A DNA stretch of 64,000 bases from an uncultured Gammaproteobacteria bacterium (GTDB lineage Bacteria; Patescibacteriota; Patescibacteriia; Patescibacteriales; UBA12075). Each line of letters opens with the position of its first letter. Within the stretch, counting starts at the first letter, position 1. Below are positions 1 through 64,000 of this stretch, piece after piece. The translations under genes and the position numbers were made by a program. Below the pieces are notes generated by a model. The model was not told where the DNA came from. It was given only the letters and a program-made list of their open reading frames with translations, and made no database searches. Where the stretch lies: assembly GCA_964459725.1 (NCBI GenBank), contig CAYWNT010000003.1, positions 47,592 through 111,591 on the forward strand. The letters run 5' to 3'.

Positions 1-240
1 AACAAAGCAATATTTCTTGAGCATGCAATAACTTTTTACAAGAATGATTAGTGGCTTGTCTTTTTCTCTCTTTTTTGCCTTATAAACTTTTTTTACTGCA
101 TCTTTATCTGTGGCAACACAGCCTAATCCATAGATTGTATCTGTCGGATATGCCACAACCATTCCGCGCAAAAAAGAATCAACTATAATGTTGATTTCTT
201 CTTCGCTTATTTTATTTAAGCTGGTTTTCAAGATTTGCAC
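1..240 (-). CDS. L-threonylcarbamoyladenylate synthase TsaC/Sua5/YrdC family, N-terminal part. Gene continues beyond the window start.
   Basis: Own translation of the minus strand from GTG at 240: VQILKTSLNKISEEEINIIVDSFLRGMVVAYPTDTIYGLGCVATDKDAVKKVYKAKKREKDKPLIILV. The (V/I)AYPT(D/E)T(I/V)(Y/F)GLGC motif is the YrdC/Sua5 signature. Not in the ORF track because no stop codon lies in the window. Confidence 0.55.
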   Translation of the reverse strand, partial: MQILKTSLNKISEEEINIIVDSFLRGMVVAYPTDTIYGLGCVATDKDAVKKVYKAKKREKDKPLIILVKSYCMLKKYCFV

Positions 241-257
241 TTTATTTAACTAACCAA

Positions 258-446
258 TTAAAATCCGCACGCACAACCACTACAACTTCCAGAAGAGCAA
301 CCTACTTCTGTTATCTTCTGCTCGATATCAGCTGACTTGCAGGTAGGGCAAATAAAAATACTCGGATCATTTTTTTCTTTTTCTTCAAGGCTGGCCTTGA
401 TCTCAAATTTCTCACCGCATTTACGGCAAACATATACATAAGTCAT
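258..446 (-). CDS. FmdB-family zinc-ribbon protein (CxxC...CxxC with a Cys/Gly-rich tail)
   Basis: 62 aa; MTYVYVCRKCGEKFE...CPTCKS...GSCSGCACGF is typical of FmdB/putative regulatory zinc-ribbon proteins. Confidence 0.55.
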   Translation of the reverse strand: MTYVYVCRKCGEKFEIKASLEEKEKNDPSIFICPTCKSADIEQKITEVGCSSGSCSGCACGF

Positions 447-467
447 ATAATTTTAAATATTATTAAA

Positions 468-2228
468 TTAATTTCTTTTTATTATTTTTTCTTTTATTTC
501 ATCAATAAAATCTTTCTTGCTTATCTCTCTGGTGTCATTCTGGCCACGATCTCGAACTGATAACTTCTCTGACTTCAATTCCTTATCTCCTATCACTAAT
601 ACATAAGGCACTTTTTCCTGAGTTGCTTTTCTAATTTTATTTCCCACTGTCTCACTATGATCATCCACCTCCACACGAACACCCCCTTCTCTGAGCTCAC
701 CTGCAAGCTTGTGGCAATGCTCAATGTGTCCTTCGCCTACTGATATTATTTTTACCTGCACTGGTGATAGCCAGACTGGGAATTTTCCTGCATATCTCTC
801 TATTAAAAAAGCCATTGTTCTTTCAAGACATCCGATTGAAGAGCGATGAATAACCATTGGTCTCACTTTTTTATCATTTTTATCTATATAGGACATGTCG
901 AATCTATCCGGCATGGCAAAATCAATCTGCACTGTAAATGCTGTATCCTCTTTTCCGTTAACGTTTCTCATTTGAACATCTAATTTCGGCCCATAAAAAG
1001 CAGCCTCATCTTCCGCTTCAACATATTCTAACTTCATTTTATCAAGAATCTTTTTCATCGAACCTTGTGATTTGTGCCATGATTCCGGATCATCAATATA
1101 TTTTTCTTTATTATTTGGATCCCATTTTGAAAATCGATATGAATAATCTTCGATACCAAGAGCCTTCATACCATATTGAACCAAGTCAACCACATCTTCA
1201 AACTCTTTCTCCAGCTGATCAGGTCTGCATATTATATGTGCATCAACAAGAGAAAAGCTCATCACCCTGATCAACCCAGAAAGTTCTCCAGATTGCTCCC
1301 TTCTGTAAAGCTTGGCAATTTCTGCATATCTGATTGGCAGCTCCTTGTAACTTCTTGGCCTAGAATTATAAATCATAAATTGATGAGGGCAAGTCATTGG
1401 CCGCAGCACATACTCATCACCTTCTATCTCCATTGATGGATACATATCTTCTTTAAAATGATCCCAATGTCCAGATTTCTTATACAAATCAACCTTGGCT
1501 AAATCTGGGGTGTATGTTCTGTGGTAACCTCTCTTTGTTTCTTCATCAACGATAAATCTTTCTAGTTCTTGTCTAATTATTGACCCCTTTGGAGTGAGCA
1601 AGGGCAATCCACTTCCCACTAACTTAGAAGTGACAAAAAGATCAAGCTCGCTGCCTAATTTCCTATGATCTCTCTCGGCTGCCTCTTTCATCATTTCGAT
1701 ATGCTTCTTTAATTCTTCGTTTGTTTCGAATGCAAGTCCGTAAATACGAGTAAGCATTTTATTTTTCTCATCACCCTTCCAGTATGCACCAGCGATTTTA
1801 TTCAGCTTGAAACTACCTTTATTTATTTCTTTTGTTGATTCCACATGAGGTCCACTGCATAAATCCTCAAAATTTCCTGATTTATAATAACTTACTTTTG
1901 TTTTACCGTCACCTTTTAAATCCTCTATTAACTCTACCTTATACTTCTGTTTGCGATTTTTTTCCTTGGCAATTGCCTCATTTGCGCTAACCTCCTCTTT
2001 CTCAAACTTGATATTCTGCTTTACTAGATGGTTCATTTTCTTCTCGATCTTTTTTAAATCTTCTTCGTTTACTTTTTCTTCTCCAAAATCAAAATCATAA
2101 TAAAATCCATTTTCTGCCGCTGGACCAATTGCAAATTTCACTTCTGGCCATAACTCACTCACGGCCATAGCAAGAATATGCGACAATGAATGACGCTTAA
2201 CTTCTATTTGTTCGTATTTTTTTTCCAT
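468..2228 (-). CDS. thrS: threonyl-tRNA synthetase
   Basis: 586 aa; class II aaRS core and ThrRS C-terminal anticodon-binding domain (HRSSIGCLERTMAFLIERYAGKFPVWLSPVQVKI); N-terminal editing/TGS-like region. Confidence 0.95.
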   Translation of the reverse strand: MEKKYEQIEVKRHSLSHILAMAVSELWPEVKFAIGPAAENGFYYDFDFGEEKVNEEDLKKIEKKMNHLVKQNIKFEKEEVSANEAIAKEKNRKQKYKVELIEDLKGDGKTKVSYYKSGNFEDLCSGPHVESTKEINKGSFKLNKIAGAYWKGDEKNKMLTRIYGLAFETNEELKKHIEMMKEAAERDHRKLGSELDLFVTSKLVGSGLPLLTPKGSIIRQELERFIVDEETKRGYHRTYTPDLAKVDLYKKSGHWDHFKEDMYPSMEIEGDEYVLRPMTCPHQFMIYNSRPRSYKELPIRYAEIAKLYRREQSGELSGLIRVMSFSLVDAHIICRPDQLEKEFEDVVDLVQYGMKALGIEDYSYRFSKWDPNNKEKYIDDPESWHKSQGSMKKILDKMKLEYVEAEDEAAFYGPKLDVQMRNVNGKEDTAFTVQIDFAMPDRFDMSYIDKNDKKVRPMVIHRSSIGCLERTMAFLIERYAGKFPVWLSPVQVKIISVGEGHIEHCHKLAGELREGGVRVEVDDHSETVGNKIRKATQEKVPYVLVIGDKELKSEKLSVRDRGQNDTREISKKDFIDEIKEKIIKRN

Positions 2229-2463
2229 ATTATTAAATTTAATATAGTATTATAAAGACATTTTTTTAATAAAAAAACCTCATCCTAATACACTAAAATA
2301 ATGTACTGGGACGAGGCATTTCCCCGCGGTTCCACCCAGTTTCCTGGAAAAACCAGGCAACTTTGAACTTATATTTTCAAACTTAGCTCCATATACTTAT
2401 GAAATACTGCATAACCAATATGCAGCCTTGTGGTTGGTAGCCACAACAATCATTTGAGAAATA
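2229..2463 (-). promoter_or_regulatory. T-box riboswitch leader of thrS, with putative promoter and intrinsic terminator
   Basis: Plus-strand cgcggttccaccc agttt at 2325-2342 is the reverse complement of the T-box consensus AAnnnGGGUGGnACCGCG. Immediately downstream on the minus strand is a hairpin (2278-2316, CCUCGUCC...GGAUGAGG with one G-U pair) followed by U7 (plus A-run 2271-2277), a terminator. Upstream are the hairpin cctgg-aaaaa-ccagg (2342-2356) and a long stem at 2417-2450. Putative promoter on the minus strand: TTGACT (plus 2494-2499), 17 nt spacer, TATATT (plus 2471-2476). Confidence 0.6.
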
Positions 2464-2508
2464 TAATTTAAATATATAATATTATTTATCTATAGTCAAT
2501 TCCCCTGT

Positions 2509-4113
2509 CTATTTCCTAATTTCTATTTCAATGCTATCAGAAAGCCAAACCTTTTGTAAAAAAGAAGGCATAAACGACGGATAAAAACTTACCTCATGAC
2601 CGGAAAGACCTGGTACATCCTTTAGATACGCTTCCAGCTGATTTTTCTTGAGTCCTACTAAACGATCTTTGCTTATTATTTCAGCATCTCCTTTTAGACT
2701 AACTCGCCCTTCAAATGTCGAGTTGATAGTAGCGTGCTGGCTGCTGAGATCATAATTATTGAGAGAATACTCTATATTCTCATCATCAAAACTTACCAAC
2801 TCTTTGGCCTCTGACAATGACGACCTTATTTTCTTCTCAGCGAGATCGGCTGTTTTTTCGCTATTAAAAGCGACCACAACAACACTGGCCTCCATTGTCG
2901 CTTGGAATTCATCTTTTTCATCTCCAATTTCTGAATCTACATCAATTTCTGCTGAACTATTGGCAATATCATAAATTACTTTATCATAATCATCATACTC
3001 TTCTCCAATTTTCTTTTGAGCTGCAAGCAAAATATTTTTCTTTAGCATTCTTTTCGCATTTTCAATATCATCCTCTACGATATATTTTTTTACTTTTTGT
3101 CTGTAGACTACATCTGTCTTGCTTTCTGCAAATACCTTATCCTGAAGACCAGCCCATAATCCTGGGATTGTGAATTTACTAGGTCCGATTGCCATCTCTC
3201 TGCTTGCCTCATCGGCATATATCTCAACATCAACACTTCCACCCACTGGCACATTTACTGTATTTTTTATACGGAACAATTTACCATCGTTACTAAGAAG
3301 TCTTGTAGTGGCTACTAGAGGCTGAACTTTTGTGTAGTTATTATAAATAGTAACTGAACCGACTGCTTCTTTCCCAATAATCTCCTCCCCGGTAGAGCTA
3401 AACTCTTTTGAATCCTCTACCTTTATCTCTCTAACAATTCCCAAAACAGTACTACCTATCACCTCCTCTTCGGTGCTTACGTCTTTTACATCGAAAATTA
3501 GATTATTACTTGTTCTCTCCAAATTCGGAATTAATACAATATTAACACGCACAAATGTAAAGTAAAAAACAAAGAATAAAACCAACAACACACAAGCAAT
3601 AAAGAAGTATACGATTCGCTTGTAGAGCTTGAATGATTTTTTTGTCGGAGGCGGTGCAGTGTCGTCTTGAGAGACTTCTTCGGTTTTCTCACTATTCAAA
3701 GATTCTGTGATTTTTTTTACAGCGCTACTTTCTCCCCATAATCCATTCTCATCTTTGCCTTCTGGTTTTTCTTCTTCTTGTGCTGCCTGGCTAAAACTTG
3801 CCTGTCCTGAGCTTGTCGAGGTGGTCGAAAGGTCATCTTTTCCCTCATCTTCAATAACTGGCTCGGTACTATCTCCTTCTGGTTCCATTTTTTCAGTCTC
3901 CAAAACCTTGCTTTTTCCTTTTATCTTAATATCAATGTCTACTTCTTCTGGCTCATCTAATTCTTCTACAATTTTTGTCTTTTCTTTTGGCTGACTCTTT
4001 TTAGTAACCTTTTTAGGACTTTTCACTTTTTTTGGGGATGGCTTTGCTGTTTTTCCGGCAGCTTTGGAAGTTTTCTTTTGAGTACTTTTTATTGATATTT
4101 TTTTAGTAGCCAT
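2509..4113 (-). CDS. hypothetical single-pass membrane protein with lysine-rich histone-H1-like cytoplasmic tail and large extracytoplasmic domain
   Basis: 534 aa; N-terminal KK/PKK-rich low-complexity region, acidic linker, one TM helix (IVYFFIACVLLVLFFVFYFTFV), then a ~350-aa domain. No motif recognised. Confidence 0.6.
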   Translation of the reverse strand: MATKKISIKSTQKKTSKAAGKTAKPSPKKVKSPKKVTKKSQPKEKTKIVEELDEPEEVDIDIKIKGKSKVLETEKMEPEGDSTEPVIEDEGKDDLSTTSTSSGQASFSQAAQEEEKPEGKDENGLWGESSAVKKITESLNSEKTEEVSQDDTAPPPTKKSFKLYKRIVYFFIACVLLVLFFVFYFTFVRVNIVLIPNLERTSNNLIFDVKDVSTEEEVIGSTVLGIVREIKVEDSKEFSSTGEEIIGKEAVGSVTIYNNYTKVQPLVATTRLLSNDGKLFRIKNTVNVPVGGSVDVEIYADEASREMAIGPSKFTIPGLWAGLQDKVFAESKTDVVYRQKVKKYIVEDDIENAKRMLKKNILLAAQKKIGEEYDDYDKVIYDIANSSAEIDVDSEIGDEKDEFQATMEASVVVVAFNSEKTADLAEKKIRSSLSEAKELVSFDDENIEYSLNNYDLSSQHATINSTFEGRVSLKGDAEIISKDRLVGLKKNQLEAYLKDVPGLSGHEVSFYPSFMPSFLQKVWLSDSIEIEIRK

Positions 4114-4219
4114 GTCTTTTTTTATAAAATAAATTTTAAAATATTATAAAGTTCTATAAAACTAACTATAACAAATTTTCAAATATTTGTCCAACACCAA
4201 AAAATAATTGTTTTATAAA

Positions 4220-7200
4220 CTACGCAATTTGTATTTGATCACCTAGCCTGTTTTTCAATTCTGTAATCAAATAAGGAGTGTGCGCGATCCTGAAGTCTGT
4301 TTCGAGCACCTTTTTATCCCCGTTCAAGCTTATCTCAAAAATCACCTTGCTCTCACCGGAATATTTATTAAAAATATCTTTAAGCCTTTCCAGTTGTCCG
4401 GCCTCAATTGATTTTGTAAAAATTATTTTCAAATCTTTAATTGGTGTATAATTTCTGGCTTTAGTGCTGCCTCCGTTTGCCAAATTCAATTTTCCCACCA
4501 CCTCTTTTATATTTCTCAAACTTACTCCGAAGGCAGTATTGGCGAGTAGCTTAGTCTCTCCATCCTTATCTGACAATTTACCCTGACAAATAACAACCTT
4601 ACCCTCTTTCCAGATATTATAAGTGTCTTTGTATAGATTTGGGAACACCAGAATTTCCAAACCCCCTGTATCGTCTTCAATTTTTACAAAAAGCATGGAC
4701 TTGCTATTTCTGGTGATAATTTTTTGAACCTTAGTTATGATTCCTGCGATAGTGATAGGTTTTTCTCCTGCCTTGGGTATATCTTTTATTGGTTCGATTA
4801 TGCCTTTTAACTCCTCTTTAAAATCAGAAAAAGGGTGAGCAGAAACATAGAGGCCTAGGAGTTCTTTTTCCCAACCAAGTTTGGCCTGCTTATCGATGGC
4901 CGGAAACTCATCAAGTCTGACCTTGGCACCAGTTTCAATATTAGCTGCATCAGCAAATAGGCTTATTTGCTTACTATTTTTCTCTTTGGCTACTTCCTTG
5001 TTGTAGTTCAGTAGATTCTCCACATTACCAAGCAATAATCCCCTTTCTCCAAAATTATCCATTGCCCCACTCTTTATCAAGCTTTCAATAGATTTTTTAT
5101 TTAAATCCTTATCTGTTATCCTTTCCAAAAAATCGCTCAAATCCTTGAAGTTCCCACTTCTCTTTCTTTCGTCTATAATAACTTCAGCAATATGCTCACC
5201 TATGTTCTTTACCGCCGACAACCCAAATCTAATCGTGTCTCCTGATTTTTCTTTGCCAACCAATTTTCCATTATCAAATTCTGATTTTACAACTGTAAAT
5301 GATTCAAACGACTGATCAACATCAGGTCTTTTTACCTCGATGTTCATTCTCTGACATTCTTCAATTTCTACTGCCAATCTGTCGATATTTTGCTGATCAG
5401 AAACCAAGAGAGCCGCCATAAACTCAGTTGGAAAATGTGCCTTAAGGTAGGCTGTCTGATATCCAATCAAGGCATAGCACGCTGCGTGACTACGGTTAAA
5501 ACCATACCCGGCAAAAGGCTCAATAAATGAAAATATTTTCTTGGCCAATGTCTCGTTTATACCATTAGCAACACAACCTTTGATAAACTTATCCTTCTGT
5601 TCGTTTAAAAGTTTTATAATCTTTTTTCCTACCGCTTTTCTCAAAACATCAGCCTCGGCCATAGTGAATCCTGCCAAATCTCTGGCCATTTGCATTACTT
5701 GCTCCTGGTAAATCGCAACTCCATAAGTTTTTTTGAGAATTGGTTCAAGTTTCGGATGAAGATATGTTGGTTTTTTCCTGCCATGTTTTCCGGAAATATA
5801 ATCAGGTATCCATTCCATTGGTCCTGGACGGTAGAGGGCCACCATAGCGATAACATCCTCAAACTCCGTAGGTTTGAGCTCTCGTAGATACCTCTTCATG
5901 CCGCTGGACTCAAACTGAAAAACACCCGTAGTTTCACCATTGGCAAAGAGTTCGTAAGTCTTCTTATCATCTAGCGGTATTTTCTCGATATCAACCTCAT
6001 CCCCACGAGTACCTTTTATAATCCTAATAGCTGATTCTATAACAGTTAGGTTTTTAAGTCCTAGAAAATCCATTTTCAAGAGCCCAAGATCCTCTGTCGG
6101 ATGCAGTGAGTATTGTGACACTATACTCTTATCAGAAGATGATGCGTACTGGACTGGGACATTCTCTGTCAACGGATCCTTGGTAATCAGAACTCCGCAG
6201 GCATGTGTAGAAGAGTGTCTAGACACTCCTTCGAGGCGACGAGCATAATCAACAACGGTTTTTGCAGTTTCGTCATTATTATACATTTGTTTGAACTCAT
6301 CAACCGTTTCAATGGCTTCGTCTATCTTGGTAAACATCGGAATAGCCTTTGATAGCTTGTCGCAATAATCATAAGGCACATCCAAGACACGGCCCACATC
6401 CTTTACCGCAGCTCTGGCCGCCATAGTTCCAAAAGTAATTATCTGAGATACGTGATCTTTTCCATATTTCTCTTCCACATAATTAATAACTTCATCACGC
6501 CTTGTATCAGCAAAGTCGAGGTCAATATCAGGCATGGAAACACGATCCGGGTTCAAAAATCGCTCAAACAAAAGACCATATTGGAGTGGATCCAAATTTG
6601 TAATTCCGGTCAGATAGCAAACCAGAGATCCAGCAGCGCTTCCCCTTCCGGGTCCGACTACTATCCCCTGATCCTTAGCCCAACTAACAAAATCAGCTAC
6701 AATTAAAAAATATGAAGGCCAGCCCATTTTTCCGATAACCGACAATTCATAATCCATTCTCTCGCGGATCTCTTGACTCACCTCTTTGTAGGTCTTTCCA
6801 TATCTCTTCACCAGGCCGTCTTCACATATTTTCCTAAAATAAGAATCCTCGTCATACCCATCTGGCACTTCAAAGTATGGCAACTGAACTTTTCCTAGCT
6901 CAATTTCAACATTACATTTTTCTGCGATTTTTACTGTATTCTCTATTGCCTCTGGGATATCCTTGAAGTCTTCAATCATTTGCGCAGTAGTTCTCATGGA
7001 AAAATCATTTCCGGTCATGCACATTCTGTTTGCATCATCCTTCTTTTTCTTGTTTTGCATACAAAGCAGGATGTCCTGTGCCTCATCATCCTCCTTTTTC
7101 AGATAGTGAGTATCATTGGTGGCGACCACGGGAATACCTAGCTCCTTTGACATTTTTATCAACTCTTTGTTGACCTCCTCTTGACTCTCGAGATTTGGGT

Positions 7201-7732
7201 GACGCTGTAGTTCAAAATAAAAATTATCCTGACCAAAGAGTTCATTATATTCCAAAGCTCTCTTCTTGGCTTTTTCAATCTTGCCAGCCCTAATAAGTGC
7301 AGGTATTTCTCCCCCGATACACGCGGTACACGCAATAAGTCCTTCGCTGTGCTTTTGTAGTACTTCCCAGTCAATTCTTGGCTTATAATAAAATCCCTCC
7401 AAATGCGCGATTGAAGTGAGCTTGATTAGATTCTTGTATCCTTTATTGTTCTTTGCAAGGAGAAGTAGATGATAATTTCTCTTCTCATTATCCCGAGTTA
7501 TTTTGTCGAATCTGGAGTCCGGAGCCAAGTAAGCCTCCACACCGATGATGGGATTGATGCCGGCCTTTTTGCACTGCTGATAAAAATCAATCGCCCCATA
7601 CATAACTCCATGATCTGTTATAGCCACAGAAGTAGAACCTTGTTCTTTGACAAAATCAATAAGCTCATCAATCTTTGTTAAGCCGTCAAGCAAAGAGTAA
7701 TGAGTATGGACATGGAGATGGACAAATTTCAT
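4220..7732 (-). CDS. dnaE: DNA polymerase III alpha subunit
   Basis: 1170 aa; N-terminal PHP domain (HLHVHTHYSLLDG), polymerase core and C-terminal OB fold; length typical of DnaE. Confidence 0.95.
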   Translation of the reverse strand: MKFVHLHVHTHYSLLDGLTKIDELIDFVKEQGSTSVAITDHGVMYGAIDFYQQCKKAGINPIIGVEAYLAPDSRFDKITRDNEKRNYHLLLLAKNNKGYKNLIKLTSIAHLEGFYYKPRIDWEVLQKHSEGLIACTACIGGEIPALIRAGKIEKAKKRALEYNELFGQDNFYFELQRHPNLESQEEVNKELIKMSKELGIPVVATNDTHYLKKEDDEAQDILLCMQNKKKKDDANRMCMTGNDFSMRTTAQMIEDFKDIPEAIENTVKIAEKCNVEIELGKVQLPYFEVPDGYDEDSYFRKICEDGLVKRYGKTYKEVSQEIRERMDYELSVIGKMGWPSYFLIVADFVSWAKDQGIVVGPGRGSAAGSLVCYLTGITNLDPLQYGLLFERFLNPDRVSMPDIDLDFADTRRDEVINYVEEKYGKDHVSQIITFGTMAARAAVKDVGRVLDVPYDYCDKLSKAIPMFTKIDEAIETVDEFKQMYNNDETAKTVVDYARRLEGVSRHSSTHACGVLITKDPLTENVPVQYASSSDKSIVSQYSLHPTEDLGLLKMDFLGLKNLTVIESAIRIIKGTRGDEVDIEKIPLDDKKTYELFANGETTGVFQFESSGMKRYLRELKPTEFEDVIAMVALYRPGPMEWIPDYISGKHGRKKPTYLHPKLEPILKKTYGVAIYQEQVMQMARDLAGFTMAEADVLRKAVGKKIIKLLNEQKDKFIKGCVANGINETLAKKIFSFIEPFAGYGFNRSHAACYALIGYQTAYLKAHFPTEFMAALLVSDQQNIDRLAVEIEECQRMNIEVKRPDVDQSFESFTVVKSEFDNGKLVGKEKSGDTIRFGLSAVKNIGEHIAEVIIDERKRSGNFKDLSDFLERITDKDLNKKSIESLIKSGAMDNFGERGLLLGNVENLLNYNKEVAKEKNSKQISLFADAANIETGAKVRLDEFPAIDKQAKLGWEKELLGLYVSAHPFSDFKEELKGIIEPIKDIPKAGEKPITIAGIITKVQKIITRNSKSMLFVKIEDDTGGLEILVFPNLYKDTYNIWKEGKVVICQGKLSDKDGETKLLANTAFGVSLRNIKEVVGKLNLANGGSTKARNYTPIKDLKIIFTKSIEAGQLERLKDIFNKYSGESKVIFEISLNGDKKVLETDFRIAHTPYLITELKNRLGDQIQIA

Positions 7733-7838
7733 ATTTAAAACTGAGATTTATTATATTTGAAGTATTTCTATTTGTTTAATATATTATATTATTGTGTTTT
7801 TGGCAAATAAAAAATACAATTTTCTCCACTTACAGATA

Positions 7839-7880
7839 AATGTTGTAAAAAGTTCGCGGCCGTGAACTTTTTACAACATT
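7839..7880. terminator. AT-arm/GC-core palindrome (ttgtaaaaagttcgcggccgtgaactttttacaa); probable terminator or operator between the TraB-like gene and the dnaE start
   Basis: Near-perfect 17-bp arms with one G-U position; same architecture as the palindromes at 37685-37741 and 21463-21496. Confidence 0.4.
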
Positions 7881-7898
7881 TAAATTTATATTTGGATT

Positions 7899-7934
7899 AA
7901 AAAAATACAGAGCACGATTTTAAACCGTGCTCTG
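7899..7934 (-). terminator. rho-independent terminator downstream of the 8027-8539 gene
   Basis: 9-bp stem cagagcacg/cgtgctctg with loop attttaaac; a T-run follows on the minus strand (plus A-run 7899-7906). Confidence 0.5.
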
Positions 7935-8026
7935 TTAAAGAAAAAATACGCTCGTCTAAATTTAATATAATAAGTCAAGCAAGGACACTGGAACGCGCAA
8001 CCATTGTGCGGTGAGTTGTTATACGA

Positions 8027-8539
8027 TTATCGAAAAGGAAAAATTGCATTTTTAATATTCTCTTCAAAAAAATTCAAATGGGCGCACCCGGTTATTATTA
8101 AAACTACACCCTGCTCAACCATTACTTTGTTTATATTGTTAAGCATCTCAATTTCGCGATCTCGTTCTTTTTGTTGGTCTGTAATATCACCCACATTAAG
8201 CAATTTCTCTTTTTCAACCTGATTAAAGTCTCTCCATGAATAATTACTAATTATTTCTTTTTGCTTCGCAATTAAATTTTGGTTATCCCTGTCCGTAACT
8301 CCCTTCTTGAATACGTCTATTTTAGAATCAAAACCGTTTACTTTTATCTTATTTTCTGTCGCCCATTTATACGCAAAAATCATCTCAGGTGGATATTCTG
8401 AAATGTTGTTATTATTTATATCACCCTGATTAATTTCGGATAATATCTGAGTTGGCTTATAATTTAAAAATATTTCTTCAAGATCTTTATTTGGCGTTAA
8501 TCCTACATGAAGAGTGCCGATAATTATAATTTTTAACAT
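8027..8539 (-). CDS. hypothetical protein, possibly a short TraB/GumN/Tiki-family member
   Basis: 170 aa; N-terminal IIIGTLHVG and C-terminal ITGCAHL resemble the GTxH...GxxHL pair of the TraB/Tiki family. Weak recollection-based call. Confidence 0.35.
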   Translation of the reverse strand: MLKIIIIGTLHVGLTPNKDLEEIFLNYKPTQILSEINQGDINNNNISEYPPEMIFAYKWATENKIKVNGFDSKIDVFKKGVTDRDNQNLIAKQKEIISNYSWRDFNQVEKEKLLNVGDITDQQKERDREIEMLNNINKVMVEQGVVLIITGCAHLNFFEENIKNAIFPFR

Positions 8540-8607
8540 ATAAATAATTTATTATTCGCTAGACAACTTCGCAATATTCAGGAATATCTAGAATTTTTAA
8601 ATTGCGC

Positions 8608-8640
8608 TTGACAGGAATAGAATAATATGCTATGCTAATC
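8608..8640 (+). promoter_or_regulatory. sigma-70-like promoter for the 8681 gene
   Basis: TTGACA, 17 nt spacer, TATGCT; GAGGTG RBS 5 nt before the ATG at 8681. Confidence 0.35.
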
Positions 8641-8680
8641 AAAATTCACCTAACCGCAAACTTAAAAATAGAGGTGTGTT

Positions 8681-9094
8681 ATGAAATGGATTGGAATAAT
8701 ACTATTATTGATCCCTGCGACAATGCTTTTGTTTCTTTTTATTAGCTCATTTACATCTATCACCAAAGCAGTACTTCCCATTATTATCAGAAGGGAACAA
8801 AATGTTTTTCCGGCCTTACTGCAGAATATTAAAAACGATGCATATGGCATATTAAGCATAAGAGATATAGCATGGCTAATAAGAACCGCTGTGAAACTTA
8901 GGATTACTTCTTGGAAAAAATTAGGTTCAAGCAGAGAAGAGTTGGACAACTTCATTGAAAGAGTGGAAATTCTAGAATTGGCAAGAATAGTGAAACCCAC
9001 ATCTTCTGACGGAACTAAATTGATGTTAGCAAATAAAATAAGCGCTGCCATCGAAAAAGGGATAATTACCCATGAAGAAATTACCCAACAATAA
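8681..9094 (+). CDS. hypothetical membrane-anchored protein (plus-strand reading preferred over the antisense 8662-9099 ORF)
   Basis: 137 aa; good RBS, upstream promoter-like hexamers, strong downstream terminator on the plus strand. The antisense ORF has a low-complexity S/L/F-rich composition. Confidence 0.5.
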   Translation: MKWIGIILLLIPATMLLFLFISSFTSITKAVLPIIIRREQNVFPALLQNIKNDAYGILSIRDIAWLIRTAVKLRITSWKKLGSSREELDNFIERVEILELARIVKPTSSDGTKLMLANKISAAIEKGIITHEEITQQ

Positions 9095-9101
9095 CTCAAC
9101 C

Positions 9102-9138
9102 GTCGCTAACGAGACAATTCTCGTTGGCGACTTTTTTT
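9102..9138 (+). terminator. rho-independent terminator
   Basis: 13-bp stem gtcgctaacgaga/tctcgttggcgac, loop caattc, then T7. Confidence 0.65.
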
Positions 9139-9141
9139 ATT

Positions 9142-9573
9142 TTAAAAAGTTTTATTCAGTATCACAGAATTACAAAAATGACTCTTAACTTCTTCGTATT
9201 TTTGCTTTCCAATATCTTTGGGATAATCTTTGGTGCCTATACTATATTCATTATCTCTGGCTAATAGCCAATAAAAAATACCACTTTCTTTGTCAGAAAT
9301 ATCTATTTGCTCTAATTCGCTGTTTTTTTCTCCCGATATTCTATAAGCAAAATTAATATTATCATAGGCATAGACAGTATGCGTATAGCCCTCATAAAGA
9401 GTTTCTTCCTTCCCGTTTTTGAGAATGCTATCTTTTAGGTTGTAAAAACTTTTTCGCAAATTTTCTTGAGTAATACATTCTGCTGGCATATCTTTATTGC
9501 CAATAAAATAATTTACAGCAATATACCCAATTATAATTAACAGCAGTAAAAAAAAGATAATGATAATTTTCAT
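9142..9573 (-). CDS. hypothetical N-terminally anchored protein
   Basis: 143 aa; N-terminal TM (IIIFFLLLLIIIGYIAVNYF); no recognisable motif. Confidence 0.55.
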   Translation of the reverse strand: MKIIIIFFLLLLIIIGYIAVNYFIGNKDMPAECITQENLRKSFYNLKDSILKNGKEETLYEGYTHTVYAYDNINFAYRISGEKNSELEQIDISDKESGIFYWLLARDNEYSIGTKDYPKDIGKQKYEEVKSHFCNSVILNKTF

Positions 9574-9702
9574 AGGTTTATTTTTGTATTTTAATTTTTA
9601 ATAAGTATTTTTCGCATTTAGGGATTGACATTCTTATATCATTGTGCTTAACTATACTATCGTGTTAAATATATCACCAACAAACCCTACAAGGAGGGAG
9701 CA

Positions 9703-9912
9703 ATGATGTTGAAAACAACAACAAGTCCTGACGAATTATGTAGTTGCCCGAATTGCGGCGGATGTCTTCTTGTTGAAGAAGAGACGGAAGCTTGGGATGA
9801 TGCAGTATATGAGGAAAATGCAGAAAAAGTACGCATCGTGAAGTGTGAGGGGACTGAATGCAATATGGAGGTTGAGGTTACCTTAGAAACAGATACTGAA
9901 CCACCGCATTAA
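9703..9912 (+). CDS. small acidic zinc-ribbon-like protein
   Basis: 69 aa; CSCPNCGGC...CEGTEC cysteine pairs; strong RBS (AAGGAGGGAG) 6 nt upstream; terminator hairpin follows at 9939-9967 (cccgg...ccggg then T5). Confidence 0.5.
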   Translation: MMLKTTTSPDELCSCPNCGGCLLVEEETEAWDDAVYEENAEKVRIVKCEGTECNMEVEVTLETDTEPPH

Positions 9913-9980
9913 AAAGATAGTGGTTTTTATTAAACACACCCGGTGAGTAAGGCTTGCCGGGTTTTTATATTGAAAAATAA

Positions 9981-10298
9981 TTATTCAACATCGGATAGAA
10001 CAGCATTAACTTCTTCATCAGAAACAAAGGCCTTGGTAACCTGCGCACCTTGGATTTCATCGAAAATTTTTACTACGACATAAATCCCAGTTGTTTTATC
10101 ATCGCCTAAAGTATATTCAGTTATTACACATCTGCCATATGCATTCCAATTCTCATCACGTAGATCCATTGGGACTTTAATTTGATAAAGCCTGTGTCCG
10201 TTTTTGTTAAAACTATATTTTTTGCCAATCTTAAGCGGAGCAGGAATGTCTTTTTTGTCCATCCTAAGGCAAGCTTGTAATTCGAATGGGTTTCCCAT
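9981..10298 (-). CDS. hypothetical protein
   Basis: 105 aa, no motif recognised; the overlapping ORF 10124-10354 is treated as spurious. Confidence 0.5.
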   Translation of the reverse strand: MGNPFELQACLRMDKKDIPAPLKIGKKYSFNKNGHRLYQIKVPMDLRDENWNAYGRCVITEYTLGDDKTTGIYVVVKIFDEIQGAQVTKAFVSDEEVNAVLSDVE

Positions 10299-10386
10299 AT
10301 TTTTTTGTTAGTAGAGATATTTAATAATATTTTTTTGGCGTAGTCAGATATCAAATGTTATCGGATGTAATAACAATTTTTCCTTA

Positions 10387-10866
10387 TTATTTTTTTGACA
10401 ATTTATTTCTTTTTCTTTTTTCGCGTCTAGCAATCCTAATTTGTTTAACGCATTCATTTTTCAATATTCCAGTTTCGATATGTAGTTTGATTTTGGATTT
10501 TTTAGCAATATCAAAAGGTGTGATAAACGGATCCATTGATTTTTCACAAGGCGCACCGAAGTAGTAATGTCTAATTTTGCGCTTCACGCTAGCCGACATA
10601 CACATTGAGCACGATTCAGCATTACTGAAAAGACGCAAACCATTCAGAAACATGGTGTTGAGTTTTTTTCCGGCCTTCCTGAGCAAATTTATTTCAGCGT
10701 GCGCCGTCGGATTATTGGAGGATCTTTGGGTGTTGTGTGCTTTGGCTATTATATTGCCTTGGCTATTGGTTAAAACAGCGCCAAATGGACTATTACCTTT
10801 TTTGACTGCTTTGTCGGCTTCTTTTTGAGCTAGACGTATTAAATTTTGTTTCGTTTTAATATCCAT
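10387..10866 (-). CDS. CMP/dCMP-type zinc deaminase (TadA/guanine-deaminase-like nucleoside or tRNA deaminase)
   Basis: 159 aa; HAE zinc-binding motif (PTAHAEINLL) and PCxxC-type motif (ESCSMCMSAS). Confidence 0.75.
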   Translation of the reverse strand: MDIKTKQNLIRLAQKEADKAVKKGNSPFGAVLTNSQGNIIAKAHNTQRSSNNPTAHAEINLLRKAGKKLNTMFLNGLRLFSNAESCSMCMSASVKRKIRHYYFGAPCEKSMDPFITPFDIAKKSKIKLHIETGILKNECVKQIRIARREKRKRNKLSKK

Positions 10867-10993
10867 AAAAAAAGAAATAAATTTTCAAAAGCTTAGATTT
10901 AAGAAATTTTTATTATTTCCAACAACTGGTTATTATACGAACTTTTTATTGGATAATAATGTAAATTTGTATGTTATGGGAAGTAAATCCAAG

Positions 10994-12313
10994 TTAAACA
11001 TTCTTCCATTCACTACCCTGCCGCACTAGAAGCTCCTTGGCTCGGGTTGGGTCTGCCATTATCTCCAGAACCACCTTCTCCATTCTCACGCCCTGTGATC
11101 CTTTAACTAAGATCAAATCTCCCTTTCCGATTCTCTCCTGGATGAACTTTCCAGCTGCAGCTGAATCAGAAAAATTATAGATATTATCTTTGTTCAGGCC
11201 AGCTTCCTCTGCACCATGCGCGATGGCGCGAGATCGGCTGCCTACTGTAACTAAATAACCAATTCCCGAACTTACTGCGTACTTCCCTATTTTTTTATGC
11301 TCCTCTTCGCTTATACTCCCCAACTCCAGCATATCGCCCAACACCGCGAACTTGGATGCCTTTTCACTTACAGGAACGTCCCTTAGAATGTCTAAAGCGA
11401 CTCTGGATGATTGAGGGGAAGAATTGTAAGTGTCATCAATTATCAATGTATTCTTAATTCCAGGAAGTAACTTCAATCTACCCTTTGGTAGTTCGAAATT
11501 CTCAGTAATAGACTTCGAAATATCATCCATACTCATATCAAACGCCATCCCTACTGCGGCTGCGATCAGGGATGAATAAATTGGCGGAGTGCCTAAAGCA
11601 CCTTTCAAAAAAATAGAAGTAATTTTATCACCAAACTTTATTTCAAAATTCGTTCCAATTTTCTCATTATTTCCTTCCGGCACAAAATTAAATCTAGCAT
11701 TCCGCGCCTGAAAATCAGCCTTTTCATCAAAGCCGAATGTAAAAGACTTTTCCTCTCTTTTTTTAATCAAATCTTCCAAATTTGGATCGTCAGCATTAAA
11801 GACAGCAATACCTCCTTCTTCCATCTCGTCTATGATAACCCCTTTCTCTTTTCTGACGTTCTCTACTGTTCCAAAATACTCAAGATGCGACTGGCCAATC
11901 GTAGTAATCACACCCACCCTGGCTTTAGCAATACTCATGAGATACTTCATGTCCCCTGGCCTATCAATCCCCATTTCCAAAACCAAAACTTCAGGATATT
12001 TCTTGTCTGTTACGATTATCAAGTATAGAGCTCTCAAGAAAACCCCAACCCAACCAAACAAATTCTTGCCAGGTGACTTCACTCCTATAATAGTAAGCGG
12101 GAGTCCAATTTCATTATTGTAGTTTTTTATATTCTTTCTGGCGTTGTATTTCGTTTTCAAAACCGAATATATAGCGTTCTTCGCACTGGTTTTACCCACA
12201 CTTCCTGTCACGCCTACAATTTCCGGCTCATACTTTGCCAAGATGAGTTTTGCTAATATTTTCAATTTTAATTGAATCAGTTTTCTCATATAAAAGATTG
12301 AAATGCCCCACAT
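10994..12313 (-). CDS. murF: UDP-N-acetylmuramoyl-tripeptide--D-alanyl-D-alanine ligase MurF. True start may be the internal Met at 12289.
   Basis: Mur ligase P-loop VGVTGSVGKTS, central and C-terminal Mur ligase domains; position after ftsI in a dcw-type cluster. Confidence 0.85.
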   Translation of the reverse strand: MWGISIFYMRKLIQLKLKILAKLILAKYEPEIVGVTGSVGKTSAKNAIYSVLKTKYNARKNIKNYNNEIGLPLTIIGVKSPGKNLFGWVGVFLRALYLIIVTDKKYPEVLVLEMGIDRPGDMKYLMSIAKARVGVITTIGQSHLEYFGTVENVRKEKGVIIDEMEEGGIAVFNADDPNLEDLIKKREEKSFTFGFDEKADFQARNARFNFVPEGNNEKIGTNFEIKFGDKITSIFLKGALGTPPIYSSLIAAAVGMAFDMSMDDISKSITENFELPKGRLKLLPGIKNTLIIDDTYNSSPQSSRVALDILRDVPVSEKASKFAVLGDMLELGSISEEEHKKIGKYAVSSGIGYLVTVGSRSRAIAHGAEEAGLNKDNIYNFSDSAAAGKFIQERIGKGDLILVKGSQGVRMEKVVLEIMADPTRAKELLVRQGSEWKNV

Positions 12314-12531
12314 ATCATTCCCCTCCTCGGAGGGGAATGTTTATTTTTGCCTGAAGGGTTAAAAAAATAAACTCGGGGTGGGTTAACGAACGTTAATTAA
12401 TATACACTTTCTACTTATTGCAACACGCATTGACCCACCCCGCTCAGGCTCTGCCTGATCTACCCCTCCAAGGAGGGGACTTTATGGACTTTCCTGTCCG
12501 TCCGGCAGGCGGGCGACTTTTGACTGTCTTT
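12314..12531. repeat. GC-rich, hairpin-dense intergenic element between murF and ftsI
   Basis: Hairpins: cattcccctcc-tcgg-aggggaatg (12321-12345); ggggtgggt...acccacccc (9-bp arms ~50 nt apart, ~12376-12450); cccctcc-aagg-aggggac (12462-12479). Two CCCCTCC-N4-GGAGGGG units. Much more GC-rich than the flanks. Confidence 0.4.
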
Positions 12532-14505
12532 TTATCTTTCTTTCGGAATTTGGTAATAGTTTAACATATATTCTGCTAAATCCCCAAAAAGAGGAGCAGC
12601 AGATGAAGCTGAAAATCTAACATTCGCCGGATTGTCTAATTTCACAAGCATCACAAACTTTGGCTCATCAACTGGTGCAAAACCTACAAATGTATGGATC
12701 GTCTTGTCTCCATAACCACCCACATCAGCCACCTGCGCTGTTCCTGTCTTTCCGGCAACATAATATCCTTTTACACCTGCCATTATAGCGTGCCCACCGT
12801 CTACCACGTTTACCATCATACCAGAGAGAAGCATGGCTGCTCTTTCTGATACTACCCTTCTGATTTGACTCGGTACTGTTTTACTACTCTCTCCACTTGG
12901 AGAAACAATCTCGTCAACCAAGTATGGCTTCATAAGTATACCGCCGTTAGCTATCGCTGAGTAAGCCACAACCATCTGGAGTGGCGTCGCTGTAATACCT
13001 TGCCCAAATGAGGCTGTTGCCGCCTCTACTGGCCTGATCGTGTTTCTGGTCAGATTAACTATATTGGTTATACCTTCGGTTTCCAGCTCGATACCAGTCT
13101 TCTCTCCAAAACCAAATTTTTTCACGTAACCTGCAAACACTTCTGGTCCAACTTTGTTCATGGCGAAAATTGTACCGGTATTTAGTGACTCTTCCAGCAC
13201 TGTATTCATATCAACTAAACCATGACCTCCCTTAGTTTCATAATCAGAGTTTTTTATCGGCTTATTCCATCCCTCGACCATTACAAATCCCTTGTCATCG
13301 AAAGGTGTATCCGGCGTTATTTTTTCCTGATCAAGTCCTGATGCCATTGTTATCACCTTAAATATAGAACCAGGTTCATAGCCATCAAAAATAGCAGAGT
13401 TATTATACACATCGCCACTTTCTACCTCATTATAAGTATTTGGGTCATATTTCGGATTTGAGCACATGGCCAGTATCCCTCCGGTTTGGGGATTCATGGC
13501 TATTACAGTACCGCCATCAGCACCATACTTCTCCACTGCTTCTTCCAGTTTTTTACAAGCTGCATACTGAATCGAACGATTTATAGTTAGAATTAAATTA
13601 CTGCCATCCTTTGAGCTATTTAACTCTCTGTCTTTTACAATAATAAGTCCTCCATCTGCTGATCTTTCTGCTTTTATTGAGCCAAATTTTCCAGTCAGCT
13701 CATCATTAAAAAATCCTTCGAGTCCATATCTACCCTTTTGACCGTCAGCATCAAAACCAACAAAACCAGTGATATGGCCCACTATGTCACCCTCTGGATA
13801 ATATCTATGCTTCTCCATGATGTAATCAATCCCAGGAACATTCATCGCCAGGACCTGAGCTAGCTTGTCCTTATCAACCTTTCTTTTTAGAGGCTCATAA
13901 GGATCATTTTTCTTTTCTAATTTTTTTAAATACTCACCGATTATTTTTTCTCTCCTCCACTCAATTTCCAATTCTGTTTTTATCTTTTTAAATTCCTCTC
14001 TTTCGTTTCTCTCTGCTGCCTCCATAAGTTTCAGCTCTCCCTGAGCTGAAACAAAATTTGTGGAAGTAGAGATATTAAAAAAATCGTCTTCTTCCAGGAG
14101 CTCCTCCACCTCTTTTTCAACTAACTCTCTGTCAAAAATTTCATAGAGCTGATCTGCTACCTCACTAGCATTCTTTATTTTTTTCGGAACAGCATAGACC
14201 AGGGCAAACTCCTTGTTTATTGCAATTGGGTAGTGATCGATTTTTTTGTCCTCGCTAATATCCTGCATGAATATCCTGCCTCTTTCAGGCTCGATCTGGT
14301 TAAACACCTGATGCTGATCCAGTGCTAAAGCAGTGTAGAGATCGTGTTTTCTGATCTGTAAATCAAACAATTTATAAACCATTAACATGCACAATAAAAA
14401 AACAATCGCCACTAAAAAATGCAGACGATTATTATGATTCTTTTCACTTTTCCTATTTTCGTATCTTTTTTTGAGCATGGACTCATTAAAGATTAAATAA
14501 TTCAA
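12532..14505 (-). CDS. ftsI: penicillin-binding protein 2/3 family transpeptidase (FtsI-like)
   Basis: 657 aa; N-terminal TM, PBP dimerisation domain, transpeptidase motifs SxxK (GSIFKV) and KTG (GKTGTAQ); dcw-cluster position. Confidence 0.9.
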   Translation of the reverse strand: MNYLIFNESMLKKRYENRKSEKNHNNRLHFLVAIVFLLCMLMVYKLFDLQIRKHDLYTALALDQHQVFNQIEPERGRIFMQDISEDKKIDHYPIAINKEFALVYAVPKKIKNASEVADQLYEIFDRELVEKEVEELLEEDDFFNISTSTNFVSAQGELKLMEAAERNEREEFKKIKTELEIEWRREKIIGEYLKKLEKKNDPYEPLKRKVDKDKLAQVLAMNVPGIDYIMEKHRYYPEGDIVGHITGFVGFDADGQKGRYGLEGFFNDELTGKFGSIKAERSADGGLIIVKDRELNSSKDGSNLILTINRSIQYAACKKLEEAVEKYGADGGTVIAMNPQTGGILAMCSNPKYDPNTYNEVESGDVYNNSAIFDGYEPGSIFKVITMASGLDQEKITPDTPFDDKGFVMVEGWNKPIKNSDYETKGGHGLVDMNTVLEESLNTGTIFAMNKVGPEVFAGYVKKFGFGEKTGIELETEGITNIVNLTRNTIRPVEAATASFGQGITATPLQMVVAYSAIANGGILMKPYLVDEIVSPSGESSKTVPSQIRRVVSERAAMLLSGMMVNVVDGGHAIMAGVKGYYVAGKTGTAQVADVGGYGDKTIHTFVGFAPVDEPKFVMLVKLDNPANVRFSASSAAPLFGDLAEYMLNYYQIPKER

Positions 14506-14535
14506 AGATTTATCTGATCATTAAGTATTTTAATC

Positions 14536-14910
14536 TTATTTAATTGCGACAGCGTCTTTTGAAGCTTTGATGTATTCTACCTCATCTACTTTTACTAATT
14601 CCAGGCTTTCAGCTCTCAGAGATATGTTTTCGTATGATTTTAGGTTCATGGCCATGAGCTCCAGACTTTCATTCTTTTTTGTAATTTCCACTGATTTTTC
14701 TTTTAGTCTCTGCAAAACAAATCCTTTTATGGAAATATCATTCACACTTTCTATATAACACAAACCACTTATTAATACAATAACAACCAGCAACTTATTT
14801 GCTGCTTTTATATAAGTGCCAACGTCTCTTGTTTTTTTCTGATTGTTTTCATTTTTCTTTCCAAAGACGTCCTTAGTATTAAAATAATTTTCTTTTTGTT
14901 TTTGTGTCAT
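14536..14910 (-). CDS. FtsL-like cell division protein
   Basis: 124 aa; one TM followed by a coiled-coil-like region; lies between rsmH and ftsI as in canonical dcw clusters. Confidence 0.5.
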   Translation of the reverse strand: MTQKQKENYFNTKDVFGKKNENNQKKTRDVGTYIKAANKLLVVIVLISGLCYIESVNDISIKGFVLQRLKEKSVEITKKNESLELMAMNLKSYENISLRAESLELVKVDEVEYIKASKDAVAIK

Positions 14911-14997
14911 TTATAAGTGCTGCATCCATGACTCAGTAAATCATGAATTTTTTGTTTTTATTTTTGTGTTAATGCTAAAATTTAGATTGTTTCGCTC

Positions 14998-15954
14998 TTA
15001 TATCCTCTCGACAACCCTCATCTTTGCACTTCTTGAGCGCGGATTTTTTGCAACCTCCCCCTCGCTAGGCAGCAAAACTTTTTTGTTTATTATTTTTATT
15101 TTTGCATGGTGTTCGCAATTGCAAAACAATTCTTTTACATCACAAACACAATCCACGCTCTCTCTTTTGAATGATTTTTTTACTATCCTGTCTTCCAGGC
15201 TATGATAAGAAATAACCACACATCTACCGCCCTTTTTTAATAAATCAATGGCCTGTGGCAGCGCCTCTTCGAGGCCTCCTAGTTCATCATTGGTTGCTAT
15301 ACGAAGTGCCTGAAATGTCCGAGTTGCAAAGTGAATCTTGGTATGCTTTGCCCTCTCAGGTATTGAATCTTCTATGATACTAATAAGCTCTCCCGTGGTT
15401 TTAATCCTTTTGTTTTTTCTTGCCACTACAATTCCTCTCGCAATTGATGACGCATATCTCTCCTCTCCGTATTCCTTGATAATTTTTTTTAAGTTTTCAA
15501 AATTCCATCTATTTACTATTTTCTCTGTATTCAAATTTTTAAAATCTTCACGCTCCTCTCCAAATCTCATGTCTAGCGGACTATCCACTTTGAAAGAAAT
15601 TCCTCGGCTATCATCATCGAGCTGAGCGCTAGATAAGCCAAGGTCAAATACGATCCCGTCAAATTTTTTACCTTTGAATAGTTTATTGTCATCTACTATT
15701 TGTTTTAAATTTCTATAATTATTATTTACTAATTCAATATTTGAAATATTTTCTTCTTTTTTCCTTTCCTCCACTTTTTCAATCGCCAATTTATCCATAT
15801 CAATCCCAAGCACTCTTCCCTGCTTTGCCCCTCGGGCAATCTGGAGAGCATATCCACCGCCGCCAAGCGTACAATCAATATAATATCCATCTTTTTTTAA
15901 CAAGAGATATTCCAGGGCCTCATCTAGCATTACCGGTATGTGTTTGTATTCCAT
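14998..15954 (-). CDS. rsmH: 16S rRNA (cytosine1402-N4)-methyltransferase RsmH/MraW
   Basis: 318 aa; MEYKHIPVMLDEALEYL...DCTLGGGGYA SAM-binding motif. Confidence 0.95.
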   Translation of the reverse strand: MEYKHIPVMLDEALEYLLLKKDGYYIDCTLGGGGYALQIARGAKQGRVLGIDMDKLAIEKVEERKKEENISNIELVNNNYRNLKQIVDDNKLFKGKKFDGIVFDLGLSSAQLDDDSRGISFKVDSPLDMRFGEEREDFKNLNTEKIVNRWNFENLKKIIKEYGEERYASSIARGIVVARKNKRIKTTGELISIIEDSIPERAKHTKIHFATRTFQALRIATNDELGGLEEALPQAIDLLKKGGRCVVISYHSLEDRIVKKSFKRESVDCVCDVKELFCNCEHHAKIKIINKKVLLPSEGEVAKNPRSRSAKMRVVERI

Positions 15955-16175
15955 TTAAAAAAATTTAAGACTGTTGTTCAAAAACAACAGTCTTTTTATA
16001 AAACTAGGGCACGCGCACGCTCATATACTACTCTGTGTAATTCACGAGTATCAACTAGCGGTGCTTTAATAACACGCACTCTTAAAGATTTAGAATTAGC
16101 GGCATGGGGACGACACTTAATCCTCTTTGTCATAATTTGTTTTTGTTTTTATTTTTTAATTTTTTGTTGTGATTT

Positions 16176-16607
16176 CTATACTCCCAGATCAGCTAGTGTT
16201 TCTGCAATTTCGGTGCTTTCGTTTTCAGCACTTTCTTTGTACTTGGTCCAATCTTCTTCGTTCCAGATTTCCAAACGATCATAAAGCCCAGCCACCACCA
16301 CCTTTTTGCTCAATTTTGCAAAACTTCTTAAATATTCCGGCAATGTGACTCTTCCCTGATTATCAAACTCAACATCCATAGCTCCGGCAAGCATCAAGCG
16401 AGAAAACGCTCTGGCCTTGGCCTGGCTAATAGGTAAATTTGCAAATTTCTCAGCAATACGACTCCACTCCTTTCTTGAATACAAAAAAAGACAGCTGTCT
16501 AAACCTCTAGTTACAACTGCGCCATCTTCGAGTAATTGACGGAACTTTGCTGGAATCGCCAACCTCCCTTTATTATCTATATTGTGGTTATATTCTCCAA
16601 TAAACAT
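16176..16607 (-). CDS. mraZ: transcriptional regulator MraZ
   Basis: 143 aa; duplicated MraZ/SpoVT-AbrB-like domains (MFIGEYNHNIDNKGRLAIPAKFR ... QGRVTLPEYLR). Confidence 0.95.
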   Translation of the reverse strand: MFIGEYNHNIDNKGRLAIPAKFRQLLEDGAVVTRGLDSCLFLYSRKEWSRIAEKFANLPISQAKARAFSRLMLAGAMDVEFDNQGRVTLPEYLRSFAKLSKKVVVAGLYDRLEIWNEEDWTKYKESAENESTEIAETLADLGV

Positions 16608-16676
16608 TTTAGAGGCTTTTTTTTAAATTCGATTAATACTAAGGCGTGGGAGAAGTCAGAAAAAAGTGTTCTTTTC

Positions 16677-16936
16677 TGACCCCTTCTTCGTCTTAATTTT
16701 TTTCCTTGATAGGCTCAAGGAGGGCCTAATTTTGTTTTTCTGTCAGCGTTTAAATGTCTAGGCTGACAATGCAATTTTTGTTTTTGTGTTTATTTTTGTT
16801 TTAAGAGACTGTAGTTAAATCTATTATTTAACAACTGTCCCTGAAAACAAACCTGAGATAATCGTCCTAAGACCCAGGAGGAGTCTACTCTTGCCGTTAA
16901 CCGATCAAGTTTAGACCCCTTCTTCGCCTTAATTTG
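16677..16936. repeat. imperfect direct repeats in the ~630-bp mraZ upstream region
   Basis: gaccccttcttcgtcttaattt (16677-16698) and gaccccttcttcgccttaatttg (16914-16936), 21/22 identical and 237 bp apart. Each is followed by a ttttgtttttNtg motif, and both units end with tatttttgttttaa (16789-16803, 17049-17063). A 9-bp-stem hairpin sits at 16635-16662 (gtcagaaaa...ttttctgac). Confidence 0.4.
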
Positions 16937-17236
16937 TCTCTCAATTAAGAGAGTTTTTGTTTTTGGTTCGGAATTATAGCACCCGAACTAGCTATCCCTT
17001 TGTTGTAATTTCTAGGGATTTTCTGAACTTAATCAGATTTTTTTTATATTTATTTTTGTTTTAATTACGCTAATGATTTCCACCCTGACGCTACTTTCCT
17101 TTCATCATCATTTTTTGAATTTGCCTCAATTCCCCACTTTTCACCAATCTACTCTAATTATACACCACTTTTTGCCTAATGTCAACTATCATAAAACGCT
17201 TATAAGTTATACTAACATTAGCCATTTTTTAAAAAT

Positions 17237-17275
17237 AAAAAAAACCACTTATTAACAAGTGGTGAATTTTTTTCT
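17237..17275. terminator. bidirectional-looking terminator downstream of tsaB
   Basis: aaaaaaa-ccactt-attaac-aagtgg-tgaattttttt: 6-7 bp stem flanked by an A-run and a T-run. Confidence 0.45.
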
Positions 17276-17358
17276 TACTTTAACTAAAAATTACGATTTT
17301 TCCACAAAAACAGGCAAACAAACTATCACTGTCCGCCGTTACTGGCGGATGTTATGTG

Positions 17359-17724
17359 TTATGTAATATTCGGCTCCCTATTATATTCTGGCTCAACAAC
17401 GTCAAATTTACCTGACTCCCCTTTTGATTTACACTCTTTGCCCGACATAGGCTCAACCGGAATTCCCAAGGCATATCCCAGGGTATTGGCTGTCAAAATG
17501 CCAATTCTCAATGCTGTAAAACCCTCTCCCCCAGCCTCAACCTGAATTTTCTCAATCTGATCCAAGTTTATATTATTTTTTCTGAGCATATTATCAATCT
17601 CTGGAAGCAATTTCTCTGCCTGATTTCTATCAGTCTCAAAAACAAGAGCATCTATCACATCTCCTTTGTTTAAAACTCCAATCTTGAATAAATTATTTTT
17701 TGATGTGTCAATTTGTAATATCAT
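17359..17724 (-). CDS. tsaB: tRNA threonylcarbamoyladenosine biosynthesis protein TsaB (YeaZ)-like, short form
   Basis: 121 aa; MILQIDTS...IGVL start and GGEGFTALRIGILTANTLGYALGIP match the TsaB/YeaZ N-terminal half. The C-terminal half present in ~230-aa TsaB proteins is absent. Confidence 0.65.
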   Translation of the reverse strand: MILQIDTSKNNLFKIGVLNKGDVIDALVFETDRNQAEKLLPEIDNMLRKNNINLDQIEKIQVEAGGEGFTALRIGILTANTLGYALGIPVEPMSGKECKSKGESGKFDVVEPEYNREPNIT

Positions 17725-17892
17725 AAAAACTTATATCCGAAATTTAATCTAGAAAAATTTGAAAAATTAAGATTTGGTATTTAAAATTTGTTTAGTATTT
17801 AGAACTTAGTGCTTAAAACTTGAAAAATAAAACACCCGATGTCTACAATATATCATTAACATCGGGTGCTTGGCAATCTGCCTAGTAAAATA

Positions 17893-19194
17893 TTAGTGAA
17901 TCACAAAAGAAACCTGATAAGACAGCTGAGAATCAACTCCCATTACTTTCAAAACATAAGTTCCTGGATTAACTTTCGGAATAAAGAATTCCAGACCACC
18001 CTGTCCGATATTATCTGCTCCAATAGAATAAGTTCTTCCTGCCATACTAACTTCAACCTGTTCATTTGGCCAGAAGCCATAGAAATCAACATCTACAGTA
18101 TCATTTCCACTTGAGAAAGTATATGTCTTGGACACATCCATTCTTAGTTCACCATAAGCTTTTGCACTGTATTTTGGTCTATATTTATACTGTTGCAAGA
18201 ATTTCAAATTCTCATCCATCTCCAAAATTGATGTTTTATTTAGTACGAATACTCTATTTCCTTGAGTTACCTCTCCGGCAACCACTCCCTTTGCCCATGA
18301 TCCTTCACCGAATTTTTTACCATTTGCTGTTTTATAGAATCCAAGTTTTTCAAAATTATTACTCATCTTTGTAACTCCGTATCCGTTTACATAGAAAATA
18401 TCACCATTTGCTAGAGTGCTCACTGCATTACTATGAACTGTTCCTTCTTTTGCTGGATTTGTATAGACGTCAAAGATGTTAAATCCAGTTCCAACCTTGG
18501 TTAGATTATTATCACCAAGGAAATAAACATTACCTTTTTCATCTATTCCTGGATTTCTTCTGTTTCCTTTGAAATTTTCTAGCGGATATTCACCTAGAAC
18601 ATTTCCTGTTTCAATGTCATAGATAACACCTTTATCGCTTGTAATTGCTGCGAGAAGATCTCCTTTTACAGCCAGCCCAAAACAATCGTCTCTGTTGTAA
18701 GTTTTGTCAACGAAATAATTACTCTTCTCAAATCTTCTAAGACCTTTTGATCCGGCGATAAATAGATATTTATCATTTCCGGTCATTGCTCTGGCATACC
18801 CAATCGCTCTATGACCTTTTCTATATTGATATAGATCTCTTCTGAGCACTATAGAAGGAAAGAAAGGATTGTTGATATCATACTTCACCAAGTACTGCCC
18901 GGTGGCAACTACTAGGAATACCCCGTCCTTTTCATAAGTAACAAATAAGTCATTCACTCTTTCTGAGCCTCCGAATTCACTTACTTGTGTTATTCTGTCA
19001 TTTTCAATAATTTCCAGAATCTCAATAGAGCTAGCACTGCCGGCTACTAGGTAATTTTTACCCTCGATAGTCGCCAGAACACCCTTGCCATATTCTTTCG
19101 CTTCTTGAGCGCTTCCCCCTTGATAAGCAAACACTCCTCCGAGTGATATAACTGCGACCAATAAAATTAGTAAAATTTTTCTTAATTTGATCAT
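17893..19194 (-). CDS. secreted hypothetical protein (signal peptide; probably beta-rich repeat fold)
   Basis: 433 aa; N-terminal signal/TM (ILLILLVAVISLGGVFA); no catalytic motif recognised. Confidence 0.55.
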   Translation of the reverse strand: MIKLRKILLILLVAVISLGGVFAYQGGSAQEAKEYGKGVLATIEGKNYLVAGSASSIEILEIIENDRITQVSEFGGSERVNDLFVTYEKDGVFLVVATGQYLVKYDINNPFFPSIVLRRDLYQYRKGHRAIGYARAMTGNDKYLFIAGSKGLRRFEKSNYFVDKTYNRDDCFGLAVKGDLLAAITSDKGVIYDIETGNVLGEYPLENFKGNRRNPGIDEKGNVYFLGDNNLTKVGTGFNIFDVYTNPAKEGTVHSNAVSTLANGDIFYVNGYGVTKMSNNFEKLGFYKTANGKKFGEGSWAKGVVAGEVTQGNRVFVLNKTSILEMDENLKFLQQYKYRPKYSAKAYGELRMDVSKTYTFSSGNDTVDVDFYGFWPNEQVEVSMAGRTYSIGADNIGQGGLEFFIPKVNPGTYVLKVMGVDSQLSYQVSFVIH

Positions 19195-19412
19195 ATATTT
19201 TCTTTAATTAGTTCTTTAAATATATTTTAATAGTATTTATAAATTCTTAATGAATTATTCATTGAGTGATGTTATCATAAAAAATATTAAAAGTCAATAC
19301 CCATTTACCAAATTTCATAATTATCATAAAACATTTATATTAAACTAATATTAAACAAAAATAATTAATTTATTAAGGATAAATAAACAAGTAGAATTTT
19401 GACAAAAACTAC

Positions 19413-19448
19413 TTGACAAAAAAATTTTTTGTGCTAATATGTAATATC
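19413..19448 (+). promoter_or_regulatory. strong sigma-70-like promoter with ~160-nt leader upstream of the lipoprotein gene
   Basis: TTGACA (19413-19418), 16 nt spacer, TAATAT (19435-19440), second TAATAT at 19443-19448. The leader contains short uORFs, one with a strong GAGGAGGG RBS. Confidence 0.45.
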
Positions 19449-19608
19449 AGTCAAAATACTGATAAATGAGGGATAAGTGATGAAGGTCTTTGAAAATTTT
19501 AAAAATATGTACTAGTAAAGTACTTGATGATATATGAGGAGGGAAAATGAAGAATGATGACTACCAGCAATCAAACCCAAATCCAATTTAGACAAGAAGG
19601 AGGATAAG

Positions 19609-20043
19609 ATGAGAATTTTGCTTTTTGCAGTTTTGGCATTGTTTCTAGCCGCTATAAGCGGTTGTTCCACTGCCACCTCTGGTAATCAGGCCGGTCAATC
19701 GATCAGCTCGTCTCCAGGAATTGCTTCAGGCAAATACTCTCCTGTCTATAAATTGGACGGGTATGAGTATAGAATGAAGCTGAAGTTGAGGTTCCAGTCA
19801 AAACGGGATCCGACGAAGGAAAATGGTGACATCGCGATCAAGATATACAACCGCGGGAAAGACAAAAGCGGCGCGTATATCCTTGAACGGCAAGTTGTTC
19901 TGTATAACGGAGCAACGAAAAATGATGTTACTGGCAGTATGCTGACCGCGGCTGAAAATCTTTGGCCGAATAACGGTAGGCAGCTGTTAAAGACCAATCC
20001 TCGCTGGCACTATGCCAAAAAGGATGGAGAGATACGATTTTAA
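19609..20043 (+). CDS. lipoprotein of unknown function (paralog of the next gene)
   Basis: 144 aa; signal peptide with lipobox LAAISGC; RBS GGAGGA; domain GKYSPVYKLDGYEYRMKLKLRF...GDIAIKIYNRG...ILERQVVLYNG shared with the next gene. ~47-53% GC by hand counts, against ~37-40% for the backbone. Confidence 0.7.
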   Translation: MRILLFAVLALFLAAISGCSTATSGNQAGQSISSSPGIASGKYSPVYKLDGYEYRMKLKLRFQSKRDPTKENGDIAIKIYNRGKDKSGAYILERQVVLYNGATKNDVTGSMLTAAENLWPNNGRQLLKTNPRWHYAKKDGEIRF

Positions 20044-20103
20044 ATGACAAAGTGGACCACAATCTTATACTACAAAACACCCCCCCCACATAAGGAGAAA
20101 GCT

Positions 20104-21372
20104 ATGAAAGTAAGAATTTCTTTACTAATCGCAGTAATGTTTATTTTCGCCGCTGCCAGTACAGCTATGGCTGCTAAGGTCTGTAACATTGAACAGCAAG
20201 CAATCGAAGCCGCCAAAGCCCAGGCTATCGCTGCCGAACCTGCAGCAGGAGCTGTTGTGCAAAAAGCGACTGGAAAGTATTCACCAGTCTATGAAATGGA
20301 CGGAGTGAAGTATAAAATCAAGAACAAAGTCCGGTTTGTCCGCCTCAGCGGCAAGACAAAAGGAGATGTTGCAGTAAAACTGTATCGACGTGGTTTTAAG
20401 AACGGTGTTCATATCTTTGAACGACAAATTGTCTTATACAGGGGAACAAGCAAATCAGAAGTTACTCCTGAAATTCTCGAAATGGCTGAAACGATGCTTC
20501 CGCCCAGTGGCGAAGATGTAGCTGACACAACTAACGCAAATGTTGGTTATTGCCAAGTTCTTAAAGCCGGAGAATATGACTGGTGTTTTACTGAGTATTT
20601 AGCCGACCAAGGTTTTGGACCTCCTCAACTTGCCCTTACCACACCCGCGCCTCTTCAGAAAGGCCCTGAAAAGCAAGTTATGACTTCGGAATCTAATATG
20701 CCAAGTGCACCCCGGGCAGTAGCAGAAAAAGCACCTGCCCAGGTCGCTGAAACTGCAAAGCCTGCCGCTGGAGGAGATGCAACTGATCAGATGACCAAAA
20801 CTCTCATTCAGAATAACCAAAGGCAGCTTAAAGTTACCGCCGAAAATCTGAATGTCCTTCGCAAAGATGTAGCAAAGGTCAAAGAGGAGAAAAAAGGACC
20901 AGTTACATGCAACATTCCTGATGCAGACAAAATTTTCTTTGCCAAAGAAATCCTGAGCCTCGGATATAAAGATGTTAAGGAGTTTCAGGAAGTATGGAAA
21001 ATTAATGCGGATGGAATTGTTGGCAACGAAACCTCGAAAAAGGTAGTTGAAGTACTGGCATTAAACACCAAGTACAGCAACATCATCCAGGACCAACTGG
21101 GTGACACTTTAGCTGCTTTCCAAGAATACCATTCCCTGACCCAACGCGGCTCGGTGGATAAAGAGACAATCGACAAAGTCGATTATGTACTCAAGGAAAA
21201 AGCAGCAAAGGAAAAAGCTGACGCAGCCAGACTGGAAAGGCAAACTATCGAAAAATACCTCGAAAGGTCTTTCCCGAAGCCTCACCCTAAGGTGACGCAG
21301 AAGTCCTGCCTCGTGTGTCACGTCAATATTCCAAAGACCGCTGACTGCAATAAGTCAGCGACCCAAAATTAA
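20104..21372 (+). CDS. secreted/lipoprotein-like protein with N-terminal paralogous domain, Ala/Pro-rich linker and C-terminal CxxCH motif (start moved to MKV with AAGGAG RBS)
   Basis: GKYSPVYEMDGVKYKIKNKVRF...GDVAVKLYRRG...IFERQIVLYRG parallels the upstream gene. The C-terminus has SCLVCHV (CxxCH, heme-c-binding-type motif). The ORF track's earlier start at 20044 lacks an RBS. Confidence 0.65.
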   Translation: MKVRISLLIAVMFIFAAASTAMAAKVCNIEQQAIEAAKAQAIAAEPAAGAVVQKATGKYSPVYEMDGVKYKIKNKVRFVRLSGKTKGDVAVKLYRRGFKNGVHIFERQIVLYRGTSKSEVTPEILEMAETMLPPSGEDVADTTNANVGYCQVLKAGEYDWCFTEYLADQGFGPPQLALTTPAPLQKGPEKQVMTSESNMPSAPRAVAEKAPAQVAETAKPAAGGDATDQMTKTLIQNNQRQLKVTAENLNVLRKDVAKVKEEKKGPVTCNIPDADKIFFAKEILSLGYKDVKEFQEVWKINADGIVGNETSKKVVEVLALNTKYSNIIQDQLGDTLAAFQEYHSLTQRGSVDKETIDKVDYVLKEKAAKEKADAARLERQTIEKYLERSFPKPHPKVTQKSCLVCHVNIPKTADCNKSATQN

Positions 21373-21396
21373 TAATAATCACCAACCCTCCCCCCA

Positions 21397-21440
21397 CCCC
21401 GGGAAAGTTCGAAAACGAACTTTTCCGGGGTATTTTTTTT
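21397..21440 (+). terminator. strong rho-independent terminator
   Basis: 15-bp stem ccccgggaaagttcg/cgaacttttccgggg (one mismatch), loop aaaa, then tatttttttt. Confidence 0.7.
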
Positions 21441-21462
21441 CTAAAAATCATCAATAAAAAAA

Positions 21463-21496
21463 GTCTATAATTTCCGCGGTCGTGGAAATTATAGAC
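21463..21496. repeat. palindromic element (gtctataatttcc-gcggtcgt-ggaaattatagac). Its first 23 nt recur inverted at 22175-22197. Also acts as the terminator of the 21564-22091 gene.
   Basis: 13-bp perfect arms; the plus-strand A-run 21455-21462 gives a U-tract on the minus strand; exact 23/23 inverted copy at 22175-22197. Confidence 0.5.
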
Positions 21497-21563
21497 ACTT
21501 CATCTTATATTAAAAAATATAAATTTTACTCTACTGCCACATCAACAACTTCATCCATGCATA

Positions 21564-22091
21564 TTATAATTTAAATTTTTGCTTAAGCAATAAATCATTA
21601 CTAATATTATCAGCAAATATCAATATTACGTATTTCTCTATCTTGTAATGCCTGGCCAACTCTTGAATATCGTCAAATTCTCCTAGCGGATTAACCCAAA
21701 TGCTATTTTGAAGCTTTTGGAAACCGGCACATTTAAGAGAATCTCGAAAACAATCTCTTTTGTTGCGCAATTTTTCAGGAATATCAAATATCACAATCCT
21801 CCATTTTTTATCCCATTTTTCTTCAAGTCTTTTCTTGTTAAATCGTGCTTTTAATACTCTTCCCAGGCCTTTTGCTGAAAATCCCCTCCTGTCAAAATAT
21901 CCAAATTTTTCCATGTGATAAATTTGCTTATATATCCTCCTTCTTTCCTCGTTGTCCTCAATATCCCTCCTAACCGATTCGTAATACTCCCAATACCAAA
22001 ACTTCTTCATACTAAAAGACGATTGAATAAATTGATCCAGACCATTAGACAAATCTATTAAAATCTCCTTGAAATGCTTATTGTTCTCCAT
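21564..22091 (-). CDS. PaaX-family-like / Cas2-fold small protein (putative regulator); no CRISPR array nearby
   Basis: 175 aa; WRIVIFDIPEKLRNKRDCFRDSLKCAGFQKLQNSIWV...YVILIF resembles the Cas2/PaaX-C beta-alpha-beta core. Recollection-based. Confidence 0.4.
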   Translation of the reverse strand: MENNKHFKEILIDLSNGLDQFIQSSFSMKKFWYWEYYESVRRDIEDNEERRRIYKQIYHMEKFGYFDRRGFSAKGLGRVLKARFNKKRLEEKWDKKWRIVIFDIPEKLRNKRDCFRDSLKCAGFQKLQNSIWVNPLGEFDDIQELARHYKIEKYVILIFADNISNDLLLKQKFKL

Positions 22092-22174
22092 GCTGCTTTA
22101 TAAATATATTTTAATTTCCCCACAACAAATTACAAAGCAAGAATGCCACACCAAAAATAAAGTGTCAACTTTTT

Positions 22175-22197
22175 CCACGACCGCGGAAATTATAGAC
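22175..22197. repeat. inverted 23-nt copy of the 21463 element
   Basis: ccacgaccgcggaaattatagac is the exact reverse complement of 21463-21485. Confidence 0.5.
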
Positions 22198-22223
22198 TTT
22201 TGGCTTTCGACTCGCGAAGCGCC

Positions 22224-23693
22224 CTAGCGCGTAGCTCCACTATAGGTAATCGCCTGCATCACATTCCACTCCTCTGTTGTAGATGGATATCTCCCAAAGA
22301 TGCTCTTGAATATGCTTATTCCCTTTCTCTCACTGTCCAGATTCCTATTTTCTGCTCTCTGCCTAAGTCCATAAGCCATTACTGTTATGGCGGCATTGTC
22401 ATGACTATTGCTCATATTTGGGCTTCTTTTGTATATCTTTTGAAAGTTACTGTTAGCCCTAGCTTCAGACTCTCTACTTCGCTCCTTTGGCCATCTGCCG
22501 TTTACAATCTTTATTAGGTCCTGCCATTCCATTTCCCATTTTGGCCTGTCGCCAAAGGCTTGCTCATATGAATACACCACAGCCGCTCTCTCGCCCTGTC
22601 CGAGTCTGATTGAATTTGCGTCCACCCCGTTATTGATAAAATTATCTACCGCTTCTCTGTATTTATTCTGCCTGATAGTCATTCTGTCTCTAGCTTTTTC
22701 CGGATAGAGAAGAAAATCATTAACCAAGCTGCCAAAAACTGTTAAACTGGACCAATTATCCTCCTCAAACATCCTGGGTTTCCAGGCATCATGCCAACAC
22801 CAGGCAGTGAAGTGCAGACCATTCTCCTCAATATACTCAGAGATAGGTAAGCCAAAATTAGCTCTATTGGTTTCTGATTTGTAATCCCCTGTTTCTTCAA
22901 AGCCCCACTCTGTAACAACCACCGGGTATTTCTCATGAAGACCGTCTAAGGCTGTATTCCAGTCTAGGTAGTTATCATCTTGCACCTTATAGGCATGCCA
23001 CACATATCCAACATTGTATCCATTTATCGGATTGTCTTTTATTCCTCTCAAGTCATAGCTCCAGTAAACTCCTGGAATCAAAACTAGATTTTCTGCGCCA
23101 TTCCCCCTGACGAGTCCATAGAGACTCTGCATAGACGGGCGGATGCTACTCCAGTAAATTTCACCTGAGCCAATGGCTGGCTCATTCCATAGCTCGAAAA
23201 TAACTCCCCTATCATCCTTAAATTTCTTGGCAGCATAGCGCCAAAAGTCTCTAGCTACTTCAAAGTCTGACTCATAAGAGTAGTATGACAGCTTGCCTCC
23301 ATTTGTCTTGTGCCATCCATTAGGAAATCCAATTGCGTGCCAATCAATGATTACAAATAATCCCCGGTTTCGTGCTGACTGAATTTCACTCTCAAAGAGA
23401 GACAATCCTCTCGATTTGTCATTCATATACACCCCTGGATGCATTGAAATCCTGACAGTATTTGCATCCCACCCGTTTTTTATCTCACTATAGTCATTAT
23501 TATTATTGCGTTTATCAAGAACTGCTCGATGATGAAAGGATCCCATAGCTACTCCGCGCAGAGTAATCTGGCTCCCATTTAGAAGTATTTTATTCCCTGA
23601 CACAGTAAGCTCATCTCCGTTTGCAACCGAAAAAACAGCATACGGGATGCCTAAAATAAAAAATATTAAAATAATAAAATATTTCATTTTCAT
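22224..23693 (-). CDS. secreted glycoside hydrolase family 5 (cellulase/endoglucanase-like) with uncharacterised C-terminal domain
   Basis: 489 aa; signal peptide; GH5 motifs IFELWNEPA (acid/base Glu in NEP) and VVTEWGFE (nucleophile Glu); ~170-aa C-terminal domain ending QAITYSGATR. Confidence 0.85.
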   Translation of the reverse strand: MKMKYFIILIFFILGIPYAVFSVANGDELTVSGNKILLNGSQITLRGVAMGSFHHRAVLDKRNNNNDYSEIKNGWDANTVRISMHPGVYMNDKSRGLSLFESEIQSARNRGLFVIIDWHAIGFPNGWHKTNGGKLSYYSYESDFEVARDFWRYAAKKFKDDRGVIFELWNEPAIGSGEIYWSSIRPSMQSLYGLVRGNGAENLVLIPGVYWSYDLRGIKDNPINGYNVGYVWHAYKVQDDNYLDWNTALDGLHEKYPVVVTEWGFEETGDYKSETNRANFGLPISEYIEENGLHFTAWCWHDAWKPRMFEEDNWSSLTVFGSLVNDFLLYPEKARDRMTIRQNKYREAVDNFINNGVDANSIRLGQGERAAVVYSYEQAFGDRPKWEMEWQDLIKIVNGRWPKERSRESEARANSNFQKIYKRSPNMSNSHDNAAITVMAYGLRQRAENRNLDSERKGISIFKSIFGRYPSTTEEWNVMQAITYSGATR

Positions 23694-23731
23694 AGTTTAA
23701 AACTTTATACTTTCGACTCGCGCGAAACGCT

Positions 23732-25252
23732 CTAGCGCGTCGCTCCACTATACGTAATTGCCTGCAAAATATTCCACTCCTCTGTTGTGTCAGGATTATG
23801 ATTATAAATATTTCCAAAAATAGTCAGTCCCCACCTCTCACTTTCTAAATTCCTATTATACCACTTTTGTCTCAGACCATAAGCCATGACGACAACTGCT
23901 GCTTCATCATGGGTATTGCTCATATTTGCTTCTCGTTTATACACATTTCTGAAGTTCGCCTTAGCTCGCGCCTCAGCGCTCGCATTTCTCTTTTGCGGCC
24001 ATCTGCCGTTCGCAATTCTTACTACATCATCCATGTCATACCCATCATAAGGCAAACGTCCGTAGGCTTGTCGATAAGAAAAAATAACAGCCAGCCTTTC
24101 TCCTCTACCCAGCCTTCTGGAATTCTCGTCCACCCCATACTTTACAAAATCTATTATAGCATTTCTGGCATAAGCTGACAATGAGCTCATCTCGCCCTCT
24201 ATTATGTCCAACTCAGAAACTCCCCCATTGTCATGCAAAAAATCTTTTACAAATTGCCCGAAATCAGTAACATCATCCCACCTGGCGTTAAACATATTTG
24301 GCTGCCAGTCGCTATGCCAGCACCAGGCAGTAAAATTCAAATCCTTTTCTATTATATAATTTTTAAAATGTCGAGGCCAGTCATCTACCCTAGAGTAGAA
24401 ATGGCTACTGGCATAAGGATCTGTATCAAATCCCCACTCTGTAACTATAATTGGATGACTATTGTGAAGCCCGTCTAGGGCATTATCCCATCTGAGGCTC
24501 TTCCCGCTACCTGGGTAATTATGCCATGCATAGCTAATATTAGAGCCATTTAGAGGATTACTCCTAATGCCTCTCAGGTCATACGACCAGAAAACTCCAG
24601 GTGCGACTATAATATTGTCTGCTCCCTGACTCCTAATTACACCGTATAGTCTATCCATATAGGGTCTGAGGTCGCTCCAATCGATTGTTCTACTTTTATC
24701 TGCTGGCTCATTCCATATTTCAAAAAGCACTCCTCTGTCTCCCCTATATTTTCTGGCAATGTATTTCCAGAAGGTTTCGGCGTTTCTTAGGTTGGTGCCG
24801 AAATAATCATCTCCAAACCTATTTCTGTTCCAGGGCTTATGCCATCCGTCTGGAAATCCTATTGCGTGCCAATCTATGATCACAAAGAGCCCTTGATTCC
24901 TGGCTGCTTCCACCTCGCTCTCAAGATACGCTTTCATATCTCGCTCTTCTTGCTTAAATATTCCGGGGTGAACTGAGAGTCTAACCGTATTTGCTCGCCA
25001 TTCGTTTTTTATCTCAGCAAAATCTCCAACTCCTCTTCCTTCGTATTCCTCTCTATAATAAGGGCTCCCCACGGCCACGCCTCGAAGCAACTTCTTCTCG
25101 CCGTTATATTCAATATTTTTTCCCTTCACCTCCAGCTTGTTAGTATTTGTATACAAAAAATCAAAGAACCACGCGTGTGCGCTTTTCTTCGGTAAAACAA
25201 TTCCTCCCAATATTAAAATAATACTAAAAACAAATACAACTAATCTTCTCAT
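23732..25252 (-). CDS. secreted glycoside hydrolase family 5 paralog with the same C-terminal domain
   Basis: 506 aa; signal peptide; LFEIWNEPA and IIVTEWGFD; C-terminal domain ending QAITYSGATR, identical tail to the downstream paralog. Confidence 0.85.
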   Translation of the reverse strand: MRRLVVFVFSIILILGGIVLPKKSAHAWFFDFLYTNTNKLEVKGKNIEYNGEKKLLRGVAVGSPYYREEYEGRGVGDFAEIKNEWRANTVRLSVHPGIFKQEERDMKAYLESEVEAARNQGLFVIIDWHAIGFPDGWHKPWNRNRFGDDYFGTNLRNAETFWKYIARKYRGDRGVLFEIWNEPADKSRTIDWSDLRPYMDRLYGVIRSQGADNIIVAPGVFWSYDLRGIRSNPLNGSNISYAWHNYPGSGKSLRWDNALDGLHNSHPIIVTEWGFDTDPYASSHFYSRVDDWPRHFKNYIIEKDLNFTAWCWHSDWQPNMFNARWDDVTDFGQFVKDFLHDNGGVSELDIIEGEMSSLSAYARNAIIDFVKYGVDENSRRLGRGERLAVIFSYRQAYGRLPYDGYDMDDVVRIANGRWPQKRNASAEARAKANFRNVYKREANMSNTHDEAAVVVMAYGLRQKWYNRNLESERWGLTIFGNIYNHNPDTTEEWNILQAITYSGATR

Positions 25253-25278
25253 TGATTTATTAAATGACGTATTGTGTT

Positions 25279-25494
25279 TTAAACAATAGTATTTCCAATA
25301 ACTATAGCGGCTCCAATAATTACAGAAGCTATCACTATAGCTGCGGCAATGTTTCCATTTTTAATTTCTTCCCACTCTTTAATTGGAGTTAGCCAATTAA
25401 AGATCTTCAACATGAAAGCTAGTGAAATTGCCATGGATATGGCGCCTACAATCGCCCATCCAAATGTAAATAAATACTCTCTAAAAATAATCAT
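25279..25494 (-). CDS. small two-TM membrane protein (DUF350-like)
   Basis: 71 aa, two hydrophobic helices. Confidence 0.4.
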   Translation of the reverse strand: MIIFREYLFTFGWAIVGAISMAISLAFMLKIFNWLTPIKEWEEIKNGNIAAAIVIASVIIGAAIVIGNTIV

Positions 25495-25511
25495 AATTTT
25501 TTTCTGGAATC

Positions 25512-26528
25512 TTAGTTTGATTCCTTATTTAATTTTAAAATTTTTCTAACTTTTCCATTTTCACCCTCCCATCTTTTGTTGTCTTTTTCAATAAATTCAT
25601 CTATGTTTTTTTTGATTTTATCTTCTTCTTCAACTGCCTCTTTAATTCTCTTTGCCAGTTTTTCCGAATCTGACTTTACAAATAATCCCACCTCTCCAAA
25701 ATAATGCCTCAGAACTTCAGTATCTGAAGTGATAAATGGCTTCCTTAGTGCCATAATCTCTCTTATTGACCAAAGCACTGTATCTTCCCTTGAGGTAAAA
25801 GCTAGCACTACTCGAGAGCGCCACATCAGCCTCATGAAATCATCATGATTTAGATACCCGGTAAGCACCACATTTGAAGGAGTAGTCTCTTTGATATTTT
25901 TGTCCTTTGGCACCGATCCAGTTACAAAAAAGGTGGCCTCTTTCATTAGCTCGGCCGCCCTAAACACAGTTTGCCAATCATCATCATTTGCAAATCTATT
26001 TACCATAAAAATAGGCAACTCCGACTTCTCAGCCTTCTCAGCCAAATCCTGGTTCTTCATCTCTCCTTGCAGTAAACCGAGGTCATACTTTGGATTATAG
26101 TTCTGAAGGACAAAGGCAGGCTCAATCCCCCACTTTTCCAAAATTTCCAAATTTTTATAATTATGGGCAGTGTTTAAATCAGCTCTCTTCGCCACAAACC
26201 GAAAAAGAGGGAAAAAGAAACGCCACTTCTTATCCAGGAAAGCTGCTGTATGCGAATCAATCGCTAACCTAGAACGAAATATCAAGCAGTACAACCAACT
26301 AACAATTGGCGCAAAAACAGGAGGATTTTGCACGCATACTACTTCTGGCCTCTTTTTAATGAGCAACACAAAAGTCATAATGCTTTGCACAATATACCTT
26401 ATTATTGTGGGCAAAGGAATAAACCAAATTTTCTTTATATAAATCTGATTAAACTCTGCACCAATCCCCTTTGATAAATATTTACTTTTTTCAGATTCCC
26501 GTCCCCAGGAAATAAAAATTGCCCTCAT
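25512..26528 (-). CDS. glycosyltransferase, family-1-like (start moved to MRAIFISWG)
   Basis: An N-terminus of MRAIFIS type is typical of GT4 enzymes; C-terminal FTSREDTVLWSIREIMALRKPFITSD resembles the GT1 nucleotide-sugar-binding region. The annotated longer start would overlap the divergent gene by 8 nt. Confidence 0.5.
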   Translation of the reverse strand: MRAIFISWGRESEKSKYLSKGIGAEFNQIYIKKIWFIPLPTIIRYIVQSIMTFVLLIKKRPEVVCVQNPPVFAPIVSWLYCLIFRSRLAIDSHTAAFLDKKWRFFFPLFRFVAKRADLNTAHNYKNLEILEKWGIEPAFVLQNYNPKYDLGLLQGEMKNQDLAEKAEKSELPIFMVNRFANDDDWQTVFRAAELMKEATFFVTGSVPKDKNIKETTPSNVVLTGYLNHDDFMRLMWRSRVVLAFTSREDTVLWSIREIMALRKPFITSDTEVLRHYFGEVGLFVKSDSEKLAKRIKEAVEEEDKIKKNIDEFIEKDNKRWEGENGKVRKILKLNKESN

Positions 26529-26577
26529 GTTTGCAAAAATAATTGAAAAATTAGATAATATAATGTAATATAAATTT

Positions 26578-27984
26578 ATGAACAAAATGACCAGAACAAT
26601 CTATATCGCAGCCATGACCTTCCTCTTTTTTATGCTTTTGGCCCAATTATACACTGTAGATTGGGGCGCCAAAGGCTTCTTACCGATTGCTACTCTCCTG
26701 ATCCTGTCTTTATTACTCCTAGCACTTCTGAATTTTAGATACTTAGTGCTGTTTTTGATTTTATCAGCACCTACTATTTTTATGTTTAACTACATAAAAA
26801 TCAACATTTCAAGCACTATTCCCTTTGTTGAGCTGCCACAAATTCTAATGAATCCGATATCAGTGCTATATTTATTAATCATCTTCATTTCAATCATCAC
26901 CATAATTGAAAAAAAAGACGAATTAAAGCGTATTCCTTTACGTATTATTATACCATTGTCATCTTTTTATGTCATTCTTTCTGTTCTCTGGTCTATTGAT
27001 AAACAACTTAGCTTTATTGAGGCCATTTACTACATAGTTCCTTTCTGTTTTTTTGCTCTGTCTTTCTTGCTATTTAATAGTAGAAAACATTTTCTGTCTT
27101 TGGTGTATGTAGTCTTAGGATCTTCCATTATTCCTGTAATCATCTCTTTGCGTCAGATAATATCCGGAGATTACTTTTATGAGCCAAGCTCAACACTGGG
27201 AAGAATCACTGGCACCTTCACTCACCCAAACTCATATGGCTTGTTTTTATTTTTAATTCTTGCGGTTGGGTTTATATTTTTAGTTTCAAAAAGAAAAAAT
27301 AATTTATCAAAGAATAAAACACTCGCTCTCTCCCTGCTTTTACTGTTTGTACTTTTTGTAATGACATATTCCAGAGTTTCCTGGGCAGCCTTAGTTTTAT
27401 TTGTCGGTATCATGCTTCTTGCCAAGAAAAAAATATTTATCCCGCTCGCTTTGTCATCTCCAATTATCATAGGAGTGCTCATGCTTTTTGAAAATATCAG
27501 AATGCGTATAATGGACGTCTTTATTTCTTCCAATCTAAGCTCGTGGACAGCCAGAACTAACATCTGGAAAATCTCTCTAAAGGAATTTCTAGACAAACCA
27601 ATATTTGGCCATGGAATCGGAACATCATCTGAAGTGATTGAAAAAGCCAAAACATGGATTGGCGGAACTTCCCTCCCTCATAACGATTTCGTGTTATTCG
27701 GACTTGAACTCGGAATAATAGGCATCCTTTTTTACACCATCATTTCTCTCCTTGCCATATTTTTGTCTTTCAAGTACTACACAAGCTTCAAAAAAACAAA
27801 AGAAGAAAATTTAAATATAGATATTAGTATTTTTGGCTATGGATTATTTGTTATCCTAATATCAATCCTCTTCTCTGGCCTCTTTGAGTCTACATCTCAA
27901 AAAATCATCATCCAGATCATTATCTGGAGTCTTGTGGGCGGATTCTTCGGAATCGCGAATAAAGAAAAGAGCCACACTAACTAG
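26578..27984 (+). CDS. O-antigen ligase / Wzy-like polymerase family membrane protein
   Basis: 468 aa, ~10 TM helices; periplasmic loop with SRVSWAAL and HNDFVLFGLELGIIG, the O-antigen-ligase (Wzy_C) signature. Confidence 0.7.
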   Translation: MNKMTRTIYIAAMTFLFFMLLAQLYTVDWGAKGFLPIATLLILSLLLLALLNFRYLVLFLILSAPTIFMFNYIKINISSTIPFVELPQILMNPISVLYLLIIFISIITIIEKKDELKRIPLRIIIPLSSFYVILSVLWSIDKQLSFIEAIYYIVPFCFFALSFLLFNSRKHFLSLVYVVLGSSIIPVIISLRQIISGDYFYEPSSTLGRITGTFTHPNSYGLFLFLILAVGFIFLVSKRKNNLSKNKTLALSLLLLFVLFVMTYSRVSWAALVLFVGIMLLAKKKIFIPLALSSPIIIGVLMLFENIRMRIMDVFISSNLSSWTARTNIWKISLKEFLDKPIFGHGIGTSSEVIEKAKTWIGGTSLPHNDFVLFGLELGIIGILFYTIISLLAIFLSFKYYTSFKKTKEENLNIDISIFGYGLFVILISILFSGLFESTSQKIIIQIIIWSLVGGFFGIANKEKSHTN

Positions 27985-28032
27985 CATGGCTCTTGTGTTT
28001 AAACCGCTGTTTTTGGCGGTTTTTTTGTTTTG

Positions 28033-29049
28033 CTACCACCCGTAGAATACATATCGACGAACTGGGCCTGGATAATTACCAGAATAACTCTGTCCCGATA
28101 CCCAAACACTGCCATCGGCTGGAGTGATTGAGTACAACTCATCTCCGCAAGGACCGAAGTCATGGAATCCTTCTCCGTCAAACATTCCAAGTTTGTCACA
28201 GGGATTCCAATCTTCACCAGATTTTCCAAGAGCGAACCAAATTCGATCTTCTGAATCAATAGCTATAGCATCAATGTATTCATAGTCACTTGGGGCAGGA
28301 AATAAAGTCTCGCCACCATTTTGATATCGTACCAACCCGACCGTATTAATCTCTGAATACCAAATATCACCACTAGAATCAACATCAAAATCTCTATTGC
28401 CATCAACTACAAATTCCAATTCGTTATTAACCAGTCTCAAAATCATATACCCGGTCTCTCTCAACTTTCCAATCCAAAATACATTATTTCGAGATTTTAT
28501 GCTTGTGATGTACCCATCATAACGATCATCGATAATAATTTCACTAAAACCATTATCAAAAATCAAGTCTGAGTTATAATTATTTACCGTGTACAACAGA
28601 TTGTCATCCTCATCAAAATCACCAACCAAGACACCCTGATCATTGGAATCAATGATGCTAACTACTTCTTCCCAGCCATACCCATCAAAAAGAAAACCAT
28701 CACTGGTAAGTATTTGATTGCTACTATCAACCGCAATCGGTCTAGTTGGATGACTTCGCCAATAGGTTTGAGACATAGTGTCATAAGAAAAATAGGTCTC
28801 CCATATAGCTCCGTCATATCTAATGAGCCCAGCCCAATGATCTTGTCGATCCGTGGCCTTGGTAAACCAAACGTTTCCACCATGATCTATCACTACATTT
28901 CCAATATCTCCGTAGTGATCATAGAGTGGAGAATTTATCTCATCATATGTCACAATTCTATCCAGATCTACATCCTCATCAACATCAAAACATCCGAAAC
29001 ACACAAAACTCGCCATACATAAAAGAATAATACAAATCCGATTTTTCAT
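28033..29049 (-). CDS. secreted hypothetical protein, probably a beta-propeller-like repeat fold
   Basis: 338 aa; signal peptide (ICIILLCMASFVCFGC); repeated W/Y-rich beta-strand motifs. Confidence 0.5.
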   Translation of the reverse strand: MKNRICIILLCMASFVCFGCFDVDEDVDLDRIVTYDEINSPLYDHYGDIGNVVIDHGGNVWFTKATDRQDHWAGLIRYDGAIWETYFSYDTMSQTYWRSHPTRPIAVDSSNQILTSDGFLFDGYGWEEVVSIIDSNDQGVLVGDFDEDDNLLYTVNNYNSDLIFDNGFSEIIIDDRYDGYITSIKSRNNVFWIGKLRETGYMILRLVNNELEFVVDGNRDFDVDSSGDIWYSEINTVGLVRYQNGGETLFPAPSDYEYIDAIAIDSEDRIWFALGKSGEDWNPCDKLGMFDGEGFHDFGPCGDELYSITPADGSVWVSGQSYSGNYPGPVRRYVFYGW

Positions 29050-29132
29050 TGCCCATCTCCCTTTGCTAAAGTTGTTTTTTCAAAGAACTTGTAAATATCT
29101 ATTCAAAAACCCGCCAGAAGGCGGGTATTTTT

Positions 29133-30065
29133 TTACGCTATTGCTCTGTCTACTGAATTGATTCTATCCTCTATGTCCCTGCATCCTTTCTCGCGAGGAA
29201 TAAACTTCTTTATTCCATTTTGCACCAAGAATCTGAATTTCGGCCTCTTTCCGATGAGTTCGAGGTACTTAGTCTTACTTACATAGTCCTGAAATCCGTA
29301 CAACACAGCTATTAAAAATCCATGCCTGCCGTCTAGAAATCCCAGTCTTAGTATATACATATACGCAAATCTAAAAAAGGCTACAAATGGCAAGAAAAAC
29401 CAAAAATCCTTTATAACTGATTTAGCGTAAATATAATGAGTAAATAATTTCTTCCACTCTATTTGATTTCTCTTTCCTGCCATTTTCAAAATGTAGTTAG
29501 CTTGATATGTTGAGTATCTGTTAAATTTTTCCAGAAAATGATCCAGACTAGGATCGCTAAAATGAAGTATATCGTGTTTTAAATTTTTTGTCTTTTCTTT
29601 GGCAAGAATAATATGAGCGTGCACATCTCGGTCTTCGTACTTGCAGTGTCTCTTGAACAATCTAATATTATAAAGCGGGTATCTCCCTCCCCATCGCAAC
29701 CAATGACCTAGGAAATAATGCCTTCGCGCAATCCCAAATCCGTCATATTTTTCTGCATCTCCAGAATCAAGCAAAGCCAAAATCTCATCACGAAGCTCTG
29801 GAGTTACTTCTTCGTCGCTGTCTAAAAGTAAAATCCATTCATTTTCTGCCTGAGGGATGGCCCAGTTCTTCTGTTTTGCACTATAAACATACTCGTGTTG
29901 CACTACCCGAGCACCTAGCTCTTTGGCGATCTCCACGGTTGAATCGGTGCTAAATGAATCAACAACAAAAATCTCATCAGCCCAAGAAGCTGACTTTATA
30001 CATCCCTCCAATGTATCCTCGACATTAAAAGTCGGGATTATAACTGTTACTTTTTTTCTAGACAT
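29133..30065 (-). CDS. glycosyltransferase family 2
   Basis: 310 aa; VTVIIPTFNVEDTLEGCI ... VVDSFSTDSTVEIA and a DxD-type motif (LLDSDEE). Confidence 0.85.
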   Translation of the reverse strand: MSRKKVTVIIPTFNVEDTLEGCIKSASWADEIFVVDSFSTDSTVEIAKELGARVVQHEYVYSAKQKNWAIPQAENEWILLLDSDEEVTPELRDEILALLDSGDAEKYDGFGIARRHYFLGHWLRWGGRYPLYNIRLFKRHCKYEDRDVHAHIILAKEKTKNLKHDILHFSDPSLDHFLEKFNRYSTYQANYILKMAGKRNQIEWKKLFTHYIYAKSVIKDFWFFLPFVAFFRFAYMYILRLGFLDGRHGFLIAVLYGFQDYVSKTKYLELIGKRPKFRFLVQNGIKKFIPREKGCRDIEDRINSVDRAIA

Positions 30066-30177
30066 AGAATTTACCTAGATTGTAGACAATCTAATATTTT
30101 AAACAATACTATATTTAGATGAAAATTAAATTAAGTTTATATAAAAAATAACTCAACACTTTCAACTAATAGCACAA

Positions 30178-31005
30178 TTAATTAAACAAATTATTCATAT
30201 TTCCATCATAACCTGATCTCTCCATTACATTATTGTTATAGCCCTGATTATGTTCGAATTTATTCTGGTTTTGAGCCTCATAAACACTCCCACCTCTATC
30301 GCCCGCATTATCACCACCATAATCATTTCTATCGCCACCTTGAGGAGTATCATTATCATTTATGCTTTTTTCCTTTTTTCGGCTAGTCCAAAATCTCAAC
30401 TCCCTATCAGGAAATAAATAGACATACCAAGCACCAACTATCAAACCGGCAATAATAGCCGCTACAAAATTCATTGGAATATTTGGCTTAACTGGATATT
30501 TGGAAGTGGTAGTTCTGTCAACCATCTTTACTATCAGCTTATCTTCTAGACCATGATATTCTTGGTGGTTGTTTTGAAGAGTAAGTGAAACCGCCTTACT
30601 GATTTGACCTGCCTGAACCTTATCCTCGTGATATGTATAAATAGTCAATATACCTGTATCCCCTGTTCGAGCGTTTACAATTCCTTCCCACTGCTTCTTT
30701 CTCTGGCTCGGATCATTTGAAAAATAATCTTTATTAATATTAAATCCAGATCTCAAAACATGATCAAAAAAACTATCAGTATGCACAATGGACGAAAACA
30801 AGCTGGTCAACATCTGATTTGATCTTGAAATATTATACGCGTCCATCTTGGTGTTGTTTTGTATGATTAGTAGCTTGGTAGAGGCTCTATATTTAAGAGG
30901 TTGAAGTAGTGTAACTATCATTACAAATAAAACCACGACAAAACAAACCAAAAAAATGGTCTGTTTTCTTCTTCCTATTAAATTGAAATAATTATCTACT
31001 TCCAT
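30178..31005 (-). CDS. possible polysaccharide chain-length-determinant (Wzz/PCP-like) membrane protein with Gly/Asn/Asp-rich C-terminal tail
   Basis: 275 aa; N-terminal and C-terminal TM segments flank a ~140-aa loop, the PCP topology; sits in the polysaccharide cluster. Weak. Confidence 0.35.
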   Translation of the reverse strand: MEVDNYFNLIGRRKQTIFLVCFVVVLFVMIVTLLQPLKYRASTKLLIIQNNTKMDAYNISRSNQMLTSLFSSIVHTDSFFDHVLRSGFNINKDYFSNDPSQRKKQWEGIVNARTGDTGILTIYTYHEDKVQAGQISKAVSLTLQNNHQEYHGLEDKLIVKMVDRTTTSKYPVKPNIPMNFVAAIIAGLIVGAWYVYLFPDRELRFWTSRKKEKSINDNDTPQGGDRNDYGGDNAGDRGGSVYEAQNQNKFEHNQGYNNNVMERSGYDGNMNNLFN

Positions 31006-31113
31006 ATTGTTAATTACCTACCTTAGCACAATAAATATAACATGTCAAGTCTTATTTTTGCTTAATATAAGGAAAAAACAATAAAGACAAATTATGAATA
31101 ATTTACATAAAAT

Positions 31114-32817
31114 CTATGAATTTTGCCTAGCTCTACCGGATTTTCTAAATCCGCCTCTTTTTTTCCTAAATCCTCTGCCACGTCCACCTCTTTTTCTTCC
31201 GCCACCTTGATAGCTAGTCACTTGGTTGCTCTTGCTGATTTCAATTCTTTTCCCTCTAAAATTGGTGCCCTTAAGACGTTTTATTACTTCATCTGCCTTA
31301 TTTTTATCAACTGAAAATATAGAATACTCTCCTGTCAGACTTATCTTCCCTACATCAATGCCTTTTAATTTACTAGAATTAATCAAGGCAAATACTCCCT
31401 TGACATCCATCCCTTGTTTTTTACCAAGGTTAATTTTTAGCCCTTGCATTTTTTCATCATCCCTTCTTTCGCCACCAGCTCTTGTCTTGACTACAGCATT
31501 CAAGTCACGAGCATTTTTGTAACCGCTCATGAGATGACTAAATTTATTTGAGATAAACAGCTTTATCAAATCTTCTTTTTTTATTTTTTTCAACCTCTCA
31601 ATGAAATCATCAAAGTTCTGCTCATCCCCAATCTTCTCGACATCCATGCCCTCTATCTCTTCGATAAAATTGTTTATTTGTATTTGGCTAACATCTTTCC
31701 CGGTTGGGATTTTTTTAAGCTCAAATTCTTTGCCAATGATTTTTTCCAGTCTCTTGATCGCCACAGCTTCTCTCGGCGTAACAATAGTAATAGCTACTCC
31801 ACTCTTGTCTGCTCTTCCGGTTCTTCCACTTCTATGAGTGTAAGCCTCATTCTGGTCTGGTAGATTATAATTAATAACATGAGTCAGGTCGCTCACATCT
31901 ATTCCTCTGGCCGCCACATCTGTCGCCACCAAGAGGCGGATTTGTTTCCTTTTGAACCTATCCATTATTTTCGTTCTCATAGCTTGAGAAATATCACCGT
32001 GAATTGCATCTGTACTATAGTTAGCTTGCTTTAGCTTATCTGCTACTACTTGAGTCTCATTTTTGGTTCGACAAAAAAGAATACCATAAACCCCAGGCAA
32101 CGAATCTATAATTCTCTGGAGCGCCTCAAAACGGTCCCTTGCTCCAGCTACGTAATATTCATGAGTTACCTTGTCCGCTCCAATATTCTTCTCTCCTGCG
32201 CTTATCTCCTTGATATCATCCATGTATTTCCTGGCAATTGAATAAACACTCTTGGACATTGTAGCTGAGAAAAGCAGAGTCTGCTTTGTCTCTGGAACTT
32301 GCTCTAAAACTGCATCTAGATCCTCCTTAAAGCCCATGTCTAGCATCTCATCAGCCTCGTCCAAAACCAACCACTTAACTGATCCTAGATTCAGAACCTT
32401 TCTTCTGATAAGATCATGGACACGACCGGGGGTTCCTACGACGATATTTACCCCTCTTTTTAATGTTCGGATTTGAAAATCAATTCTTTCTCCACCATAA
32501 ACAGAGGCGACTTTCACGCCTTTTGAATGTTTTGCAAATTTTCTGATGTCATCTGAGATTTGAAGACAGAGTTCTCTAGTCGGACAAACCACAATTGAGA
32601 GCAATTTTTTCTCACCTTTTTTTAATTGATTTAAAATAGGCAAACTAAAAGCTGCCGTCTTTCCTGTGCCGGTTTGTGCCAGAGCAATCAAATCTTGCTT
32701 GGACTTTAATATAAAAGGAATAGATTTTTCCTGAATTGGAGAGGGCTTTTCAAACCCTAAATCCTCAAGGCTTTTCATTATTTCAGAATTTAGCCCGAGT
32801 TCTTTAAATGTTGTCAT
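31114..32817 (-). CDS. DEAD-box ATP-dependent RNA helicase with DbpA-like RNA-binding domain and RGG/Arg-rich tail
   Basis: 567 aa; motifs AQTGTGKT, DEAD (VLDEADEM), SAT, HRSGRTGR; C-terminal GGGRKRGGRGRGFRKKRGGFRK. Confidence 0.9.
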   Translation of the reverse strand: MTTFKELGLNSEIMKSLEDLGFEKPSPIQEKSIPFILKSKQDLIALAQTGTGKTAAFSLPILNQLKKGEKKLLSIVVCPTRELCLQISDDIRKFAKHSKGVKVASVYGGERIDFQIRTLKRGVNIVVGTPGRVHDLIRRKVLNLGSVKWLVLDEADEMLDMGFKEDLDAVLEQVPETKQTLLFSATMSKSVYSIARKYMDDIKEISAGEKNIGADKVTHEYYVAGARDRFEALQRIIDSLPGVYGILFCRTKNETQVVADKLKQANYSTDAIHGDISQAMRTKIMDRFKRKQIRLLVATDVAARGIDVSDLTHVINYNLPDQNEAYTHRSGRTGRADKSGVAITIVTPREAVAIKRLEKIIGKEFELKKIPTGKDVSQIQINNFIEEIEGMDVEKIGDEQNFDDFIERLKKIKKEDLIKLFISNKFSHLMSGYKNARDLNAVVKTRAGGERRDDEKMQGLKINLGKKQGMDVKGVFALINSSKLKGIDVGKISLTGEYSIFSVDKNKADEVIKRLKGTNFRGKRIEISKSNQVTSYQGGGRKRGGRGRGFRKKRGGFRKSGRARQNS

Positions 32818-33078
32818 AATTTAACGTTATATTTGTTCCCAAACTCTTTAAAGCCATCGAATTAATTCTTTTAAAAAGAATTCACCAAAAATTGGATTAT
32901 AATAATACAACAATTATGACAGCCTCCTTAAGAGTACAAATAAATTTATATTTAATTTTTTGTAAGAATAATAACAATAATCGCATATTTTTTAAAATTT
33001 GTCAAGGATTAAGAAAAAAATAAGTTCAATAAACAAGAATAAACCCGAGACACTTATTGTTCTCGGGTTTATAAAAAA

Positions 33079-35466
33079 CTACGCTTTCATATTTATAATC
33101 GGCAATAAATCTGCTAGCACCCCCTTTAATTCATCCATGCTATACGGCTTTGCCAAGCCTGCATCAAATCCTGCTGGAACATTATCAGAATAACCACTTG
33201 AAACAATAGCTATTAAGTCTGGATTTTTCTGGCGAAGAAACCTCAAAGTCTCTTCACCTCCCATTCCTCCGGGGATAGTAAGGTCCAAGATTATTAAATC
33301 AAATGGGGCTTCTGAATTTTGCGCCATGCAATATTCATCAACAGCCTCATCTCCGTTAACAGTAGCTACAACCTGATGCCCTAAGCTTTCAAGCATTCTC
33401 GGCAGTAGTTCAAAAACTCCTAAATCATCATCCATTATAAGAATTTTCAAACCACTAATATTTTTTTCTTTTCCTTTTATCTCCGTTTTTTTAATGACCG
33501 GGCTCTTAACGGCAGGAAGAAAAATATGAAAAGTTGTCCCCCTTCCTTGCTCAGACTCAACTATAATGTCGCCATCATGATTTTTGACAATACTATATGA
33601 CACTGCGAGTCCCAATCCTTTACCAGCCCCCAACTTATCACTCTTGGTTGTAAAATATGGATCAAATATCCTTTTTAAATACTTTTCAGGAATGCCGATT
33701 CCAGTATCAGCCACCGAAATATGAACAAAGGGATCATTTTCTTTCTCTTCGTTCTTTGCTGTAATTTTAATTAAACCTCCTCCTGGCATAGAATGACTTC
33801 CATTTATCACTAAATTTTGAATTACTTGAGAAATTTGTCCTTGATCCATTACCACACACCACAAATCATCTGGTAGCTCAAATTCACATTTTGACATTGT
33901 GCTCTTACCCAGGGAAAATTCTGCTGATTCTTTAATAACTCTAGAAATAGGAGCAACCATCTTTGGAGACTTTCCGCCCTTTGCAAAAACCATGAGTTGA
34001 TTTGTAAGACCAACAGCTATTTTCCCAGCCTTTATAATATTGTCAAGTAATTGCTCCTGGTCTTCGTATTTTTCCTCTCTTGCCAAAGAAGCAGTCCCCA
34101 TAATAACTTGAAGTAAATTATTGAAATCATGAGCTATTCCACCTGCTAACACACTTAGTGACTCAAGTCTTTGAATTTTATTTTGCTCCTCTTCCACCAT
34201 TTTTATCGCAGTAATATCCTGAACGGTTCCAATAGAAAATATTGGCTCATCATTCTCATAGTGAGTTTCGCAAAACTCTCTAACATATTTTACCCTACCA
34301 CCATTCAACAATATTCGATGAACAATTTCGTATGGTGTTTTATTCCGAAGCGATTCTTCGTATGCATTTTTTACCATGAGAGTATCATCAGGATGCACGA
34401 CATCTAAAAATGATTCGTAAGTTGGAGCAAGGTCACCTTGATCGATCTCAAAAATTCTAAAAATCTCATCTGACCAAGCTAACTCATTTGATCGTAAATC
34501 AAAGCGCCAATTTCCAATATGTGCGAGTCTTTCAGTGTCTTGGAGTTGTTTTTCTTTTGCCTTGAGTATATTTTCATATTTCTTTTGCTCTGTTATGTCT
34601 GAGTGTTCTCCCACTAATCCTATAATTTTACCTTTTTTATTTTTAATTGCTGAAGCTTTCAAGTACACATCAAAAATCTGTCCTTTCTTGTTAATCATTT
34701 TTACTTCGCCATTCCAAGTGCCTCCCTTCATAATAGTATCAACAACATTAAAACTTCCACCATTATCAGAACGATAAATGTGATATCCGTTTACTGGCGC
34801 CATTACACCTGCCCAATATAAATCTGGAGAACCATATCTTTCAGTTTCTGGCATCTCTTCTAAAATTGGAGTAGGAGGTGGGTTATTACTTGGCGGTTCA
34901 GGTGGATAAAACATTGTATTACTTATATCCCAACTCTCATAGTCATCATCGTCCCGCTCAATTTCACCTGTTTCGAGATCGATGTACCTTTGTGCATTCC
35001 ATTTAATTTCAAATTCTTCACCTGCACATTCTGGTTCTACCCTAATCCAGTAAGTAATAAAAACTGTATCACCATCTCTAATTGTGGGAAGATATTCTTC
35101 ATCCTGATAGTTGCAATCACCATAAGTTGTATTTCCATTGCTTTCAAACCAGTCAACACAATCACATGCTTGCTCAAACTTTGTTTCCCAATCAAGATGT
35201 CTCATATCATCATCAGCATTAAAACCAATTAATAATCTCACTCTATGACCTGGAACCATGCCCTCACCGGGATCAAGTTGACCATTGCAATTTCCTACAT
35301 ACTCATCATAACAATCATCAATTTCCCAATCATGGGCAATATCTAACCGTCCATCAGAAAATGCTTGTCCTACAAAACAAAAACTAACCATAACCGCTAC
35401 AACAAAAAGCATAATCCATCTTTTCATGACAAATCTCCAGTTTGTTATTTGTATTTTCAAATACAA
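33079..35466 (-). CDS. hybrid sensor histidine kinase (secreted N-terminal domain, PAS, HisKA, HATPase, C-terminal receiver)
   Basis: 795 aa; H-box IAHDFNNLLQVI, G-box ADTGIGIPE, REC domain ILIMDDD...DLIILDLTIPGGMGG; signal peptide but no obvious second TM. Confidence 0.85.
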   Translation of the reverse strand: MYLKIQITNWRFVMKRWIMLFVVAVMVSFCFVGQAFSDGRLDIAHDWEIDDCYDEYVGNCNGQLDPGEGMVPGHRVRLLIGFNADDDMRHLDWETKFEQACDCVDWFESNGNTTYGDCNYQDEEYLPTIRDGDTVFITYWIRVEPECAGEEFEIKWNAQRYIDLETGEIERDDDDYESWDISNTMFYPPEPPSNNPPPTPILEEMPETERYGSPDLYWAGVMAPVNGYHIYRSDNGGSFNVVDTIMKGGTWNGEVKMINKKGQIFDVYLKASAIKNKKGKIIGLVGEHSDITEQKKYENILKAKEKQLQDTERLAHIGNWRFDLRSNELAWSDEIFRIFEIDQGDLAPTYESFLDVVHPDDTLMVKNAYEESLRNKTPYEIVHRILLNGGRVKYVREFCETHYENDEPIFSIGTVQDITAIKMVEEEQNKIQRLESLSVLAGGIAHDFNNLLQVIMGTASLAREEKYEDQEQLLDNIIKAGKIAVGLTNQLMVFAKGGKSPKMVAPISRVIKESAEFSLGKSTMSKCEFELPDDLWCVVMDQGQISQVIQNLVINGSHSMPGGGLIKITAKNEEKENDPFVHISVADTGIGIPEKYLKRIFDPYFTTKSDKLGAGKGLGLAVSYSIVKNHDGDIIVESEQGRGTTFHIFLPAVKSPVIKKTEIKGKEKNISGLKILIMDDDLGVFELLPRMLESLGHQVVATVNGDEAVDEYCMAQNSEAPFDLIILDLTIPGGMGGEETLRFLRQKNPDLIAIVSSGYSDNVPAGFDAGLAKPYSMDELKGVLADLLPIINMKA

Positions 35467-35763
35467 AGATTTAACACCTAAGAAGATACACCTCGAGAAT
35501 TACTTTTATCATACTTTTTCTCCTTGTCCTAAATTATATCTGTTATTTAATTGTCAAAGTTCGTATATACAAAAAAACCTTCTCGCGTGAGAAGGCCTTT
35601 TTAATCATTTTTACAGAAAAAATTTACTTTTTTTTGAAAAACGACAAAAGGCCTTCCCATGGAAGTCCTGTGGTGACTGTATTTTTCTTTTTACAAATTC
35701 TTAACATATTTCTTAATTTTTTATAACATAGCACTCTTTAGTAAAACTGTCAAGTATATTTCC

Positions 35764-35792
35764 TTGACTTTCCATAAAATTCATAGTATAAA
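35764..35792 (+). promoter_or_regulatory. sigma-70-like promoter upstream of typA
   Basis: TTGACT (35764-35769), 17 nt spacer, TATAAA (35787-35792). Confidence 0.4.
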
Positions 35793-35871
35793 TAAATATA
35801 CAAACTAAATCTAATTCAAATCTATTTTTCCGCTTTTTAAGAAAGCGGATTTAATTTTTTTCTAAATTTTT

Positions 35872-37662
35872 ATGGAAATAAGAAATATTGCGATTATCGC
35901 TCACGTTGATCACGGAAAAACAACCCTTACTGATGCATTGATGCAGCAAACAGGAATGTCTAAGACGGGAGACAGCATGGATAGCGATACACTCGAACAA
36001 GAAAGAGGTATAACAATTTATTCAAAAAATACTTCTGTATATTACAAAGATACAAAGATAAATATTGTAGACACACCAGGTCATGCCGACTTCGGCTCAG
36101 AAGTTGAGCGTGTTTTGCGTTCTATTGATTCTGTACTCCTGGTGGTAGACGCTCAGGAAGGTCCGATGCCTCAGACAAAATTTGTATTAAAAAAGTCTCT
36201 TGACTTGGGACTAAAACCGATAGTAGTAATTAACAAGATCGACAAACCAGCAGCCAGACCAGACGTTGTACAAGAAATGGTTTATGAACTTTTCCTAGAC
36301 CTGGGAGCAAATGATGAACAGCTTGATTTTGAGACCATTTATGCTATTGCCAGAGACGGTATAGCCAAACTTGAGATGGAAGATGATTCGAAGGACCTAT
36401 CACCTCTTCTCGATGTGGTACTAAGAGACGTCCCAGTTGCTTCAAAGGAGGGAGAAAGCGATAAGCCGCTTAGCGTTCAACCATTCAACCTAGGCTATGA
36501 CAATTTCCTGGGACGCCTAGCTATCAGCAGAATTTATGAAGGCACAATAAAGAAAGGATCAAGTGTTGTCATAAAAAACGCTGAAGGTGATACTAGAACC
36601 GGAAAAATAGCAAAACTTTTCACCTTTGAAGGATTAAACAGAAAAGAGGTAAACGAGGCACACGCTGGAGACATCATAATGACAGCGGGTCTTCCAAATA
36701 TCTACATCGGAGAAACAATCTGTGAAGACGAAAACCAAGAAGCCCTGCCAGCTATCAATATTGACGAACCGACCATTTCTTTGAATTTCCTAGTAAACAG
36801 CTCCCCTTTTGCAGGACGTGAAGGAAAATTTGTGACGAACAGTCAAATCAAGGAAAGACTTGAAAAAGAACTTGAGATCAACGTAGGTTTAAAAATCGAT
36901 TTTTCATCAACTGATCACTACAAAGTTTTCGGTAGAGGTGAAATGCATATCGCGATCCTACTTGAAAATATGCGTCGTGAAGGATATGAGCTTCAAATCT
37001 CTCAACCACATGTTATTATAAAAGAAGAGGACGGCCAAAAACTAGAACCATTTGAAGAAGTAACAATAACAGTACCTGAAGAAATGTCCGGAACTATCAT
37101 TGAAAAACTTTCTAAACGAAAAGGAAACATGACTAATATGTCTCCTGAGCATGGCAACACAAAAATTATTTTTGAAATACCAACCAGGGGCTTACTTGGA
37201 TACAGAAATGAATTTGTAGTAGACACCAAAGGAGAAGGTATTATCTATACCAGGGTGATAGGTTTCAAACCCTACGTTGGCGAAATTGAAAAACATGAAG
37301 TAGGATCAATGACCTCAATGGCCACTGGAAAAGCCCTCGGCTTCTCACTCTTCAACCTTCAAAACAGAGGGACTTTATACATCGGTGCCGGAACAGAAGT
37401 ATATGAAGGAATGGTTATTGGAAATGTAGCAAGTGGAGATGATCTAACCGTAAATCCAACAAAAGGAAAGCAACTAACCAATGTTCGAGCTTCAGGCTCT
37501 GATGAGGCGATCAATCTAACTCCACCCGTAAAACTCACACTTGAAAAAGGCATGAGTATAATGAGTGGAGATGAATATCTAGAAATAACCCCAAATAACA
37601 TTCGCCTTAGAAAACAATTCCTAACAGAAAGTGAAAGAGTCAGGGAAAGCAGAAAAAAATAA
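35872..37662 (+). CDS. typA: translational GTPase BipA/TypA
   Basis: 596 aa; G1 AHVDHGKTT, EF-G-like domain order without domain IV, BipA C-terminal domain. Confidence 0.9.
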   Translation: MEIRNIAIIAHVDHGKTTLTDALMQQTGMSKTGDSMDSDTLEQERGITIYSKNTSVYYKDTKINIVDTPGHADFGSEVERVLRSIDSVLLVVDAQEGPMPQTKFVLKKSLDLGLKPIVVINKIDKPAARPDVVQEMVYELFLDLGANDEQLDFETIYAIARDGIAKLEMEDDSKDLSPLLDVVLRDVPVASKEGESDKPLSVQPFNLGYDNFLGRLAISRIYEGTIKKGSSVVIKNAEGDTRTGKIAKLFTFEGLNRKEVNEAHAGDIIMTAGLPNIYIGETICEDENQEALPAINIDEPTISLNFLVNSSPFAGREGKFVTNSQIKERLEKELEINVGLKIDFSSTDHYKVFGRGEMHIAILLENMRREGYELQISQPHVIIKEEDGQKLEPFEEVTITVPEEMSGTIIEKLSKRKGNMTNMSPEHGNTKIIFEIPTRGLLGYRNEFVVDTKGEGIIYTRVIGFKPYVGEIEKHEVGSMTSMATGKALGFSLFNLQNRGTLYIGAGTEVYEGMVIGNVASGDDLTVNPTKGKQLTNVRASGSDEAINLTPPVKLTLEKGMSIMSGDEYLEITPNNIRLRKQFLTESERVRESRKK

Positions 37663-37684
37663 CCACTACCCCCCCTCCAAACAG

Positions 37685-37741
37685 AAAAAAACCATGTTGT
37701 AAAAATCCCGCGGCCGCGGGATTTTTACAACATGGTTTTTT
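37685..37741. terminator. long palindromic bidirectional terminator between convergent typA and the 37751 gene
   Basis: aaaaaaaccatgttgtaaaaatcccgcggccgcgggatttttacaacatggtttttt, ~24-bp perfect arms around gcggccgc. Confidence 0.7.
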
Positions 37742-37750
37742 GATTGTTTT

Positions 37751-38506
37751 TTAACTTGCTGCTTCCTCGAGCATGTTTAGATCTGTATTTGTGATTCCCA
37801 GTCCGAGCTCTCTCATTATCCTATAGGCCTCATCTCCGTTGGCCAGATAATGAACTGAGCCATCCTTTGGGTGGATATAAAAGGCTTCGCCATTTTCCTC
37901 TACTTGGAGAACTATTCTGCCCTTTAGTCTCTCTACGAGTCCCCAATCACCATTTTTTAGCTTTTCTAAATTGTTATTTGTAATACCAAGCCCGAATCCT
38001 CTCATTATATTGAACGCAGCAGAGCCATCTCTCATGTATGCTCTTTTCTCGCTAACCGGATCGATGTACCAGGCCTCACCATGAGACTCCACCTGCAGTA
38101 GAATGTACCCTCTAGTACGTTCTATCATTCTCTTCCTGTCTTCTTCGTTCACTCCCTTGTTCACTCCATAAGAAAAATGATCTCTTGATAATCTGTTATT
38201 GACTGTACTTTTTGATGTTTCATTCATGAGAGATGATCCTGACCAGCCGATAGCCCCGGTCTTGTCTCTCACCTTAAACCATCCATCAGTTTCTGCGATA
38301 ATTGATACCTCTTCTCCCTTTGGTAATACTTTTAAAATTTCTGAATTTTCCATGCAGGGTCTATTTCTCAAATAAAGACCCATGATTGGGTGTCCAGTAT
38401 TATTTCTCTCATAGATTGCATCAACCTCACACCCGCCCGCATTGGTATCTGAAGTGGGCAAAAGAGAGAAACTTAAAATCAAAAATAATAATGCAATTTT
38501 TTTCAT
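37751..38506 (-). CDS. secreted protein with bacterial SH3-like segment and two ~55-aa internal repeats
   Basis: 251 aa; signal peptide; GWFKVRDKTGAIGWSGSS; repeat GYILLQVESHGEAWYIDP...RDGSAAFNIMRGFGLGITNNNLEKL occurs twice. Confidence 0.55.
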   Translation of the reverse strand: MKKIALLFLILSFSLLPTSDTNAGGCEVDAIYERNNTGHPIMGLYLRNRPCMENSEILKVLPKGEEVSIIAETDGWFKVRDKTGAIGWSGSSLMNETSKSTVNNRLSRDHFSYGVNKGVNEEDRKRMIERTRGYILLQVESHGEAWYIDPVSEKRAYMRDGSAAFNIMRGFGLGITNNNLEKLKNGDWGLVERLKGRIVLQVEENGEAFYIHPKDGSVHYLANGDEAYRIMRELGLGITNTDLNMLEEAAS

Positions 38507-38614
38507 ATTTTTAAATTAATTATAATATTATAATACTATAAAAAAATTATTAAATAAAAATTAAAACACAACCTCTAAGCTACGGTTTTAAAAAAATATG
38601 CTACAATTAAACTT

Positions 38615-38887
38615 ATGAATGCTAGAGAATATAAAATATGGACTGTCTTTTGTAAATGCGGAGCCAGGCTGGTCAAATATCGCAAACGCGGACCAGGACG
38701 ACTGCGCAAGATTCATCGTGATCGAATCGCCAAAGACTACACAGGGCTATTCCTAGACAACACTTCAGAAGTAGGCACTGATGTCTTTTGCCCAGCCTGC
38801 AAAAAACGCCTAGCTACTATCCTAAAAGTCAACGGTAAATATGTAAACAAAGTAAACCAAGGACAACTCGGAATAATCAGAAAGTAG
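38615..38887 (+). CDS. small basic zinc-ribbon-like protein (hypothetical)
   Basis: 90 aa; CKCG...CPACKKR cysteine pairs; weak RBS. Confidence 0.35.
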   Translation: MNAREYKIWTVFCKCGARLVKYRKRGPGRLRKIHRDRIAKDYTGLFLDNTSEVGTDVFCPACKKRLATILKVNGKYVNKVNQGQLGIIRK

Positions 38888-39650
38888 ATTTTTTAGACAA
38901 GAAAAATTTCCTATTTTCCAAAAAGAACAAAATTACTTGCCCTAAAATTAAAAATATAAAAATCCTCAAGCTCCAGTCCTTAGCCAAATGCCACAAAGGT
39001 GATCCCTTTTTCAGAATCTCTATATCATCCACAAAAAATACTTCACAAGCTCCACCACTTCTTGAGGTTTGATTTGTATCATCGCGACTCATACTGGTCC
39101 TTCGACTCCAGCCCACGCCCTCCTCCTGATAGTCTACTAGTGCTCCTCTTGCATAGATCTGATCACCGATATTTACTTGCCTAATTATATCTCTCACCTT
39201 TTTACTGTCAGAGAGTAAATGATTGTTTGATAGCTTGTTTCCATAAAACTCTCCGTGAATTGGCCCAAACCAACTATAGTAGCATGTCCACTCCCCGCTC
39301 TTGTAATCCACATCCAGATAAGCATCAGACCTTAAATTGTCTCCCCAGATAACACAGACATCTTTCAGGTTTACTGAATTTTCATCATGATAAAAATTAT
39401 ACCAGGCATTAATATTATTCACACTGACCACCAGCCCCCAGAGCTCATACTCGGCTTGTGGGTAGACATGGTATGTTTTTTCTCGATAATCAAAGCTAAA
39501 ATCATCTCGCTCACTCAGTGTTTGCCTAGGTTCAATAAATAAATCATTTTCGATTTTTTGACGCTCTGGTAAATTCTTAACCCCAAAAACACTCAAAACA
39601 AAAACCACCACTAGAAGAACGAAAATAATTTTTAAGAGTCTTTTTCTCAT
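38877..39650 (-). CDS. hypothetical N-terminally anchored/secreted protein
   Basis: 257 aa; N-terminal hydrophobic segment; no motif recognised. Confidence 0.5.
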   Translation of the reverse strand: MRKRLLKIIFVLLVVVFVLSVFGVKNLPERQKIENDLFIEPRQTLSERDDFSFDYREKTYHVYPQAEYELWGLVVSVNNINAWYNFYHDENSVNLKDVCVIWGDNLRSDAYLDVDYKSGEWTCYYSWFGPIHGEFYGNKLSNNHLLSDSKKVRDIIRQVNIGDQIYARGALVDYQEEGVGWSRRTSMSRDDTNQTSRSGGACEVFFVDDIEILKKGSPLWHLAKDWSLRIFIFLILGQVILFFLENRKFFLSKKSTF

Positions 39651-39667
39651 AAGTTAAATAATGTTTT

Positions 39668-40900
39668 TCACACAACTCCTTCCCCTGCTGCAAAACCTGT
39701 GCTCCAGCATACTTGCAGGTTATACCCGCCAGTTGGGCCATCAATGTCTAGTATCTCTCCGGCAAAATATAAATTATCAATAAGTTTTGACTTCATTGTC
39801 CTGGGATCAACCTCGCTGAGATCAACTCCTCCGGCTGTAACAACTGCCTTACTGTACCCTGTTAGCCCCTTTACGTTCAGAGTGAACTCTTTCAAAAGGT
39901 GCAGCAACCTCTTTCTTTCTTCACGGGTGATAAGATTGACCTTTTTGTCAGAATCAATTTTAGAAAGCTCTATAATAACACCAATAAGTTTTTGTGGAAG
40001 CAGCTTATCCAGAATATTTTTAAACATCTTATTATTTCCCTCTTGAAAATCCTTTTGAATTCTCTTATCTAGAGACACAAAGTCTAGAGCAGGCTTAAAA
40101 TCAATTTTAAGCTGGACATTCCCAGGGAGCTCCCGATTTATTTTCTTACTCATATCCAAAATAATCGGCCCACTCATACCATCCTCAGTAAAAAGCGCCT
40201 CTCCAAATCGAGAGTCTTGTTTCTTGCCATCTTTGAAAACACTAATTTCTACATTTTTCAAACTAAGACCTTCTATTCTCTCTGTAATTTTTTCTTTTAC
40301 CATGATAGGACTAAGAGCTGGAGACGGATTTATAACATTATGACCCAGTTTTTTCAGCCATTCATAGCCGTCACCGGTAGAACCTGTCCCCGGATATGAC
40401 TTACCACCTGTGCAAACTACATATTTACGAGCTTTCACTTCTCTGCCGCCAATTAAAACTATTTTCTCAATTGAGTCACCAACCTTCACTATCTCTTTTA
40501 CAGCAGAGCCTGTCTTTATCTCTACCCCCGATTCCTTCATGTATCCAATCAGCGCGTCAAGAACGTCCTGGGATTTATCACTAACTGGAAATATTCTATT
40601 TCCTCTCTCAACTTTTGTCTCCACTCCTCTGCTCTCAAAAAAATCAACAATAGCTCCAACACCGAATCCATGAAAAGACGAAAAAAGAAACTTTCCGTTC
40701 TCTCCATATCTATTTATCATGTCTTTCAATTCGTCAGTGTTGTTGGTAATATTACATCTCCCCTTCCCGGTTATCAGAAGCTTCACGCCGAGATTGGGAT
40801 TCTTCTCAACCAAAAGAACACGAGCCCCAAGCTCGCCTGCTCTGCCGGCTGCCATTATACCAGCCGGACCTCCTCCAATTACAGCGACATCATATTTCAT
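39668..40900 (-). CDS. NAD(P)/FAD-dependent oxidoreductase, HI0933/BaiN-like flavoprotein family (start moved to MKYDVAVIGGG)
   Basis: Dinucleotide-binding DVAVIGGGPAG; length and C-terminal GG motif typical of the HI0933 family. The longer annotated start would overlap the AbrB-like gene by 19 nt. Confidence 0.8.
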   Translation of the reverse strand: MKYDVAVIGGGPAGIMAAGRAGELGARVLLVEKNPNLGVKLLITGKGRCNITNNTDELKDMINRYGENGKFLFSSFHGFGVGAIVDFFESRGVETKVERGNRIFPVSDKSQDVLDALIGYMKESGVEIKTGSAVKEIVKVGDSIEKIVLIGGREVKARKYVVCTGGKSYPGTGSTGDGYEWLKKLGHNVINPSPALSPIMVKEKITERIEGLSLKNVEISVFKDGKKQDSRFGEALFTEDGMSGPIILDMSKKINRELPGNVQLKIDFKPALDFVSLDKRIQKDFQEGNNKMFKNILDKLLPQKLIGVIIELSKIDSDKKVNLITREERKRLLHLLKEFTLNVKGLTGYSKAVVTAGGVDLSEVDPRTMKSKLIDNLYFAGEILDIDGPTGGYNLQVCWSTGFAAGEGVV

Positions 40901-40902
40901 AA

Positions 40903-41097
40903 TTACTTCTTCTTTTTCCAATCCTTTATCTTGATAGTTTTGTTCTTTTCATCAATTTCCAGCTCAACTTTTTGCTTTTCTTTCCACCTCCACCTTCTCA
41001 CAACATCAATAGGCAGGGTGATTGCATAACTTGAGCCCCCTGCAATCTTGGTTATCTTCCTGATATTGACCTCACTAAATTTTTTACTTGTTTTCAT
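40903..41097 (-). CDS. AbrB/MazE/SpoVT-family DNA-binding protein (solitary antitoxin-like regulator)
   Basis: 64 aa; swapped-hairpin signature IAGGSSYAITLPIDVVRRW; perfect 12-bp palindrome GTCTACGTAGAC at 41113-41124 just upstream of its start. Confidence 0.6.
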   Translation of the reverse strand: MKTSKKFSEVNIRKITKIAGGSSYAITLPIDVVRRWRWKEKQKVELEIDEKNKTIKIKDWKKKK

Positions 41098-41151
41098 AAT
41101 TTTTAAATTTCTATGTCTACGTAGACGTCTCGCCTACTAAAATTAAAATTA

Positions 41152-42447
41152 TTACCCTTGTAATAATTTCTTGAATTTTTCCAACTCCTTATTAAATCTC
41201 TCTCTATTCTCCTCCTTAATAGGCTTGCCTGGAGGCAAGATCTCGTTATATGGATTTATTTTTGCCCCATTCTTGACCATCTCATAGTGAAGATGCGGGC
41301 CGGTTGAAAATCCGGTGGAACCAACATAACCGATTACTTCTCCTTGTTTTACACGCTCACCCCTTCTCACTGCAAATCTTGACTGATGAGCATAGTTGGT
41401 TGAGTATGTTCCATTATGCCTGATTGAAATCATGTTACCATATCCCCCACTCCAACCAGCAAAAGTAACTGTGCCATCGCCAACCGATCTTATCGGAGTT
41501 CCGTAAGCGGCAGCATAGTCAATAGCCTTATGCCCTGTAGAAACATTAAAAGCCTCTATATATCTTCTTCCAGTGGTAAAACCAGATGAAATATACTTAA
41601 ATGAAACCGGAGCTCTAAGAAACATCTTCTGAACAGAATTTCCATCCTCGTCAAAATATCCAATATTTTCTTCGCTCTCCTCAAAGTAATACACATAGTG
41701 TTCCTTACCGGCATTTACATACTTACCAGCGAGAATCCTTCCTGGCATCTTGTATTCCCCTTCCAGATATCTCTCTTCCCAAACAAAAGAAAAAGTATCC
41801 CCTACACGAGGATCCATGGCAAAATCAAGAGTCCACTGGAAGGCATTAGCAAGCTCAATTATCGCCCTCTCGTCTATGTCATTATCAAGCGCTGCCTGAT
41901 ACATGGATGACTCCACCACCCCTTCTGATACAACTGTTTTAACCTCATAAGCAATGTCTTCCCTTTCAGCAATCCAGACTACATCCCCTGTTCCCGTTGC
42001 CGTGTCAGCTGATCTAACACTCCTGGAGACATGGAGCTGCTCTTCACTGTCTATTTTGTAATACAAATCCTTGAGCTCGTCAGTGTCCCCATTATAAACC
42101 AACTCCAGAAACCTGCCCAATCTGATTTTCACTAAATCGTAAACATCTTTTGAAGCATTGTATATCTCCATGGATATTGCCGGAGTTACGCTGGCAGTCT
42201 CCATAAGTCCACCATAAGTAGAATCTTCCACTATCTCAACTCTTTCAATTCGATCATTTTTTATCTCTTCTCCTGTCTGGAAGTTTCCCAAAACATGCTT
42301 AGAGGCATCAACCTCACGAGCATTATCCTTTTTTCTTTCAAAATAAAAACTGATACCAATAATAGGTAACAAAAGAATAATTATTGCAGATTTTAAGCTC
42401 TTTTTAAACATGCAGACATTATAACACAAAAGGACCAACCAAGACAA
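41152..42447 (-). CDS. M23-family metallopeptidase (LytM-like), secreted
   Basis: 431 aa; N-terminal TM; C-terminal GTPIRSVGDGTV...GNMISIRHNG...YAHQS...GSTGFSTGPHLHYEM. Confidence 0.85.
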   Translation of the reverse strand: MSWLVLLCYNVCMFKKSLKSAIIILLLPIIGISFYFERKKDNAREVDASKHVLGNFQTGEEIKNDRIERVEIVEDSTYGGLMETASVTPAISMEIYNASKDVYDLVKIRLGRFLELVYNGDTDELKDLYYKIDSEEQLHVSRSVRSADTATGTGDVVWIAEREDIAYEVKTVVSEGVVESSMYQAALDNDIDERAIIELANAFQWTLDFAMDPRVGDTFSFVWEERYLEGEYKMPGRILAGKYVNAGKEHYVYYFEESEENIGYFDEDGNSVQKMFLRAPVSFKYISSGFTTGRRYIEAFNVSTGHKAIDYAAAYGTPIRSVGDGTVTFAGWSGGYGNMISIRHNGTYSTNYAHQSRFAVRRGERVKQGEVIGYVGSTGFSTGPHLHYEMVKNGAKINPYNEILPPGKPIKEENRERFNKELEKFKKLLQG

Positions 42448-42566
42448 TTACCTATCCCAACTCCCCTAATATACGCAAAATACCAAAAAACAGCCCTTAT
42501 TATCATAAGCGGCTGCAATATAAATATTTTCTAGTCCTTCTCTCGTTTGTTTTAATTTACTTAGTA

Positions 42567-43034
42567 TTAAAAATAAAATACTAAATAAAGAAAAGTCAGA
42601 ACACTGTAATTAAAAAGCATAAACCATTTATTGGCCCAGGCAATCCCGGAAAAATGGAAATGTGAAAAAGGCCAAAGGATTGGAGTTGGAAAAAAATGCC
42701 TACTATGAGTAAAGATATCAAGCATGATGTGAAATCCCCATCCCAAAAACACAAAGGCAGCCCAATCTAAATGAAAAATTTTAAGAAATAAATAAATGCC
42801 AAGCCAAACTACCAAACTATGAGTGAAGTCATAAAGCTTGAAAACGAACTTTGGAAAAGTAGACAACGGCTTGTCTGTATAGTGCAATATTTTTTGCAAA
42901 AAGCCTTTTCCAATAATTCTGGCAAAGCTGATAAAATCCGGAAGGACTCCAAAAAAAACTACAAAACTTCTCTGCTCTGGCGGCAATTCCTTAAAAACCA
43001 AGTTCGTCCATAATGCATGAGATAAAACATCCAT
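42567..43034 (-). CDS. membrane-bound metal-dependent hydrolase YdjM/DUF457-like
   Basis: 155 aa, ~4 TM; N-terminal MDVLSHALW and conserved His residues typical of DUF457. Confidence 0.5.
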   Translation of the reverse strand: MDVLSHALWTNLVFKELPPEQRSFVVFFGVLPDFISFARIIGKGFLQKILHYTDKPLSTFPKFVFKLYDFTHSLVVWLGIYLFLKIFHLDWAAFVFLGWGFHIMLDIFTHSRHFFPTPILWPFSHFHFSGIAWANKWFMLFNYSVLTFLYLVFYF

Positions 43035-43139
43035 ATAATTTAATATGATTATTTAAATATCACATTGTAATTATAGCAATTATTACATATTTTTCCAATG
43101 AAAAAGTCACATGGGCGAAACATGTGACTTTTTTCTGAG

Positions 43140-43296
43140 GCTAATTCGTAAGACTGTTTAACTCTCTGGACAGAGAGTCAAACTCTGCTTCTCTTTCCGC
43201 CCTGGTTAAATCTCTATCGATTTCACCAAAAATGGCCGAACACCCAGTTGTTAATATTGTTATTATTGCCAACAAAACAAGAGTCCTTTTTTTCAT
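43140..43296 (-). CDS. unannotated small lipoprotein (52 aa), below the ORF-track size cutoff
   Basis: Own translation: MKKRTLVLLAIITILTTGCSAIFGEIDRDLTRAEREAEFDSLSRELNSLTN. Lipobox LTTGC; AAGGAGGGG RBS 5 nt upstream; downstream 13-bp hairpin terminator (43096-43130) with a U-tract on the minus strand. Confidence 0.5.
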
Positions 43297-43647
43297 CAGA
43301 TCCCCTCCTTATTTTTGTTGAAAATATTGAAATATTAGATAATGAACATATTTATATATTAATTATATCACAAATGAAAATTAAATGATAATTTCATAAA
43401 TTTTTTTTAAATAAAAAGCACTAAGAAGGTAATTTTATTATATAGCAATGGTTACGCGTTTAAATACATACACTGGATGGAAGCAGGCAGTTTATGGATT
43501 AAATGTAAAAATATCATTTATTCTTTTATCAAACTTTAATTTATAATTAACAATAAATTTATATAATAATCATATAAAATCCTACTTATTAAAATTATTG
43601 GATTTTGAAAATAAACACCTCAAAACCAATAATAACCAAATAATCAT

Positions 43648-45444
43648 ATGAAAAAGAATCTTATTTTCATTTTATCCCTCATGATCATTTGGACTCTCTC
43701 TTTTGGCACGGCCATAGAGTCAAGTGCAAAAACTAATAACACCCAGGGCAAGGTGATAAAAGGAAAAAACATTTCAACGCTTTACTATGTAGGCGACAAT
43801 GGGAAAAGATACGTTTTCCCGAACGCCAAAATTTACTTCAGCTGGTTTGGAAATTTCAATGAGGTGGTTGAGGTTGAACAAGAGGAGCTTTACGACTATC
43901 CCCTCGGCGGAAATGTGAGATATAAACCCGGGGTGGTTTTAGTAAAAATTCAGACCAATCCAAAAGTTTATGCAGTTGGCAACAACGGAAAACTACGTTG
44001 GGTAAAAACTGAAAAATTGGCCAAACATTTATACGGATCAAACTGGAATCTTCTAATTGATGATGTTCCAGATTCATTTTTTACAAATTATGAAATAGAT
44101 GATCCTATTGATGAGGAAAGTGATTTTGATCCCGAAGAGGAAGAAGAGGAAAACCCAACAATAAATCACAATCTGGGCTTCAAACATAGATTAATATTTA
44201 AAATTCAAGAATCCATTCAGGAAAAGCGATGTCAAAGACTAGGGAAATATATAAAGCGAGTTCAGAAAAGATTGGCTCGATTTGGGATCGAGGCAGATGA
44301 TCTAGGTGGAGATTATTTGGAGGAATGCTTTGATGAAGATAGGTTTGAGAACAAATACAAAAAGAAAAAAAGATGGAAATGGTACAAAAACAATAAGATA
44401 AATATTTGCCATATTCCACCCGGGGATCCAGAAAATTCCCACACCATTTCAGTCAGCCTGAGAGCTACAAGAGCTCATTTAGCGCATGGAGATTATCTTG
44501 GAAAATGTGAAACTGGTCAAGATGATGACGACCAGGATGAAGTAGATACAACTCCTCCGATAATTTCAGAAATAAATTCCAACCCTTCGGCTAGCACAAA
44601 TGTTATTAGCTGGATTACAGATGAAAAAGCTAATAGTGTAGTAGAGTATGCAAGCGAACCCCTGGATCAGGCAACCATAACTACAATTATTAATAAAAGT
44701 GATTATGACACTACTCACGAATTAACTCTAGAAAATCTAACATCTTCTACCACCTACTATTTTATAATCAAATCAACTGACGAAGAAGGCAACACGGCCA
44801 CTACCACAGAGCACCAGTTCGCGACTGAAAAAGAGAATGAAGAGGCAGACACTACCCCGCCGATCATATCAGAAGTGTCAGCAGAAGAGATGGCAACCAG
44901 CACTATTATCACCTGGGAAACTGATGAGGGGGCTGACAGCGTAGTAGAATATGCAAATGAACCCTTGGATCAAGCAGCAACTACAACAATTACGAGTGAG
45001 AGTGATTATGTCACAGCACATGAGCTAACACTGGAAAATCTAACATCCTCTACTACCTATTACTACATTGTTAGATCAACTGACGAGGAGGGCAACACAG
45101 CCAGTACTACAGAACACTCATTCACAACCGAAAAAATAAGTGAGGAACCAGACACCACTGCTCCGATCATATCAGAAGTATCAGTGGAAGAGATGGCGAC
45201 CAGCACTACTATAGCCTGGGAAACTGATGAGAATGCTGACAGTGTGGTTATCTATGCAGACGAATCACTAGACACAGCTTCAACAACGATAAGCAAGTCT
45301 GATGACAATTTAACATTGAGTCATTCGATCACACTGAATGATCTGGCAACATCCACAGAATACTTTTTCAGAGTTGAATCAAGTGACGCTGAGGGCAATA
45401 TAGCCTCAACTTCTGAAGAATCTTTCACAACTCTATCTGAGTAA
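43648..45444 (+). CDS. secreted protein with N-terminal domain and three tandem fibronectin-type-III-like repeats
   Basis: 598 aa; signal peptide; three ~95-aa repeats each starting DTTPPIISE and containing W(I/E)TDE.ADSVVEYA..PLD and TTYY. The repeats are diverged at nucleotide level by eye. Confidence 0.8.
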   Translation: MKKNLIFILSLMIIWTLSFGTAIESSAKTNNTQGKVIKGKNISTLYYVGDNGKRYVFPNAKIYFSWFGNFNEVVEVEQEELYDYPLGGNVRYKPGVVLVKIQTNPKVYAVGNNGKLRWVKTEKLAKHLYGSNWNLLIDDVPDSFFTNYEIDDPIDEESDFDPEEEEEENPTINHNLGFKHRLIFKIQESIQEKRCQRLGKYIKRVQKRLARFGIEADDLGGDYLEECFDEDRFENKYKKKKRWKWYKNNKINICHIPPGDPENSHTISVSLRATRAHLAHGDYLGKCETGQDDDDQDEVDTTPPIISEINSNPSASTNVISWITDEKANSVVEYASEPLDQATITTIINKSDYDTTHELTLENLTSSTTYYFIIKSTDEEGNTATTTEHQFATEKENEEADTTPPIISEVSAEEMATSTIITWETDEGADSVVEYANEPLDQAATTTITSESDYVTAHELTLENLTSSTTYYYIVRSTDEEGNTASTTEHSFTTEKISEEPDTTAPIISEVSVEEMATSTTIAWETDENADSVVIYADESLDTASTTISKSDDNLTLSHSITLNDLATSTEYFFRVESSDAEGNIASTSEESFTTLSE

Positions 45445-45477
45445 AAACTCTAAAACACATAATTTTCAAAAATAAAA

Positions 45478-45520
45478 AACCACCGCACCAATATTTTTCA
45501 TTGGTGTGGTGGTTTATTGT
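45478..45520 (+). terminator. rho-independent terminator after the FN3 gene
   Basis: 13-bp stem ccaccgcaccaat/attggtgtggtgg (one G-U pair), loop atttttc, flanked by an A-run and tttattg. Confidence 0.6.
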
Positions 45521-45547
45521 ATCGGACGAACTTAATAAATGATTTAC

Positions 45548-45796
45548 TTACTGTGTCGTCTTTACGAGCTTGGCTTGAATTTCCAGTTGGTCTATATTCG
45601 TACCAAGATCATTTTCAAAGATTTCTTGAATTTTTTCATCGGCCATAATGAACTTGGTATTACCAGCCGAAATCACGCCTTTTTTATCTGCTCTTTGTTT
45701 AGCGCGAACAAGGATGCCAGCTCTTACAAAGGAATCCAACTTGTAACCCGCGCCACCCTCAGAAATAAACATCTCCACGTTTTCAAGGCGATACAT
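45548..45796 (-). CDS. small protein, possibly SpoVS-like
   Basis: 82 aa; ISEGGAGYKLDSFVRAGILVRAKQRADKKGVISAGNTKF loosely parallels the SpoVS GAGALNQAVKAIAIARG core. Low-confidence recollection. Confidence 0.35.
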   Translation of the reverse strand: MYRLENVEMFISEGGAGYKLDSFVRAGILVRAKQRADKKGVISAGNTKFIMADEKIQEIFENDLGTNIDQLEIQAKLVKTTQ

Positions 45797-45986
45797 TTTT
45801 CACCTCCTGCATCCTTTTAAATGATAAATCCTTCCGCCCACTTGATCCATCCTTCCGTGTCTTTTAATTTTTATGAAACAATAAAACACTTATAATGTTT
45901 ATCATTATTTATACCATTCAAGAAGGGATTGTCAATACAGAGAATTCGATCGAGCACTAAAAATACTTCCTTTGATAAAAAACAGA

Positions 45987-46712
45987 TTAACAACTTTCAG
46001 CTCCCTGCTTAGCTTCACCTAAGATACTTAGCCATTCATCAATTTGTGTAAGCGCTTCATCCTTGGATAATTGCGCCTTTTTATGTCCTGCAAACACATG
46101 CTGAAAATCTAACGTTTTAATTTCTGACAAGGTTTTTACATAATTCGCCACTGAAGAGTTTGGTAATTGAAAAATAATTTCTCCCTGATATAAAACATCA
46201 GCAGTAAATATTAATCCACTATTACGCTCCAGTAAAACACACGAATCGTCTGAATGTCCTGGCCCAGGCAATATATCAAATGTTAAATCACATACAGATA
46301 TAAAGCTATTTTGAATAACAGATTCTTTTCTTGGGCAGATATTAAATGAGTCGGAAAAATCTCTTATCCGATCTGCTTCTTTTATCAAAAAATCCGTTTC
46401 TGCTAAATACTCATTAGCCCATAATCCCCTATCAAGATTTTGAAAAACCTTCGGGGTCAACAGTATTTCTTCCGGCAAAAAATCACCCATTCCACCTGCA
46501 TGATCAAAGTGGGAATGGGTGATGAATACTTTTATCTTTCTAAATCCCTGTTCAAACAAAAACGCTTTTAAATCTGCGTACCCCAACCCCGAATCAATAA
46601 CCAAACACTCATCTTTGTTGCCTACTACAAAAATATTCGCCCTTTCATCCTTGCTATAAAAAGATTCGGTTACCAGCCACACATTCTCAAGAAGCTTTTT
46701 TATCTCAAACAT
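45987..46712 (-). CDS. MBL-fold metallo-hydrolase
   Basis: 241 aa; HxHxDH motif (ITHSHFDHAGG) plus downstream His/Asp ligands. Confidence 0.8.
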   Translation of the reverse strand: MFEIKKLLENVWLVTESFYSKDERANIFVVGNKDECLVIDSGLGYADLKAFLFEQGFRKIKVFITHSHFDHAGGMGDFLPEEILLTPKVFQNLDRGLWANEYLAETDFLIKEADRIRDFSDSFNICPRKESVIQNSFISVCDLTFDILPGPGHSDDSCVLLERNSGLIFTADVLYQGEIIFQLPNSSVANYVKTLSEIKTLDFQHVFAGHKKAQLSKDEALTQIDEWLSILGEAKQGAESC

Positions 46713-46927
46713 CTTTTACGCCTCCTTTTATTTAAAATTAGCCTGTAACTAAAAAGAACAGAATCATAACAATTTGCCACAAAAAAATTATTTTGTCAAG
46801 CTCACCACAAATCTTTCTATTAATTTATTAAAAATGATAAATAAAAAATCACCAAAAATATTTCAGTGATTTTCCTTATTTTATTGCTTTTATTCGTCTA
46901 ACCTCACTATCGACAAGGCGGCAAAAT

Positions 46928-47095
46928 TTAATCAGAATTTTTCTTTTTAATTCTTATTAAACCAACAACACCAACAATAACCGTTATCAATCCCAATAAC
47001 TGTCCCCCAGGACTATCATCATGCCCAGCGTATACAAACATAAGCACACCAATAGATATTGTTAAAATATAAAATATTATTTTTCCAATCTTCAT
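46928..47095 (-). CDS. possible unannotated small two-TM membrane protein (55 aa)
   Basis: Own translation: MKIGKIIFYILTISIGVLMFVYAGHDDSPGGQLLGLITVIVGVVGLIRIKKKNSD. Weak RBS. Confidence 0.3.
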   Translation of the reverse strand: MKIGKIIFYILTISIGVLMFVYAGHDDSPGGQLLGLITVIVGVVGLIRIKKKNSD

Positions 47096-47204
47096 ACCAA
47101 AATCCTAATACAAGTAAAGACTATTAAATAAAAACTAGATAAATAAAAAATACCTTTTCCTGGTTCATTGTCGCGCTTTCCCCATTTAACTGAATTTATA
47201 GTCA

Positions 47205-47648
47205 TCACTCAGAATTAAGCTTAGCGCTAATCCATGATGCCTTCTTATTTTCATTAAGAAAAAACAACTCCTTATCACTCAGAGATTTCATGGTTATAGT
47301 GCCTCCGACCTTCCGGCCAGAAAGATATTTCTTGGGAAGTGTCTGATTTATGTACTCCTTCCCTCCTGCTAGTAATGTAATATTGTAAAAAATATTGCCA
47401 TCTTGATACTTACCTAAACGACTGGCTGGATCAATATTTCTTAGTTGCTCTAGCCTAACAATCTTTGCTTTTACATATTTCCCATCCTCCCGCACCTTAT
47501 TTACCTTGCTGCGAATTCTTAAATAGAATAAGAACATTACGGTACCGATAAGGAACATAAAAAAAGGATCAAAAAAACCAACAATCCCAATAACACCAAT
47601 CATTAAGAGAATTAAGAAAAATTTTTTAATAAAATTATTAGAGTTCAT
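47205..47648 (-). CDS. hypothetical membrane protein
   Basis: 147 aa, two N-terminal TM helices. Confidence 0.5.
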   Translation of the reverse strand: MNSNNFIKKFFLILLMIGVIGIVGFFDPFFMFLIGTVMFLFYLRIRSKVNKVREDGKYVKAKIVRLEQLRNIDPASRLGKYQDGNIFYNITLLAGGKEYINQTLPKKYLSGRKVGGTITMKSLSDKELFFLNENKKASWISAKLNSE

Positions 47649-47869
47649 AGTTTTATTTTTAAATTAATTATATTATATCACATAAAGCAAAAAGGTTGAA
47701 AAAGCAATATAAACGTAACCTTATCAATGGAAAATTACAAAGCAACTTGGTTTTATCAAAATTATAAAGCAAAAATTAAAAAATGCCGCATAGATAATCT
47801 ATGCGGCATAAATTTTGGCTTAATTAATCAAGTCAAAATCGCTACGCTTCACTTATGTTCTTCTGAGAA

Positions 47870-48325
47870 TCACCAATCATTGTCATCTATTAATAGTTTT
47901 TTGGCCAGAATTTCTATTATCTCTTTTGGTAGAGATTCTGCATAGTCAATACAACCATCCTTCTCCCTGAGACATCGAACACTGGTATCATTCTCAGACA
48001 CCAAATAGTAGACACCATCGAGCATTTCTTGCTTGATCCAATCTGAAAAACAAGAACAGCACTCTGCGTCAACCAACTTGGTAAGCCTAACCTCAGATGG
48101 AAAAACTAAAAAATAACTATCACCCATTAATTCAAGCTTGCATCCCTCATCTAGCAAAGCCTTACTAAGCTCAACCTCTTCCCCCTTCTCCCACTGGAGC
48201 TCCCAACAAATCTCATCAGGGATAATTTCATCTACTCCCTCACTTAAGTAGCTAAAAAATCTACTACTAACCCTTTCCCACGACACCCTATGCACCTCAT
48301 TTCTCAAATCATCTACGATACCCAT
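47870..48325 (-). CDS. hypothetical acidic protein
   Basis: 151 aa, no motif recognised. Confidence 0.45.
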   Translation of the reverse strand: MGIVDDLRNEVHRVSWERVSSRFFSYLSEGVDEIIPDEICWELQWEKGEEVELSKALLDEGCKLELMGDSYFLVFPSEVRLTKLVDAECCSCFSDWIKQEMLDGVYYLVSENDTSVRCLREKDGCIDYAESLPKEIIEILAKKLLIDDNDW

Positions 48326-48532
48326 ATCCCCTTCTCCTGTTTATAAATGATTAATTGTCACATGACTTAATATTACTCGTGACTTTTTAATGCCTCCTGG
48401 ATCATTATTAATTATAGAAAATTATATTATGAACAATTAAAAAGCATAGCTCAAAGACATACTTTTGTCAATTAAAATTCGAACGTCCGATTCGGGTATA
48501 AAAAAATAAGGCTAGTATTGACCTTATTTTAA

Positions 48533-48548
48533 TTTGCTCCCGGGGTCG
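48533..48548. repeat. outermost partial copy of the tRNA-Asn 3' end (candidate original attL of the older integration)
   Basis: ttgctcccggggtcg matches 62934-62948; sequence diverges after 16 nt. Confidence 0.45.
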
Positions 48549-48787
48549 CCTGCCTGCCGGCAAGGCAGGGATTCCCTCCTATGCTCTTCGAGCTTCGGCG
48601 GGTGAACTTCTCATCACGGCCTACAAAAACAAAATAAAAACACCTCGAATGAGGTGCTTTTATATTTGCTCCCCTTAATGAACAAGTTTAGAACTATTAA
48701 TTGGAATAAAATCAATGAAAAATTAATAAAAATAAAAAGCGGATGTTGACTTTACGTCTCACCGCTTGTTTAATTTTGTTATTCTTT

Positions 48788-49219
48788 TTAATTTTGTTTT
48801 GTTGCCTGATGCCCAATGTAATAAACCCTCTCGCACTTATCACACTTCATCCTGAGAGGCGACTTTATAACATCTGCCCAAACATTAATGTCTTGGCAAA
48901 ATACAAAGCCAGTACTCCTAACTATGCCTCCCCTGCAAAATGAACATTTAAATCCATTGTCCTTAGCTTTGCTTTCTTTTGACCTCCATTTATACAAAGG
49001 GGTGGCGCCTGAATAAACATCATTCTCATTTTCAAAAACATAAAAACAATGAGATTTTGGATGATTTTTTCTAGCAATCGAAAAGGCTCCTCTTGGGCTT
49101 TTGGAATATACTTTTTCTATCACAGGTGCAGGATTTGAATGAAGTACAAAATATACATTTTTTGTTCCCCCATTGGAGAAATTGGATATTCCGCATTGTT
49201 GAAGTAATTGCGGTTTCAT
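48788..49219 (-). CDS. Cys-rich hypothetical protein within the remnant element
   Basis: 143 aa; CxxC pairs (CSFCRGG, CDKCERV). Confidence 0.4.
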   Translation of the reverse strand: MKPQLLQQCGISNFSNGGTKNVYFVLHSNPAPVIEKVYSKSPRGAFSIARKNHPKSHCFYVFENENDVYSGATPLYKWRSKESKAKDNGFKCSFCRGGIVRSTGFVFCQDINVWADVIKSPLRMKCDKCERVYYIGHQATKQN

Positions 49220-49461
49220 TATAAAACCTCCCTATTTCAATTGAAGTTAAATAGATATTATCTAAATCAGTAGAAATACTTACAATTCATTTTAATACCC
49301 TCCAGGATAAAATTTTAAACTTATATTTTTTATTGTAAAGAACAAAAAAAGTATAACATATGTTATACTTTTTGTCAAGCAAGCTCCCGGTACATTCAAC
49401 TCTGAAGTGCAACACCTGTCTTTTCATAGAATACCTCATAAGGTGTATTACTACGGATATG

Positions 49462-49809
49462 TTTAACCAAAAGCTAAAAGAATATAAAGAAAGGCAACAA
49501 GAAATAAATGATAAATTGCAGACTTTAGATGTTGCTGATGAAGACTATTATATCACCGTAAACACAGTACTATCTCTTGCTCAGCGGGCATTAGAAATAT
49601 TTGAAAGTTCTGAAGTGTCTGAAAAACGACAACTTCTCAATTTTCTACTTCGGAACCTTGAATTGAGAGGAAAAAAGTTGGAATATAAGCTAAAAGCACC
49701 GTTTGATACGGTGCTTAAAGCGAACGAGTGTTCTGATTTGCTCCCGGGGTCGGATTCGAAGGGTTCAAGCCCCAACACCATCAACAATTCACAATTCTAC
49801 TTCTTGTAA
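49462..49809 (+). pseudogene. C-terminal fragment of a large serine recombinase (truncated remnant)
   Basis: EKRQLLNFLLRNLELRGKKLEYKL / LLPGSDS parallels TKKEILSIIGSNLTLKDNILNISL / LLPGSDS at the C-terminus of the intact recombinase. It reads into the att repeat in the same frame. N-terminal catalytic and zinc-ribbon parts are missing. The annotated ATG lies inside a 28-bp perfect palindrome (49346-49373). Confidence 0.45.
49738..49760. repeat. 23-nt direct repeat of the tRNA-Asn 3' end (attL of the intact element / tRNA-proximal att of the remnant)
   Basis: ttgctcccggggtcggattcgaa identical to 62934-62956. Confidence 0.6.
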
Positions 49810-50180
49810 CCGTTCAACTATAATACATTATTCTGCTGCACTTAAACACTTCTCAGCTCGATTCTCATCACAAACCACAGATACCAAATATAAAAACACC
49901 TCGAATGAGGTGCTTTTATATTTGCTCCGCGGAATATATGAAGTTAGAACCTCTATTTGTCTAAAACAAACATGCTTTATTAAATAAATTTGAAATACTT
50001 AGAGGGGGGGGCTACCCGAAAACTTCCCTTTTTGATTTAAAATAAAATTGGCCTCTGTGAAATTTGCATCAATTTTCAGAAAATGATGTGTTTGATGTCG
50101 GTGATGTTTTTTTTAAATCATTTTAAATATTTATAAAAACCTACAAAAAAAGCGAATTATATATAATTCGCTTTTAATAA

Positions 50181-50711
50181 TCACTTCTTTAATTGAAGTA
50201 GTTTATTTGACTGAAAAAAATCTTCAATACTATTTACATTCCACCAACCTTTTAATCTTGGCTTATAAATGAAATCTTGTAGATGAAATGGTATTTTCCC
50301 TGGATTTAATTCATAGCCCTCACTATTTTCTCCTCTAATATGAACTAAATGGTCCCCTTTAAATGTTTTACCAAGGCGCAAAACAACCCTTCTAATTGCT
50401 ATATCATGTATATGAGCATTATCTGTTTCTTGAATATTGTAGTCAATTTTTGAATTCACATTTGAAACATTTGTATCATATACATCGCTTGCATTCATCA
50501 GAAGCCAGTTTAATAATCCGATATTAGATTTAAAAAACTCATAATAAGCATCTTCATACAATATAATAGCAAAATCTCTCGAAATAACAGTGTCACACCA
50601 TGAATATGCCACCCTCCAACCATTGATTCCATATAAAGCATCCCATTCTTCTTTGAAAACAATTCTCCTTTTTCCAAAATAACCTGGTCTTCTAATTGTC
50701 TCCCAACTCAT
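50181..50711 (-). CDS. hypothetical protein (cargo gene, co-transcribed with the LOG-like gene)
   Basis: 176 aa; 10-bp gap from the upstream gene; no motif recognised. Confidence 0.45.
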   Translation of the reverse strand: MSWETIRRPGYFGKRRIVFKEEWDALYGINGWRVAYSWCDTVISRDFAIILYEDAYYEFFKSNIGLLNWLLMNASDVYDTNVSNVNSKIDYNIQETDNAHIHDIAIRRVVLRLGKTFKGDHLVHIRGENSEGYELNPGKIPFHLQDFIYKPRLKGWWNVNSIEDFFQSNKLLQLKK

Positions 50712-50721
50712 TATCCACCTC

Positions 50722-51264
50722 TTATGGATTTTTTTGATTAATTAGTTTTAATATCTTTTTTACTGCATCTTCTGGGCTTGATGCTGACTCAACCTTCATT
50801 CTTTTCCTACTATCTAAATATTTTCCCACCATCATGTCAGATGAGCCCCCTGTGCCCTTTATTGCAACAATAGGAATATGAAGCTGATATGCCACCAGCA
50901 TTTCATTTAGCGTCCCAGATCCACCTGATACAGTTATTATTCCGTCACAACTATTTACTAAAACAAATTCTCTCCCTCCACCTCTTTCCATGCCACTACA
51001 GATAACAACATCAGCATATTTATTACCTCCCCAAACTTCTTTGCCCTTACCATATGTGATTCCAACAACTAGTCCGTTTTCTTCCTTGGCCCCCTTAGCT
51101 GCAGAGGTTGAAAGAGAATCAACGTCTTTTTCAGCACCATAAACAAGTATACTCCCAGTTTTAGCAACTTCTTTTCCTATATTTTCAGCAATTAATTGGT
51201 TTTTTTTTGAATTTTTGGTGTCCGCTGCTGATCCCATTACACCAATTTGTAATTTTCTTTTCAT
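50722..51264 (-). CDS. LOG/TIGR00725-family Rossmann-fold nucleotide-binding protein (nucleotide 5'-monophosphate nucleosidase-like)
   Basis: 180 aa; VSGGSGTLNEM matches the LOG PGGxGTxxE motif; N-terminal IGVMGSA. Confidence 0.65.
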   Translation of the reverse strand: MKRKLQIGVMGSAADTKNSKKNQLIAENIGKEVAKTGSILVYGAEKDVDSLSTSAAKGAKEENGLVVGITYGKGKEVWGGNKYADVVICSGMERGGGREFVLVNSCDGIITVSGGSGTLNEMLVAYQLHIPIVAIKGTGGSSDMMVGKYLDSRKRMKVESASSPEDAVKKILKLINQKNP

Positions 51265-51286
51265 TTATTATTATTATTATTATTAT
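51263..51286. repeat. (TTA)7 / (TAA)7 trinucleotide microsatellite abutting the LOG-like start codon
   Basis: ttattattattattattatta read on the plus strand; on the minus strand it gives seven in-frame TAA codons immediately before the ATG. Confidence 0.8.
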
Positions 51287-51355
51287 TAACAAAATAACTA
51301 TACATCTTTTTTAAAAAAATGTAAAGGACTAAAAAGTGGCTACAAGATTATTCTC

Positions 51356-51389
51356 AATAAAAAACCCACGAATTTTTTTATCGTGGGTT
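51356..51389 (-). terminator. rho-independent terminator between the PRTase-like and LOG-like genes
   Basis: 9-bp stem aacccacga/tcgtgggtt; U-tract on the minus strand. Confidence 0.55.
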
Positions 51390-51398
51390 ATATTAATT

Positions 51399-52412
51399 TT
51401 AGTACTCGTGACACAGATCTGACAAGTAATCCGTAACATATGAATCAAGCCTAGGAAACCTTCTAAAGCCAATATTTATAGGAATAGATATTTTTGGTTT
51501 GATATCAAGTAAATCACCTATCAAAATTTTATTTTCGTTCATGCTGTCTATCGCTCTAAATAACTCAAGCGTCCAAGATGCACAAAACCTAGAAAGCTCA
51601 ACTTGATGTTTCTCAGAAATACTTGCCCATTTATTCAAAGGAGCAAATGGCATTATATATGGCATAGAATATGTAGCCCCTTCTTTTGAGTAAAATGGAT
51701 ACAATTCTTCTCCCATCTTTAATCCAAGCACTCTTCCACAATTAGGAATAAATGGAACAAAATCGTGATCTGGCATCCAATCAATCAAGTTGTCAAATTC
51801 CTCAACCACAATAAGTTCCCCATCAAACTGAGACTTAACCTTGTCTATGGCATTTGGAAATGAAAAACCAACGACTATTGCTTCAACATCTAAATTGTTT
51901 TCATTAAATTTTTCCAAGATATTTATCAAAGTTCTTCCACTAAATATACCATCTTCCATTAAAATCAATGGCTTTCTTGCGCTACCAAAAGTCTTGTTCT
52001 TGATATTAATGATTTGATCACTAATTGATGGCGTTCCTGGCCTTGGTCCAATACCAATCACATCACCTGCTTCATTAACTAACCTGTTAATATTAAGAAC
52101 AAATCCGTTTTCATCCATTGATTCATCCATTCTGCTGATTTCAGAACAAGTGCTTATAATATCAGCATTTTTAAGCAAAGCCTGTCTTTTAAACGTTTTA
52201 CTTACAATTTTTTCTGCCAACTCCCTTGTGTTTATGGCAACCACATTTGCTTCTGGGAATGAAAGCTCTACATACTTTAAAATCTCACTTTCCAAATCAT
52301 CAAATATTTTGTCATTTGGAGATGGTGTTTTTATTCCAAATCTGTTAAATACACCTACTTTTTCTCTCACATCAAATGTCAAAATATAAGTTCGTTTATG
52401 CTTTTTCTTCAT
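51399..52412 (-). CDS. type-I phosphoribosyltransferase-domain protein with ~130-aa N-terminal extension
   Basis: 337 aa; PRPP-binding loop KPLILMEDGIFSGRTL (hhhhEDxhxSGxTh). 28-bp gap from hisS, so probably co-transcribed. Confidence 0.45.
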   Translation of the reverse strand: MKKKHKRTYILTFDVREKVGVFNRFGIKTPSPNDKIFDDLESEILKYVELSFPEANVVAINTRELAEKIVSKTFKRQALLKNADIISTCSEISRMDESMDENGFVLNINRLVNEAGDVIGIGPRPGTPSISDQIINIKNKTFGSARKPLILMEDGIFSGRTLINILEKFNENNLDVEAIVVGFSFPNAIDKVKSQFDGELIVVEEFDNLIDWMPDHDFVPFIPNCGRVLGLKMGEELYPFYSKEGATYSMPYIMPFAPLNKWASISEKHQVELSRFCASWTLELFRAIDSMNENKILIGDLLDIKPKISIPINIGFRRFPRLDSYVTDYLSDLCHEY

Positions 52413-52440
52413 TGCACTTCCTCCTATATTAGCTAAAATT

Positions 52441-53760
52441 TTATTTAATAATTCTGGTTAAGGCATCATCAAATGACATGAGAGATTGTTCTCCTGTAAC
52501 CATGTCCTTCAAGGCCACCTTATTTTGGCTTCTTTCATCCTCACCAATAATAATTACATAAGGAATCCCTTTCCTGTTGGCATAGGATAATTTTTTTGAG
52601 AATTTATCATTTTCGACATATACTTCAGTTATGACACCAGCAGATCTTAACTGTGTAGCTACTTCAAATGGGGACTGGAGATTATCATCCAATGAAACAA
52701 CCAAAACTTTTGTCAAAGAAAGTTGTTCGGCTTTAATTATGCCAGCCTCTTTCAGCTGATAAAAAAGTCTTGTTAATCCAATTGAAATACCCACTCCAGG
52801 CAATTTATTGTTCGTATAACTTTCTGCCAAGTTGTCAAATCTGCCACCAGAACAAACTGATCCAATTTTAGGGTAGTCTGTTAACAATGTTTCATAAACA
52901 GTGCCCGTATAATAATCAAGTCCTCTAGCGATAGACAAATCAATAATAAAATTATTCTCAGGAACATTCAAATTACGAATATTCTGAATAACAACAGCAA
53001 GTTCCTCTACTCCTTCAGAGAATAACTTATTTTCAATTGACAGATTCTTCAAATCGCCAATAATAGAATCATTATCTCCTTTAATGCTCAAGAACTTCAG
53101 CAGGTCATCAACACCGTCATTTGAAACGCCAAGTTCAATCAGTTCTTTGGAGACCTCTTCTTCTCCGATTTTCTCGATTTTGTCAACAACTCGAAGAATT
53201 TCAGTAGAAGAAACTTCTGTGCTTAAATTCTGAAAAAATCCATTTAGAATTTTCCTATTATTAATCCTAATGAGAAAATTTTCAAATCCCAGAGATTTAA
53301 ATGTGAAATAAATCACACTTGGAATCTCGGCGTCATGGTGAAGACTCAAAGAACCGTTTCCAATGATATCAATATCACACTGATAAAATTCCCGAAAACG
53401 TCCTCTTTGTGCACGTTCTCCTCTGTGAACTTTGCCAATGTGGCAACGTCTAAAAGGAAAGGTTAATTCAGAATAATACTGACTTACATATCTCGCCAAA
53501 GGCACAGTTAAATCAAACCTTAAGGCAAGCTCATTTTTACCCTTTTTGAATCTGTAAAGTTGCTTTTCAGTTTCGCCGCCAACTTTCGCAAGTAACACCT
53601 CTGCTTTTTCAATGTCTGGTGTGTCAATCGGAGTAAAACCGAATAACTCATAACACTCCCGAATGGTACTCATCATCTTATTAAACAATAACTGATCAGC
53701 AGGAAGTAACTCCATAAATCCAGAAGGAATTGATGGTTGAACAATGTTGTTTTTCTTCAT
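52441..53760 (-). CDS. hisS: histidyl-tRNA synthetase, full length with anticodon-binding domain
   Basis: 439 aa; class II motifs; HisRS signatures RGERAQRGRFREFYQCD, ARGLDYYTGTVYE, GGRFDNL; C-terminal anticodon-binding fold (VLVVSL...IPYVIIIGEDE). No T-box seen upstream. Confidence 0.85.
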   Translation of the reverse strand: MKKNNIVQPSIPSGFMELLPADQLLFNKMMSTIRECYELFGFTPIDTPDIEKAEVLLAKVGGETEKQLYRFKKGKNELALRFDLTVPLARYVSQYYSELTFPFRRCHIGKVHRGERAQRGRFREFYQCDIDIIGNGSLSLHHDAEIPSVIYFTFKSLGFENFLIRINNRKILNGFFQNLSTEVSSTEILRVVDKIEKIGEEEVSKELIELGVSNDGVDDLLKFLSIKGDNDSIIGDLKNLSIENKLFSEGVEELAVVIQNIRNLNVPENNFIIDLSIARGLDYYTGTVYETLLTDYPKIGSVCSGGRFDNLAESYTNNKLPGVGISIGLTRLFYQLKEAGIIKAEQLSLTKVLVVSLDDNLQSPFEVATQLRSAGVITEVYVENDKFSKKLSYANRKGIPYVIIIGEDERSQNKVALKDMVTGEQSLMSFDDALTRIIK

Positions 53761-53951
53761 AATCCTATCTCCTATTTAGATGGTTAATATTTATGCAATA
53801 TGATTATTATAACAAAATAATAATTTTAAGCAATAATTTCAAAGAACTACTAAATCCGTACACCTTAGCATAAAATTTAATAGTTGTCAATAGCAAAAAC
53901 CCGCATATAAAGACTCTTTATGTCTCCATAACAAAAACACATAAACATACT

Positions 53952-53984
53952 AAAAAATGCCTAAAATTAGGCATTTTTATTTTC
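53952..53984. terminator. weak bidirectional terminator between hisS and the nuclease gene
   Basis: aaaaaatgcctaaaattaggcattttt: 6-bp stem with flanking A-run and T-run. Confidence 0.4.
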
Positions 53985-54087
53985 TCAATCTAAGAGCTAC
54001 TCTATTTATAGTTCATCGCTATTTGACCACTTCTAAAACTACATCACACTTAATTAAAATCCATATACTGATAATATACAACTGTTA

Positions 54088-55170
54088 TTATTTCCCAGAT
54101 TTCCTTCTGTTGCACTCTTTGCATAACATTTGGCAATTTTTTTCAATTGATTTCCCTCCCTCGTGCCAAGGTGTTATGTGATCAGCTTCCATTCTTTCTA
54201 TCTCAAATTTTTCCTTACATGCTTTACAAATACCTTTTTGCTTCTCGTAAACCTTTTGCTTAACTGCATCAGTAAATGCACGAATAGAAAGATATTTTTC
54301 ATTACGGGTTAAAATGTATGGATAGATACCGCTCTTTTTTGTGACATCATCATCAAGTATTAACCTTTCTGTTTCTTCTTCAATTTCCTTTGTATTATAT
54401 TTCTCATCTTTATATGCATTATAAAGAATACCCCAATCAACACCTTTCATAAACTTTCTTTTTTTGATAAAAGTCGTATTTACCCAAGTCATTACATCTT
54501 GAAAATATCGCCATAAAGCTCCCGCATTTTGGTCGTGCTGATGGTCGGACATATATTCTTCTATTTTGTTATTAGAAATCCATTTAATCGCTGTTTCAAG
54601 ATAATCTTGACGAATTGGCGAGCCATTTAGATAATCACCTCCTGTCTGATAGGCAACGCAACCATTTTTACTAAAATATCGTTTTGCATCAGTAACCCAA
54701 GTTCCAGAATAAACAGCGTTTCGGAGTTCTTGTTCTGTTAATTTTTCACCCGCAATATTTATTGTTTTAAACCAATCTAATTTTTCACTATCTGTTCCGC
54801 TACACTGATAAACAGTGAGTTTATAATCCAAAATCTGTTCTCGTTTATCCTTTGGCAAATTATGAAAAGCCATGCCGTTGATTGAAAAATCTCCTTCGGC
54901 ATATTGGCAAATTGAAATGGTACGTTGTTGACCATCAATAATTTCAAAATTCCCATCTTCACGAACAGCCCAATACATCACATTAAGAGGAAATTTTTTT
55001 GTAATAGTATCAATAACCGCATCCCTTTGTTTGTCTTTGTAAATAAATTCTCTTTGGTAAGGAGGGCGAATATCAAGCTTACCACCATATCCAACAACAC
55101 CATCCTCAGCATTGTCTTTAAAATCCTTTATCAATTCACAAATAGTTATTTCTTTTAATTGTATTTTCAT
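54088..55170 (-). CDS. DUF262 (ParB-like nuclease superfamily) fused to C-terminal HNH endonuclease; GmrSD-like putative restriction endonuclease
   Basis: 360 aa; N-terminal RPPYQREF...IIDGQQR (DUF262 DGQQR signature); C-terminal CKACKEKF...EADHITPWHEGGKS...CQMLCKECNRRKS (HNH). Confidence 0.75.
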   Translation of the reverse strand: MKIQLKEITICELIKDFKDNAEDGVVGYGGKLDIRPPYQREFIYKDKQRDAVIDTITKKFPLNVMYWAVREDGNFEIIDGQQRTISICQYAEGDFSINGMAFHNLPKDKREQILDYKLTVYQCSGTDSEKLDWFKTINIAGEKLTEQELRNAVYSGTWVTDAKRYFSKNGCVAYQTGGDYLNGSPIRQDYLETAIKWISNNKIEEYMSDHQHDQNAGALWRYFQDVMTWVNTTFIKKRKFMKGVDWGILYNAYKDEKYNTKEIEEETERLILDDDVTKKSGIYPYILTRNEKYLSIRAFTDAVKQKVYEKQKGICKACKEKFEIERMEADHITPWHEGGKSIEKNCQMLCKECNRRKSGK

Positions 55171-55189
55171 AATAAAATCTATTAAAAAA

Positions 55190-56266
55190 CTAAAGTTTTT
55201 TATTTTTAATAAGTATTCTTTTATATATAAACTTACCAGCTACCATTGGTGCTCCCCCTTTATCGGCAAATCCTTTTATGTGATATCGATTTCCTTCATT
55301 TGCAATGTTTGCATCGGCCCTACCAACAATTTCAAACTGCTCAGGATTATGTTTATCCATAAATGTAATTGGAACACCCATTACGCCCTTATAATCAATT
55401 GGAATTTCTGCAACCTTATTCACATTTATAGCCTTGTAATTATCGTATTTCGGATATTCATCCTCGTTTCCCTTATACATTTTATAAAGAACGATATCTT
55501 CGTTGTGCTTTTCTACCTCAAGATTTGTGAACCAACATGAAGTAGAAACACGAGCTATTTTATTTCCATCGTCATCAATATGATGATATTTTTCCCAGTT
55601 ATCTGGGACAACAAAAAACATTCCAACATTAAAATTTGTATATCCCGTTCTAAACCTGTTTTTTTCGATTAATTTAAAAATTTCTTTGTAGGTTATTGCA
55701 TTTGTATTTCCTATTATTAGAAATTTTTTATTATATTCTTCTAGTTGCTCGACAAATTTACGGAACAAAGAAAATGGTGGGTTGGTTACGACAATATCCG
55801 ATTCTTTTAAAATTTTCACAGATTCCTCACTCCTAAAATCACCATCTCCTTTAAGCGGGGTTGCAACATTTTTATCATGCTTCAAAAGCCATTCAACATC
55901 CGCCATACTTACAGCACCATCATTATCAAGATCTTTAACTTCATTTATTTCAATTTTCATTGGCTCTTTTTTCTTTGCTGTTTTTAATCCTTCTACTTCG
56001 AGCAAGGAAAGTTGTCCCCCAACAACGGGCGACCCCGCATAGCTTGTGGCAATAAGTTTTTTAAGACCAAGTACATTGAAACTAGAAGCAAAATATTTAA
56101 AAAAGCTACTTTCAAACGGATCATCCGCATTGCAATAAACAGTTTTATTTTTAAATTGTTTTTTGTAATATTTTAACTCTTTTTCTATATCAGAAAGCTG
56201 AGTATAAAACTCATCCTTCTTTGCTTTATTTGCTTGTCTTAAGTTTTTATTGGAAAATTTAGGCAT
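55190..56266 (-). CDS. N6-adenine DNA methyltransferase, EcoRI-methylase-like family (call from memory)
   Basis: 358 aa; N-terminal KAKKDEFYTQ and catalytic NPPF (VVTNPPFS). 19-bp gap to the downstream nuclease gene, so operonic. Confidence 0.65.
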   Translation of the reverse strand: MPKFSNKNLRQANKAKKDEFYTQLSDIEKELKYYKKQFKNKTVYCNADDPFESSFFKYFASSFNVLGLKKLIATSYAGSPVVGGQLSLLEVEGLKTAKKKEPMKIEINEVKDLDNDGAVSMADVEWLLKHDKNVATPLKGDGDFRSEESVKILKESDIVVTNPPFSLFRKFVEQLEEYNKKFLIIGNTNAITYKEIFKLIEKNRFRTGYTNFNVGMFFVVPDNWEKYHHIDDDGNKIARVSTSCWFTNLEVEKHNEDIVLYKMYKGNEDEYPKYDNYKAINVNKVAEIPIDYKGVMGVPITFMDKHNPEQFEIVGRADANIANEGNRYHIKGFADKGGAPMVAGKFIYKRILIKNKKL

Positions 56267-56327
56267 AGTTCAACACTTCTACACCGACTGTTTGTGTTTT
56301 TGGGTATCAAAAAAGGACAGCCGAGGT

Positions 56328-56448
56328 GTTGAACCACAATAGTTCATCCCGAGGGAATCCCTAATCGTAGAACTCGACTGCCCATTCCAGCCTACGATTA
56401 GGCAAAAAATGGGCAGTTTCCGCTCAGGATATTCTATTGTGGTTCAAC
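56328..56448. other. 121-nt region of nested and interleaved perfect inverted repeats (candidate structured RNA, origin or operator)
   Basis: A gttgaaccacaatag 56328-56342 / A' 56434-56448 (15 bp); B cctaatcgtag 56360-56370 / B' 56392-56402 (11 bp); C ctgcccatt 56378-56386 / C' 56408-56416 (9 bp). Order A-B-C-B'-C'-A' is pseudoknot-compatible. Confidence 0.5.
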
Positions 56449-56583
56449 ATTTTTAATTTACCACTAAAATAATAAAAAATCAACCTTGCTACCCAGTGCT
56501 ACTCACTATATTTCAGCTTGATTTTTCGCCAAAATTAAAGTAAGATATAGGCAATATTACTATTATAATTAGATGACATTATT

Positions 56584-57741
56584 ATGAAAATTGAGCTTAT
56601 TATTGAACAATTAAAAGATTATTTCAATTCTCCAAAAACCAATTTTGAAAATTGGGATTTCTATATTAATCTATCTGAATATGTTGAATTTATTAATAAT
56701 ACGCCAGAATTAAAAGCAGAAGTAAAAAAACTTGAGAAAGAAAGAGATGAGTGTTACAAGAAATATTATCAACTAAGGAATAAATCCTGGGAAGAAATAA
56801 AAAAATCAGGAAATCAATTATTAACAATATTAGATGCAAATAAAATATCAAAGATAAAAGATAATGAGTTAATAGACGAAATAAAAGAATTAAAAGGCTT
56901 TGTTGCTGGGACGGTTTTATACGGTGAAAAAAAGCCAGTCAGTATTATAAATCGTTTACTTGACGATATAGCTGTGCATCTTGCAAATGATAAAAAAGGA
57001 AAGCTAGTTGAAAAATTTATTAATTCCAAAAACCCATCTCGATTTATATTTTCAAAAACTCTGCCTTTATTTTGTGAAATGGAACGTGATATTGAAGATA
57101 ATTTAGAAAATGAAAAATGGCATTATTGGTATATGTTGAAAGATATACCAGACATCATTAAATTGCCTCTTAACAAAAGTATTTCTATTTCTAACAAATA
57201 TAGCAATCTACCCTATGAAGAATATAAGTATTATTTTTTGTTTTTTGAAATCAAAAGAGATTTTAAAAAAAATCAAGGAAAAATTAATCAATATATGAAG
57301 CAAGATATTCTTAAATATAAAAATTATTTTCAAAGTATAAATAATTATTTGATAAAACAGCTGTTCAACCAAATAAAAGAACAAGACAAAAAATATAATT
57401 TTGAGTTCCGCGAAAATTATCTTTACTATAATGAACGAAAAGGAGATAAAAAATTTCTTGATGAAGAACAACATGCACACACACTCAGATTTATTATTGT
57501 TAACCGAGAAAAACCTTTGATTTTATATAATGATATTAAAAATTATCTACATGATTCAAAAATAAAATTAAAATTGAAAAAATCGTTTACTGAAAGCGAC
57601 AATCAATATAATATAAACAGAGCTATTGTGCGCCATTGCGACACGATAGAAAAATATATTAAAAAAGATTTTCCAGAACTAGAAAATAATAAAATTTTTG
57701 AACAGATACCGAATCAAGGAATTGAATTTTTGTTAGACTGA
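56584..57741 (+). CDS. hypothetical Lys/Asn-rich protein (element gene); terminator hairpin at 57771-57793
   Basis: 385 aa; extremely AT-rich codons; no motif recognised. Confidence 0.5.
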   Translation: MKIELIIEQLKDYFNSPKTNFENWDFYINLSEYVEFINNTPELKAEVKKLEKERDECYKKYYQLRNKSWEEIKKSGNQLLTILDANKISKIKDNELIDEIKELKGFVAGTVLYGEKKPVSIINRLLDDIAVHLANDKKGKLVEKFINSKNPSRFIFSKTLPLFCEMERDIEDNLENEKWHYWYMLKDIPDIIKLPLNKSISISNKYSNLPYEEYKYYFLFFEIKRDFKKNQGKINQYMKQDILKYKNYFQSINNYLIKQLFNQIKEQDKKYNFEFRENYLYYNERKGDKKFLDEEQHAHTLRFIIVNREKPLILYNDIKNYLHDSKIKLKLKKSFTESDNQYNINRAIVRHCDTIEKYIKKDFPELENNKIFEQIPNQGIEFLLD

Positions 57742-57907
57742 TTTTTTTTAAAATAATTTTCGTCTGTTAATAGCCATTCGTGGCTATTTTTTTATTTTAA
57801 AATAAGTTAAAAATATTTTACAACCGCTAATTATCGCTAATGTGACATTGTGAAATAATTATAATAGATGTTCGAACAAACAAATTAATAAACTAATAAA
57901 AATTACT

Positions 57908-58159
57908 ATGACAAAAATATTAAATGAAAGAGATTTTTTCAAAACAGCCGATCTGAGCCTAGCATCCAGCCTTCGTTATTATGGCTATATAGTCGAGGCT
58001 ATTGATAGGCAAAACCCTAAAAAAGTAGAATTTTTATTCATTCGTGATAATGACTTAGATAAGATAATCCATCAATTTTGGTCACGTTTGCTAACTGTCG
58101 AACCAGTTGCTTATTTCGGTTTCATTAAGGAATTAAAAAATAGATTATACTCAGAATAA
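57908..58159 (+). CDS. hypothetical small protein
   Basis: 83 aa. Confidence 0.45.
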   Translation: MTKILNERDFFKTADLSLASSLRYYGYIVEAIDRQNPKKVEFLFIRDNDLDKIIHQFWSRLLTVEPVAYFGFIKELKNRLYSE

Positions 58160-58161
58160 AT

Positions 58162-58323
58162 ATGAACCTTTCAGATCGGCAAATTACCAAATTTCAAGAA
58201 TTATATTATAACCGCTTTGGTGAAAAAATAAACCGAGAAGTGGCTCTTGAGCAAGGGATAAAACTTGTACGGTTAATGGAGTTGGTATTTAAACCTGCAA
58301 ATGATTCTGAAATTAAGGAATAA
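58162..58323 (+). CDS. possible unannotated small ORF (53 aa), tightly packed between neighbours
   Basis: Own translation: MNLSDRQITKFQELYYNRFGEKINREVALEQGIKLVRLMELVFKPANDSEIKE. ATG 2 nt after the upstream stop; the next gene starts 25 nt after its stop. Confidence 0.35.
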   Translation: MNLSDRQITKFQELYYNRFGEKINREVALEQGIKLVRLMELVFKPANDSEIKE

Positions 58324-58348
58324 TATCAAATAAATTACAATTAATATT

Positions 58349-59809
58349 ATGAACAATAACATTGAAAAATTACCGCCACAAAATATTGAAGCCGAACAAT
58401 CATTGCTCGGAAGTTTAATAATGGATAATAACGCAATAAGCAAAATCGGTGAATTATCAGAAAAAGACTTTTATAATGATAATCACAAAAAAATATTCTC
58501 TTGCATGAAAGAAATGAGCGATTGCGATATTATTAGTTTAACGGATAGATTGATGGAAAAAGATCTATTATCGAAAATTGGCGGGCGGGCGTATTTAGCT
58601 AAATTAACTAATTGCGTTATAACATCCACTAATGTAAGCAAACACGCTGAAATTATCCGAAAAAAGGCTATATTAAGACGATTAAACCATGTTGCTAACG
58701 AAATCAACGATCTAAGCTACAAAGAAGACGAGAATATAGACAAACTTCTAGATCAGGCTGAAAAAAAATTAAATAGGATTACTAATTCTTACACTGTAAA
58801 AAAAGCTCATTTCAAAATAGTTAAAGGCGATGAATTAATTGACATGAAAGAGCTTAAAACTCCTTACATTGTCGACAAGCTAATTCCTGAAGGAGCTATC
58901 ACTGCTATCACTGCCGATAGCGGACGTGGCAAATCATTGATAACATTAATACTCGCCTATCATATAGCTGGTGGTAAAAAATTGTTTGATATATTCGAAG
59001 TTAAACAAAATAGAGTATTAATCATCGATCAAGAGATGGATAACGATGTTATTTTGGGCAGATATAAGGCAGTAGTAAAAGAAAAAAATATTCCTATTGA
59101 TTTTATATATAACCAATTCTTGCAAATTGACTACGATAAAGATTATAAGTGGTTGATAAAAACTATTAAGGAGAAAGGATATAAAGTAGTGGTGTTTGAT
59201 ACATTAACCAACCTGCACTCTAAAAGCGAAAACTCCGCCGATGAAATGAAAGAAGTAAACAAGAAACTATTAAACTTAATTCATGAAACAGGCGTTTCAA
59301 TTATTTATCTACATCATCACAAGAAAAGACAACAAGGTGAAAATTTCAGTCAATCATCTTCAAGAGGAAGCACGGAAATAATTGCCAAGGTTGCCTCTCA
59401 TATTTTAATAGACAGTAAACACTGGATAGAGGATGAAATTACACATCTTAAATTAACTCTACAACAAGAAAAAGCTAGACGACCTGACAGGATAAGCAAA
59501 ATCGGCGTAAAAGTATTTTATGATCCATACTTAAAAGAGACTCATTGGGAGTATTTAGGAGAAATCAATGACAAAGAACAAAAAGCAGAAGAAGCAAAAA
59601 AGTTTATTCTTAACACCCTAGAATCAACCACATGGCTATCAATAGCTGAATTTAAAGAAAAAATGAACGATGGTAATTTAAAAATTGGAGAAAATAACTT
59701 AAGAGATGCTTGCCGAGATTTAGTCAAAGAAAAGAAAATCATAGAAGAATTAGGAAAAAACATCGAAAAAGAACAAAAACGAGCTAAATACTATAATTTA
59801 AATGAATAA
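58349..59809 (+). CDS. replicative-helicase-like protein: DnaB N-terminal domain fused to RecA-like/AAA_25 ATPase (plasmid/phage RepA-type)
   Basis: 486 aa; NIEAEQSLLGSLIMDNNAISKI...DFYNDNHKKIF (DnaB_N); Walker A TADSGRGKS; Walker B VVVFDTL. Confidence 0.7.
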   Translation: MNNNIEKLPPQNIEAEQSLLGSLIMDNNAISKIGELSEKDFYNDNHKKIFSCMKEMSDCDIISLTDRLMEKDLLSKIGGRAYLAKLTNCVITSTNVSKHAEIIRKKAILRRLNHVANEINDLSYKEDENIDKLLDQAEKKLNRITNSYTVKKAHFKIVKGDELIDMKELKTPYIVDKLIPEGAITAITADSGRGKSLITLILAYHIAGGKKLFDIFEVKQNRVLIIDQEMDNDVILGRYKAVVKEKNIPIDFIYNQFLQIDYDKDYKWLIKTIKEKGYKVVVFDTLTNLHSKSENSADEMKEVNKKLLNLIHETGVSIIYLHHHKKRQQGENFSQSSSRGSTEIIAKVASHILIDSKHWIEDEITHLKLTLQQEKARRPDRISKIGVKVFYDPYLKETHWEYLGEINDKEQKAEEAKKFILNTLESTTWLSIAEFKEKMNDGNLKIGENNLRDACRDLVKEKKIIEELGKNIEKEQKRAKYYNLNE

Positions 59810-59887
59810 AATTATCTTATTACTTGTTAATACTATATATAGTTTAATAATTAACAAGATAAATGGGTATACCCCATAAGTTAACTT

Positions 59888-60265
59888 ATGAAGTGTAAAT
59901 ATATCAAATCAAACAAAAAACGGTGTGATTCTAATGCGTTAAACGGAGATAAATACTGTTTTTGGCATTCAGACAATATAAATGATGCTGAAAAACAAAA
60001 AGCCAGAATAACTGGTGGTAAATCAAATATATCAAAAATAACCAACCCTCTCCCTCCTATGGAGATAAACGAGCCTGATGATGTTGTGAATTTACTAGCT
60101 GACACAATCGAGCGTGTACGAAATGGAGAAATGGACGTAAAAATTGCAAACTGCCTTGGCTTTCTTTCAAGTCATCTCATTAAAGCACTAGAACTGTCGA
60201 ATTTAAAAAATAAGGTCGAGGCAATAGAAAAAGTGTTTTATGAAAGAAAAATAAATATTAGATAA
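59888..60265 (+). CDS. hypothetical protein with N-terminal zinc-finger-like Cys cluster
   Basis: 125 aa; CKYIKSNKKRCDS...CFWH. Confidence 0.45.
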   Translation: MKCKYIKSNKKRCDSNALNGDKYCFWHSDNINDAEKQKARITGGKSNISKITNPLPPMEINEPDDVVNLLADTIERVRNGEMDVKIANCLGFLSSHLIKALELSNLKNKVEAIEKVFYERKINIR

Positions 60266-60267
60266 AT

Positions 60268-61158
60268 ATGAAAATTGATATTAAAAAACTATCAAAAGGA
60301 TCAAGTGCTCAAGATAAAGCAAGACTATTGTTTGCCAACCGTAATTTGCGAGGAGATACTGAACGCAAAGAAAACCTAATAGCACCCTCCGAAGAAGAGG
60401 CTATAATTGAAGATGCTCGAAAAAATAACCAAATAGCCGAGATAAATAAATACAACCAGCTATATAATTTGAATATATTTTCAATGCTTGATTTACAAGC
60501 TACGTTTTCTAATTTTCAGCTTGCAAAAAGTAGATTAGATATAGTTATTGTTGGATCAATGGTTAAAGGCGAAATGGATGATATAATTGGAGAAATATTC
60601 TACCATCTTGAAAATCAAAAAAAGAAAGAAGGTAAAAGTGATAATGAAGTAAATGCGTATTTTAATAAATTGGAACAAATAGAAAAGAAATACAAAAATA
60701 AATCACTAATTCAATCTTTTGATCATTTTGACCCGCCATTGATTAATCCAGATGAAGACAGAGAAAAATATAAAAAAACGATACAGCCAAATAAGTATAT
60801 TCAAATTAGATTTATGGATGTAGTGGATAGTATTAAAGATTATGAGAAACAGCTATATCTTGTTGACTATTTTAACAGGCAAGCAGGATTTAACTTATTA
60901 AGCGACAAACAAATAAAATCAATTGAAAGATATAAAGTTGAGATAGATGAATTTATCAATCTAAGAGGTGTAGAATTATCATTAAACATATATAAAAAAT
61001 TTGCCGAAAAAAAACTAATGCGAACTACCGATTTGCACAAACCATTGTTTCTTAAGACACTTAACAACCTCAAACAAGCCATCGAGCTAACTAATGACGA
61101 AATAAAATCCGTCGAACTTGAAGCCAAGGAATATATTAATCGAGAAATTCCTTTTTAA
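60268..61158 (+). CDS. hypothetical protein (element gene)
   Basis: 296 aa; 2-nt gap from the upstream gene; no motif recognised. Confidence 0.5.
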   Translation: MKIDIKKLSKGSSAQDKARLLFANRNLRGDTERKENLIAPSEEEAIIEDARKNNQIAEINKYNQLYNLNIFSMLDLQATFSNFQLAKSRLDIVIVGSMVKGEMDDIIGEIFYHLENQKKKEGKSDNEVNAYFNKLEQIEKKYKNKSLIQSFDHFDPPLINPDEDREKYKKTIQPNKYIQIRFMDVVDSIKDYEKQLYLVDYFNRQAGFNLLSDKQIKSIERYKVEIDEFINLRGVELSLNIYKKFAEKKLMRTTDLHKPLFLKTLNNLKQAIELTNDEIKSVELEAKEYINREIPF

Positions 61159-61352
61159 TTTAATCTATTAGCCTGTATATTGAAATTATTACTGTTTATG
61201 CTATACTATAAGTGCTTACCTAATACAATAAATACGCAAAGGTTTTTTAATTGTCGCCTGAAATGGGCGGTTCTACCGATAATTTTTTACCTTTGTGTAG
61301 ATGTATTGGGTAAGCTAGAACCGTCCTTTTTTGTTTACTAAATTATAATTAT

Positions 61353-62975
61353 ATGGAAACAAATAACAAAAAAACCAAATATTTCCTTTACGCTAGAAAA
61401 TCTAGTGAATCTGAGGACAGGCAAATGGCATCAATTGATTCTCAAATAAAAGAACTAGAAACTATAGCCAAACAAAATAATCTTGATGTAATAGAAACTT
61501 TCTCAGAATCTATGTCAGCCAAATCACCTGGGAGACCAGTTTTTAATGAAATGATAAGTAGAATTAAAAAAGGAGAGGCTAATGGTGTTATTTGTTGGAA
61601 ATTAAATAGGCTAGCTAGAAATCCAATAGACGGGGGAGAAATAAGTTGGATGATTCAACAAGGCATCATTGAGCATATCCAAACCTTTGGCAGAAGTTAC
61701 TACCCTACTGATAACGTAATAGTTATGGCAGTAGAACTGGGCATGGCAAATCAATTTATTAGAGATTTAAGTGTGGACACCAAAAGAGGGCTTAAAAGCA
61801 AAGCTGAAAGAGGCTGGTATCCAACATTCTCAGCTATGGGCTATATGCATAATCCATATAAATACAAAGGAGAAAAAGAAATAATCAAAGACCCCGAAAG
61901 GTTTTATTTAGTCAGGAAAATGTTTGATCTAATGCTAACTGGAATACATACTCCTCCTCAAATATTGAAAACAGCTACAGAAGAATGGGGTCTCCGAAAT
62001 AAGAAAGGAGGAAAAATTGCTAATAGCACTATTTATAGAATATTTAGTGACCCTTTTTACTATGGAGAGTTTGAATGCCCAAAAGGAAGTGGTAATTGGT
62101 ATAGGGGCAAACATGAGCCGATGATAACCAGAAAAGAATTTGATAACATTCAATTTTTACTTGGGAGAAAATGCAAACCCAGGGCTAAAACAAAACAATT
62201 CCCTTTTACAGGAATGATTAGATGTGGTGAATGTGGTGCTATGATAACCGCAGAAGATAAAGTAAAAAGACAAAAAAATGGAAATGTACATTATTATACA
62301 TATTACAGATGCACTAAACGTAAAGACCCGAATTGCACTCAAAAAACTATTAGAAAAGAATTACTTGAAGAACAAATAGTAAATGAGCTTGAAACAATAG
62401 AAATTCCAAGAGAATTTACAGAATGGGCATTTGACGTTATTAAAACTGAAAACAAAAAAAATTATTCTAGTAGAAATAATATTATTTCAAATCAACAGAA
62501 GCTCTATGATGAATGCTTAAGGAAACTTGATGGACTTATAGACATGAGAGCTAACAATGAGATAAACGCTGATGATTTCAACAGGAAAAAAACTGAATTA
62601 ACAAAAGAAAAAGAAAGAATACAGAAACTTCTTAAAGACTCTGATAAAAATAATGACAACTGGATTGAATCAGCTGAGAAGTTATTTTTGTTTGCTGAAA
62701 ACGCTAAGACTACTTTTCAGGATGGAGATATAAATACAAAGAAAGAGATACTATCCATTATCGGTTCGAACCTCACCCTAAAAGATAATATACTCAATAT
62801 TTCATTGAACAAAACTCTAGAACTCATAAAAAACATCTCTCCAGAGGTAAATACCATTCAAAAACGGTTAGAACCTCTCAATATGCCCGAAGATAAGCAA
62901 AAACTCTGGGCAAATTATGCCCAGAGTCCTATGTTGCTCCCGGGGTCGGATTCGAACCGACGACCAATTGATTAA
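61353..62975 (+). CDS. large serine recombinase (integrase) of the element
   Basis: 540 aa; resolvase-type catalytic domain (YARKSSESEDRQMASIDSQ...WKLNRLARN), recombinase domain, zinc ribbon (CGECGAMITAED...YYRCTKRKDPNC), coiled-coil C-terminus; the 3' end overlaps the tRNA-Asn 3' end. Confidence 0.85.
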   Translation: METNNKKTKYFLYARKSSESEDRQMASIDSQIKELETIAKQNNLDVIETFSESMSAKSPGRPVFNEMISRIKKGEANGVICWKLNRLARNPIDGGEISWMIQQGIIEHIQTFGRSYYPTDNVIVMAVELGMANQFIRDLSVDTKRGLKSKAERGWYPTFSAMGYMHNPYKYKGEKEIIKDPERFYLVRKMFDLMLTGIHTPPQILKTATEEWGLRNKKGGKIANSTIYRIFSDPFYYGEFECPKGSGNWYRGKHEPMITRKEFDNIQFLLGRKCKPRAKTKQFPFTGMIRCGECGAMITAEDKVKRQKNGNVHYYTYYRCTKRKDPNCTQKTIRKELLEEQIVNELETIEIPREFTEWAFDVIKTENKKNYSSRNNIISNQQKLYDECLRKLDGLIDMRANNEINADDFNRKKTELTKEKERIQKLLKDSDKNNDNWIESAEKLFLFAENAKTTFQDGDINTKKEILSIIGSNLTLKDNILNISLNKTLELIKNISPEVNTIQKRLEPLNMPEDKQKLWANYAQSPMLLPGSDSNRRPID

Positions 62976-63008
62976 CAGTCAACTGCGCTACCGCTGCGCT
63001 ACCCGGGA
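62937..63008 (-). tRNA. tRNA-Asn (anticodon GUU)
   Basis: Manual fold: acceptor UCCCGGG/CCCGGGA, D-stem GCGC/GCGC, anticodon stem GUUGA/UCAAU, loop CUGUUAA, T-arm GUCGG-UUCGAAU-CCGAC, discriminator G; CCA not encoded. Confidence 0.85.
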
Positions 63009-63070
63009 ATAATCAAATTATATCAAAAAAATAAACTGCGTTCCGACTGAAACGTCGGAGCCAAATAATA

Positions 63071-63334
63071 TCATGGCTTCATTTTAATGAAACCATCTTT
63101 TATTATTTTTTCAATATAATCTCTTCTTTTCAACTTTTTTAATTTTCTTTCAATAGTACGAGCTTCTAATAAATTCTCATACTCTTGATGAAAAACTAAA
63201 CTAATCTCCCCAAATCTTTTTGTTGAAGGAGTATATCCATTTTTGTGATGTTGAAATCTTTTTTCTAAATCTATTGTACTCCCAATGTAATATCTTCCAT
63301 CACGTATGCTTTTTAAAATATAAACATAAGGCAT
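63071..63334 (-). CDS. GIY-YIG domain nuclease, small stand-alone (UPF0213/YhbQ-like)
   Basis: 87 aa; YVYILKSIRDGRYYIGSTIDLEKRFQHH matches GIY...YIG...R...H. Confidence 0.8.
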   Translation of the reverse strand: MPYVYILKSIRDGRYYIGSTIDLEKRFQHHKNGYTPSTKRFGEISLVFHQEYENLLEARTIERKLKKLKRRDYIEKIIKDGFIKMKP

Positions 63335-63621
63335 AAGTTTTAATATGCGTTCCGACGTTTCAGTCGGAATCCCGACCTTGCGTCGGGGCTACCCAATAAT
63401 CCGCCAGCTGGCGGATTATTTTCAAAAAAAACAATGCCTGAAAAGACTTTCATAGCATCTATAATAATATTACCAAATACTCAAAATATGTCAATAAGTT
63501 ATTCGCTTCACGAAGTCCGTGCTATCCCGAGTGCTCGGGAGAACACATCCAAATTTTTAATCATTGTTTATCCTTTCGACTTTATAGACTTTCCTGCTTG
63601 TCGACAGACAGGCGACTCAAT

Positions 63622-64000
63622 TTAATAATCCCTCAATTTCTGTATTCCCTCATGCTTCTGCACTTTCTCAAGCGCCTTGGCCTCAATCTGCCTAATACGC
63701 TCACGAGTTACGTCGAATTCACGACCTACCTCTTCTAGTGTATGTGCCACACCATCAGAAAGACCGAATCTCATTTCCAAAATCTTCTGCTCTCTTGGAG
63801 CTAGTTGTACAATCACTTCTTTCACATAATCCTTCAGGAGTCTAAGCGCGGCTGATCTATCTGGAGAAACGTTCTTTACGTCTTCAATAAAGTCCTCCAA
63901 GGTAGAATCCTCATCATCGTCACCGACAGATGTTTCAAGTGAAATAGTATCTTGGGAAATCTTTATAATATGTCTAACCTTGTCTATGTCTTCATCCATT
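63622..64000 (-). CDS. RNA polymerase sigma-70 family factor, C-terminal part (regions 3-4); gene continues beyond the window end
   Basis: LAPREQKILEMRFGL...HTLEEVGREFDVTRERIRQIEAKALEKV is sigma region 4.2 (HTH). Confidence 0.75.
   Translation of the reverse strand, partial: MDEDIDKVRHIIKISQDTISLETSVGDDDEDSTLEDFIEDVKNVSPDRSAALRLLKDYVKEVIVQLAPREQKILEMRFGLSDGVAHTLEEVGREFDVTRERIRQIEAKALEKVQKHEGIQKLRDY

Follow-up and report, generated by a model that had tools for sequence, protein, structure and literature searches.

A tRNA-Asn gene of a Patescibacteria chromosome holds a probable array of serine-recombinase elements with a proposed attachment site inside the recombinase gene

How does a large serine recombinase come to end inside a tRNA gene, and where would the borders of the DNA that it mobilises lie? 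In the 64,000-nt stretch of a Patescibacteria chromosome analysed here (the window), an intact tRNA-Asn(GTT) gene lies on the minus strand at 62936..63008 (ARAGORN; Rfam tRNA, 72.2 bits), and a 540-aa large serine recombinase (LSR; 61353..62975, plus strand) overlaps its 3' end by 40 nt, the final 13 codons of the recombinase (LLPGSDSNRRPID) being antisense to the tRNA. An initial annotation had described both the well-folding tRNA and the recombinase reading into it, and both descriptions hold. That annotation had also proposed an HMM check of the recombinase, in which all three domains were matched: the catalytic Resolvase domain (PF00239, E=4.5e-19), the Recombinase domain (PF07508, E=1e-8) and the zinc beta-ribbon (Zn_ribbon_recom, PF13408, E=6.3e-14), together with the phrog_95 integrase family. 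The YARKSS..Q catalytic-serine region is nearly invariant in an alignment of 23 homologues, and the catalytic domain is the only part matched by sequence to a solved structure (3g13). According to a 2020 survey, the use of t(m)RNA genes by serine integrases had not been reported and proof was needed (PMC7192596), in agreement with the earlier remark that an LSR targeting a tRNA is unusual.

Targeting of a tRNA end is family-wide and not a one-off. Among the 120 closest LSR homologues (58-71% identity), which formed our family sample, at least 57 have D(S/F)N or GSN, the signature of an antisense T-loop, a few residues past a conserved LL, about 46 end at most 4 residues after the LL and 14 bear a '..xRT..' tail. 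At four homologue loci with differing chromosomal neighbours (L084, L085/86 and L087), the recombinase reads into tRNA-Asn in the same register, and in a distant relative (L083) it reads into tRNA-Gln. The island is one member of a large, apparently undescribed LSR family. This family-wide behaviour had been overlooked in the initial annotation.

Directly 3' of the tRNA, a terminator-like hairpin with a T-run (62900..62930, minus strand) lies antisense within the recombinase ORF; comparable hairpins with compensatory changes are found in L084, L087 and L097. The trailer of the tRNA is CAA, not CCA; an unoccupied tRNA-Asn in the relative L095/L096 does encode CCA (TGGCTCC). As first noted, the tRNA 3' end recurs to the left: the 23-nt repeat TTGCTCCCGGGGTCGGATTCGAA exists in exactly two copies in the window (62934-62956 and 49738-49760; 0 expected from shuffles), the second of which (fragment #2, plus strand) ends in the T-loop and is without a tRNA body. 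A shorter copy, initially given as 15-16 nt at 48533-48548, was found as 15 nt at 48534-48548; it opens fragment #1 (48534..48574, plus strand), which continues with a 21-nt GC-rich palindrome (48549-48569), which may be an insertion, and GATTC, and which adjoins a hairpin with a T-run beside the chromosomal flank. For this third tRNA 3'-end copy (TGCTCCCGGGGTCG, 48535-48548), 0.73 matches are expected at three or fewer mismatches. Between the two fragments lies an ORF portion said to parallel the recombinase C-terminus. It does so at the protein level, the alignment suggested at the time: the 120-homologue profile matches the frame 49357-49806 at profile positions 404-496 (E=2.5e-10, without use of the LLPGSDS tail), and BLASTP against the intact recombinase gives 25% identity (E=2e-5). 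This relic C-terminus of a divergent LSR (49447..49737, plus strand) belongs to relic A (~48666-49744), an older element from another subfamily, of which a severed tail, one ORF (143 aa, cysteine-rich, 48788..49219, minus strand) and ~95 codons of the recombinase C-terminus are left. A promoter-like site lies within relic A at 49378-49350, and fragment #2 is proposed to be its right junction.

From the letters of the sites, the true left junction (attL) is most likely a 36-nt hairpin motif, X, exact copies of which lie at 48637-48672 and 49893-49928 inside a ~96-nt block homologous between both copies. The motif had been recognised in both units at coordinates 3-4 nt off and taken for an internal shared feature; the identity break at TTGCTCC, the severed tail and the half-site geometry favour attL instead. 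X2 (49893..49987, plus strand), proposed as attL of the intact element, consists of the hairpin (49897-49912), the core TTGCTCC (49922-49928), N14 and GTTAGAACC (49943-49951). X1 (48637..48749, plus strand), the attL proposed for relic A, has the same hairpin, TTGCTCC (48666-48672), N14 and TTTAGAAC (48687-48694). At the right end, the proposed attR core and attB-type half-site (62934..62958, plus strand) read TTGCTCC-N9-ATTCGAACC, so TTGCTCC stands at both ends of the element (49922 and 62934). Read in frame to the right of TTGCTCC, X specifies the alternative C-terminal '..VRT..' tail known from 14 of the 120 closest homologues; the tails LLRGIYEVRTSICLKQTCFIK (X2, 49922-49987) and LLPLMNKFRTINWNKINEKLIKIKSGC (X1, 48666-48749), each closed by a stop codon, are read as severed recombinase tails. 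By our own count, X1 and X2 are identical at 41/42 positions left of the TTGCTCC end and at 18/31 right of it. The 23 tRNA-derived nt show the converse, with full identity right of TTGCTCC and diverged recombinase sequences on its left. A recombination junction is expected to look like this.

With an xRT-tail profile, X1 came first among the 1304 six-frame segments of the window (E=1.2e-6), followed by X2 (E=0.95, alone not significant); matches were also obtained in L099 and L095/L096. X1, X2, the X-like motif of L098 and one in L095/L096 all show the hairpin followed by T(T/G)GCTC(C/G)-N14-(G/T)TTAGA(A/G)C, each encoding an xRT-like tail in frame. In the window, the combined site pattern occurs at these places only (0 expected by shuffling), and among 100 fetched loci it is otherwise seen only in L100, a contig retrieved with a near-identical pattern whose match was judged to be due to chance. 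In L099, where the tRNA is absent, the ORF is unbroken through TTGCTCC-N14-GTTAGAACC, which looks like an intact attP. The spacing between core and motif in the right half-site is N14 in 5/5 X/attP-type sites and N9 in 7/7 tRNA sites; this 5-bp offset is the same as in the rule for serine integrases, by which the zinc-ribbon-domain motif lies 5 bp further inward in attB than in attP half-sites (PMC3783163). Only the right half-site follows the rule, the left half-sites being without obvious dyad symmetry (by eye only). These sequences, domains and repeats, the family-wide tRNA overlap and the site geometry are direct observations. The identity core is probably 4-7 nt and not 23; since recombination probably does not use the 23-nt repeat as its core, the 'long identity segment' that had seemed odd for a serine recombinase ceases to be an oddity.

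We lean, with slightly better than even confidence, towards a small array of LSR-mobilised integrative elements at tRNA-Asn, with attP in the recombinase ORF and a tail swap at attL X. The attP would probably lie within the ~20 codons that close the recombinase ORF and attB would consist of the tRNA 3' tip and the terminator just downstream, with strand exchange inside GCTC, at about tRNA positions 71-74. The tRNA body would stay chromosomal, the element donating only the last few nucleotides. After integration, the recombinase would end in its antisense-tRNA tail, the original '..VRT..' tail would be left ~13 kb away as the X motif, and the terminator hairpin on the opposite strand of the recombinase ORF would serve the tRNA. 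Crossover position, tail swap and present-day mobility are what we infer. Against this reading, neither an empty site nor a circular junction nor an ORF in the excised form came to light. All contigs of the same population carry the element; the closest relatives by rpoD reach no more than 79% identity, and rpoD-tRNA-Asn synteny is kept in L089 and L095, but L095 bears another island, one with an X-type relic. Of the two successive tRNA-end integrations first envisaged, the ~13-kb LSR element and a decayed relative to its left stand, whereas the 23-nt repeat as recombination core probably does not. Against the proposed mechanism also speak the T-loop-cut tRNA fragments that lie close outside X1/X2, each followed by a 60-130-nt spacer, and the tRNA fragments after the L097 and L098 recombinases, for none of which it accounts, a housekeeping-type hisS, unexpected in a mobile element, and the X2 tail match and left half-sites described above.

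The intact element would thus span about 49922-62940 (~13 kb), with a core TTGCTCC at each end. It is plasmid-like rather than phage-like, with a DnaB-like helicase and small conserved ORFs beside the recombinase: the core module (56584..61341, plus strand) comprises a 385-aa ORF, DUF5659, a 53-aa ORF, a DnaB-N/AAA_25 helicase and ORFs of 125, 296 and 53 aa. DUF5659 and a 53-aa ORF are common to L087, and the DUF5659 Pfam match recurs in L098 and L099. Between attL and this core is a cargo slot, which holds a type II restriction-modification pair (54088..56266, minus strand; a GmrSD_N + HNH restriction enzyme and an EcoRI-like methyltransferase) and a block that we take to be cargo as well (50181..53760, minus strand; a 176-aa ORF, SLOG/LOG-like, PRTase-like and histidyl-tRNA synthetase (hisS) genes). 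The layout of L098 is the same (X, minus-strand cargo, core, recombinase), and its homology to the window extends past the tail into a G-run. GC content is 0.25-0.31 at 56-61 kb, 0.31-0.34 at 50-56 kb and mostly 0.35-0.42 in the backbone; the AT-richness first ascribed to the right ~9 kb is real, albeit narrower (56-61 kb only). The presence of hisS with two neighbour genes in the intact unit was surprising and had been missed; its codon usage is between that of the backbone and that of the element core, and the hisS-SLOG-PRTase association is seen again in a Moranbacteria contig (L043).

Other readings were weighed against these data. The geometry originally drawn, an element at 49761-62956 with a 23-nt tRNA copy in attP, crossover within that identity (possibly in the T-loop) and X as a fossil scar inside both elements, requires no more than two events plus a natural ancestral site in which the native terminator directly adjoined the tRNA; both the exact 23-nt repeat and the shorter 15-nt one agree with it. 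In L097 and L098, the recombinase is followed by a 24-25-nt tRNA 3'-end fragment without tRNA body and then by unrelated DNA, the expected look of an attP or a tandem junction. Yet such an attP would bear an attB-type half-site on one side and resemble attR, and by the LSR directionality model should fail to recombine with attB (PMC3783163). Across the four cases compared, the sequences after the tRNA fragments have nothing in common. Moreover, the X motifs of L095/L096 and L098 have no tRNA fragment adjoining, and a non-functional fossil is not expected to be 41/42 identical where recombinase C-termini are only 25% identical. We consider this geometry unlikely.

Somewhat less likely again is an immobile fossil island, in which a later rearrangement would have placed the hisS block, chromosomal in origin, between att remnants, any functional element being limited to ~54-63 kb. 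The hisS gene is equally like ordinary HisRS of Clostridia and Patescibacteria (57-65% identity), the Moranbacteria contig sharing its association looks chromosomal, codon usage of the block is closer to the backbone than that of the core genes, and every contig of the population carries the element, all of which would fit. However, neither the stretch from hisS to the restriction gene nor that at 56.3-56.6 kb contains an att-like sequence of tRNA-fragment or X type; by att-site logic, all DNA from the native flank (48.5 kb) to the tRNA is inserted, and in L098 cargo occupies the same slot. A prophage or conjugative element, suggested by the phrog_95 match of the recombinase and by matches of the helicase to phage DnaB-like families, is highly improbable: no ORF contains capsid, terminase, tail, relaxase or secretion-system domains, and a profile scan of 2.9 million viral contigs returned one distant, unrelated relative only. 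Virion structural and packaging genes had no PHROG or Pfam match among the ORFs, the family being almost absent from IMG/VR, and no Pfam domain of a relaxase, coupling protein or type IV secretion was found in any ORF (four ORFs being unannotated).

The proposed array with attP in the recombinase ORF can be set beside known systems. With the phage-type large serine integrases (Listeria A118/LI, phiC31, Bxb1 and SPbeta) it shares the Resolvase/Recombinase/zinc-ribbon organisation, a short core and a 5-bp attP/attB shift in one half-site pair, but here the target is a tRNA 3' tip, the proposed attP overlaps the 3' codons of the recombinase and the carrier is not a phage. In archaea, SSV1-type (fusellovirus) tyrosine integrases have attP inside the int gene and target a tRNA, the ORF being split into two large parts. 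Likewise, the site proposed here would sit within the gene of the integrase, with a tRNA gene as target and the ORF split on integration; in contrast, the enzyme is a serine recombinase and would stay essentially full length, only ~20 terminal codons being exchanged. Tyrosine-integrase islands (Islander/TIGER class) also have an integrase beside a tRNA of preserved function, tandem arrays, tRNA-fragment scars and defence cargo, whereas here the recombinase superfamily is another one and the identity block of the proposed reaction is 4-7 nt versus tens of nt. Serine recombinases with a predicted tRNA target include 14/297 serine integrases in TIGER (PMC7192596) and that of Paracoccus phage Pami6, at tRNA-Met (PMC6536676); those cases are isolated, unverified and from Proteobacteria and other groups, whereas here the property belongs to a large family in Patescibacteria whose site architecture is defined. 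Actinomycete integrative plasmids (pSAM2-type AICEs; PMC2440964) are similarly small (~10-17 kb) and combine a replication module and an integrase in a tRNA gene, but use tyrosine integrases and FtsK-like transfer genes, while no transfer gene is recognisable here.

Only tentatively do we extend the proposal to a very large Patescibacteria serine-integrase family with the tRNA 3' tip as attB and attP in its own C-terminal codons, in which the enzyme would bear an antisense-tRNA peptide as its tail when integrated and a conserved '..VRT..' peptide when free, the tail swap would possibly act as a built-in, state-dependent control of the direction of recombination and the element may hold the hisS of the cell. 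The general view is that serine integrases avoid tRNA genes; a family of hundreds to thousands of members systematically using them would, if true, alter that picture and provide a natural case of a recombinase ORF rewritten by its own reaction. Its members are candidates for use in genome engineering, their attB being conserved, short and predictable, and possible genetic handles for Patescibacteria, a group now without tools. If hisS is truly captured, loss of the element would be lethal; should the cargo slot prove to hold an essential aminoacyl-tRNA synthetase, this would be an unusual means of self-stabilisation for a mobile element.

The sole tRNA of the window is the tRNA-Asn(GTT) of the initial annotation, placed by ARAGORN and Rfam on the minus strand at 62936-63008. 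The 540-aa ORF facing it (61353-62975) carries Resolvase, Recombinase and Zn_ribbon_recom domains in a domain search, which bears out its reading as a serine recombinase. Because this ORF ends 40 nt inside the tRNA gene, its last 13 codons (LLPGSDSNRRPID) are antisense to the tRNA. The 23-nt repeat of the tRNA end (TTGCTCCCGGGGTCGGATTCGAA) was found in exactly two copies in the window, at 49738 and 62934 (0 expected), and a shorter tRNA copy, also reported earlier, was recovered as 14-15 nt at 48534-48548. A terminator-like hairpin followed by a T-run lies on the tRNA strand at 62930-62900, within the recombinase ORF; three homologue loci (L084, L087, L097) have comparable hairpins with compensatory changes, and L098 and L099 have such hairpins in other registers.

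Several smaller features surround this end of the element. The conserved recombinase residues R/G-L-E-P are encoded by GGTTAGAACC (62866-62875), which differs little from the 9-mer of the distal att motif described below and lies ~80 nt upstream of the tRNA T-loop; it may be an additional binding site or a coincidence, and the same motif occurs in L084, L087, L097 and L098. Between the tRNA and rpoD, an 87-aa GIY-YIG nuclease ORF (63071-63334) is surrounded by perfectly complementary 19-nt inverted repeats (63041-63059 and 63351-63369), each contributing to a GC-rich hairpin. The arrangement resembles a small mobile cassette, and GIY-YIG ORFs also stand beside tRNA-Asn in L087 and L095. Other short GC-rich hairpins are found in AT-rich intergenic regions (e.g. 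63401-63414 and 63528-63541).

The flanking rpoD and the named homologues of the recombinase point to Patescibacteria (Parcubacteria, Falkowbacteria). Relatives of the recombinase number in the thousands, with 5644 at E<=1e-10 among the 8000 candidates that were scored, a figure that includes serine recombinases more generally. Among the best 120 homologues (58-71% identity), three classes of C-terminus were distinguished: 57 have D(S/F)N or GSN a short distance past a conserved LL (DSN being GAT TCG AAC, the T-loop antisense), ~46 stop at most 4 residues after the LL, and 14 end in a conserved '..(D/E)x(V/F/I)RT..' tail, hereafter xRT. IMG/VR holds almost no members of the family: neither a profile nor the predicted junction and site patterns gave a relevant match there (L092 and L100 are unrelated), and a metagenome scan with the recombinase gave one weak relative only.

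The xRT tails bear directly on the 36-nt hairpin motif, here X, which ends in TTGCTCC. The initial annotation had noted it inside the left ends of two units; it is indeed shared, exact at 48637-48672 (X1, left copy) and 49893-49928 (X2, intact element), but rather than being merely internal, it is probably attL, as its tail translation, locus L099, the spacing of its motifs and its identity break suggest. Translated in frame from TTG CTC, X2 reads LLRGIYEVRTSICLKQTCFIK and X1 LLPLMNKFRTINWNKINEKLIKIKSGC, each followed by a stop, and both resemble the xRT-type tails of intact homologues (P0059 LLRRLDDVRTCIMSRLAG, P0089 LPLLEAFRTINWQSL, P0021 LLPLVNKLRTLKW). When a profile of the 14 xRT tails was run against 1304 six-frame segments of the window, the top two hits were X1 (E=1.2e-6) and X2 (E=0.95, not significant by itself), in that order. 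The locus of P0059, L099, has no tRNA, and its recombinase ORF continues without interruption across TTGCTCC-GCCGGCTGGACGAC-GTTAGAACC.

The architecture of X (hairpin, T(T/G)GCTC(C/G), 14 nt, (G/T)TTAGA(A/G)C, xRT-like tail) recurs ~11 kb upstream of the recombinase in L098, and 2.4 kb downstream of a tRNA-Asn lacking a large serine recombinase (LSR) in L095/L096. No further match to the combined pattern was found in the window (0 expected), and among 100 loci the only other match was L100, itself retrieved with a near-identical pattern, which looks like chance. L095 (13990-14066, minus strand) and L096 carry the hairpin, TTGCTCG, 14 nt, TTTAGAAC and an FRT-type tail in an rpoD-tRNA-Asn arrangement with the recombinase gene absent; a Bsp6I/methylase/OLD island lies beyond this X-type junction.

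The counterpart on the tRNA side is TTGCTCC, 9 nt and ATTCGAACC. The 9-bp motif of the zinc-ribbon domain lies at half-site positions 16-24 in attP but at 11-19 in attB, 5 bp further in (Rutherford et al., PMC3783163), and the difference between 14 and 9 nt equals this shift exactly. The match concerns the half-site right of the core; by eye, the half-sites on its left show no obvious dyad symmetry. X1 and X2 are identical at 41/42 positions up to the end of TTGCTCC and at 18/31 beyond, whereas the tRNA-type copies show the reverse, diverged left of TTGCTCC and identical right of it. Because identity flips there, on opposite sides in the two kinds of copy, TTGCTCC is, judged from the sequence, a junction in all five copies; GCTC is the sole part invariant across all loci.

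On balance, we therefore lean towards a junction at TTGCTCC with X as attL. In this model, attP would lie within the last ~20 codons of the recombinase ORF and attB at the terminator-proximal 3' tip of the tRNA-Asn; exchange in GCTC would join the recombinase to the tRNA, forming attR, and leave the old recombinase tail behind a terminator hairpin as attL, that is, X. Of the tRNA, the element would contribute no more than the discriminator region and the trailer, consistent with occupied sites reading (T/C/A)TGCTCC and an unoccupied relative reading TGGCTCC with CCA encoded. Where the crossover falls, that the tails are swapped and that the system is active today are inferences on our part. 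The circle junction would then read ...GAGTCCTATG-TTGCTCC-GCGGAATATATGAAGTTAGAACC and the empty site ...GGTGCTTTTATAT-TTGCTCC-CGGGGTCGGATTCGAACCGACG. The geometry of the initial annotation, with the crossover in the tRNA-derived repeat and the element bounded by the 23-nt copies, would instead give ...GGTCGGATTCGAA-GGGTTCAAGCC for the circle and ...GTTCTGATTTGCTCCCGGGGTCGGATTCGAA-CCGACGACC for the empty site. It accounts more simply for the tRNA fragments that lie outside X1 and X2, but neither the LSR site rule nor the way identity is distributed at X agrees with it, and we consider it unlikely. An exact look-up of the two predicted excised-form ORFs in the collection searched found neither, which favours neither model, and a genome-collection scan with hisS together with protein searches with rpoD and hisS yielded no close relative for an empty-site comparison (best identities <=75% for hisS and <=79% for rpoD).

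The tRNA fragments lie at or near the ends of relic A, the older decayed element at about 48666-49744. What is left of it is its severed tail (X1), a 143-aa ORF and a decayed recombinase C-terminus that abuts the 23-nt tRNA fragment. The reading frame that precedes the 49738 copy, earlier proposed as a recombinase fragment, matches positions 404-496 of the 120-homologue profile (E=2.5e-10). Since the repeat-encoded residues do not contribute to this match, the stretch is a true remnant of the C-terminus of a divergent recombinase. We rejected a tandem duplication of a single element through unequal exchange, as the C-termini of the two recombinases share only 25% identity. The two tRNA fragments each end in the T-loop, a spacer of 60-130 nt separates each from the next X, and fragment #1, the shorter copy at 48534-48548, abuts the presumed native flank. 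Such fragments are not generated by the junction at TTGCTCC as modelled here; they could be scars left by other elements with a T-loop crossover, or pseudo-attB sites, given that each has about the length of one attB half-site. The phenomenon is recurrent: in L097 and L098, too, 24-25 nt of tRNA follow the recombinase before unrelated DNA begins. A T-loop crossover as the reaction of the recombinase itself, suggested by three tRNA fragments ending there, was dropped given the X tails and the 14/9-nt spacing.

Fragment #1 is split by a 21-nt GC-rich palindrome (cctgcctgccggcaaggcagg, 48549-48569), whose removal restores GTCG|GATTC of the tRNA. The 143-aa ORF is preceded by a near-consensus promoter-like site (TTGACA-17-TATACT with an upstream TG; 49350-49378, minus strand), which suggests that it could still be expressed. 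Just beyond the 23-nt repeat, 49761-49785 (GGGTTCAAGCCCCAACACCATCAA) loosely resembles the sense-strand T-arm and acceptor end of another tRNA, a reading for which ARAGORN and Rfam gave no support.

Under the favoured model, the intact element would span about 49922-62940. Its core beside the recombinase comprises a DnaB-N/AAA_25 helicase, DUF5659, a 53-aa ORF and four unannotated ORFs; DUF5659 and the 53-aa ORF have sequence matches in L087, and by domain annotation DUF5659 recurs with similarly sized small ORFs in L098 and L099. No phage structural or conjugation genes were found in the element, which looks like an integrative, plasmid-like one. A minus-strand cargo slot lies between attL and the core. 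Here a type II REase/MTase pair occupies it together with hisS, a PRTase-like gene, a SLOG/LOG-like gene and an ORF without annotation; the equivalent position in homologous elements holds restriction-modification genes, OLD-type nucleases and further defence-type genes such as KAP NTPase and Schlafen/AlbA_2, besides proteases and other genes unrelated to these. Where the restriction-modification genes and the core module diverge, a 130-nt imperfect palindrome (56323-56452; folding z-scores about -8 on both strands) lies in the gap and may act as an origin or have a regulatory role; L085, L087, L097 and L098 showed no counterpart.

The hisS block is unexpected here; its HisRS is an ordinary one, about equally similar to enzymes of Clostridia and Patescibacteria. 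At 50722-53760, hisS stands with the SLOG/LOG-like gene and the PRTase-like gene, and counterparts (69% identical, and 26% identical with E=8e-16, respectively) are neighbours of hisS in a Moranbacteria contig (L043, 3360-8221), where the cluster adjoins a tRNA-His and a HisG-like (ATP-phosphoribosyltransferase) ORF, the latter read from sequence alone; this suggests a conserved functional module. Codon usage and GC3 of the block are intermediate between backbone and core and not decisive. By att-site logic the block is inside the inserted DNA, and no att-like sequence was found at 53.7-54.1 kb or 56.2-56.6 kb, nor any further one between the block and the core; the hisS block is quite probably cargo.

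An att site within an integrase ORF has its closest conceptual counterpart in the SSV1-type tyrosine integrases that archaeal viruses encode. In full-text literature searches we found no account of serine recombinases at patescibacterial tRNA genes. For one Paracoccus phage that encodes a serine recombinase, the predicted site is a tRNA-Met (PMC6536676). Mageeney et al. (2020; PMC7192596) state that no serine integrase had been reported to use a t(m)RNA gene, and regarded the 14 of 297 candidates that they found as needing proof, in keeping with the earlier remark that a serine recombinase at a tRNA is unusual. Reading into a tRNA is a property of the family and not confined to this window: the recombinase enters tRNA-Asn in the same register in four homologue loci with unrelated chromosomal neighbours (PSP1/AA-kinase, ArgRS, rpoD-dnaG), and that of one distant relative enters a tRNA-Gln.

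Follow-up and report, generated by a model that had tools for sequence, protein, structure and literature searches.

A hisS–phosphoribosyltransferase–SLOG gene block on a tRNA-Asn-integrated element: a probable mobile copy of a chromosomal Patescibacteria cluster

We analyzed a window of 64,000 nucleotides of Patescibacteriota DNA (contig CAYWNT010000003.1). It contained a block of four co-oriented minus-strand genes, encoding histidyl-tRNA synthetase (HisRS), a 337-aa phosphoribosyltransferase (PRTase), a 180-aa SLOG/LOG-like protein and a 176-aa uncharacterised protein (Table 1). An earlier note, made from the sequence alone, had described these four reading frames; they were confirmed at the same positions, with intergenic gaps of 28 bp between hisS and the PRTase gene and 10 bp between the SLOG gene and the 176-aa gene. 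Two transcription units are likely, hisS–PRTase and SLOG–176-aa gene, the latter pair being likely co-transcribed given the 10-bp gap. The terminator hairpin that the note had placed in the PRTase/SLOG interval was confirmed by its folding energy (dG −15.8 kcal/mol, z = −5.1; none of 200 shuffles was equally stable); a pattern scanner had overlooked it on account of its 9-nt loop. The hairpin was followed, before the SLOG gene, by a promoter-like sequence, TTTACA-17-TATAGT (51325..51297).

Table 1. Features of the four-gene block, of the integrative element carrying it and of the adjacent decayed element (window coordinates)
Feature	Coordinates	Strand	Remarks
Decayed earlier element, tandem integration	48523..49738	.	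holds 143-aa ORF
Degenerate tRNA-Asn fragment in decayed element	48523-48556		
Left-end sequence copy in decayed element	48631-48703		
Serine-recombinase C-terminus remnant	49360-49809	+	phrog_95 integrase match, E 6e-4
attL	49739..49760	.	displaced tRNA-Asn 3' end, 22-bp exact repeat
Conserved left-end sequence of element	49887..49959	+	hairpin terminator 49897-49912 inside
176-aa gene	50711..50181	-	uncharacterised domain family
SLOG gene	51264..50722	-	180 aa
Intrinsic-terminator-like hairpin, PRTase/SLOG interval	51389..51356	-	9-bp stem, U-run
PRTase-like gene	52412..51399	-	337 aa
hisS	53760..52441	-	439 aa, histidyl-tRNA synthetase
Bidirectional terminator-like hairpin, R-M genes/hisS interval	53953..53978	.	
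Type II restriction endonuclease	54088..55170	-	GmrSD_N/ParB-like + HNH (Pfam); PADLOC REase_II, 441 bits
EcoRI-type adenine methyltransferase	55190..56266	-	PF13651, 439 bits; PADLOC MTase_II
Element core	56584..61158	+	385-aa uncharacterised protein, DUF5659, helicase, 125-aa and 296-aa uncharacterised proteins
DnaB_N/AAA_25 helicase	58349-59809	+	element core
Large serine recombinase	61353..62975	+	Resolvase, Recombinase, Zn_ribbon_recom domains
Intact tRNA-Asn(GUU)	62936..63008	-	attR = repeat 62935-62956

The block lies within an integrative element of ~13.2 kb (about 49761-62935), bounded by tRNA-Asn 3'-end repeats: attL and attR share the exact 22-bp direct repeat TGCTCCCGGGGTCGGATTCGAA, for which the chance expectation is none. 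The 3' end of the recombinase gene overlaps the tRNA-Asn gene. With repeats and recombinase bounding the segment, the earlier assignment of the four genes to the cargo of an integrative element was upheld. The recombinase remnant matched residues 404-534 of the intact recombinase (blastp E 1.7e-5) and abutted the displaced tRNA-Asn fragment, and the left end of the element was 81% identical to its copy in the decayed element. Two related elements, L063 and L065, shared the DUF5659 and helicase core and ended in a serine recombinase, which in L063 runs into tRNA-Trp with the same architecture as in the window; L065 contained two elements in tandem, and L064 shared the helicase only. The closest helicase homologues were found in elements with different cargo. 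GC3 was 0.22 for the 176-aa gene, 0.24 for the SLOG gene, 0.28 for the PRTase gene and 0.30 for hisS, compared with 0.19-0.28 in the rest of the element and 0.27-0.42 (mean about 0.35) in 21 backbone genes; the four genes thus fit the element over the backbone, hisS alone being ambiguous, and the backbone-like GC claimed earlier for hisS and the LOG-like gene failed at third codon positions.

HisRS was full length (TIGR00442, 401 bits; cut-off 287), with tRNA-synt_His and HGTP_anticodon domains (the latter at residues 352-438), and scored under the cut-off of every HisZ model, in agreement with the earlier view that it is a true synthetase and no HisZ-like paralogue. Motif 2, HisA and motif 3 were conserved in all 21 aligned HisRS sequences, the window copy included. 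tRNA-His was located directly downstream of hisS in 12 of the 21 hisS-bearing loci; this usual follower of chromosomal hisS was absent from the element, suggesting that the host's own hisS/tRNA-His locus may be elsewhere. Two HisRS subtypes circulate in Patescibacteria and can coexist in one genome.

These data bear on a reading in which the synthetase itself is the selected cargo, an essential or inhibitor-insensitive HisRS that keeps the element in place by addiction or shields the host from a HisRS-targeting compound, the PRTase and SLOG genes being carried passively as its neighbours in the donor. Resistance-conferring mobile aminoacyl-tRNA synthetase genes are established (mobile ileS2/mupA protects its host against mupirocin), and the donor-type order hisS–PRTase–SLOG, kept in the element, fits passive co-capture. 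However, neither a natural HisRS inhibitor nor a producer cluster was in evidence, and the PRTase and SLOG reading frames were intact and normally conserved, therefore under selection rather than decaying passengers. We regard this reading as improbable.

The 337-aa protein carries the PRPP loop LILMEDGIFSGRTL, in which E153, D154, G155, G159 and T161 are family-invariant. Its 197 homologues are about 333-345 aa in length, the closest being less than 50% identical, and PF00156 was matched by 34 of 44 family members. No sequence relative outside the PRPP loop was found in the PDB. The AF2 model (pLDDT 94) formed one compact fold; Foldseek matched it to OPRT and HGPRT with a probability of 1.0 and a TM score of only 0.27 (on query) to about 0.5 (on target), the alignments to the entire chains covering 150-216 columns. 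The canonical PRPP loop reported earlier stood, whereas a separate, unrecognised N-terminal domain of ~130 aa is probably not present, given the single compact fold and the whole-chain alignments. What sets the family apart is its conserved C-terminal third, which holds DWMPDHDFxPFxPNCGRVxG as well as PYxxPF and WA motifs. As the earlier note had it, the PRTase is of type I; it is a member of a divergent, uncharacterised family nearly confined to Patescibacteria.

The SLOG protein matched PF18306 (SLOG cluster 4) with 98.9 bits and TIGR00725 with 99.7 bits, slightly below the cut-off of 106.9, and was under the cut-offs of the canonical LOG models TIGR00730 and NF058542. QIGVMG, RGGGRE and GGSGTxxE motifs, together with conserved Arg/Glu, were present in 18 trio-linked SLOG homologues, and the earlier designation as LOG/TIGR00725-like was borne out by the PF18306 match and the GGSGTxxE motif. 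The closest solved structure was 1RCU (TM1055; E 4e-17).

The 176-aa protein had no match in Pfam, NCBIfam, PADLOC or PHROG, and its AF2 model (pLDDT 95) had no fold match in the PDB or BFVD. A profile search retrieved 509 representatives of its domain family, found mainly in DPANN-type contexts adjoining nucleotide-metabolism genes and elsewhere fused to CTP_transf_like (cytidylyltransferase-like), PfkB and MBL domains. The gene is not part of the hisS–PRTase–SLOG set conserved elsewhere; therefore, the block is no simple en-bloc capture.

Chromosomal neighbourhoods were compared in 46 GTDB species-representative Patescibacteria loci encoding the PRTase family. The SLOG gene was within reach of the PRTase gene in 17 loci and hisS in 18; both were found in 13, with gene order and orientation varying. 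In Moraniibacteria, hisS–PRTase–SLOG had the same order and strand as in the window, with UvrB, two-component system and AspRS/AsnRS-type synthetase (tRNA-synt_2) genes at its flanks; in Falkowbacteria, the three genes were flanked by S1/FtsH and further housekeeping genes. Recurring PRTase neighbours were HAD hydrolases, an AstE/AspA-like hydrolase, IU_nuc_hydro, PNP_UDP_1, a second PRTase paralogue and, often, tRNA-His. The nucleotide-centred theme noticed earlier holds, and the enzymes that recur beside the PRTase are those of nucleoside/nucleotide salvage. Another PRTase clade lay a few kb upstream of RpiB, Rpe and transketolase genes (Pfam, one member), and clusters of this type recurred in 10-11 loci. 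No homologues of this element's genes were found in the 46 loci. The earlier note had set against its own proposal an ordinary salvage PRTase in a conserved non-mobile context; the context was found in many Patescibacteria, which largely undercuts the proposal, but the enzyme belongs to a divergent family rather than an ordinary one.

The persistence of the hisS–PRTase linkage through many rearrangements raises the possibility of a mechanistic link between the PRTase and HisRS, or histidine/tRNA-His status, and of an element that mobilises a working unit, HisRS serving as a HisZ-like regulatory partner or a histidine- or imidazole-linked ribotide being made or recycled. The two genes share a strand and are closely spaced in the window, they overlap by 8 nt in Moraniibacteria, and the window's HisRS subtype is directly upstream of the PRTase in L014, L019 and L053 as well; in two genomes both subtypes occur near the PRTase, leaving room for a specialised copy. 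HisZ–HisG, in which a HisRS paralogue is the regulatory subunit of ATP phosphoribosyltransferase, is an established precedent for such regulation. On the other hand, none of these HisRS proteins has lost its catalytic motifs or its anticodon-binding domain, and this, together with the downstream tRNA-His, is in keeping with a normal housekeeping synthetase. HisG belongs outside the type I PRTases, and hisS is not found near the PRTase genes of the second clade, which make up about 19-20 of the 46 loci. Such coupling is unlikely, if somewhat less so than selection for the synthetase alone.

The earlier note had proposed a defence-island system producing a nucleotide-derived signal or toxin; here, the PRTase and SLOG protein would make or process the signal, with the synthetase as sensor or target, in a mobile anti-phage or conflict system. 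SLOG-superfamily proteins and YpsA-clade SLOG–PRTase gene pairs have been assigned to predicted nucleotide-centred conflict systems (PMC6459960). The block also adjoins restriction–modification (R-M) genes on a mobile element, and the PRTase weakly matched PRTase-CE (E 6.6e-4, below cut-off) and PADLOC PRTase_III-A (E 0.0099). Against this, PADLOC gave nothing significant or credible for any of the four proteins, an effector, sensor or signalling-cyclase-type partner was absent, and PRTase-CE was touched by only 2 of the 44 family members that so commonly matched the general PF00156. Elsewhere the trio has housekeeping and salvage genes around it and none of this element's genes, and its large share of species representatives and strong conservation are unlike patchy, fast-turnover defence. 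The methyltransferase and nuclease named in the earlier note are ordinary type II R-M cargo according to PADLOC. The conserved chromosomal salvage context and the lack of PADLOC support make the defence proposal very improbable.

Since the trio occurs together on many Patescibacteria chromosomes beside nucleoside-salvage genes, the most likely reading is capture of a housekeeping and salvage cluster rather than a new defence system; we consider it probable that the block is a mobile copy of the chromosomal hisS–PRTase–SLOG cluster, carried as auxiliary housekeeping and metabolic cargo, and does not act as an immune system. The element would have inserted into tRNA-Asn by means of its large serine recombinase, beside a decayed related element, its cargo arm comprising the type II R-M pair and the four-gene block, with hisS–PRTase–SLOG presumably copied from the neighbourhood conserved on those chromosomes. 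HisRS is predicted to be an active synthetase, the PRTase would couple a nucleobase with PRPP to yield a nucleoside 5'-monophosphate, and the SLOG protein may, by a reverse-type reaction or nucleotide binding, lead to base and ribose-5-phosphate. In a host genome presumably without de novo nucleotide synthesis, the two could turn scavenged bases into nucleotides and back again and regain ribose-phosphate, and the block may supply extra or replacement HisRS and salvage capacity. Weighing against this reading, a PRTase working alongside an NMP N-glycosidase would cycle futilely unless the two enzymes used different bases, and plain salvage does not explain why hisS, often with tRNA-His, stays linked through many rearrangements. 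The capture of a housekeeping hisS, offered earlier as the conservative alternative, is closer to the evidence, except that the whole hisS–PRTase–SLOG block rather than hisS alone appears to have been captured. As the earlier note had supposed, no description of such a hisS, PRTase and LOG-like composition was found in the literature searched.

Integrative elements with a large serine recombinase that accrete in tandem at tRNA genes are known, and the present element shares with them tRNA 3'-end repeats, tandem copies, a recombinase gene at one end and a cargo arm that varies and includes R-M genes; it differs from the known ones in its cargo of aminoacyl-tRNA synthetase and salvage genes, apparently copied from a conserved chromosomal neighbourhood. 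Mobile synthetase genes such as ileS2/mupA have a resistance role, none being evident for HisRS here. The locus resembles HisZ–HisG in the linkage of a HisRS-family gene to the gene of a PRPP-using transferase; unlike HisZ, the window protein is a true HisRS, and, unlike HisG, the PRTase is of type I, with no other his genes seen among the neighbours. With known type I PRTases (PF00156: OPRT, HGPRT, APRT, UPRT) the PRTase shares the PRPP loop and the core fold, but these are 170-230 aa long, compared with ~335 aa here, and the C-terminal third has no counterpart in solved structures. PF18306 membership, the GGxGTxxE signature and a Rossmann-like N-terminal glycine motif ally the SLOG protein with its superfamily, whose solved relatives include 1RCU, a function-unassigned protein, and 2IZ5, a molybdenum-cofactor carrier that binds without known hydrolysis. 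The YpsA–PRTase pairs (Burroughs et al. 2015, as cited in PMC6459960) likewise have SLOG and PRTase genes in a conserved neighbourhood; our locus differs in its SLOG cluster 4 protein, its PRTase family and its setting of hisS, tRNA-His, salvage enzymes and housekeeping contexts. CPR bacteria are known to feed the ribose of nucleosides into central metabolism (PMC5113843) by AMP phosphorylase, R15P isomerase and RubisCO, with APRT and PRPP synthetase; RubisCO, AMP phosphorylase and the isomerase were not seen in the window or among the annotated neighbours of related loci. The related loci nevertheless resemble these CPR/archaeal salvage routes in having nucleoside hydrolase/phosphorylase and pentose-phosphate genes as neighbours, in the same organisms and with the same logic of recovering base and ribose-phosphate from scavenged nucleotides.

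The four genes are carried by an integrative element of ~13.2 kb inserted at a tRNA-Asn gene, with a large serine recombinase encoded at one end (see the table). The 3' 22 nt of the tRNA gene recur exactly at 49739–49760 (0 matches expected by chance). These flanking direct repeats of the tRNA end, together with the recombinase, place it among tRNA-gene integrative elements; the same arrangement was found in 8 of the 8 contigs carrying the PRTase. In this element family, the recombinase ORF reads ~40–200 nt into the opposite-strand tRNA gene (tRNA-Asn here, tRNA-Trp in L063, a contig with a helicase-related element), so that the attachment site falls within the stretch encoding the recombinase C-terminus. 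A stretch of ~100 nt inside the left junction (around 49887–49959) was duplicated just inside an older tRNA fragment. Such a pattern of repeats and the recombinase remnant is what two related elements integrated successively at the same tRNA leave behind: the intact one occupies ~49761–62935, and the older one has shrunk to ~1.2 kb.

GC3 was 0.22–0.30 in the four genes, 0.19–0.28 in the remaining element, and ~0.35 on average in backbone genes. The element boundaries, marked by the repeats, the recombinase, and the left-end duplication, and the GC3 of the block thus bear out the proposal of the earlier note that the four genes are cargo inside a mobile element. A shorter element limited to positions 54–63 kb of the window, with hisS and the PRTase and SLOG genes being chromosomal, was rejected, because a tRNA-Asn fragment is absent between hisS and the restriction–modification (R-M) genes and because the duplicated left-end sequence sits outside the four genes. 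The neighbors of hisS on the element encode a type II restriction enzyme and an EcoRI-type methyltransferase (strong PADLOC matches).

On the minus strand, the ORFs of the block follow one another head to tail, with gaps of 28, 134, and 10 bp from hisS to the fourth gene; the ORFs, gaps, and hairpin confirm the block as it had been noted. Its description as two transcription units is reasonable because of the gap lengths, the hairpin with a U-run followed by a promoter-like site within the 134-bp gap, and the hairpin upstream of hisS.

Coordinates of the block, the element, and related features (positions are in the window unless a locus from another genome, L001 and so on, is named)
Feature	Position	Strand	Remarks
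hisS	53760..52441	minus	439 aa
PRTase-like gene	52412..51399	minus	337 aa
SLOG/LOG-like gene	51264..50722	minus	180 aa
Fourth gene, unknown	50711..50181	minus	176 aa
Hairpin with U-run in 134-bp gap	51389..51356	minus	9-bp stem, dG -15.8 kcal/mol, z = -5.1
Bidirectional hairpin	53953-53978		between hisS and upstream restriction gene
tRNA-Asn, intact	62936-63008	minus	GUU anticodon
Large serine recombinase gene, 540 aa	61353-62975	+	runs into intact tRNA-Asn
Recombinase vs tRNA overlap, window	61353-62975 / 62936-63008		
Recombinase vs tRNA overlap, L063	12067-13854 / 13656-13727		
Decayed recombinase C-terminus	49360-49809		left of displaced tRNA fragment
Third tRNA fragment, degenerate	48523-48556		repeat analysis
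HisRS pair, L022	2-1345 and 5274-6602		catalytic motifs kept in both copies
HisRS pair, L024	2010-3332 and 5480-6856		catalytic motifs kept in both copies
tRNA-His directly after hisS, L001	9365-9441		tRNA-His(GUG)
tRNA-His directly after hisS, L015	13335-13411		tRNA-His(GUG)
tRNA-His directly after hisS, L016, L020, L023, L024, L026, L027, L028, L029, L041, L046			tRNA-His(GUG)
Distant PRTase paralogue	L020 13118-13996; L023 14281-15159; L028 14404-15315; L030 7578-8555		homology
Proteins for the 176-aa domain family and its fusions			P0322, P0323, P0348, P0352, P0366, P0329, P0380

Relatives of the element's helicase were found, all by protein-homologue search, in elements with differing cargo on three other contigs (L063, L064, and L065); single-protein scans of viral and metagenome contig collections with the helicase retrieved no related element. 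L063 and L065 encode an unknown protein, DUF5659, and then a DnaB_N/AAA_25 helicase, with a serine recombinase at the element end, while L064 has the helicase alone in common with the element of the window. Cargo among the three comprises radical-SAM genes and isochorismatase; hydrogenase-maturase-like genes and two R-M systems; and a nuclease. hisS, PRTase, and SLOG genes were present in none of them. L064 (4775–8601 and 33–3442), the helicase of which is closely related, encodes HydF, two radical-SAM proteins (HydE/HydG-like hydrogenase maturases), and R-M systems of TaqI and MvaI/BcnI types, a further case of metabolic cargo in the element family of this helicase. Two 540-aa serine recombinase genes, ~10.9 kb apart, were found in L065 (4860–6482 and 15724–17346), each closing a similar gene set; L065 looks like two elements in tandem, as inferred for the window.

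Two further ORFs of the window were recorded. Just outside the element, a metallo-beta-lactamase-fold ORF (45987–46712, minus strand) had a precomputed Pfam match to PF23023 (Anti-Pycsar_Apyc1), a family of cyclic-nucleotide-degrading anti-defence enzymes; our own Pfam scan listed Lactamase_B alone. A 598-aa probable secreted protein (43648–45444, plus strand) is encoded by a gene with tandem ~300-nt repeats, 74% identical, which specify Pur_ac_phosph_N/fn3-like domains.

The hisS product passed TIGR00442 (401.1 bits, curated equivalog cut-off 286.75), while the HisZ model TIGR00443 gave 179 bits vs a cut-off of 272 and every NF0089xx HisZ model stayed far under its own cut-off. Class II motif 2, the HisA motif (RGLDYYTG), and motif 3/HisB (GGRFD...G.G....R) were intact, being conserved throughout 21 aligned HisRS sequences, and the C-terminal anticodon-binding domain (HGTP_anticodon) covered residues 352–438. 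The protein is thus a full-length HisRS and no HisZ-like paralog, as had been proposed. Neither the window nor the 10 kb past its left end contained a second hisS.

The 337-aa protein belongs to a well-defined family (197 matches, ~333–345 aa). The canonical PRPP-binding loop that had been ascribed to it is present (LILMEDGIFSGRT; a hydrophobic run, two acidic residues, and then xxx[ST]GxT), with E153, D154, G155, G159, and T161 invariant across 44 homologues. The type I PRTase profile PF00156 had no match to the window protein at E ≤ 0.01 and matched 34 of the 44 family members. An AlphaFold model built from the 44 homologues (pLDDT 94) was compared by Foldseek with solved OPRT, HGPRT, and APRT chains: the core alone matched, with a probability of 1.0 and low TM-scores (query, 0.27; target, at most ~0.5). 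A profile search of PDB sequences revealed no relative past the PRPP loop. The ~130-aa N-terminal domain of the earlier note is probably not a separate one; the distinctive part is an invariant C-terminal region (DWMPDHDFxPFxPNCGRVxG, PYxxPF, and WA). PRTase-CE (PF24390) scored 20.1 bits, under its gathering cut-off of 27, and only 2 of the 44 family members match it at all, so this identity was rejected as incidental; a literature search on the name found nothing. Beside the hisS, PRTase, and SLOG genes (hereafter, the trio), four genomes encode a second, distant PRTase paralogue (~285–300 aa) with no Pfam match, whose C-terminal ERDFxPGxPxSGR and PYxxPFG...WASIP motifs are common to both PRTases.

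The 180-aa protein had been called LOG/TIGR00725-like. It is a member of SLOG cluster 4 (PF18306, 98.9 bits, gathering cut-off 26.3), with residues 4–167 aligned to positions 1–150 of the 151-position profile, and GGSGTxxE is retained along with further conserved polar motifs; that much of the call stood. TIGR00725 was narrowly missed (99.7 bits, curated cut-off 106.9), PF03641 was borderline (27.3 bits against 27), and the models of canonical LOG (cytokinin riboside 5'-monophosphate phosphoribohydrolase) were far off (TIGR00730, 32 vs 96 bits; NF058542, 26 vs 300). The closest solved relatives are TM1055 (1RCU, no known function) and molybdenum-cofactor carrier proteins.

No match to the 176-aa protein was found in Pfam, NCBIfam, PADLOC, or PHROGs, and its confident model (pLDDT 95) had no fold match in PDB or viral models (BFVD). 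A full profile search recovered 509 representatives of the domain family, 267 of them at E ≤ 1e-30. The 20 longer members tested included fusions to a cytidylyltransferase-like domain (5), PfkB kinase (2), and metallo-beta-lactamase (2). The related loci, searched with the window proteins, contained no homologue adjoining the trio. Three contexts of homologues were archaeal-looking (DPANN-type), with CTP synthase and dCMP deaminase as neighbors, or dUTPase, deoxynucleoside-kinase-like genes, DeoC, and PfkB. The fusions and contexts point to a role in nucleotide or nucleotide-sugar metabolism, no more specific.

The PRTase family was located in 46 loci, one genome per species scanned and nearly all Patescibacteria by title; their ORFs were searched with the window proteins, and the neighbors were clustered and representatives scanned against Pfam. 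Of these loci, 17 have SLOG near the PRTase, 18 have hisS, and 13 have both, with the order and orientation of the trio differing widely. On a Falkowbacteria chromosome, genes for the PRTase (48% identical), SLOG (63%), and HisRS (41%) adjoin one another, in a setting of ribosomal protein S1, FtsH, and lipid genes. A Moraniibacteria genome has the order and strand of the window, with hisS and PRTase genes overlapping by 8 nt and with UvrB, a two-component system, and an AspRS/AsnRS-type (tRNA-synt_2) synthetase gene as flanks. Recurrent neighbors of the trio were HAD hydrolases of two families (9 and 4 loci), an AstE/AspA-like hydrolase (8), a sensor kinase (12), an inosine-uridine nucleoside hydrolase (3), a PNP/UDP-family phosphorylase (3), and the distant PRTase paralogue (4). 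Neither hisS nor SLOG was near the PRTase gene in a second clade of the family, whose labels are mainly Saccharibacteria and Paceibacteria; there the gene has a Trp-repressor-like gene on one side and a tyrosine recombinase on the other, with RpiB, Rpe, and transketolase encoded a few kb downstream (confirmed in one member; clusters in 10–11 loci). The trio is a conserved chromosomal neighborhood of Patescibacteria, the other members of which are nucleoside/nucleotide salvage enzymes. These occurrences in other genomes weigh most in the interpretation.

The defence or signalling interpretation of the block is not supported. For the nucleotide-derived signal or toxin system suggested in the earlier note, there was neither an effector nor a PADLOC model match, the four proteins giving stray weak matches alone (Csn2, E 1.6e-4; PRTase_III-A, E 0.0099). 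The suggested defence-island context fared no better: in other genomes, the trio is broadly present, strongly conserved, and located outside defence or mobile settings, the annotated part of each related neighborhood being housekeeping or salvage. The 46 loci contained no homologue of any other gene of the element, the recombinase, helicase, and R-M genes included.

The best-supported interpretation is that the trio was captured from a Patescibacteria chromosome and that the four genes serve as auxiliary cargo with housekeeping and metabolic roles. The element would have picked up hisS, PRTase, and SLOG together, the 176-aa gene being either added to the captured block or already on the element, and the block would be carried beside the R-M system. 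The PRTase would make NMP from PRPP and a base, and the SLOG protein would cleave or bind a nucleotide. CPR bacteria rely on scavenged nucleosides, the ribose of which is fed into central metabolism (PMC5113843).

Salvage alone leaves unaccounted for the linkage of hisS, often with tRNA-His, through repeated rearrangement. Nor does it account for the placement of the window HisRS subtype, whose gene immediately precedes that of the PRTase in four examined genomes (L014, L019, L053, and that of the window). In 12 of 21 hisS-bearing loci (Falkowbacteria locus L001 counted), tRNA-His(GUG) directly follows hisS, and the gene of the synthetase and that of the cognate tRNA therefore behave as a conserved unit; in two further loci tRNA-His is within 3 kb of hisS (just upstream in L021, 3 kb off in L053). 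It is absent from the element, tRNA-Asn being the sole tRNA found in the window, a hint that the host may have its own hisS/tRNA-His locus elsewhere. Two HisRS genes of different sequence subtypes occur within a few kb of the PRTase in two Patescibacteria genomes (L022 and L024). The two subtypes leave room for one HisRS copy being specialised or for HisRS being coupled to the PRTase in the manner of HisZ, which we consider unlikely. It is a distinctly improbable proposition that the trio, with tRNA-His and the HAD and AstE/AspA-like partners found elsewhere, is one Patescibacteria-specific working unit that couples histidine or tRNA-His charging status to PRPP-dependent nucleotide or base salvage (e.g., HisRS acting on a type I PRTase as HisZ does on HisG) and can pass from genome to genome via serine-recombinase elements.

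If capture as housekeeping cargo is right, integrative elements of Patescibacteria move not only restriction systems but also core housekeeping and salvage blocks, here with a full aminoacyl-tRNA synthetase. The genomes of these ultra-small symbionts are stripped-down; the finding therefore bears on how essential functions are kept or regained. Apart from the element, the PRTase family, found almost only in Patescibacteria, its SLOG cluster 4 partner, and the hisS-linked neighborhood, often followed by tRNA-His, are good targets for the biochemical assignment of nucleotide salvage in CPR. Through its fusions, the large unannotated domain family represented by the 176-aa protein is connected with a kinase and a nucleotidyltransferase.

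Neither tandem integrative elements at tRNA genes nor mobile aminoacyl-tRNA synthetase genes are unfamiliar, and every component of the block comes from a known superfamily. The literature on TIGR00725, on SLOG with PRTase, and on CPR salvage contained no description of the cluster, in line with the earlier statement that no described system of exactly this composition was known. Three things were found to be undescribed as far as the literature could be searched: the PRTase family specific to Patescibacteria, its conserved neighborhood with SLOG cluster 4, hisS, and tRNA-His, and the mobile copy of the block. For the combination of SLOG and PRTase itself there is a precedent: such a pairing has been described in the YpsA clade (PMC6459960).

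Follow-up and report, generated by a model that had tools for sequence, protein, structure and literature searches.

What is the function of a cluster of interleaved inverted repeats that lies between two divergent gene sets of a mobile element? The cluster is located in the window, i.e., the whole stretch of 64,000 nt that was analysed, and a first-pass annotation had described three perfect inverted repeats within positions 56328-56448, in the strand order A-B-C-B'-C'-A'. All three repeats are present in this order. From the sequence and a repeat finder, A/A' (56328-56342 and 56434-56448) is a perfect repeat of 15 bp, which can be extended to a longer version of 27 nt with 85% complementarity (56327-56353 and 56423-56449); B/B' (56360-56370 and 56392-56402) is a perfect repeat of 11 bp, and C/C' (56377-56386 and 56408-56417) has 10 bp rather than the 9 bp originally described. 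The A arm is unique in the 64-kb window at up to two mismatches, with 0.19 chance occurrences expected. The folding z-scores against dinucleotide shuffles were −8.1 for the plus strand and −8.6 for the minus strand, and none of the 200 shuffles folded as well as the locus. In a scan of 150-nt segments across the window, the locus was the top outlier on both strands (z = −6.1, minus; −4.9, plus). The repeat density had been described as far above that of the rest of the window. This holds for the stacked and interleaved repeats and for the folding, but not for the longest single repeat, because a perfect palindrome of 28 + 28 nt at 37686-37741 is longer. This palindrome (100% complementary, with A6/T6 on its flanks) and two related ones at 7837-7882 and 21463-21496 are loop-less, perfect or near-perfect, and have ATGTTGTAAAAA...CGCGG/CCGCG...TTTTTACAACAT in common. 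The three are also among the top folding outliers, and have the appearance of bidirectional terminators or repeat elements that form a host family.

The locus sits in a 317-nt gap between two divergent gene sets. Its assignment to a position between divergent operons of an element was borne out, and the element is an integrated one. A 24-nt direct repeat of the 3' end of tRNA-Asn, found at 49737-49760 and 62933-62956, bounds an integrated element of 13.2 kb, and tRNA-Asn alone was detected in a tRNA/tmRNA scan. Three of its genes are listed here.

54088-55170, minus strand: gene for a GmrSD_N/HNH nuclease, assigned by Pfam
55190-56266, minus strand: gene for an EcoRI-family adenine methylase, assigned by Pfam; together with the nuclease gene it makes up the downstream operon (54088-56266)
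61353-62975, plus strand: gene for a large serine recombinase, whose 3' end overlaps tRNA-Asn

The rightward genes are, in order, an orphan gene for a 385-aa protein, a DUF5659 gene (57908-58159), a 53-aa ORF (58162-58323), a gene for a DnaB_N/AAA_25 helicase located 2 kb from the locus, two genes of unknown function and the large serine recombinase gene. The 385-aa ORF (56584-57741) had no homologue but itself among 5.8 billion proteins; in related elements, the same slot upstream of DUF5659 is occupied by unrelated large ORFs of 417, 575 and 668 aa. Also apparently part of the cargo of the element are genes for a histidyl-tRNA synthetase (52441-53760) and a LOG-like protein. Close to the left attachment site, on its inner side, another strong local structure was observed in 49826-50000 (minus strand; folding z about −4.3), with a hairpin at 49885-49924 that has an 18-bp stem at 94%.

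The whole unit at the locus exceeds the region first reported, and extends from about 56309, at a U tract, to about 56483, at a promoter-like −35 box. We designated it unit 1. Read on the minus strand, toward the methylase gene, its parts are as follows.

56309-56450, minus strand: unit 1, the entire predicted leader RNA, a block conserved in three contigs
56455-56483, minus strand: proximal promoter-like boxes read from the sequence, TTGATT (56483-56478), a 17-nt spacer and TAAATT (56460-56455)
56505-56532, minus strand: upstream promoter-like site TTGGCG-16-TATAGT from a consensus scan, identical in the homologous locus L128
56434-56450, minus strand: helix A, 5' arm (A' of the first description), in a helix of 16-17 bp
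56326-56342, minus strand: helix A, 3' arm (A of the first description), of which 56334-56342 doubles as a strand of helix X
56418-56430, minus strand: helix P2, 5' strand, 8 + 4 bp with one bulged C
56346-56357, minus strand: helix P2, 3' strand
56408-56417, minus strand: helix C, 5' strand, ACUGCCCAUU, which locks the 5' half of helix T and is missing from unit 2
56377-56386, minus strand: helix C, 3' strand, AAUGGGCAGU, within the motif CUGRAAUGGGCRGU
56392-56402, minus strand: helix B, 5' strand, kept in unit 2 with further compensatory changes
56360-56370, minus strand: helix B, 3' strand, whose alternative partner is the 3' arm of helix A (helix X)
56373-56383, minus strand: helix T, 5' strand, GGGCAGUCGAG, overlapping the C 3' strand and making 11 of 11 pairs with the tail
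56315-56325, minus strand: helix T, 3' strand, CUCGGCUGUCC, a 100%-conserved tail immediately after helix A
56309-56314, minus strand: U6 tract abutting helix T, found in all five copies (AU5 in unit 2 of L128)
56268-56279, minus strand: GAAGUGUUGAAC at the Shine-Dalgarno sequence and spacer of the methylase gene, resembling the helix A 5' arm and conserved in L128

The limits of unit 1 are a predicted start at (A/G)UG at the base of helix A and the end of the U6 tract, which lies 45 nt before the start of the methylase gene. From the proximal boxes, the start would be expected some 7 nt further downstream, near 56450, where helix A has its base, and boxes in an equal layout (TTGTAA-17-TATTTT) were found in a second homologous locus, L112. 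The boxes were read by sigma-70-type logic, which is an assumption for a host that appears Patescibacteria-like. The upstream site TTGGCG-16-TATAGT is an alternative start, which would lengthen the leader by about 55 nt. A promoter active as a single strand was also considered and rejected, as no −35/−10 boxes were found within the stem. For the GAAGUGUUGAAC sequence, the A 3' arm together with the first letters of the tail is a possible partner, with 11 of 12 positions paired. Inside the 385-aa gene, at 56678-56688, this word occurs a fourth time (AATATGTTGAA) and matches the beginning of the helix A 5' arm exactly; taken with 56268-56279, the result is a series of GTTCAACA / TGTTGAAC words that alternate over 420 bp.

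When metagenomes were scanned for the 10 outermost nt of the two A arms, 70 loci were returned, and two of these, L128 and L112, are true homologues. Over 299 nt, the intergenic region of L128 is 94.3% identical to that of the window. L128, too, is a tRNA-integrated element; its serine recombinase is 43% identical to that of the window, and its flanks differ: the methylase belongs to another family, the upstream gene for a 668-aa protein is unrelated, and a Toprim primase-helicase is the replication protein. Part of the 94% identity between the intergenic regions could stem from recent recombination and not from constraint. In L112, a 161-nt core with 86% identity is located upstream of, and co-oriented with, a gene for a DUF805 membrane protein. 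The contigs are found in JGI 3300007510 and 3300009008 and in SRR8062320 and SRR8062321. On the minus strand, the block conserved in the three contigs extends from about 20 nt before helix A to the U6 tract (56309-56314), and a stretch of 32 nt with 100% conservation in these contigs spans the A 3' arm and the 11-nt tail.

The first-pass annotation had proposed a comparison of homologous elements, and in this comparison the helices were kept through compensatory substitutions. In the three-copy alignment of unit 1, 97% of the cells in the four helices are paired. One compensatory double change was found in each of A, P2 and B among the homologues; those in P2 (G-C to A-U) and B (A-U to G-C) are in L112, and helix A has, besides its one compensatory pair, two changes to G.U only. 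The shuffle control for unit 1 is weak with three sequences (37 of 500). All four one-sided changes in unit 1 give G.U on the minus strand, i.e., the gene-sense strand, only, and on the plus strand, as in a DNA cruciform, the same four changes would produce A.C mismatches. The direction of this evidence is consistent with an RNA that is read toward the methylase gene.

This strand bias bears on a role at the DNA level, as a replication origin, a single-strand initiation site, a cruciform, an operator or a recombinase site, several of which had been considered for the locus from the beginning. The location in a control region between divergent genes, with the DnaB_N/AAA_25 helicase gene 2 kb away, and the four GTTCAACA-type words in 420 bp with alternating orientation, would fit such a role. 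However, the only one-sided substitutions tolerated are those that give G.U on the gene-sense strand, and a second copy with a different sequence has the same architecture and the same orientation relative to its gene. The L128 region is 94% identical beside a different replication protein, no iterons were found, the unit is also located beside the DUF805 gene in L112, and elements with the closest helicases are without it. The G.U pattern, the constant co-orientation with a downstream gene, the conserved U tract and the near-identity across different replication proteins speak against a replication origin, a nick site or an operator, and we consider a DNA-level function the least probable of the alternatives. 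The reading as a structured non-coding RNA, which had also been offered, gained support from the co-oriented position of the unit and from the conservation of its helices.

The second copy, at 61212-61332, had escaped the first-pass annotation. A covariance model built from unit 1 (R1), which scored 225 bits on the minus strand and 46 bits on the opposite strand at unit 1 itself, matched 61189-61345 on the plus strand with 43.6 bits (E = 1e-7), and the corresponding copy in L128 with E = 2e-6. We designated this paralogous copy unit 2, and its parts are as follows.

61212-61332, plus strand: unit 2, a paralogous leader RNA upstream of the serine recombinase gene, with a counterpart in L128
61180-61207, plus strand: promoter-like boxes TTGAAA-16-TATACT, with 10 of 12 consensus matches and stronger than those of unit 1
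61214-61227 and 61302-61315, plus strand: helix A
61234-61242 and 61290-61298, plus strand: helix P2
61249-61256 and 61277-61284, plus strand: helix B
61253-61258 and 61266-61271, plus strand: local hairpin C2
61265-61275 and 61316-61326, plus strand: helix T, GGGCGGUUCUA(G) and (C)UAGAACCGUCC
61327-61332, plus strand: U6 tract

The boxes would place the start at GUG at the base of the unit 2 helix A, and L128 has boxes at the equivalent place (TTGGCA-17-TACAAT). A MAFFT alignment of units 1 and 2 was not structurally consistent, and the helices were tabulated by script instead. Helices A, P2 and B are retained in unit 2 with different sequences, while the loop CUGRAAUGGGCRGU, which is kept in five of five copies, and the ending GUCC(U/A)UUUUUG are maintained. 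Unit 2 is without the C 5' strand, and a local hairpin is formed on the same GGGCGG sequence instead. Comparison of the two unit 2 copies gave three compensatory pairs in A, a wholly replaced P2, two pairs in B and one in T. A, P2 and B are thereby kept in all five copies through compensatory changes, and each of the five is followed, 20-45 nt beyond the U tract, by the start of a co-oriented gene. The compensatory evolution of the four helices and of T points to selection on RNA structure, as judged from the sequences of a family that comprises five members from three metagenomic lineages, two of them nearly identical.

These observations also bear on a selfish palindromic repeat of the MITE type, or a recently exchanged promoter cassette, with no switch at all. 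A unit of about 123 bp with imperfect terminal inverted repeats of 27 nt, found upstream of three unrelated genes and nearly identical between otherwise diverged elements, has the appearance of such a repeat. No target-site duplication was found, however, and no further copy of this kind is present elsewhere in the 64 kb; there are two copies per element at fixed positions, and compensatory evolution of four helices and T is not what a selfish repeat accounts for. This origin is improbable, only slightly less so than a function in DNA.

Another proposal for the locus, an H-type pseudoknot closed by helix A, appears unlikely, since helix C has no counterpart in the paralogue. Like an H-type pseudoknot, unit 1 has the strand order C5'-B5'-C3'-B3', with both helices conserved in the three unit 1 copies. 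In unit 2, however, helix C is absent and a local hairpin occupies the same AAUGGGCRG sequence. By helix geometry, with stems of 10 + 11 bp, loops of 5, 5 and 6 nt and P2 closing directly beneath (linkers of 0 nt and 2 nt), formation of full B and full C together is probably sterically implausible.

The search for other relatives gave negative results. Rfam 15 contained no match to the locus even at E ≤ 10, the whole window matched tRNA-Asn only, and the homologous loci matched tRNAs only; a ribozyme and a T-box were rejected on the absence of an Rfam match, and a retron msr-msd RNA was rejected, as no reverse transcriptase gene is found among the neighbours. Viral-contig scans with the methylase, the 385-aa protein or the helicase singly found no relatives, viral-contig pattern scans found chance matches or unrelated hairpins only, and BLAST against phages and plasmids found no match. 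In the literature nothing relevant was found on the 10-mers, on DUF5659 or on integrative elements of Patescibacteria. In the three elements with the closest helicases (49-57% identity) the unit is absent, and these elements have the DUF5659/small-ORF/helicase/recombinase module in common with the window. A long inverted repeat at L088 (6377-6563) proved not to be homologous to unit 1. Two features were observed at 5688-5875 and 6377-6563 of L088: a tandem duplication of about 93 bp that looks like a repeated tRNA-derived attachment sequence, and, downstream of a small ORF, a 34-nt inverted repeat (85%) around a hairpin in which CCUGCUG / CAGCAGG can pair in three alternative ways. In the same locus, 6068-6130 (minus strand) has a weak resemblance to the unit 1 tail (GGCTGTTCTTTTTTGAT; 20 bits, E = 0.02-0.18).

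Most of the 70 metagenome matches were rejected as chance, or as members of an unrelated hairpin family from soil that shares only the searched 10-nt words. This soil family is large, with hairpins of about 110-135 nt, whose stems consist of GTTGAACCAC followed by repeats of the CACAGAG / CACGAAG / CACAAAG type. It was seen at L096, L098, L101, L102, L114, L117, L130, L132, L139, L144, L149, L150, L158, L159 and about 20 more loci, often with extra pairing outside the motif; it has no Rfam match, and only the searched 10-mer is common to it and the window element. Dense arrays of GGTTCAAC / GTTGAACC words (e.g., CCATGGTTGAACCATGG), direct and inverted and iteron-like, were observed at L119, L126, L137, L138, L145 and L160.

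A conserved leader of EcoRI-family methylases in general was also rejected: nothing similar was found upstream at 80 genome loci with methylases of 57-83% identity. In L084, which contains the closest methylase/GmrSD_N-HNH pair (83% identity; 1159-3551), the position of the RNA is occupied by a gene for a 67-aa HTH protein. The presence of an HTH controller-type gene at the same position suggests that this position is a regulatory slot, and the L084 comparison points to the methylase/HNH pair as a mobile restriction-modification cassette whose regulators are interchangeable.

The 11-nt tail at 56315-56325, which lay outside the first reported region and was therefore missed, provides evidence for a second fold. 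These 11 nt between helix A and the U tract are complementary at 11 of 11 positions, counting G.U, to the 11 nt that begin at the loop GGGC, in five of five copies. In unit 1, the resulting helix T consists of 9 Watson-Crick and 2 G.U pairs. It abuts the U tract in every copy, and its position relative to AAUGGGC and the U tract is constant despite the different sequences of units 1 and 2. Shuffled tails reached 11 of 11 anywhere upstream in 10, 5 and 2 of 5000 trials, the value for unit 1 being 10 of 5000. When the 3' part was folded alone, all five copies gave T, X and a small apical hairpin, at −24 to −30 kcal/mol. Helix X is the B 3' strand paired with the A 3' arm, and the L112 changes at alignment columns 40, 78, 112 and 136 keep A, B and X simultaneously, the pattern that one would expect from one strand serving two partners. 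Three segments, 56373-56383, 56360-56370 and 56334-56342, have two partners each, and both sets of pairs are kept in all copies.

T and A would exclude each other by helix geometry, because the A 3' arm is contiguous with the T 3' strand and a linker of 0-1 nt is too short to bridge a helix of 16 bp. In addition, T crosses P2 and B, and overlaps C. A/P2/B and T/X are thus two conserved, exclusive structures that share a strand, as in an attenuator. The early suggestion of two mutually exclusive hairpins forming a switch was right in so far as there is switch-like alternative pairing, but the main choice is A/P2/B versus T/X, not B versus C. Helix T followed by U6 has the G+C-rich stem and the U tract of an intrinsic terminator. 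A compact hairpin with a short loop, as in intrinsic terminators, was not found, as T encloses 47 nt that fold into X and the small hairpin, and a consensus terminator scan called no terminator at unit 1. Fold I, the structure with A, was favoured over fold II, that with T, by 9-26 kcal/mol, and stepwise folding of prefixes gave only fold I and never T.

From these results we infer transcription from the predicted promoters, termination at U6 and regulation, and our main reading, to which we give a probability of about 0.5, is a cis-acting terminator/antiterminator leader RNA of about 145 nt, which is ON by default and by which the methylase operon and the integrase would be switched OFF together. 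Transcription on the minus strand would start near 56450 and proceed into the methylase/HNH operon, and the diverged second copy would act in the same way before the serine recombinase gene. Fold I would be a closed rod with helix A (17 bp), P2 (12 bp) and B or C on top, burying both strands of fold II. Fold II would be a long hairpin in the 3' two-thirds, formed by T (11 bp) and X with U6 immediately after, and would resemble an intrinsic terminator. With fold I the polymerase would continue into the gene, and the ribosome-binding site, in the case of unit 1, would be left free; with fold II transcription would stop at the U tract. The default state would be ON because fold I is far more stable and is formed by default, and termination would require a trigger because of this energy difference and because prefix folding never yields T. 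Candidates for the trigger are an RNA, a protein, or a ribosome on the 5'-terminal A/GUG, which may capture the 5' half or the conserved loop and so turn the switch OFF. The released A 3' arm may then pair with GAAGUGUUGAAC (56279-56268) in unit 1 of the window and of L128, as an added translational lock. No conserved leader peptide was found, as the mini-ORFs from the 5' A/GUG have 3, 8 or 21 codons, and the mixed downstream genes (DNA methylase, recombinase, DUF805) point to no common ligand or metabolite.

The conserved second fold is also the evidence on which two other RNA-level explanations have to be judged. If the rod served for RNase III-type processing, or as a stabilising hairpin at the 5' end of the mRNA, T and U6 would be incidental. 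A and P2 give a near-continuous duplex of about 28 bp with a 3 x 3 internal loop, and the T7 and lambda N-leader sites are known RNase III substrates of this size class. This explanation, however, leaves unexplained the conservation of T, with 11 of 11 pairs in five copies of different sequence, as well as the U tract and the four-way covariation that keeps X. We regard it as unlikely for the unit as a whole, although processing or stabilising could be an additional property of A/P2.

A stand-alone trans-acting sRNA is about as unlikely. It would have its own promoter and the T/U6 terminator, the rod would be its mature form, and the loop CUGRAAUGGGCRGU or the anti-Shine-Dalgarno-like tail (ACACCUCGG) would pair with target RNAs. 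The unit is indeed a discrete one of 121-145 nt from promoter to U tract, its tail and loop are 100% conserved with no obligatory partner in fold I, and pairing in trans is possible, since the loop of unit 2 is complementary to the C 5' strand of unit 1; duplex prediction between units 1 and 2 is uninformative here, because paralogous hairpins trivially cross-pair. On the other hand, the terminator cannot form if fold I forms, so efficient formation of the 3' end is unexplained, the location of all five copies immediately 5' of a co-oriented gene fits less well, and the tail is fully accounted for by T pairing.

The most fitting description of the feature is a new family of two-state leader RNAs, five instances of which are known from three metagenomic lineages. 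A more far-reaching interpretation, which we put forward tentatively and hold to be less probable than the cis-acting leader itself, is a new class of bistable leader RNAs restricted to integrative elements of Patescibacteria-like hosts, in which one shared switch serves the integrase and the restriction-modification methylase operon, is ON by default and is turned to the terminator by a signal in trans that captures the 5' half or the CUGRAAUGGGCRGU loop. The ON state might apply, e.g., on arrival in a naive cell, and the signal might come from a factor encoded by the element, from the two paralogous leaders pairing with each other, or from a 70S ribosome that loads on the 5'-terminal A/GUG of a leaderless mini-ORF. 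If this is true, an undescribed regulatory RNA family would come from poorly known hosts of the candidate-phyla type and their mobile elements, and one RNA design would be re-used to co-control integration and self-methylation/restriction, i.e., establishment functions. The locus is also an unusually clear case, at the sequence level, of a strand kept complementary to two alternative partners, and the covariance model R1 could serve as a search model for further mobile elements in metagenomes.

Several known systems are comparable with the proposed leader. Control of restriction-modification operons by a controller (C) protein probably uses the same slot, to judge from the small HTH gene of L084; the regulator there would be a protein with an operator and not an RNA, and the likeness is probably a functional analogy only. 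Riboswitch and T-box leaders are similar in that they lie in the 5'-UTR and have an end-to-end closing helix, a conserved inner loop, and an overlapping terminator with a U tract, but the 17-bp closing helix of the present leader is far too stable for ligand dependence. At the level of element biology, the closest analogy is the terminator/antiterminator control of Tn916 (PMC11658703). In Tn916, T1 is an insulator, and the canT RNA is a processive antiterminator that acts on downstream terminators (PMC11658703). Like the mechanism proposed here, it is a control of read-through at the RNA level in an integrated element, proposed to act against untimely gene expression (PMC11658703). Unlike with canT, the antiterminator and terminator overlap here in one leader and are read from sequence alone, and the two have no similarity in sequence or structure.

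The closest described logic is antisense-RNA-induced attenuation, as in the leaders of pT181 repC, pIP501 repR, pAMbeta1 and icsA/RnaG of Shigella (PMC2879508), which are neither sequence nor structural relatives of the units described here. In pT181-type systems, as in our proposal, two exclusive folds are available to the leader of a key gene of a mobile replicon, a 5' segment by default pre-empts the proximal terminator arm, and sequestering of this 5' segment frees the terminator. The pT181-type systems use a countertranscript, whereas neither an antisense promoter nor an antisense RNA was found here: opposite the leader, no convincing or conserved antisense promoter-like boxes were present in the window, L128 or L112, and the run of T that follows the stem on the plus strand has not been kept in L112. 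The pre-emptor here also differs in being a very long, near-perfect rod of about 40 bp made of A, P2 and B, and the design, which has no sequence relationship with those of the pT181 type, is duplicated before the methylase and the integrase.
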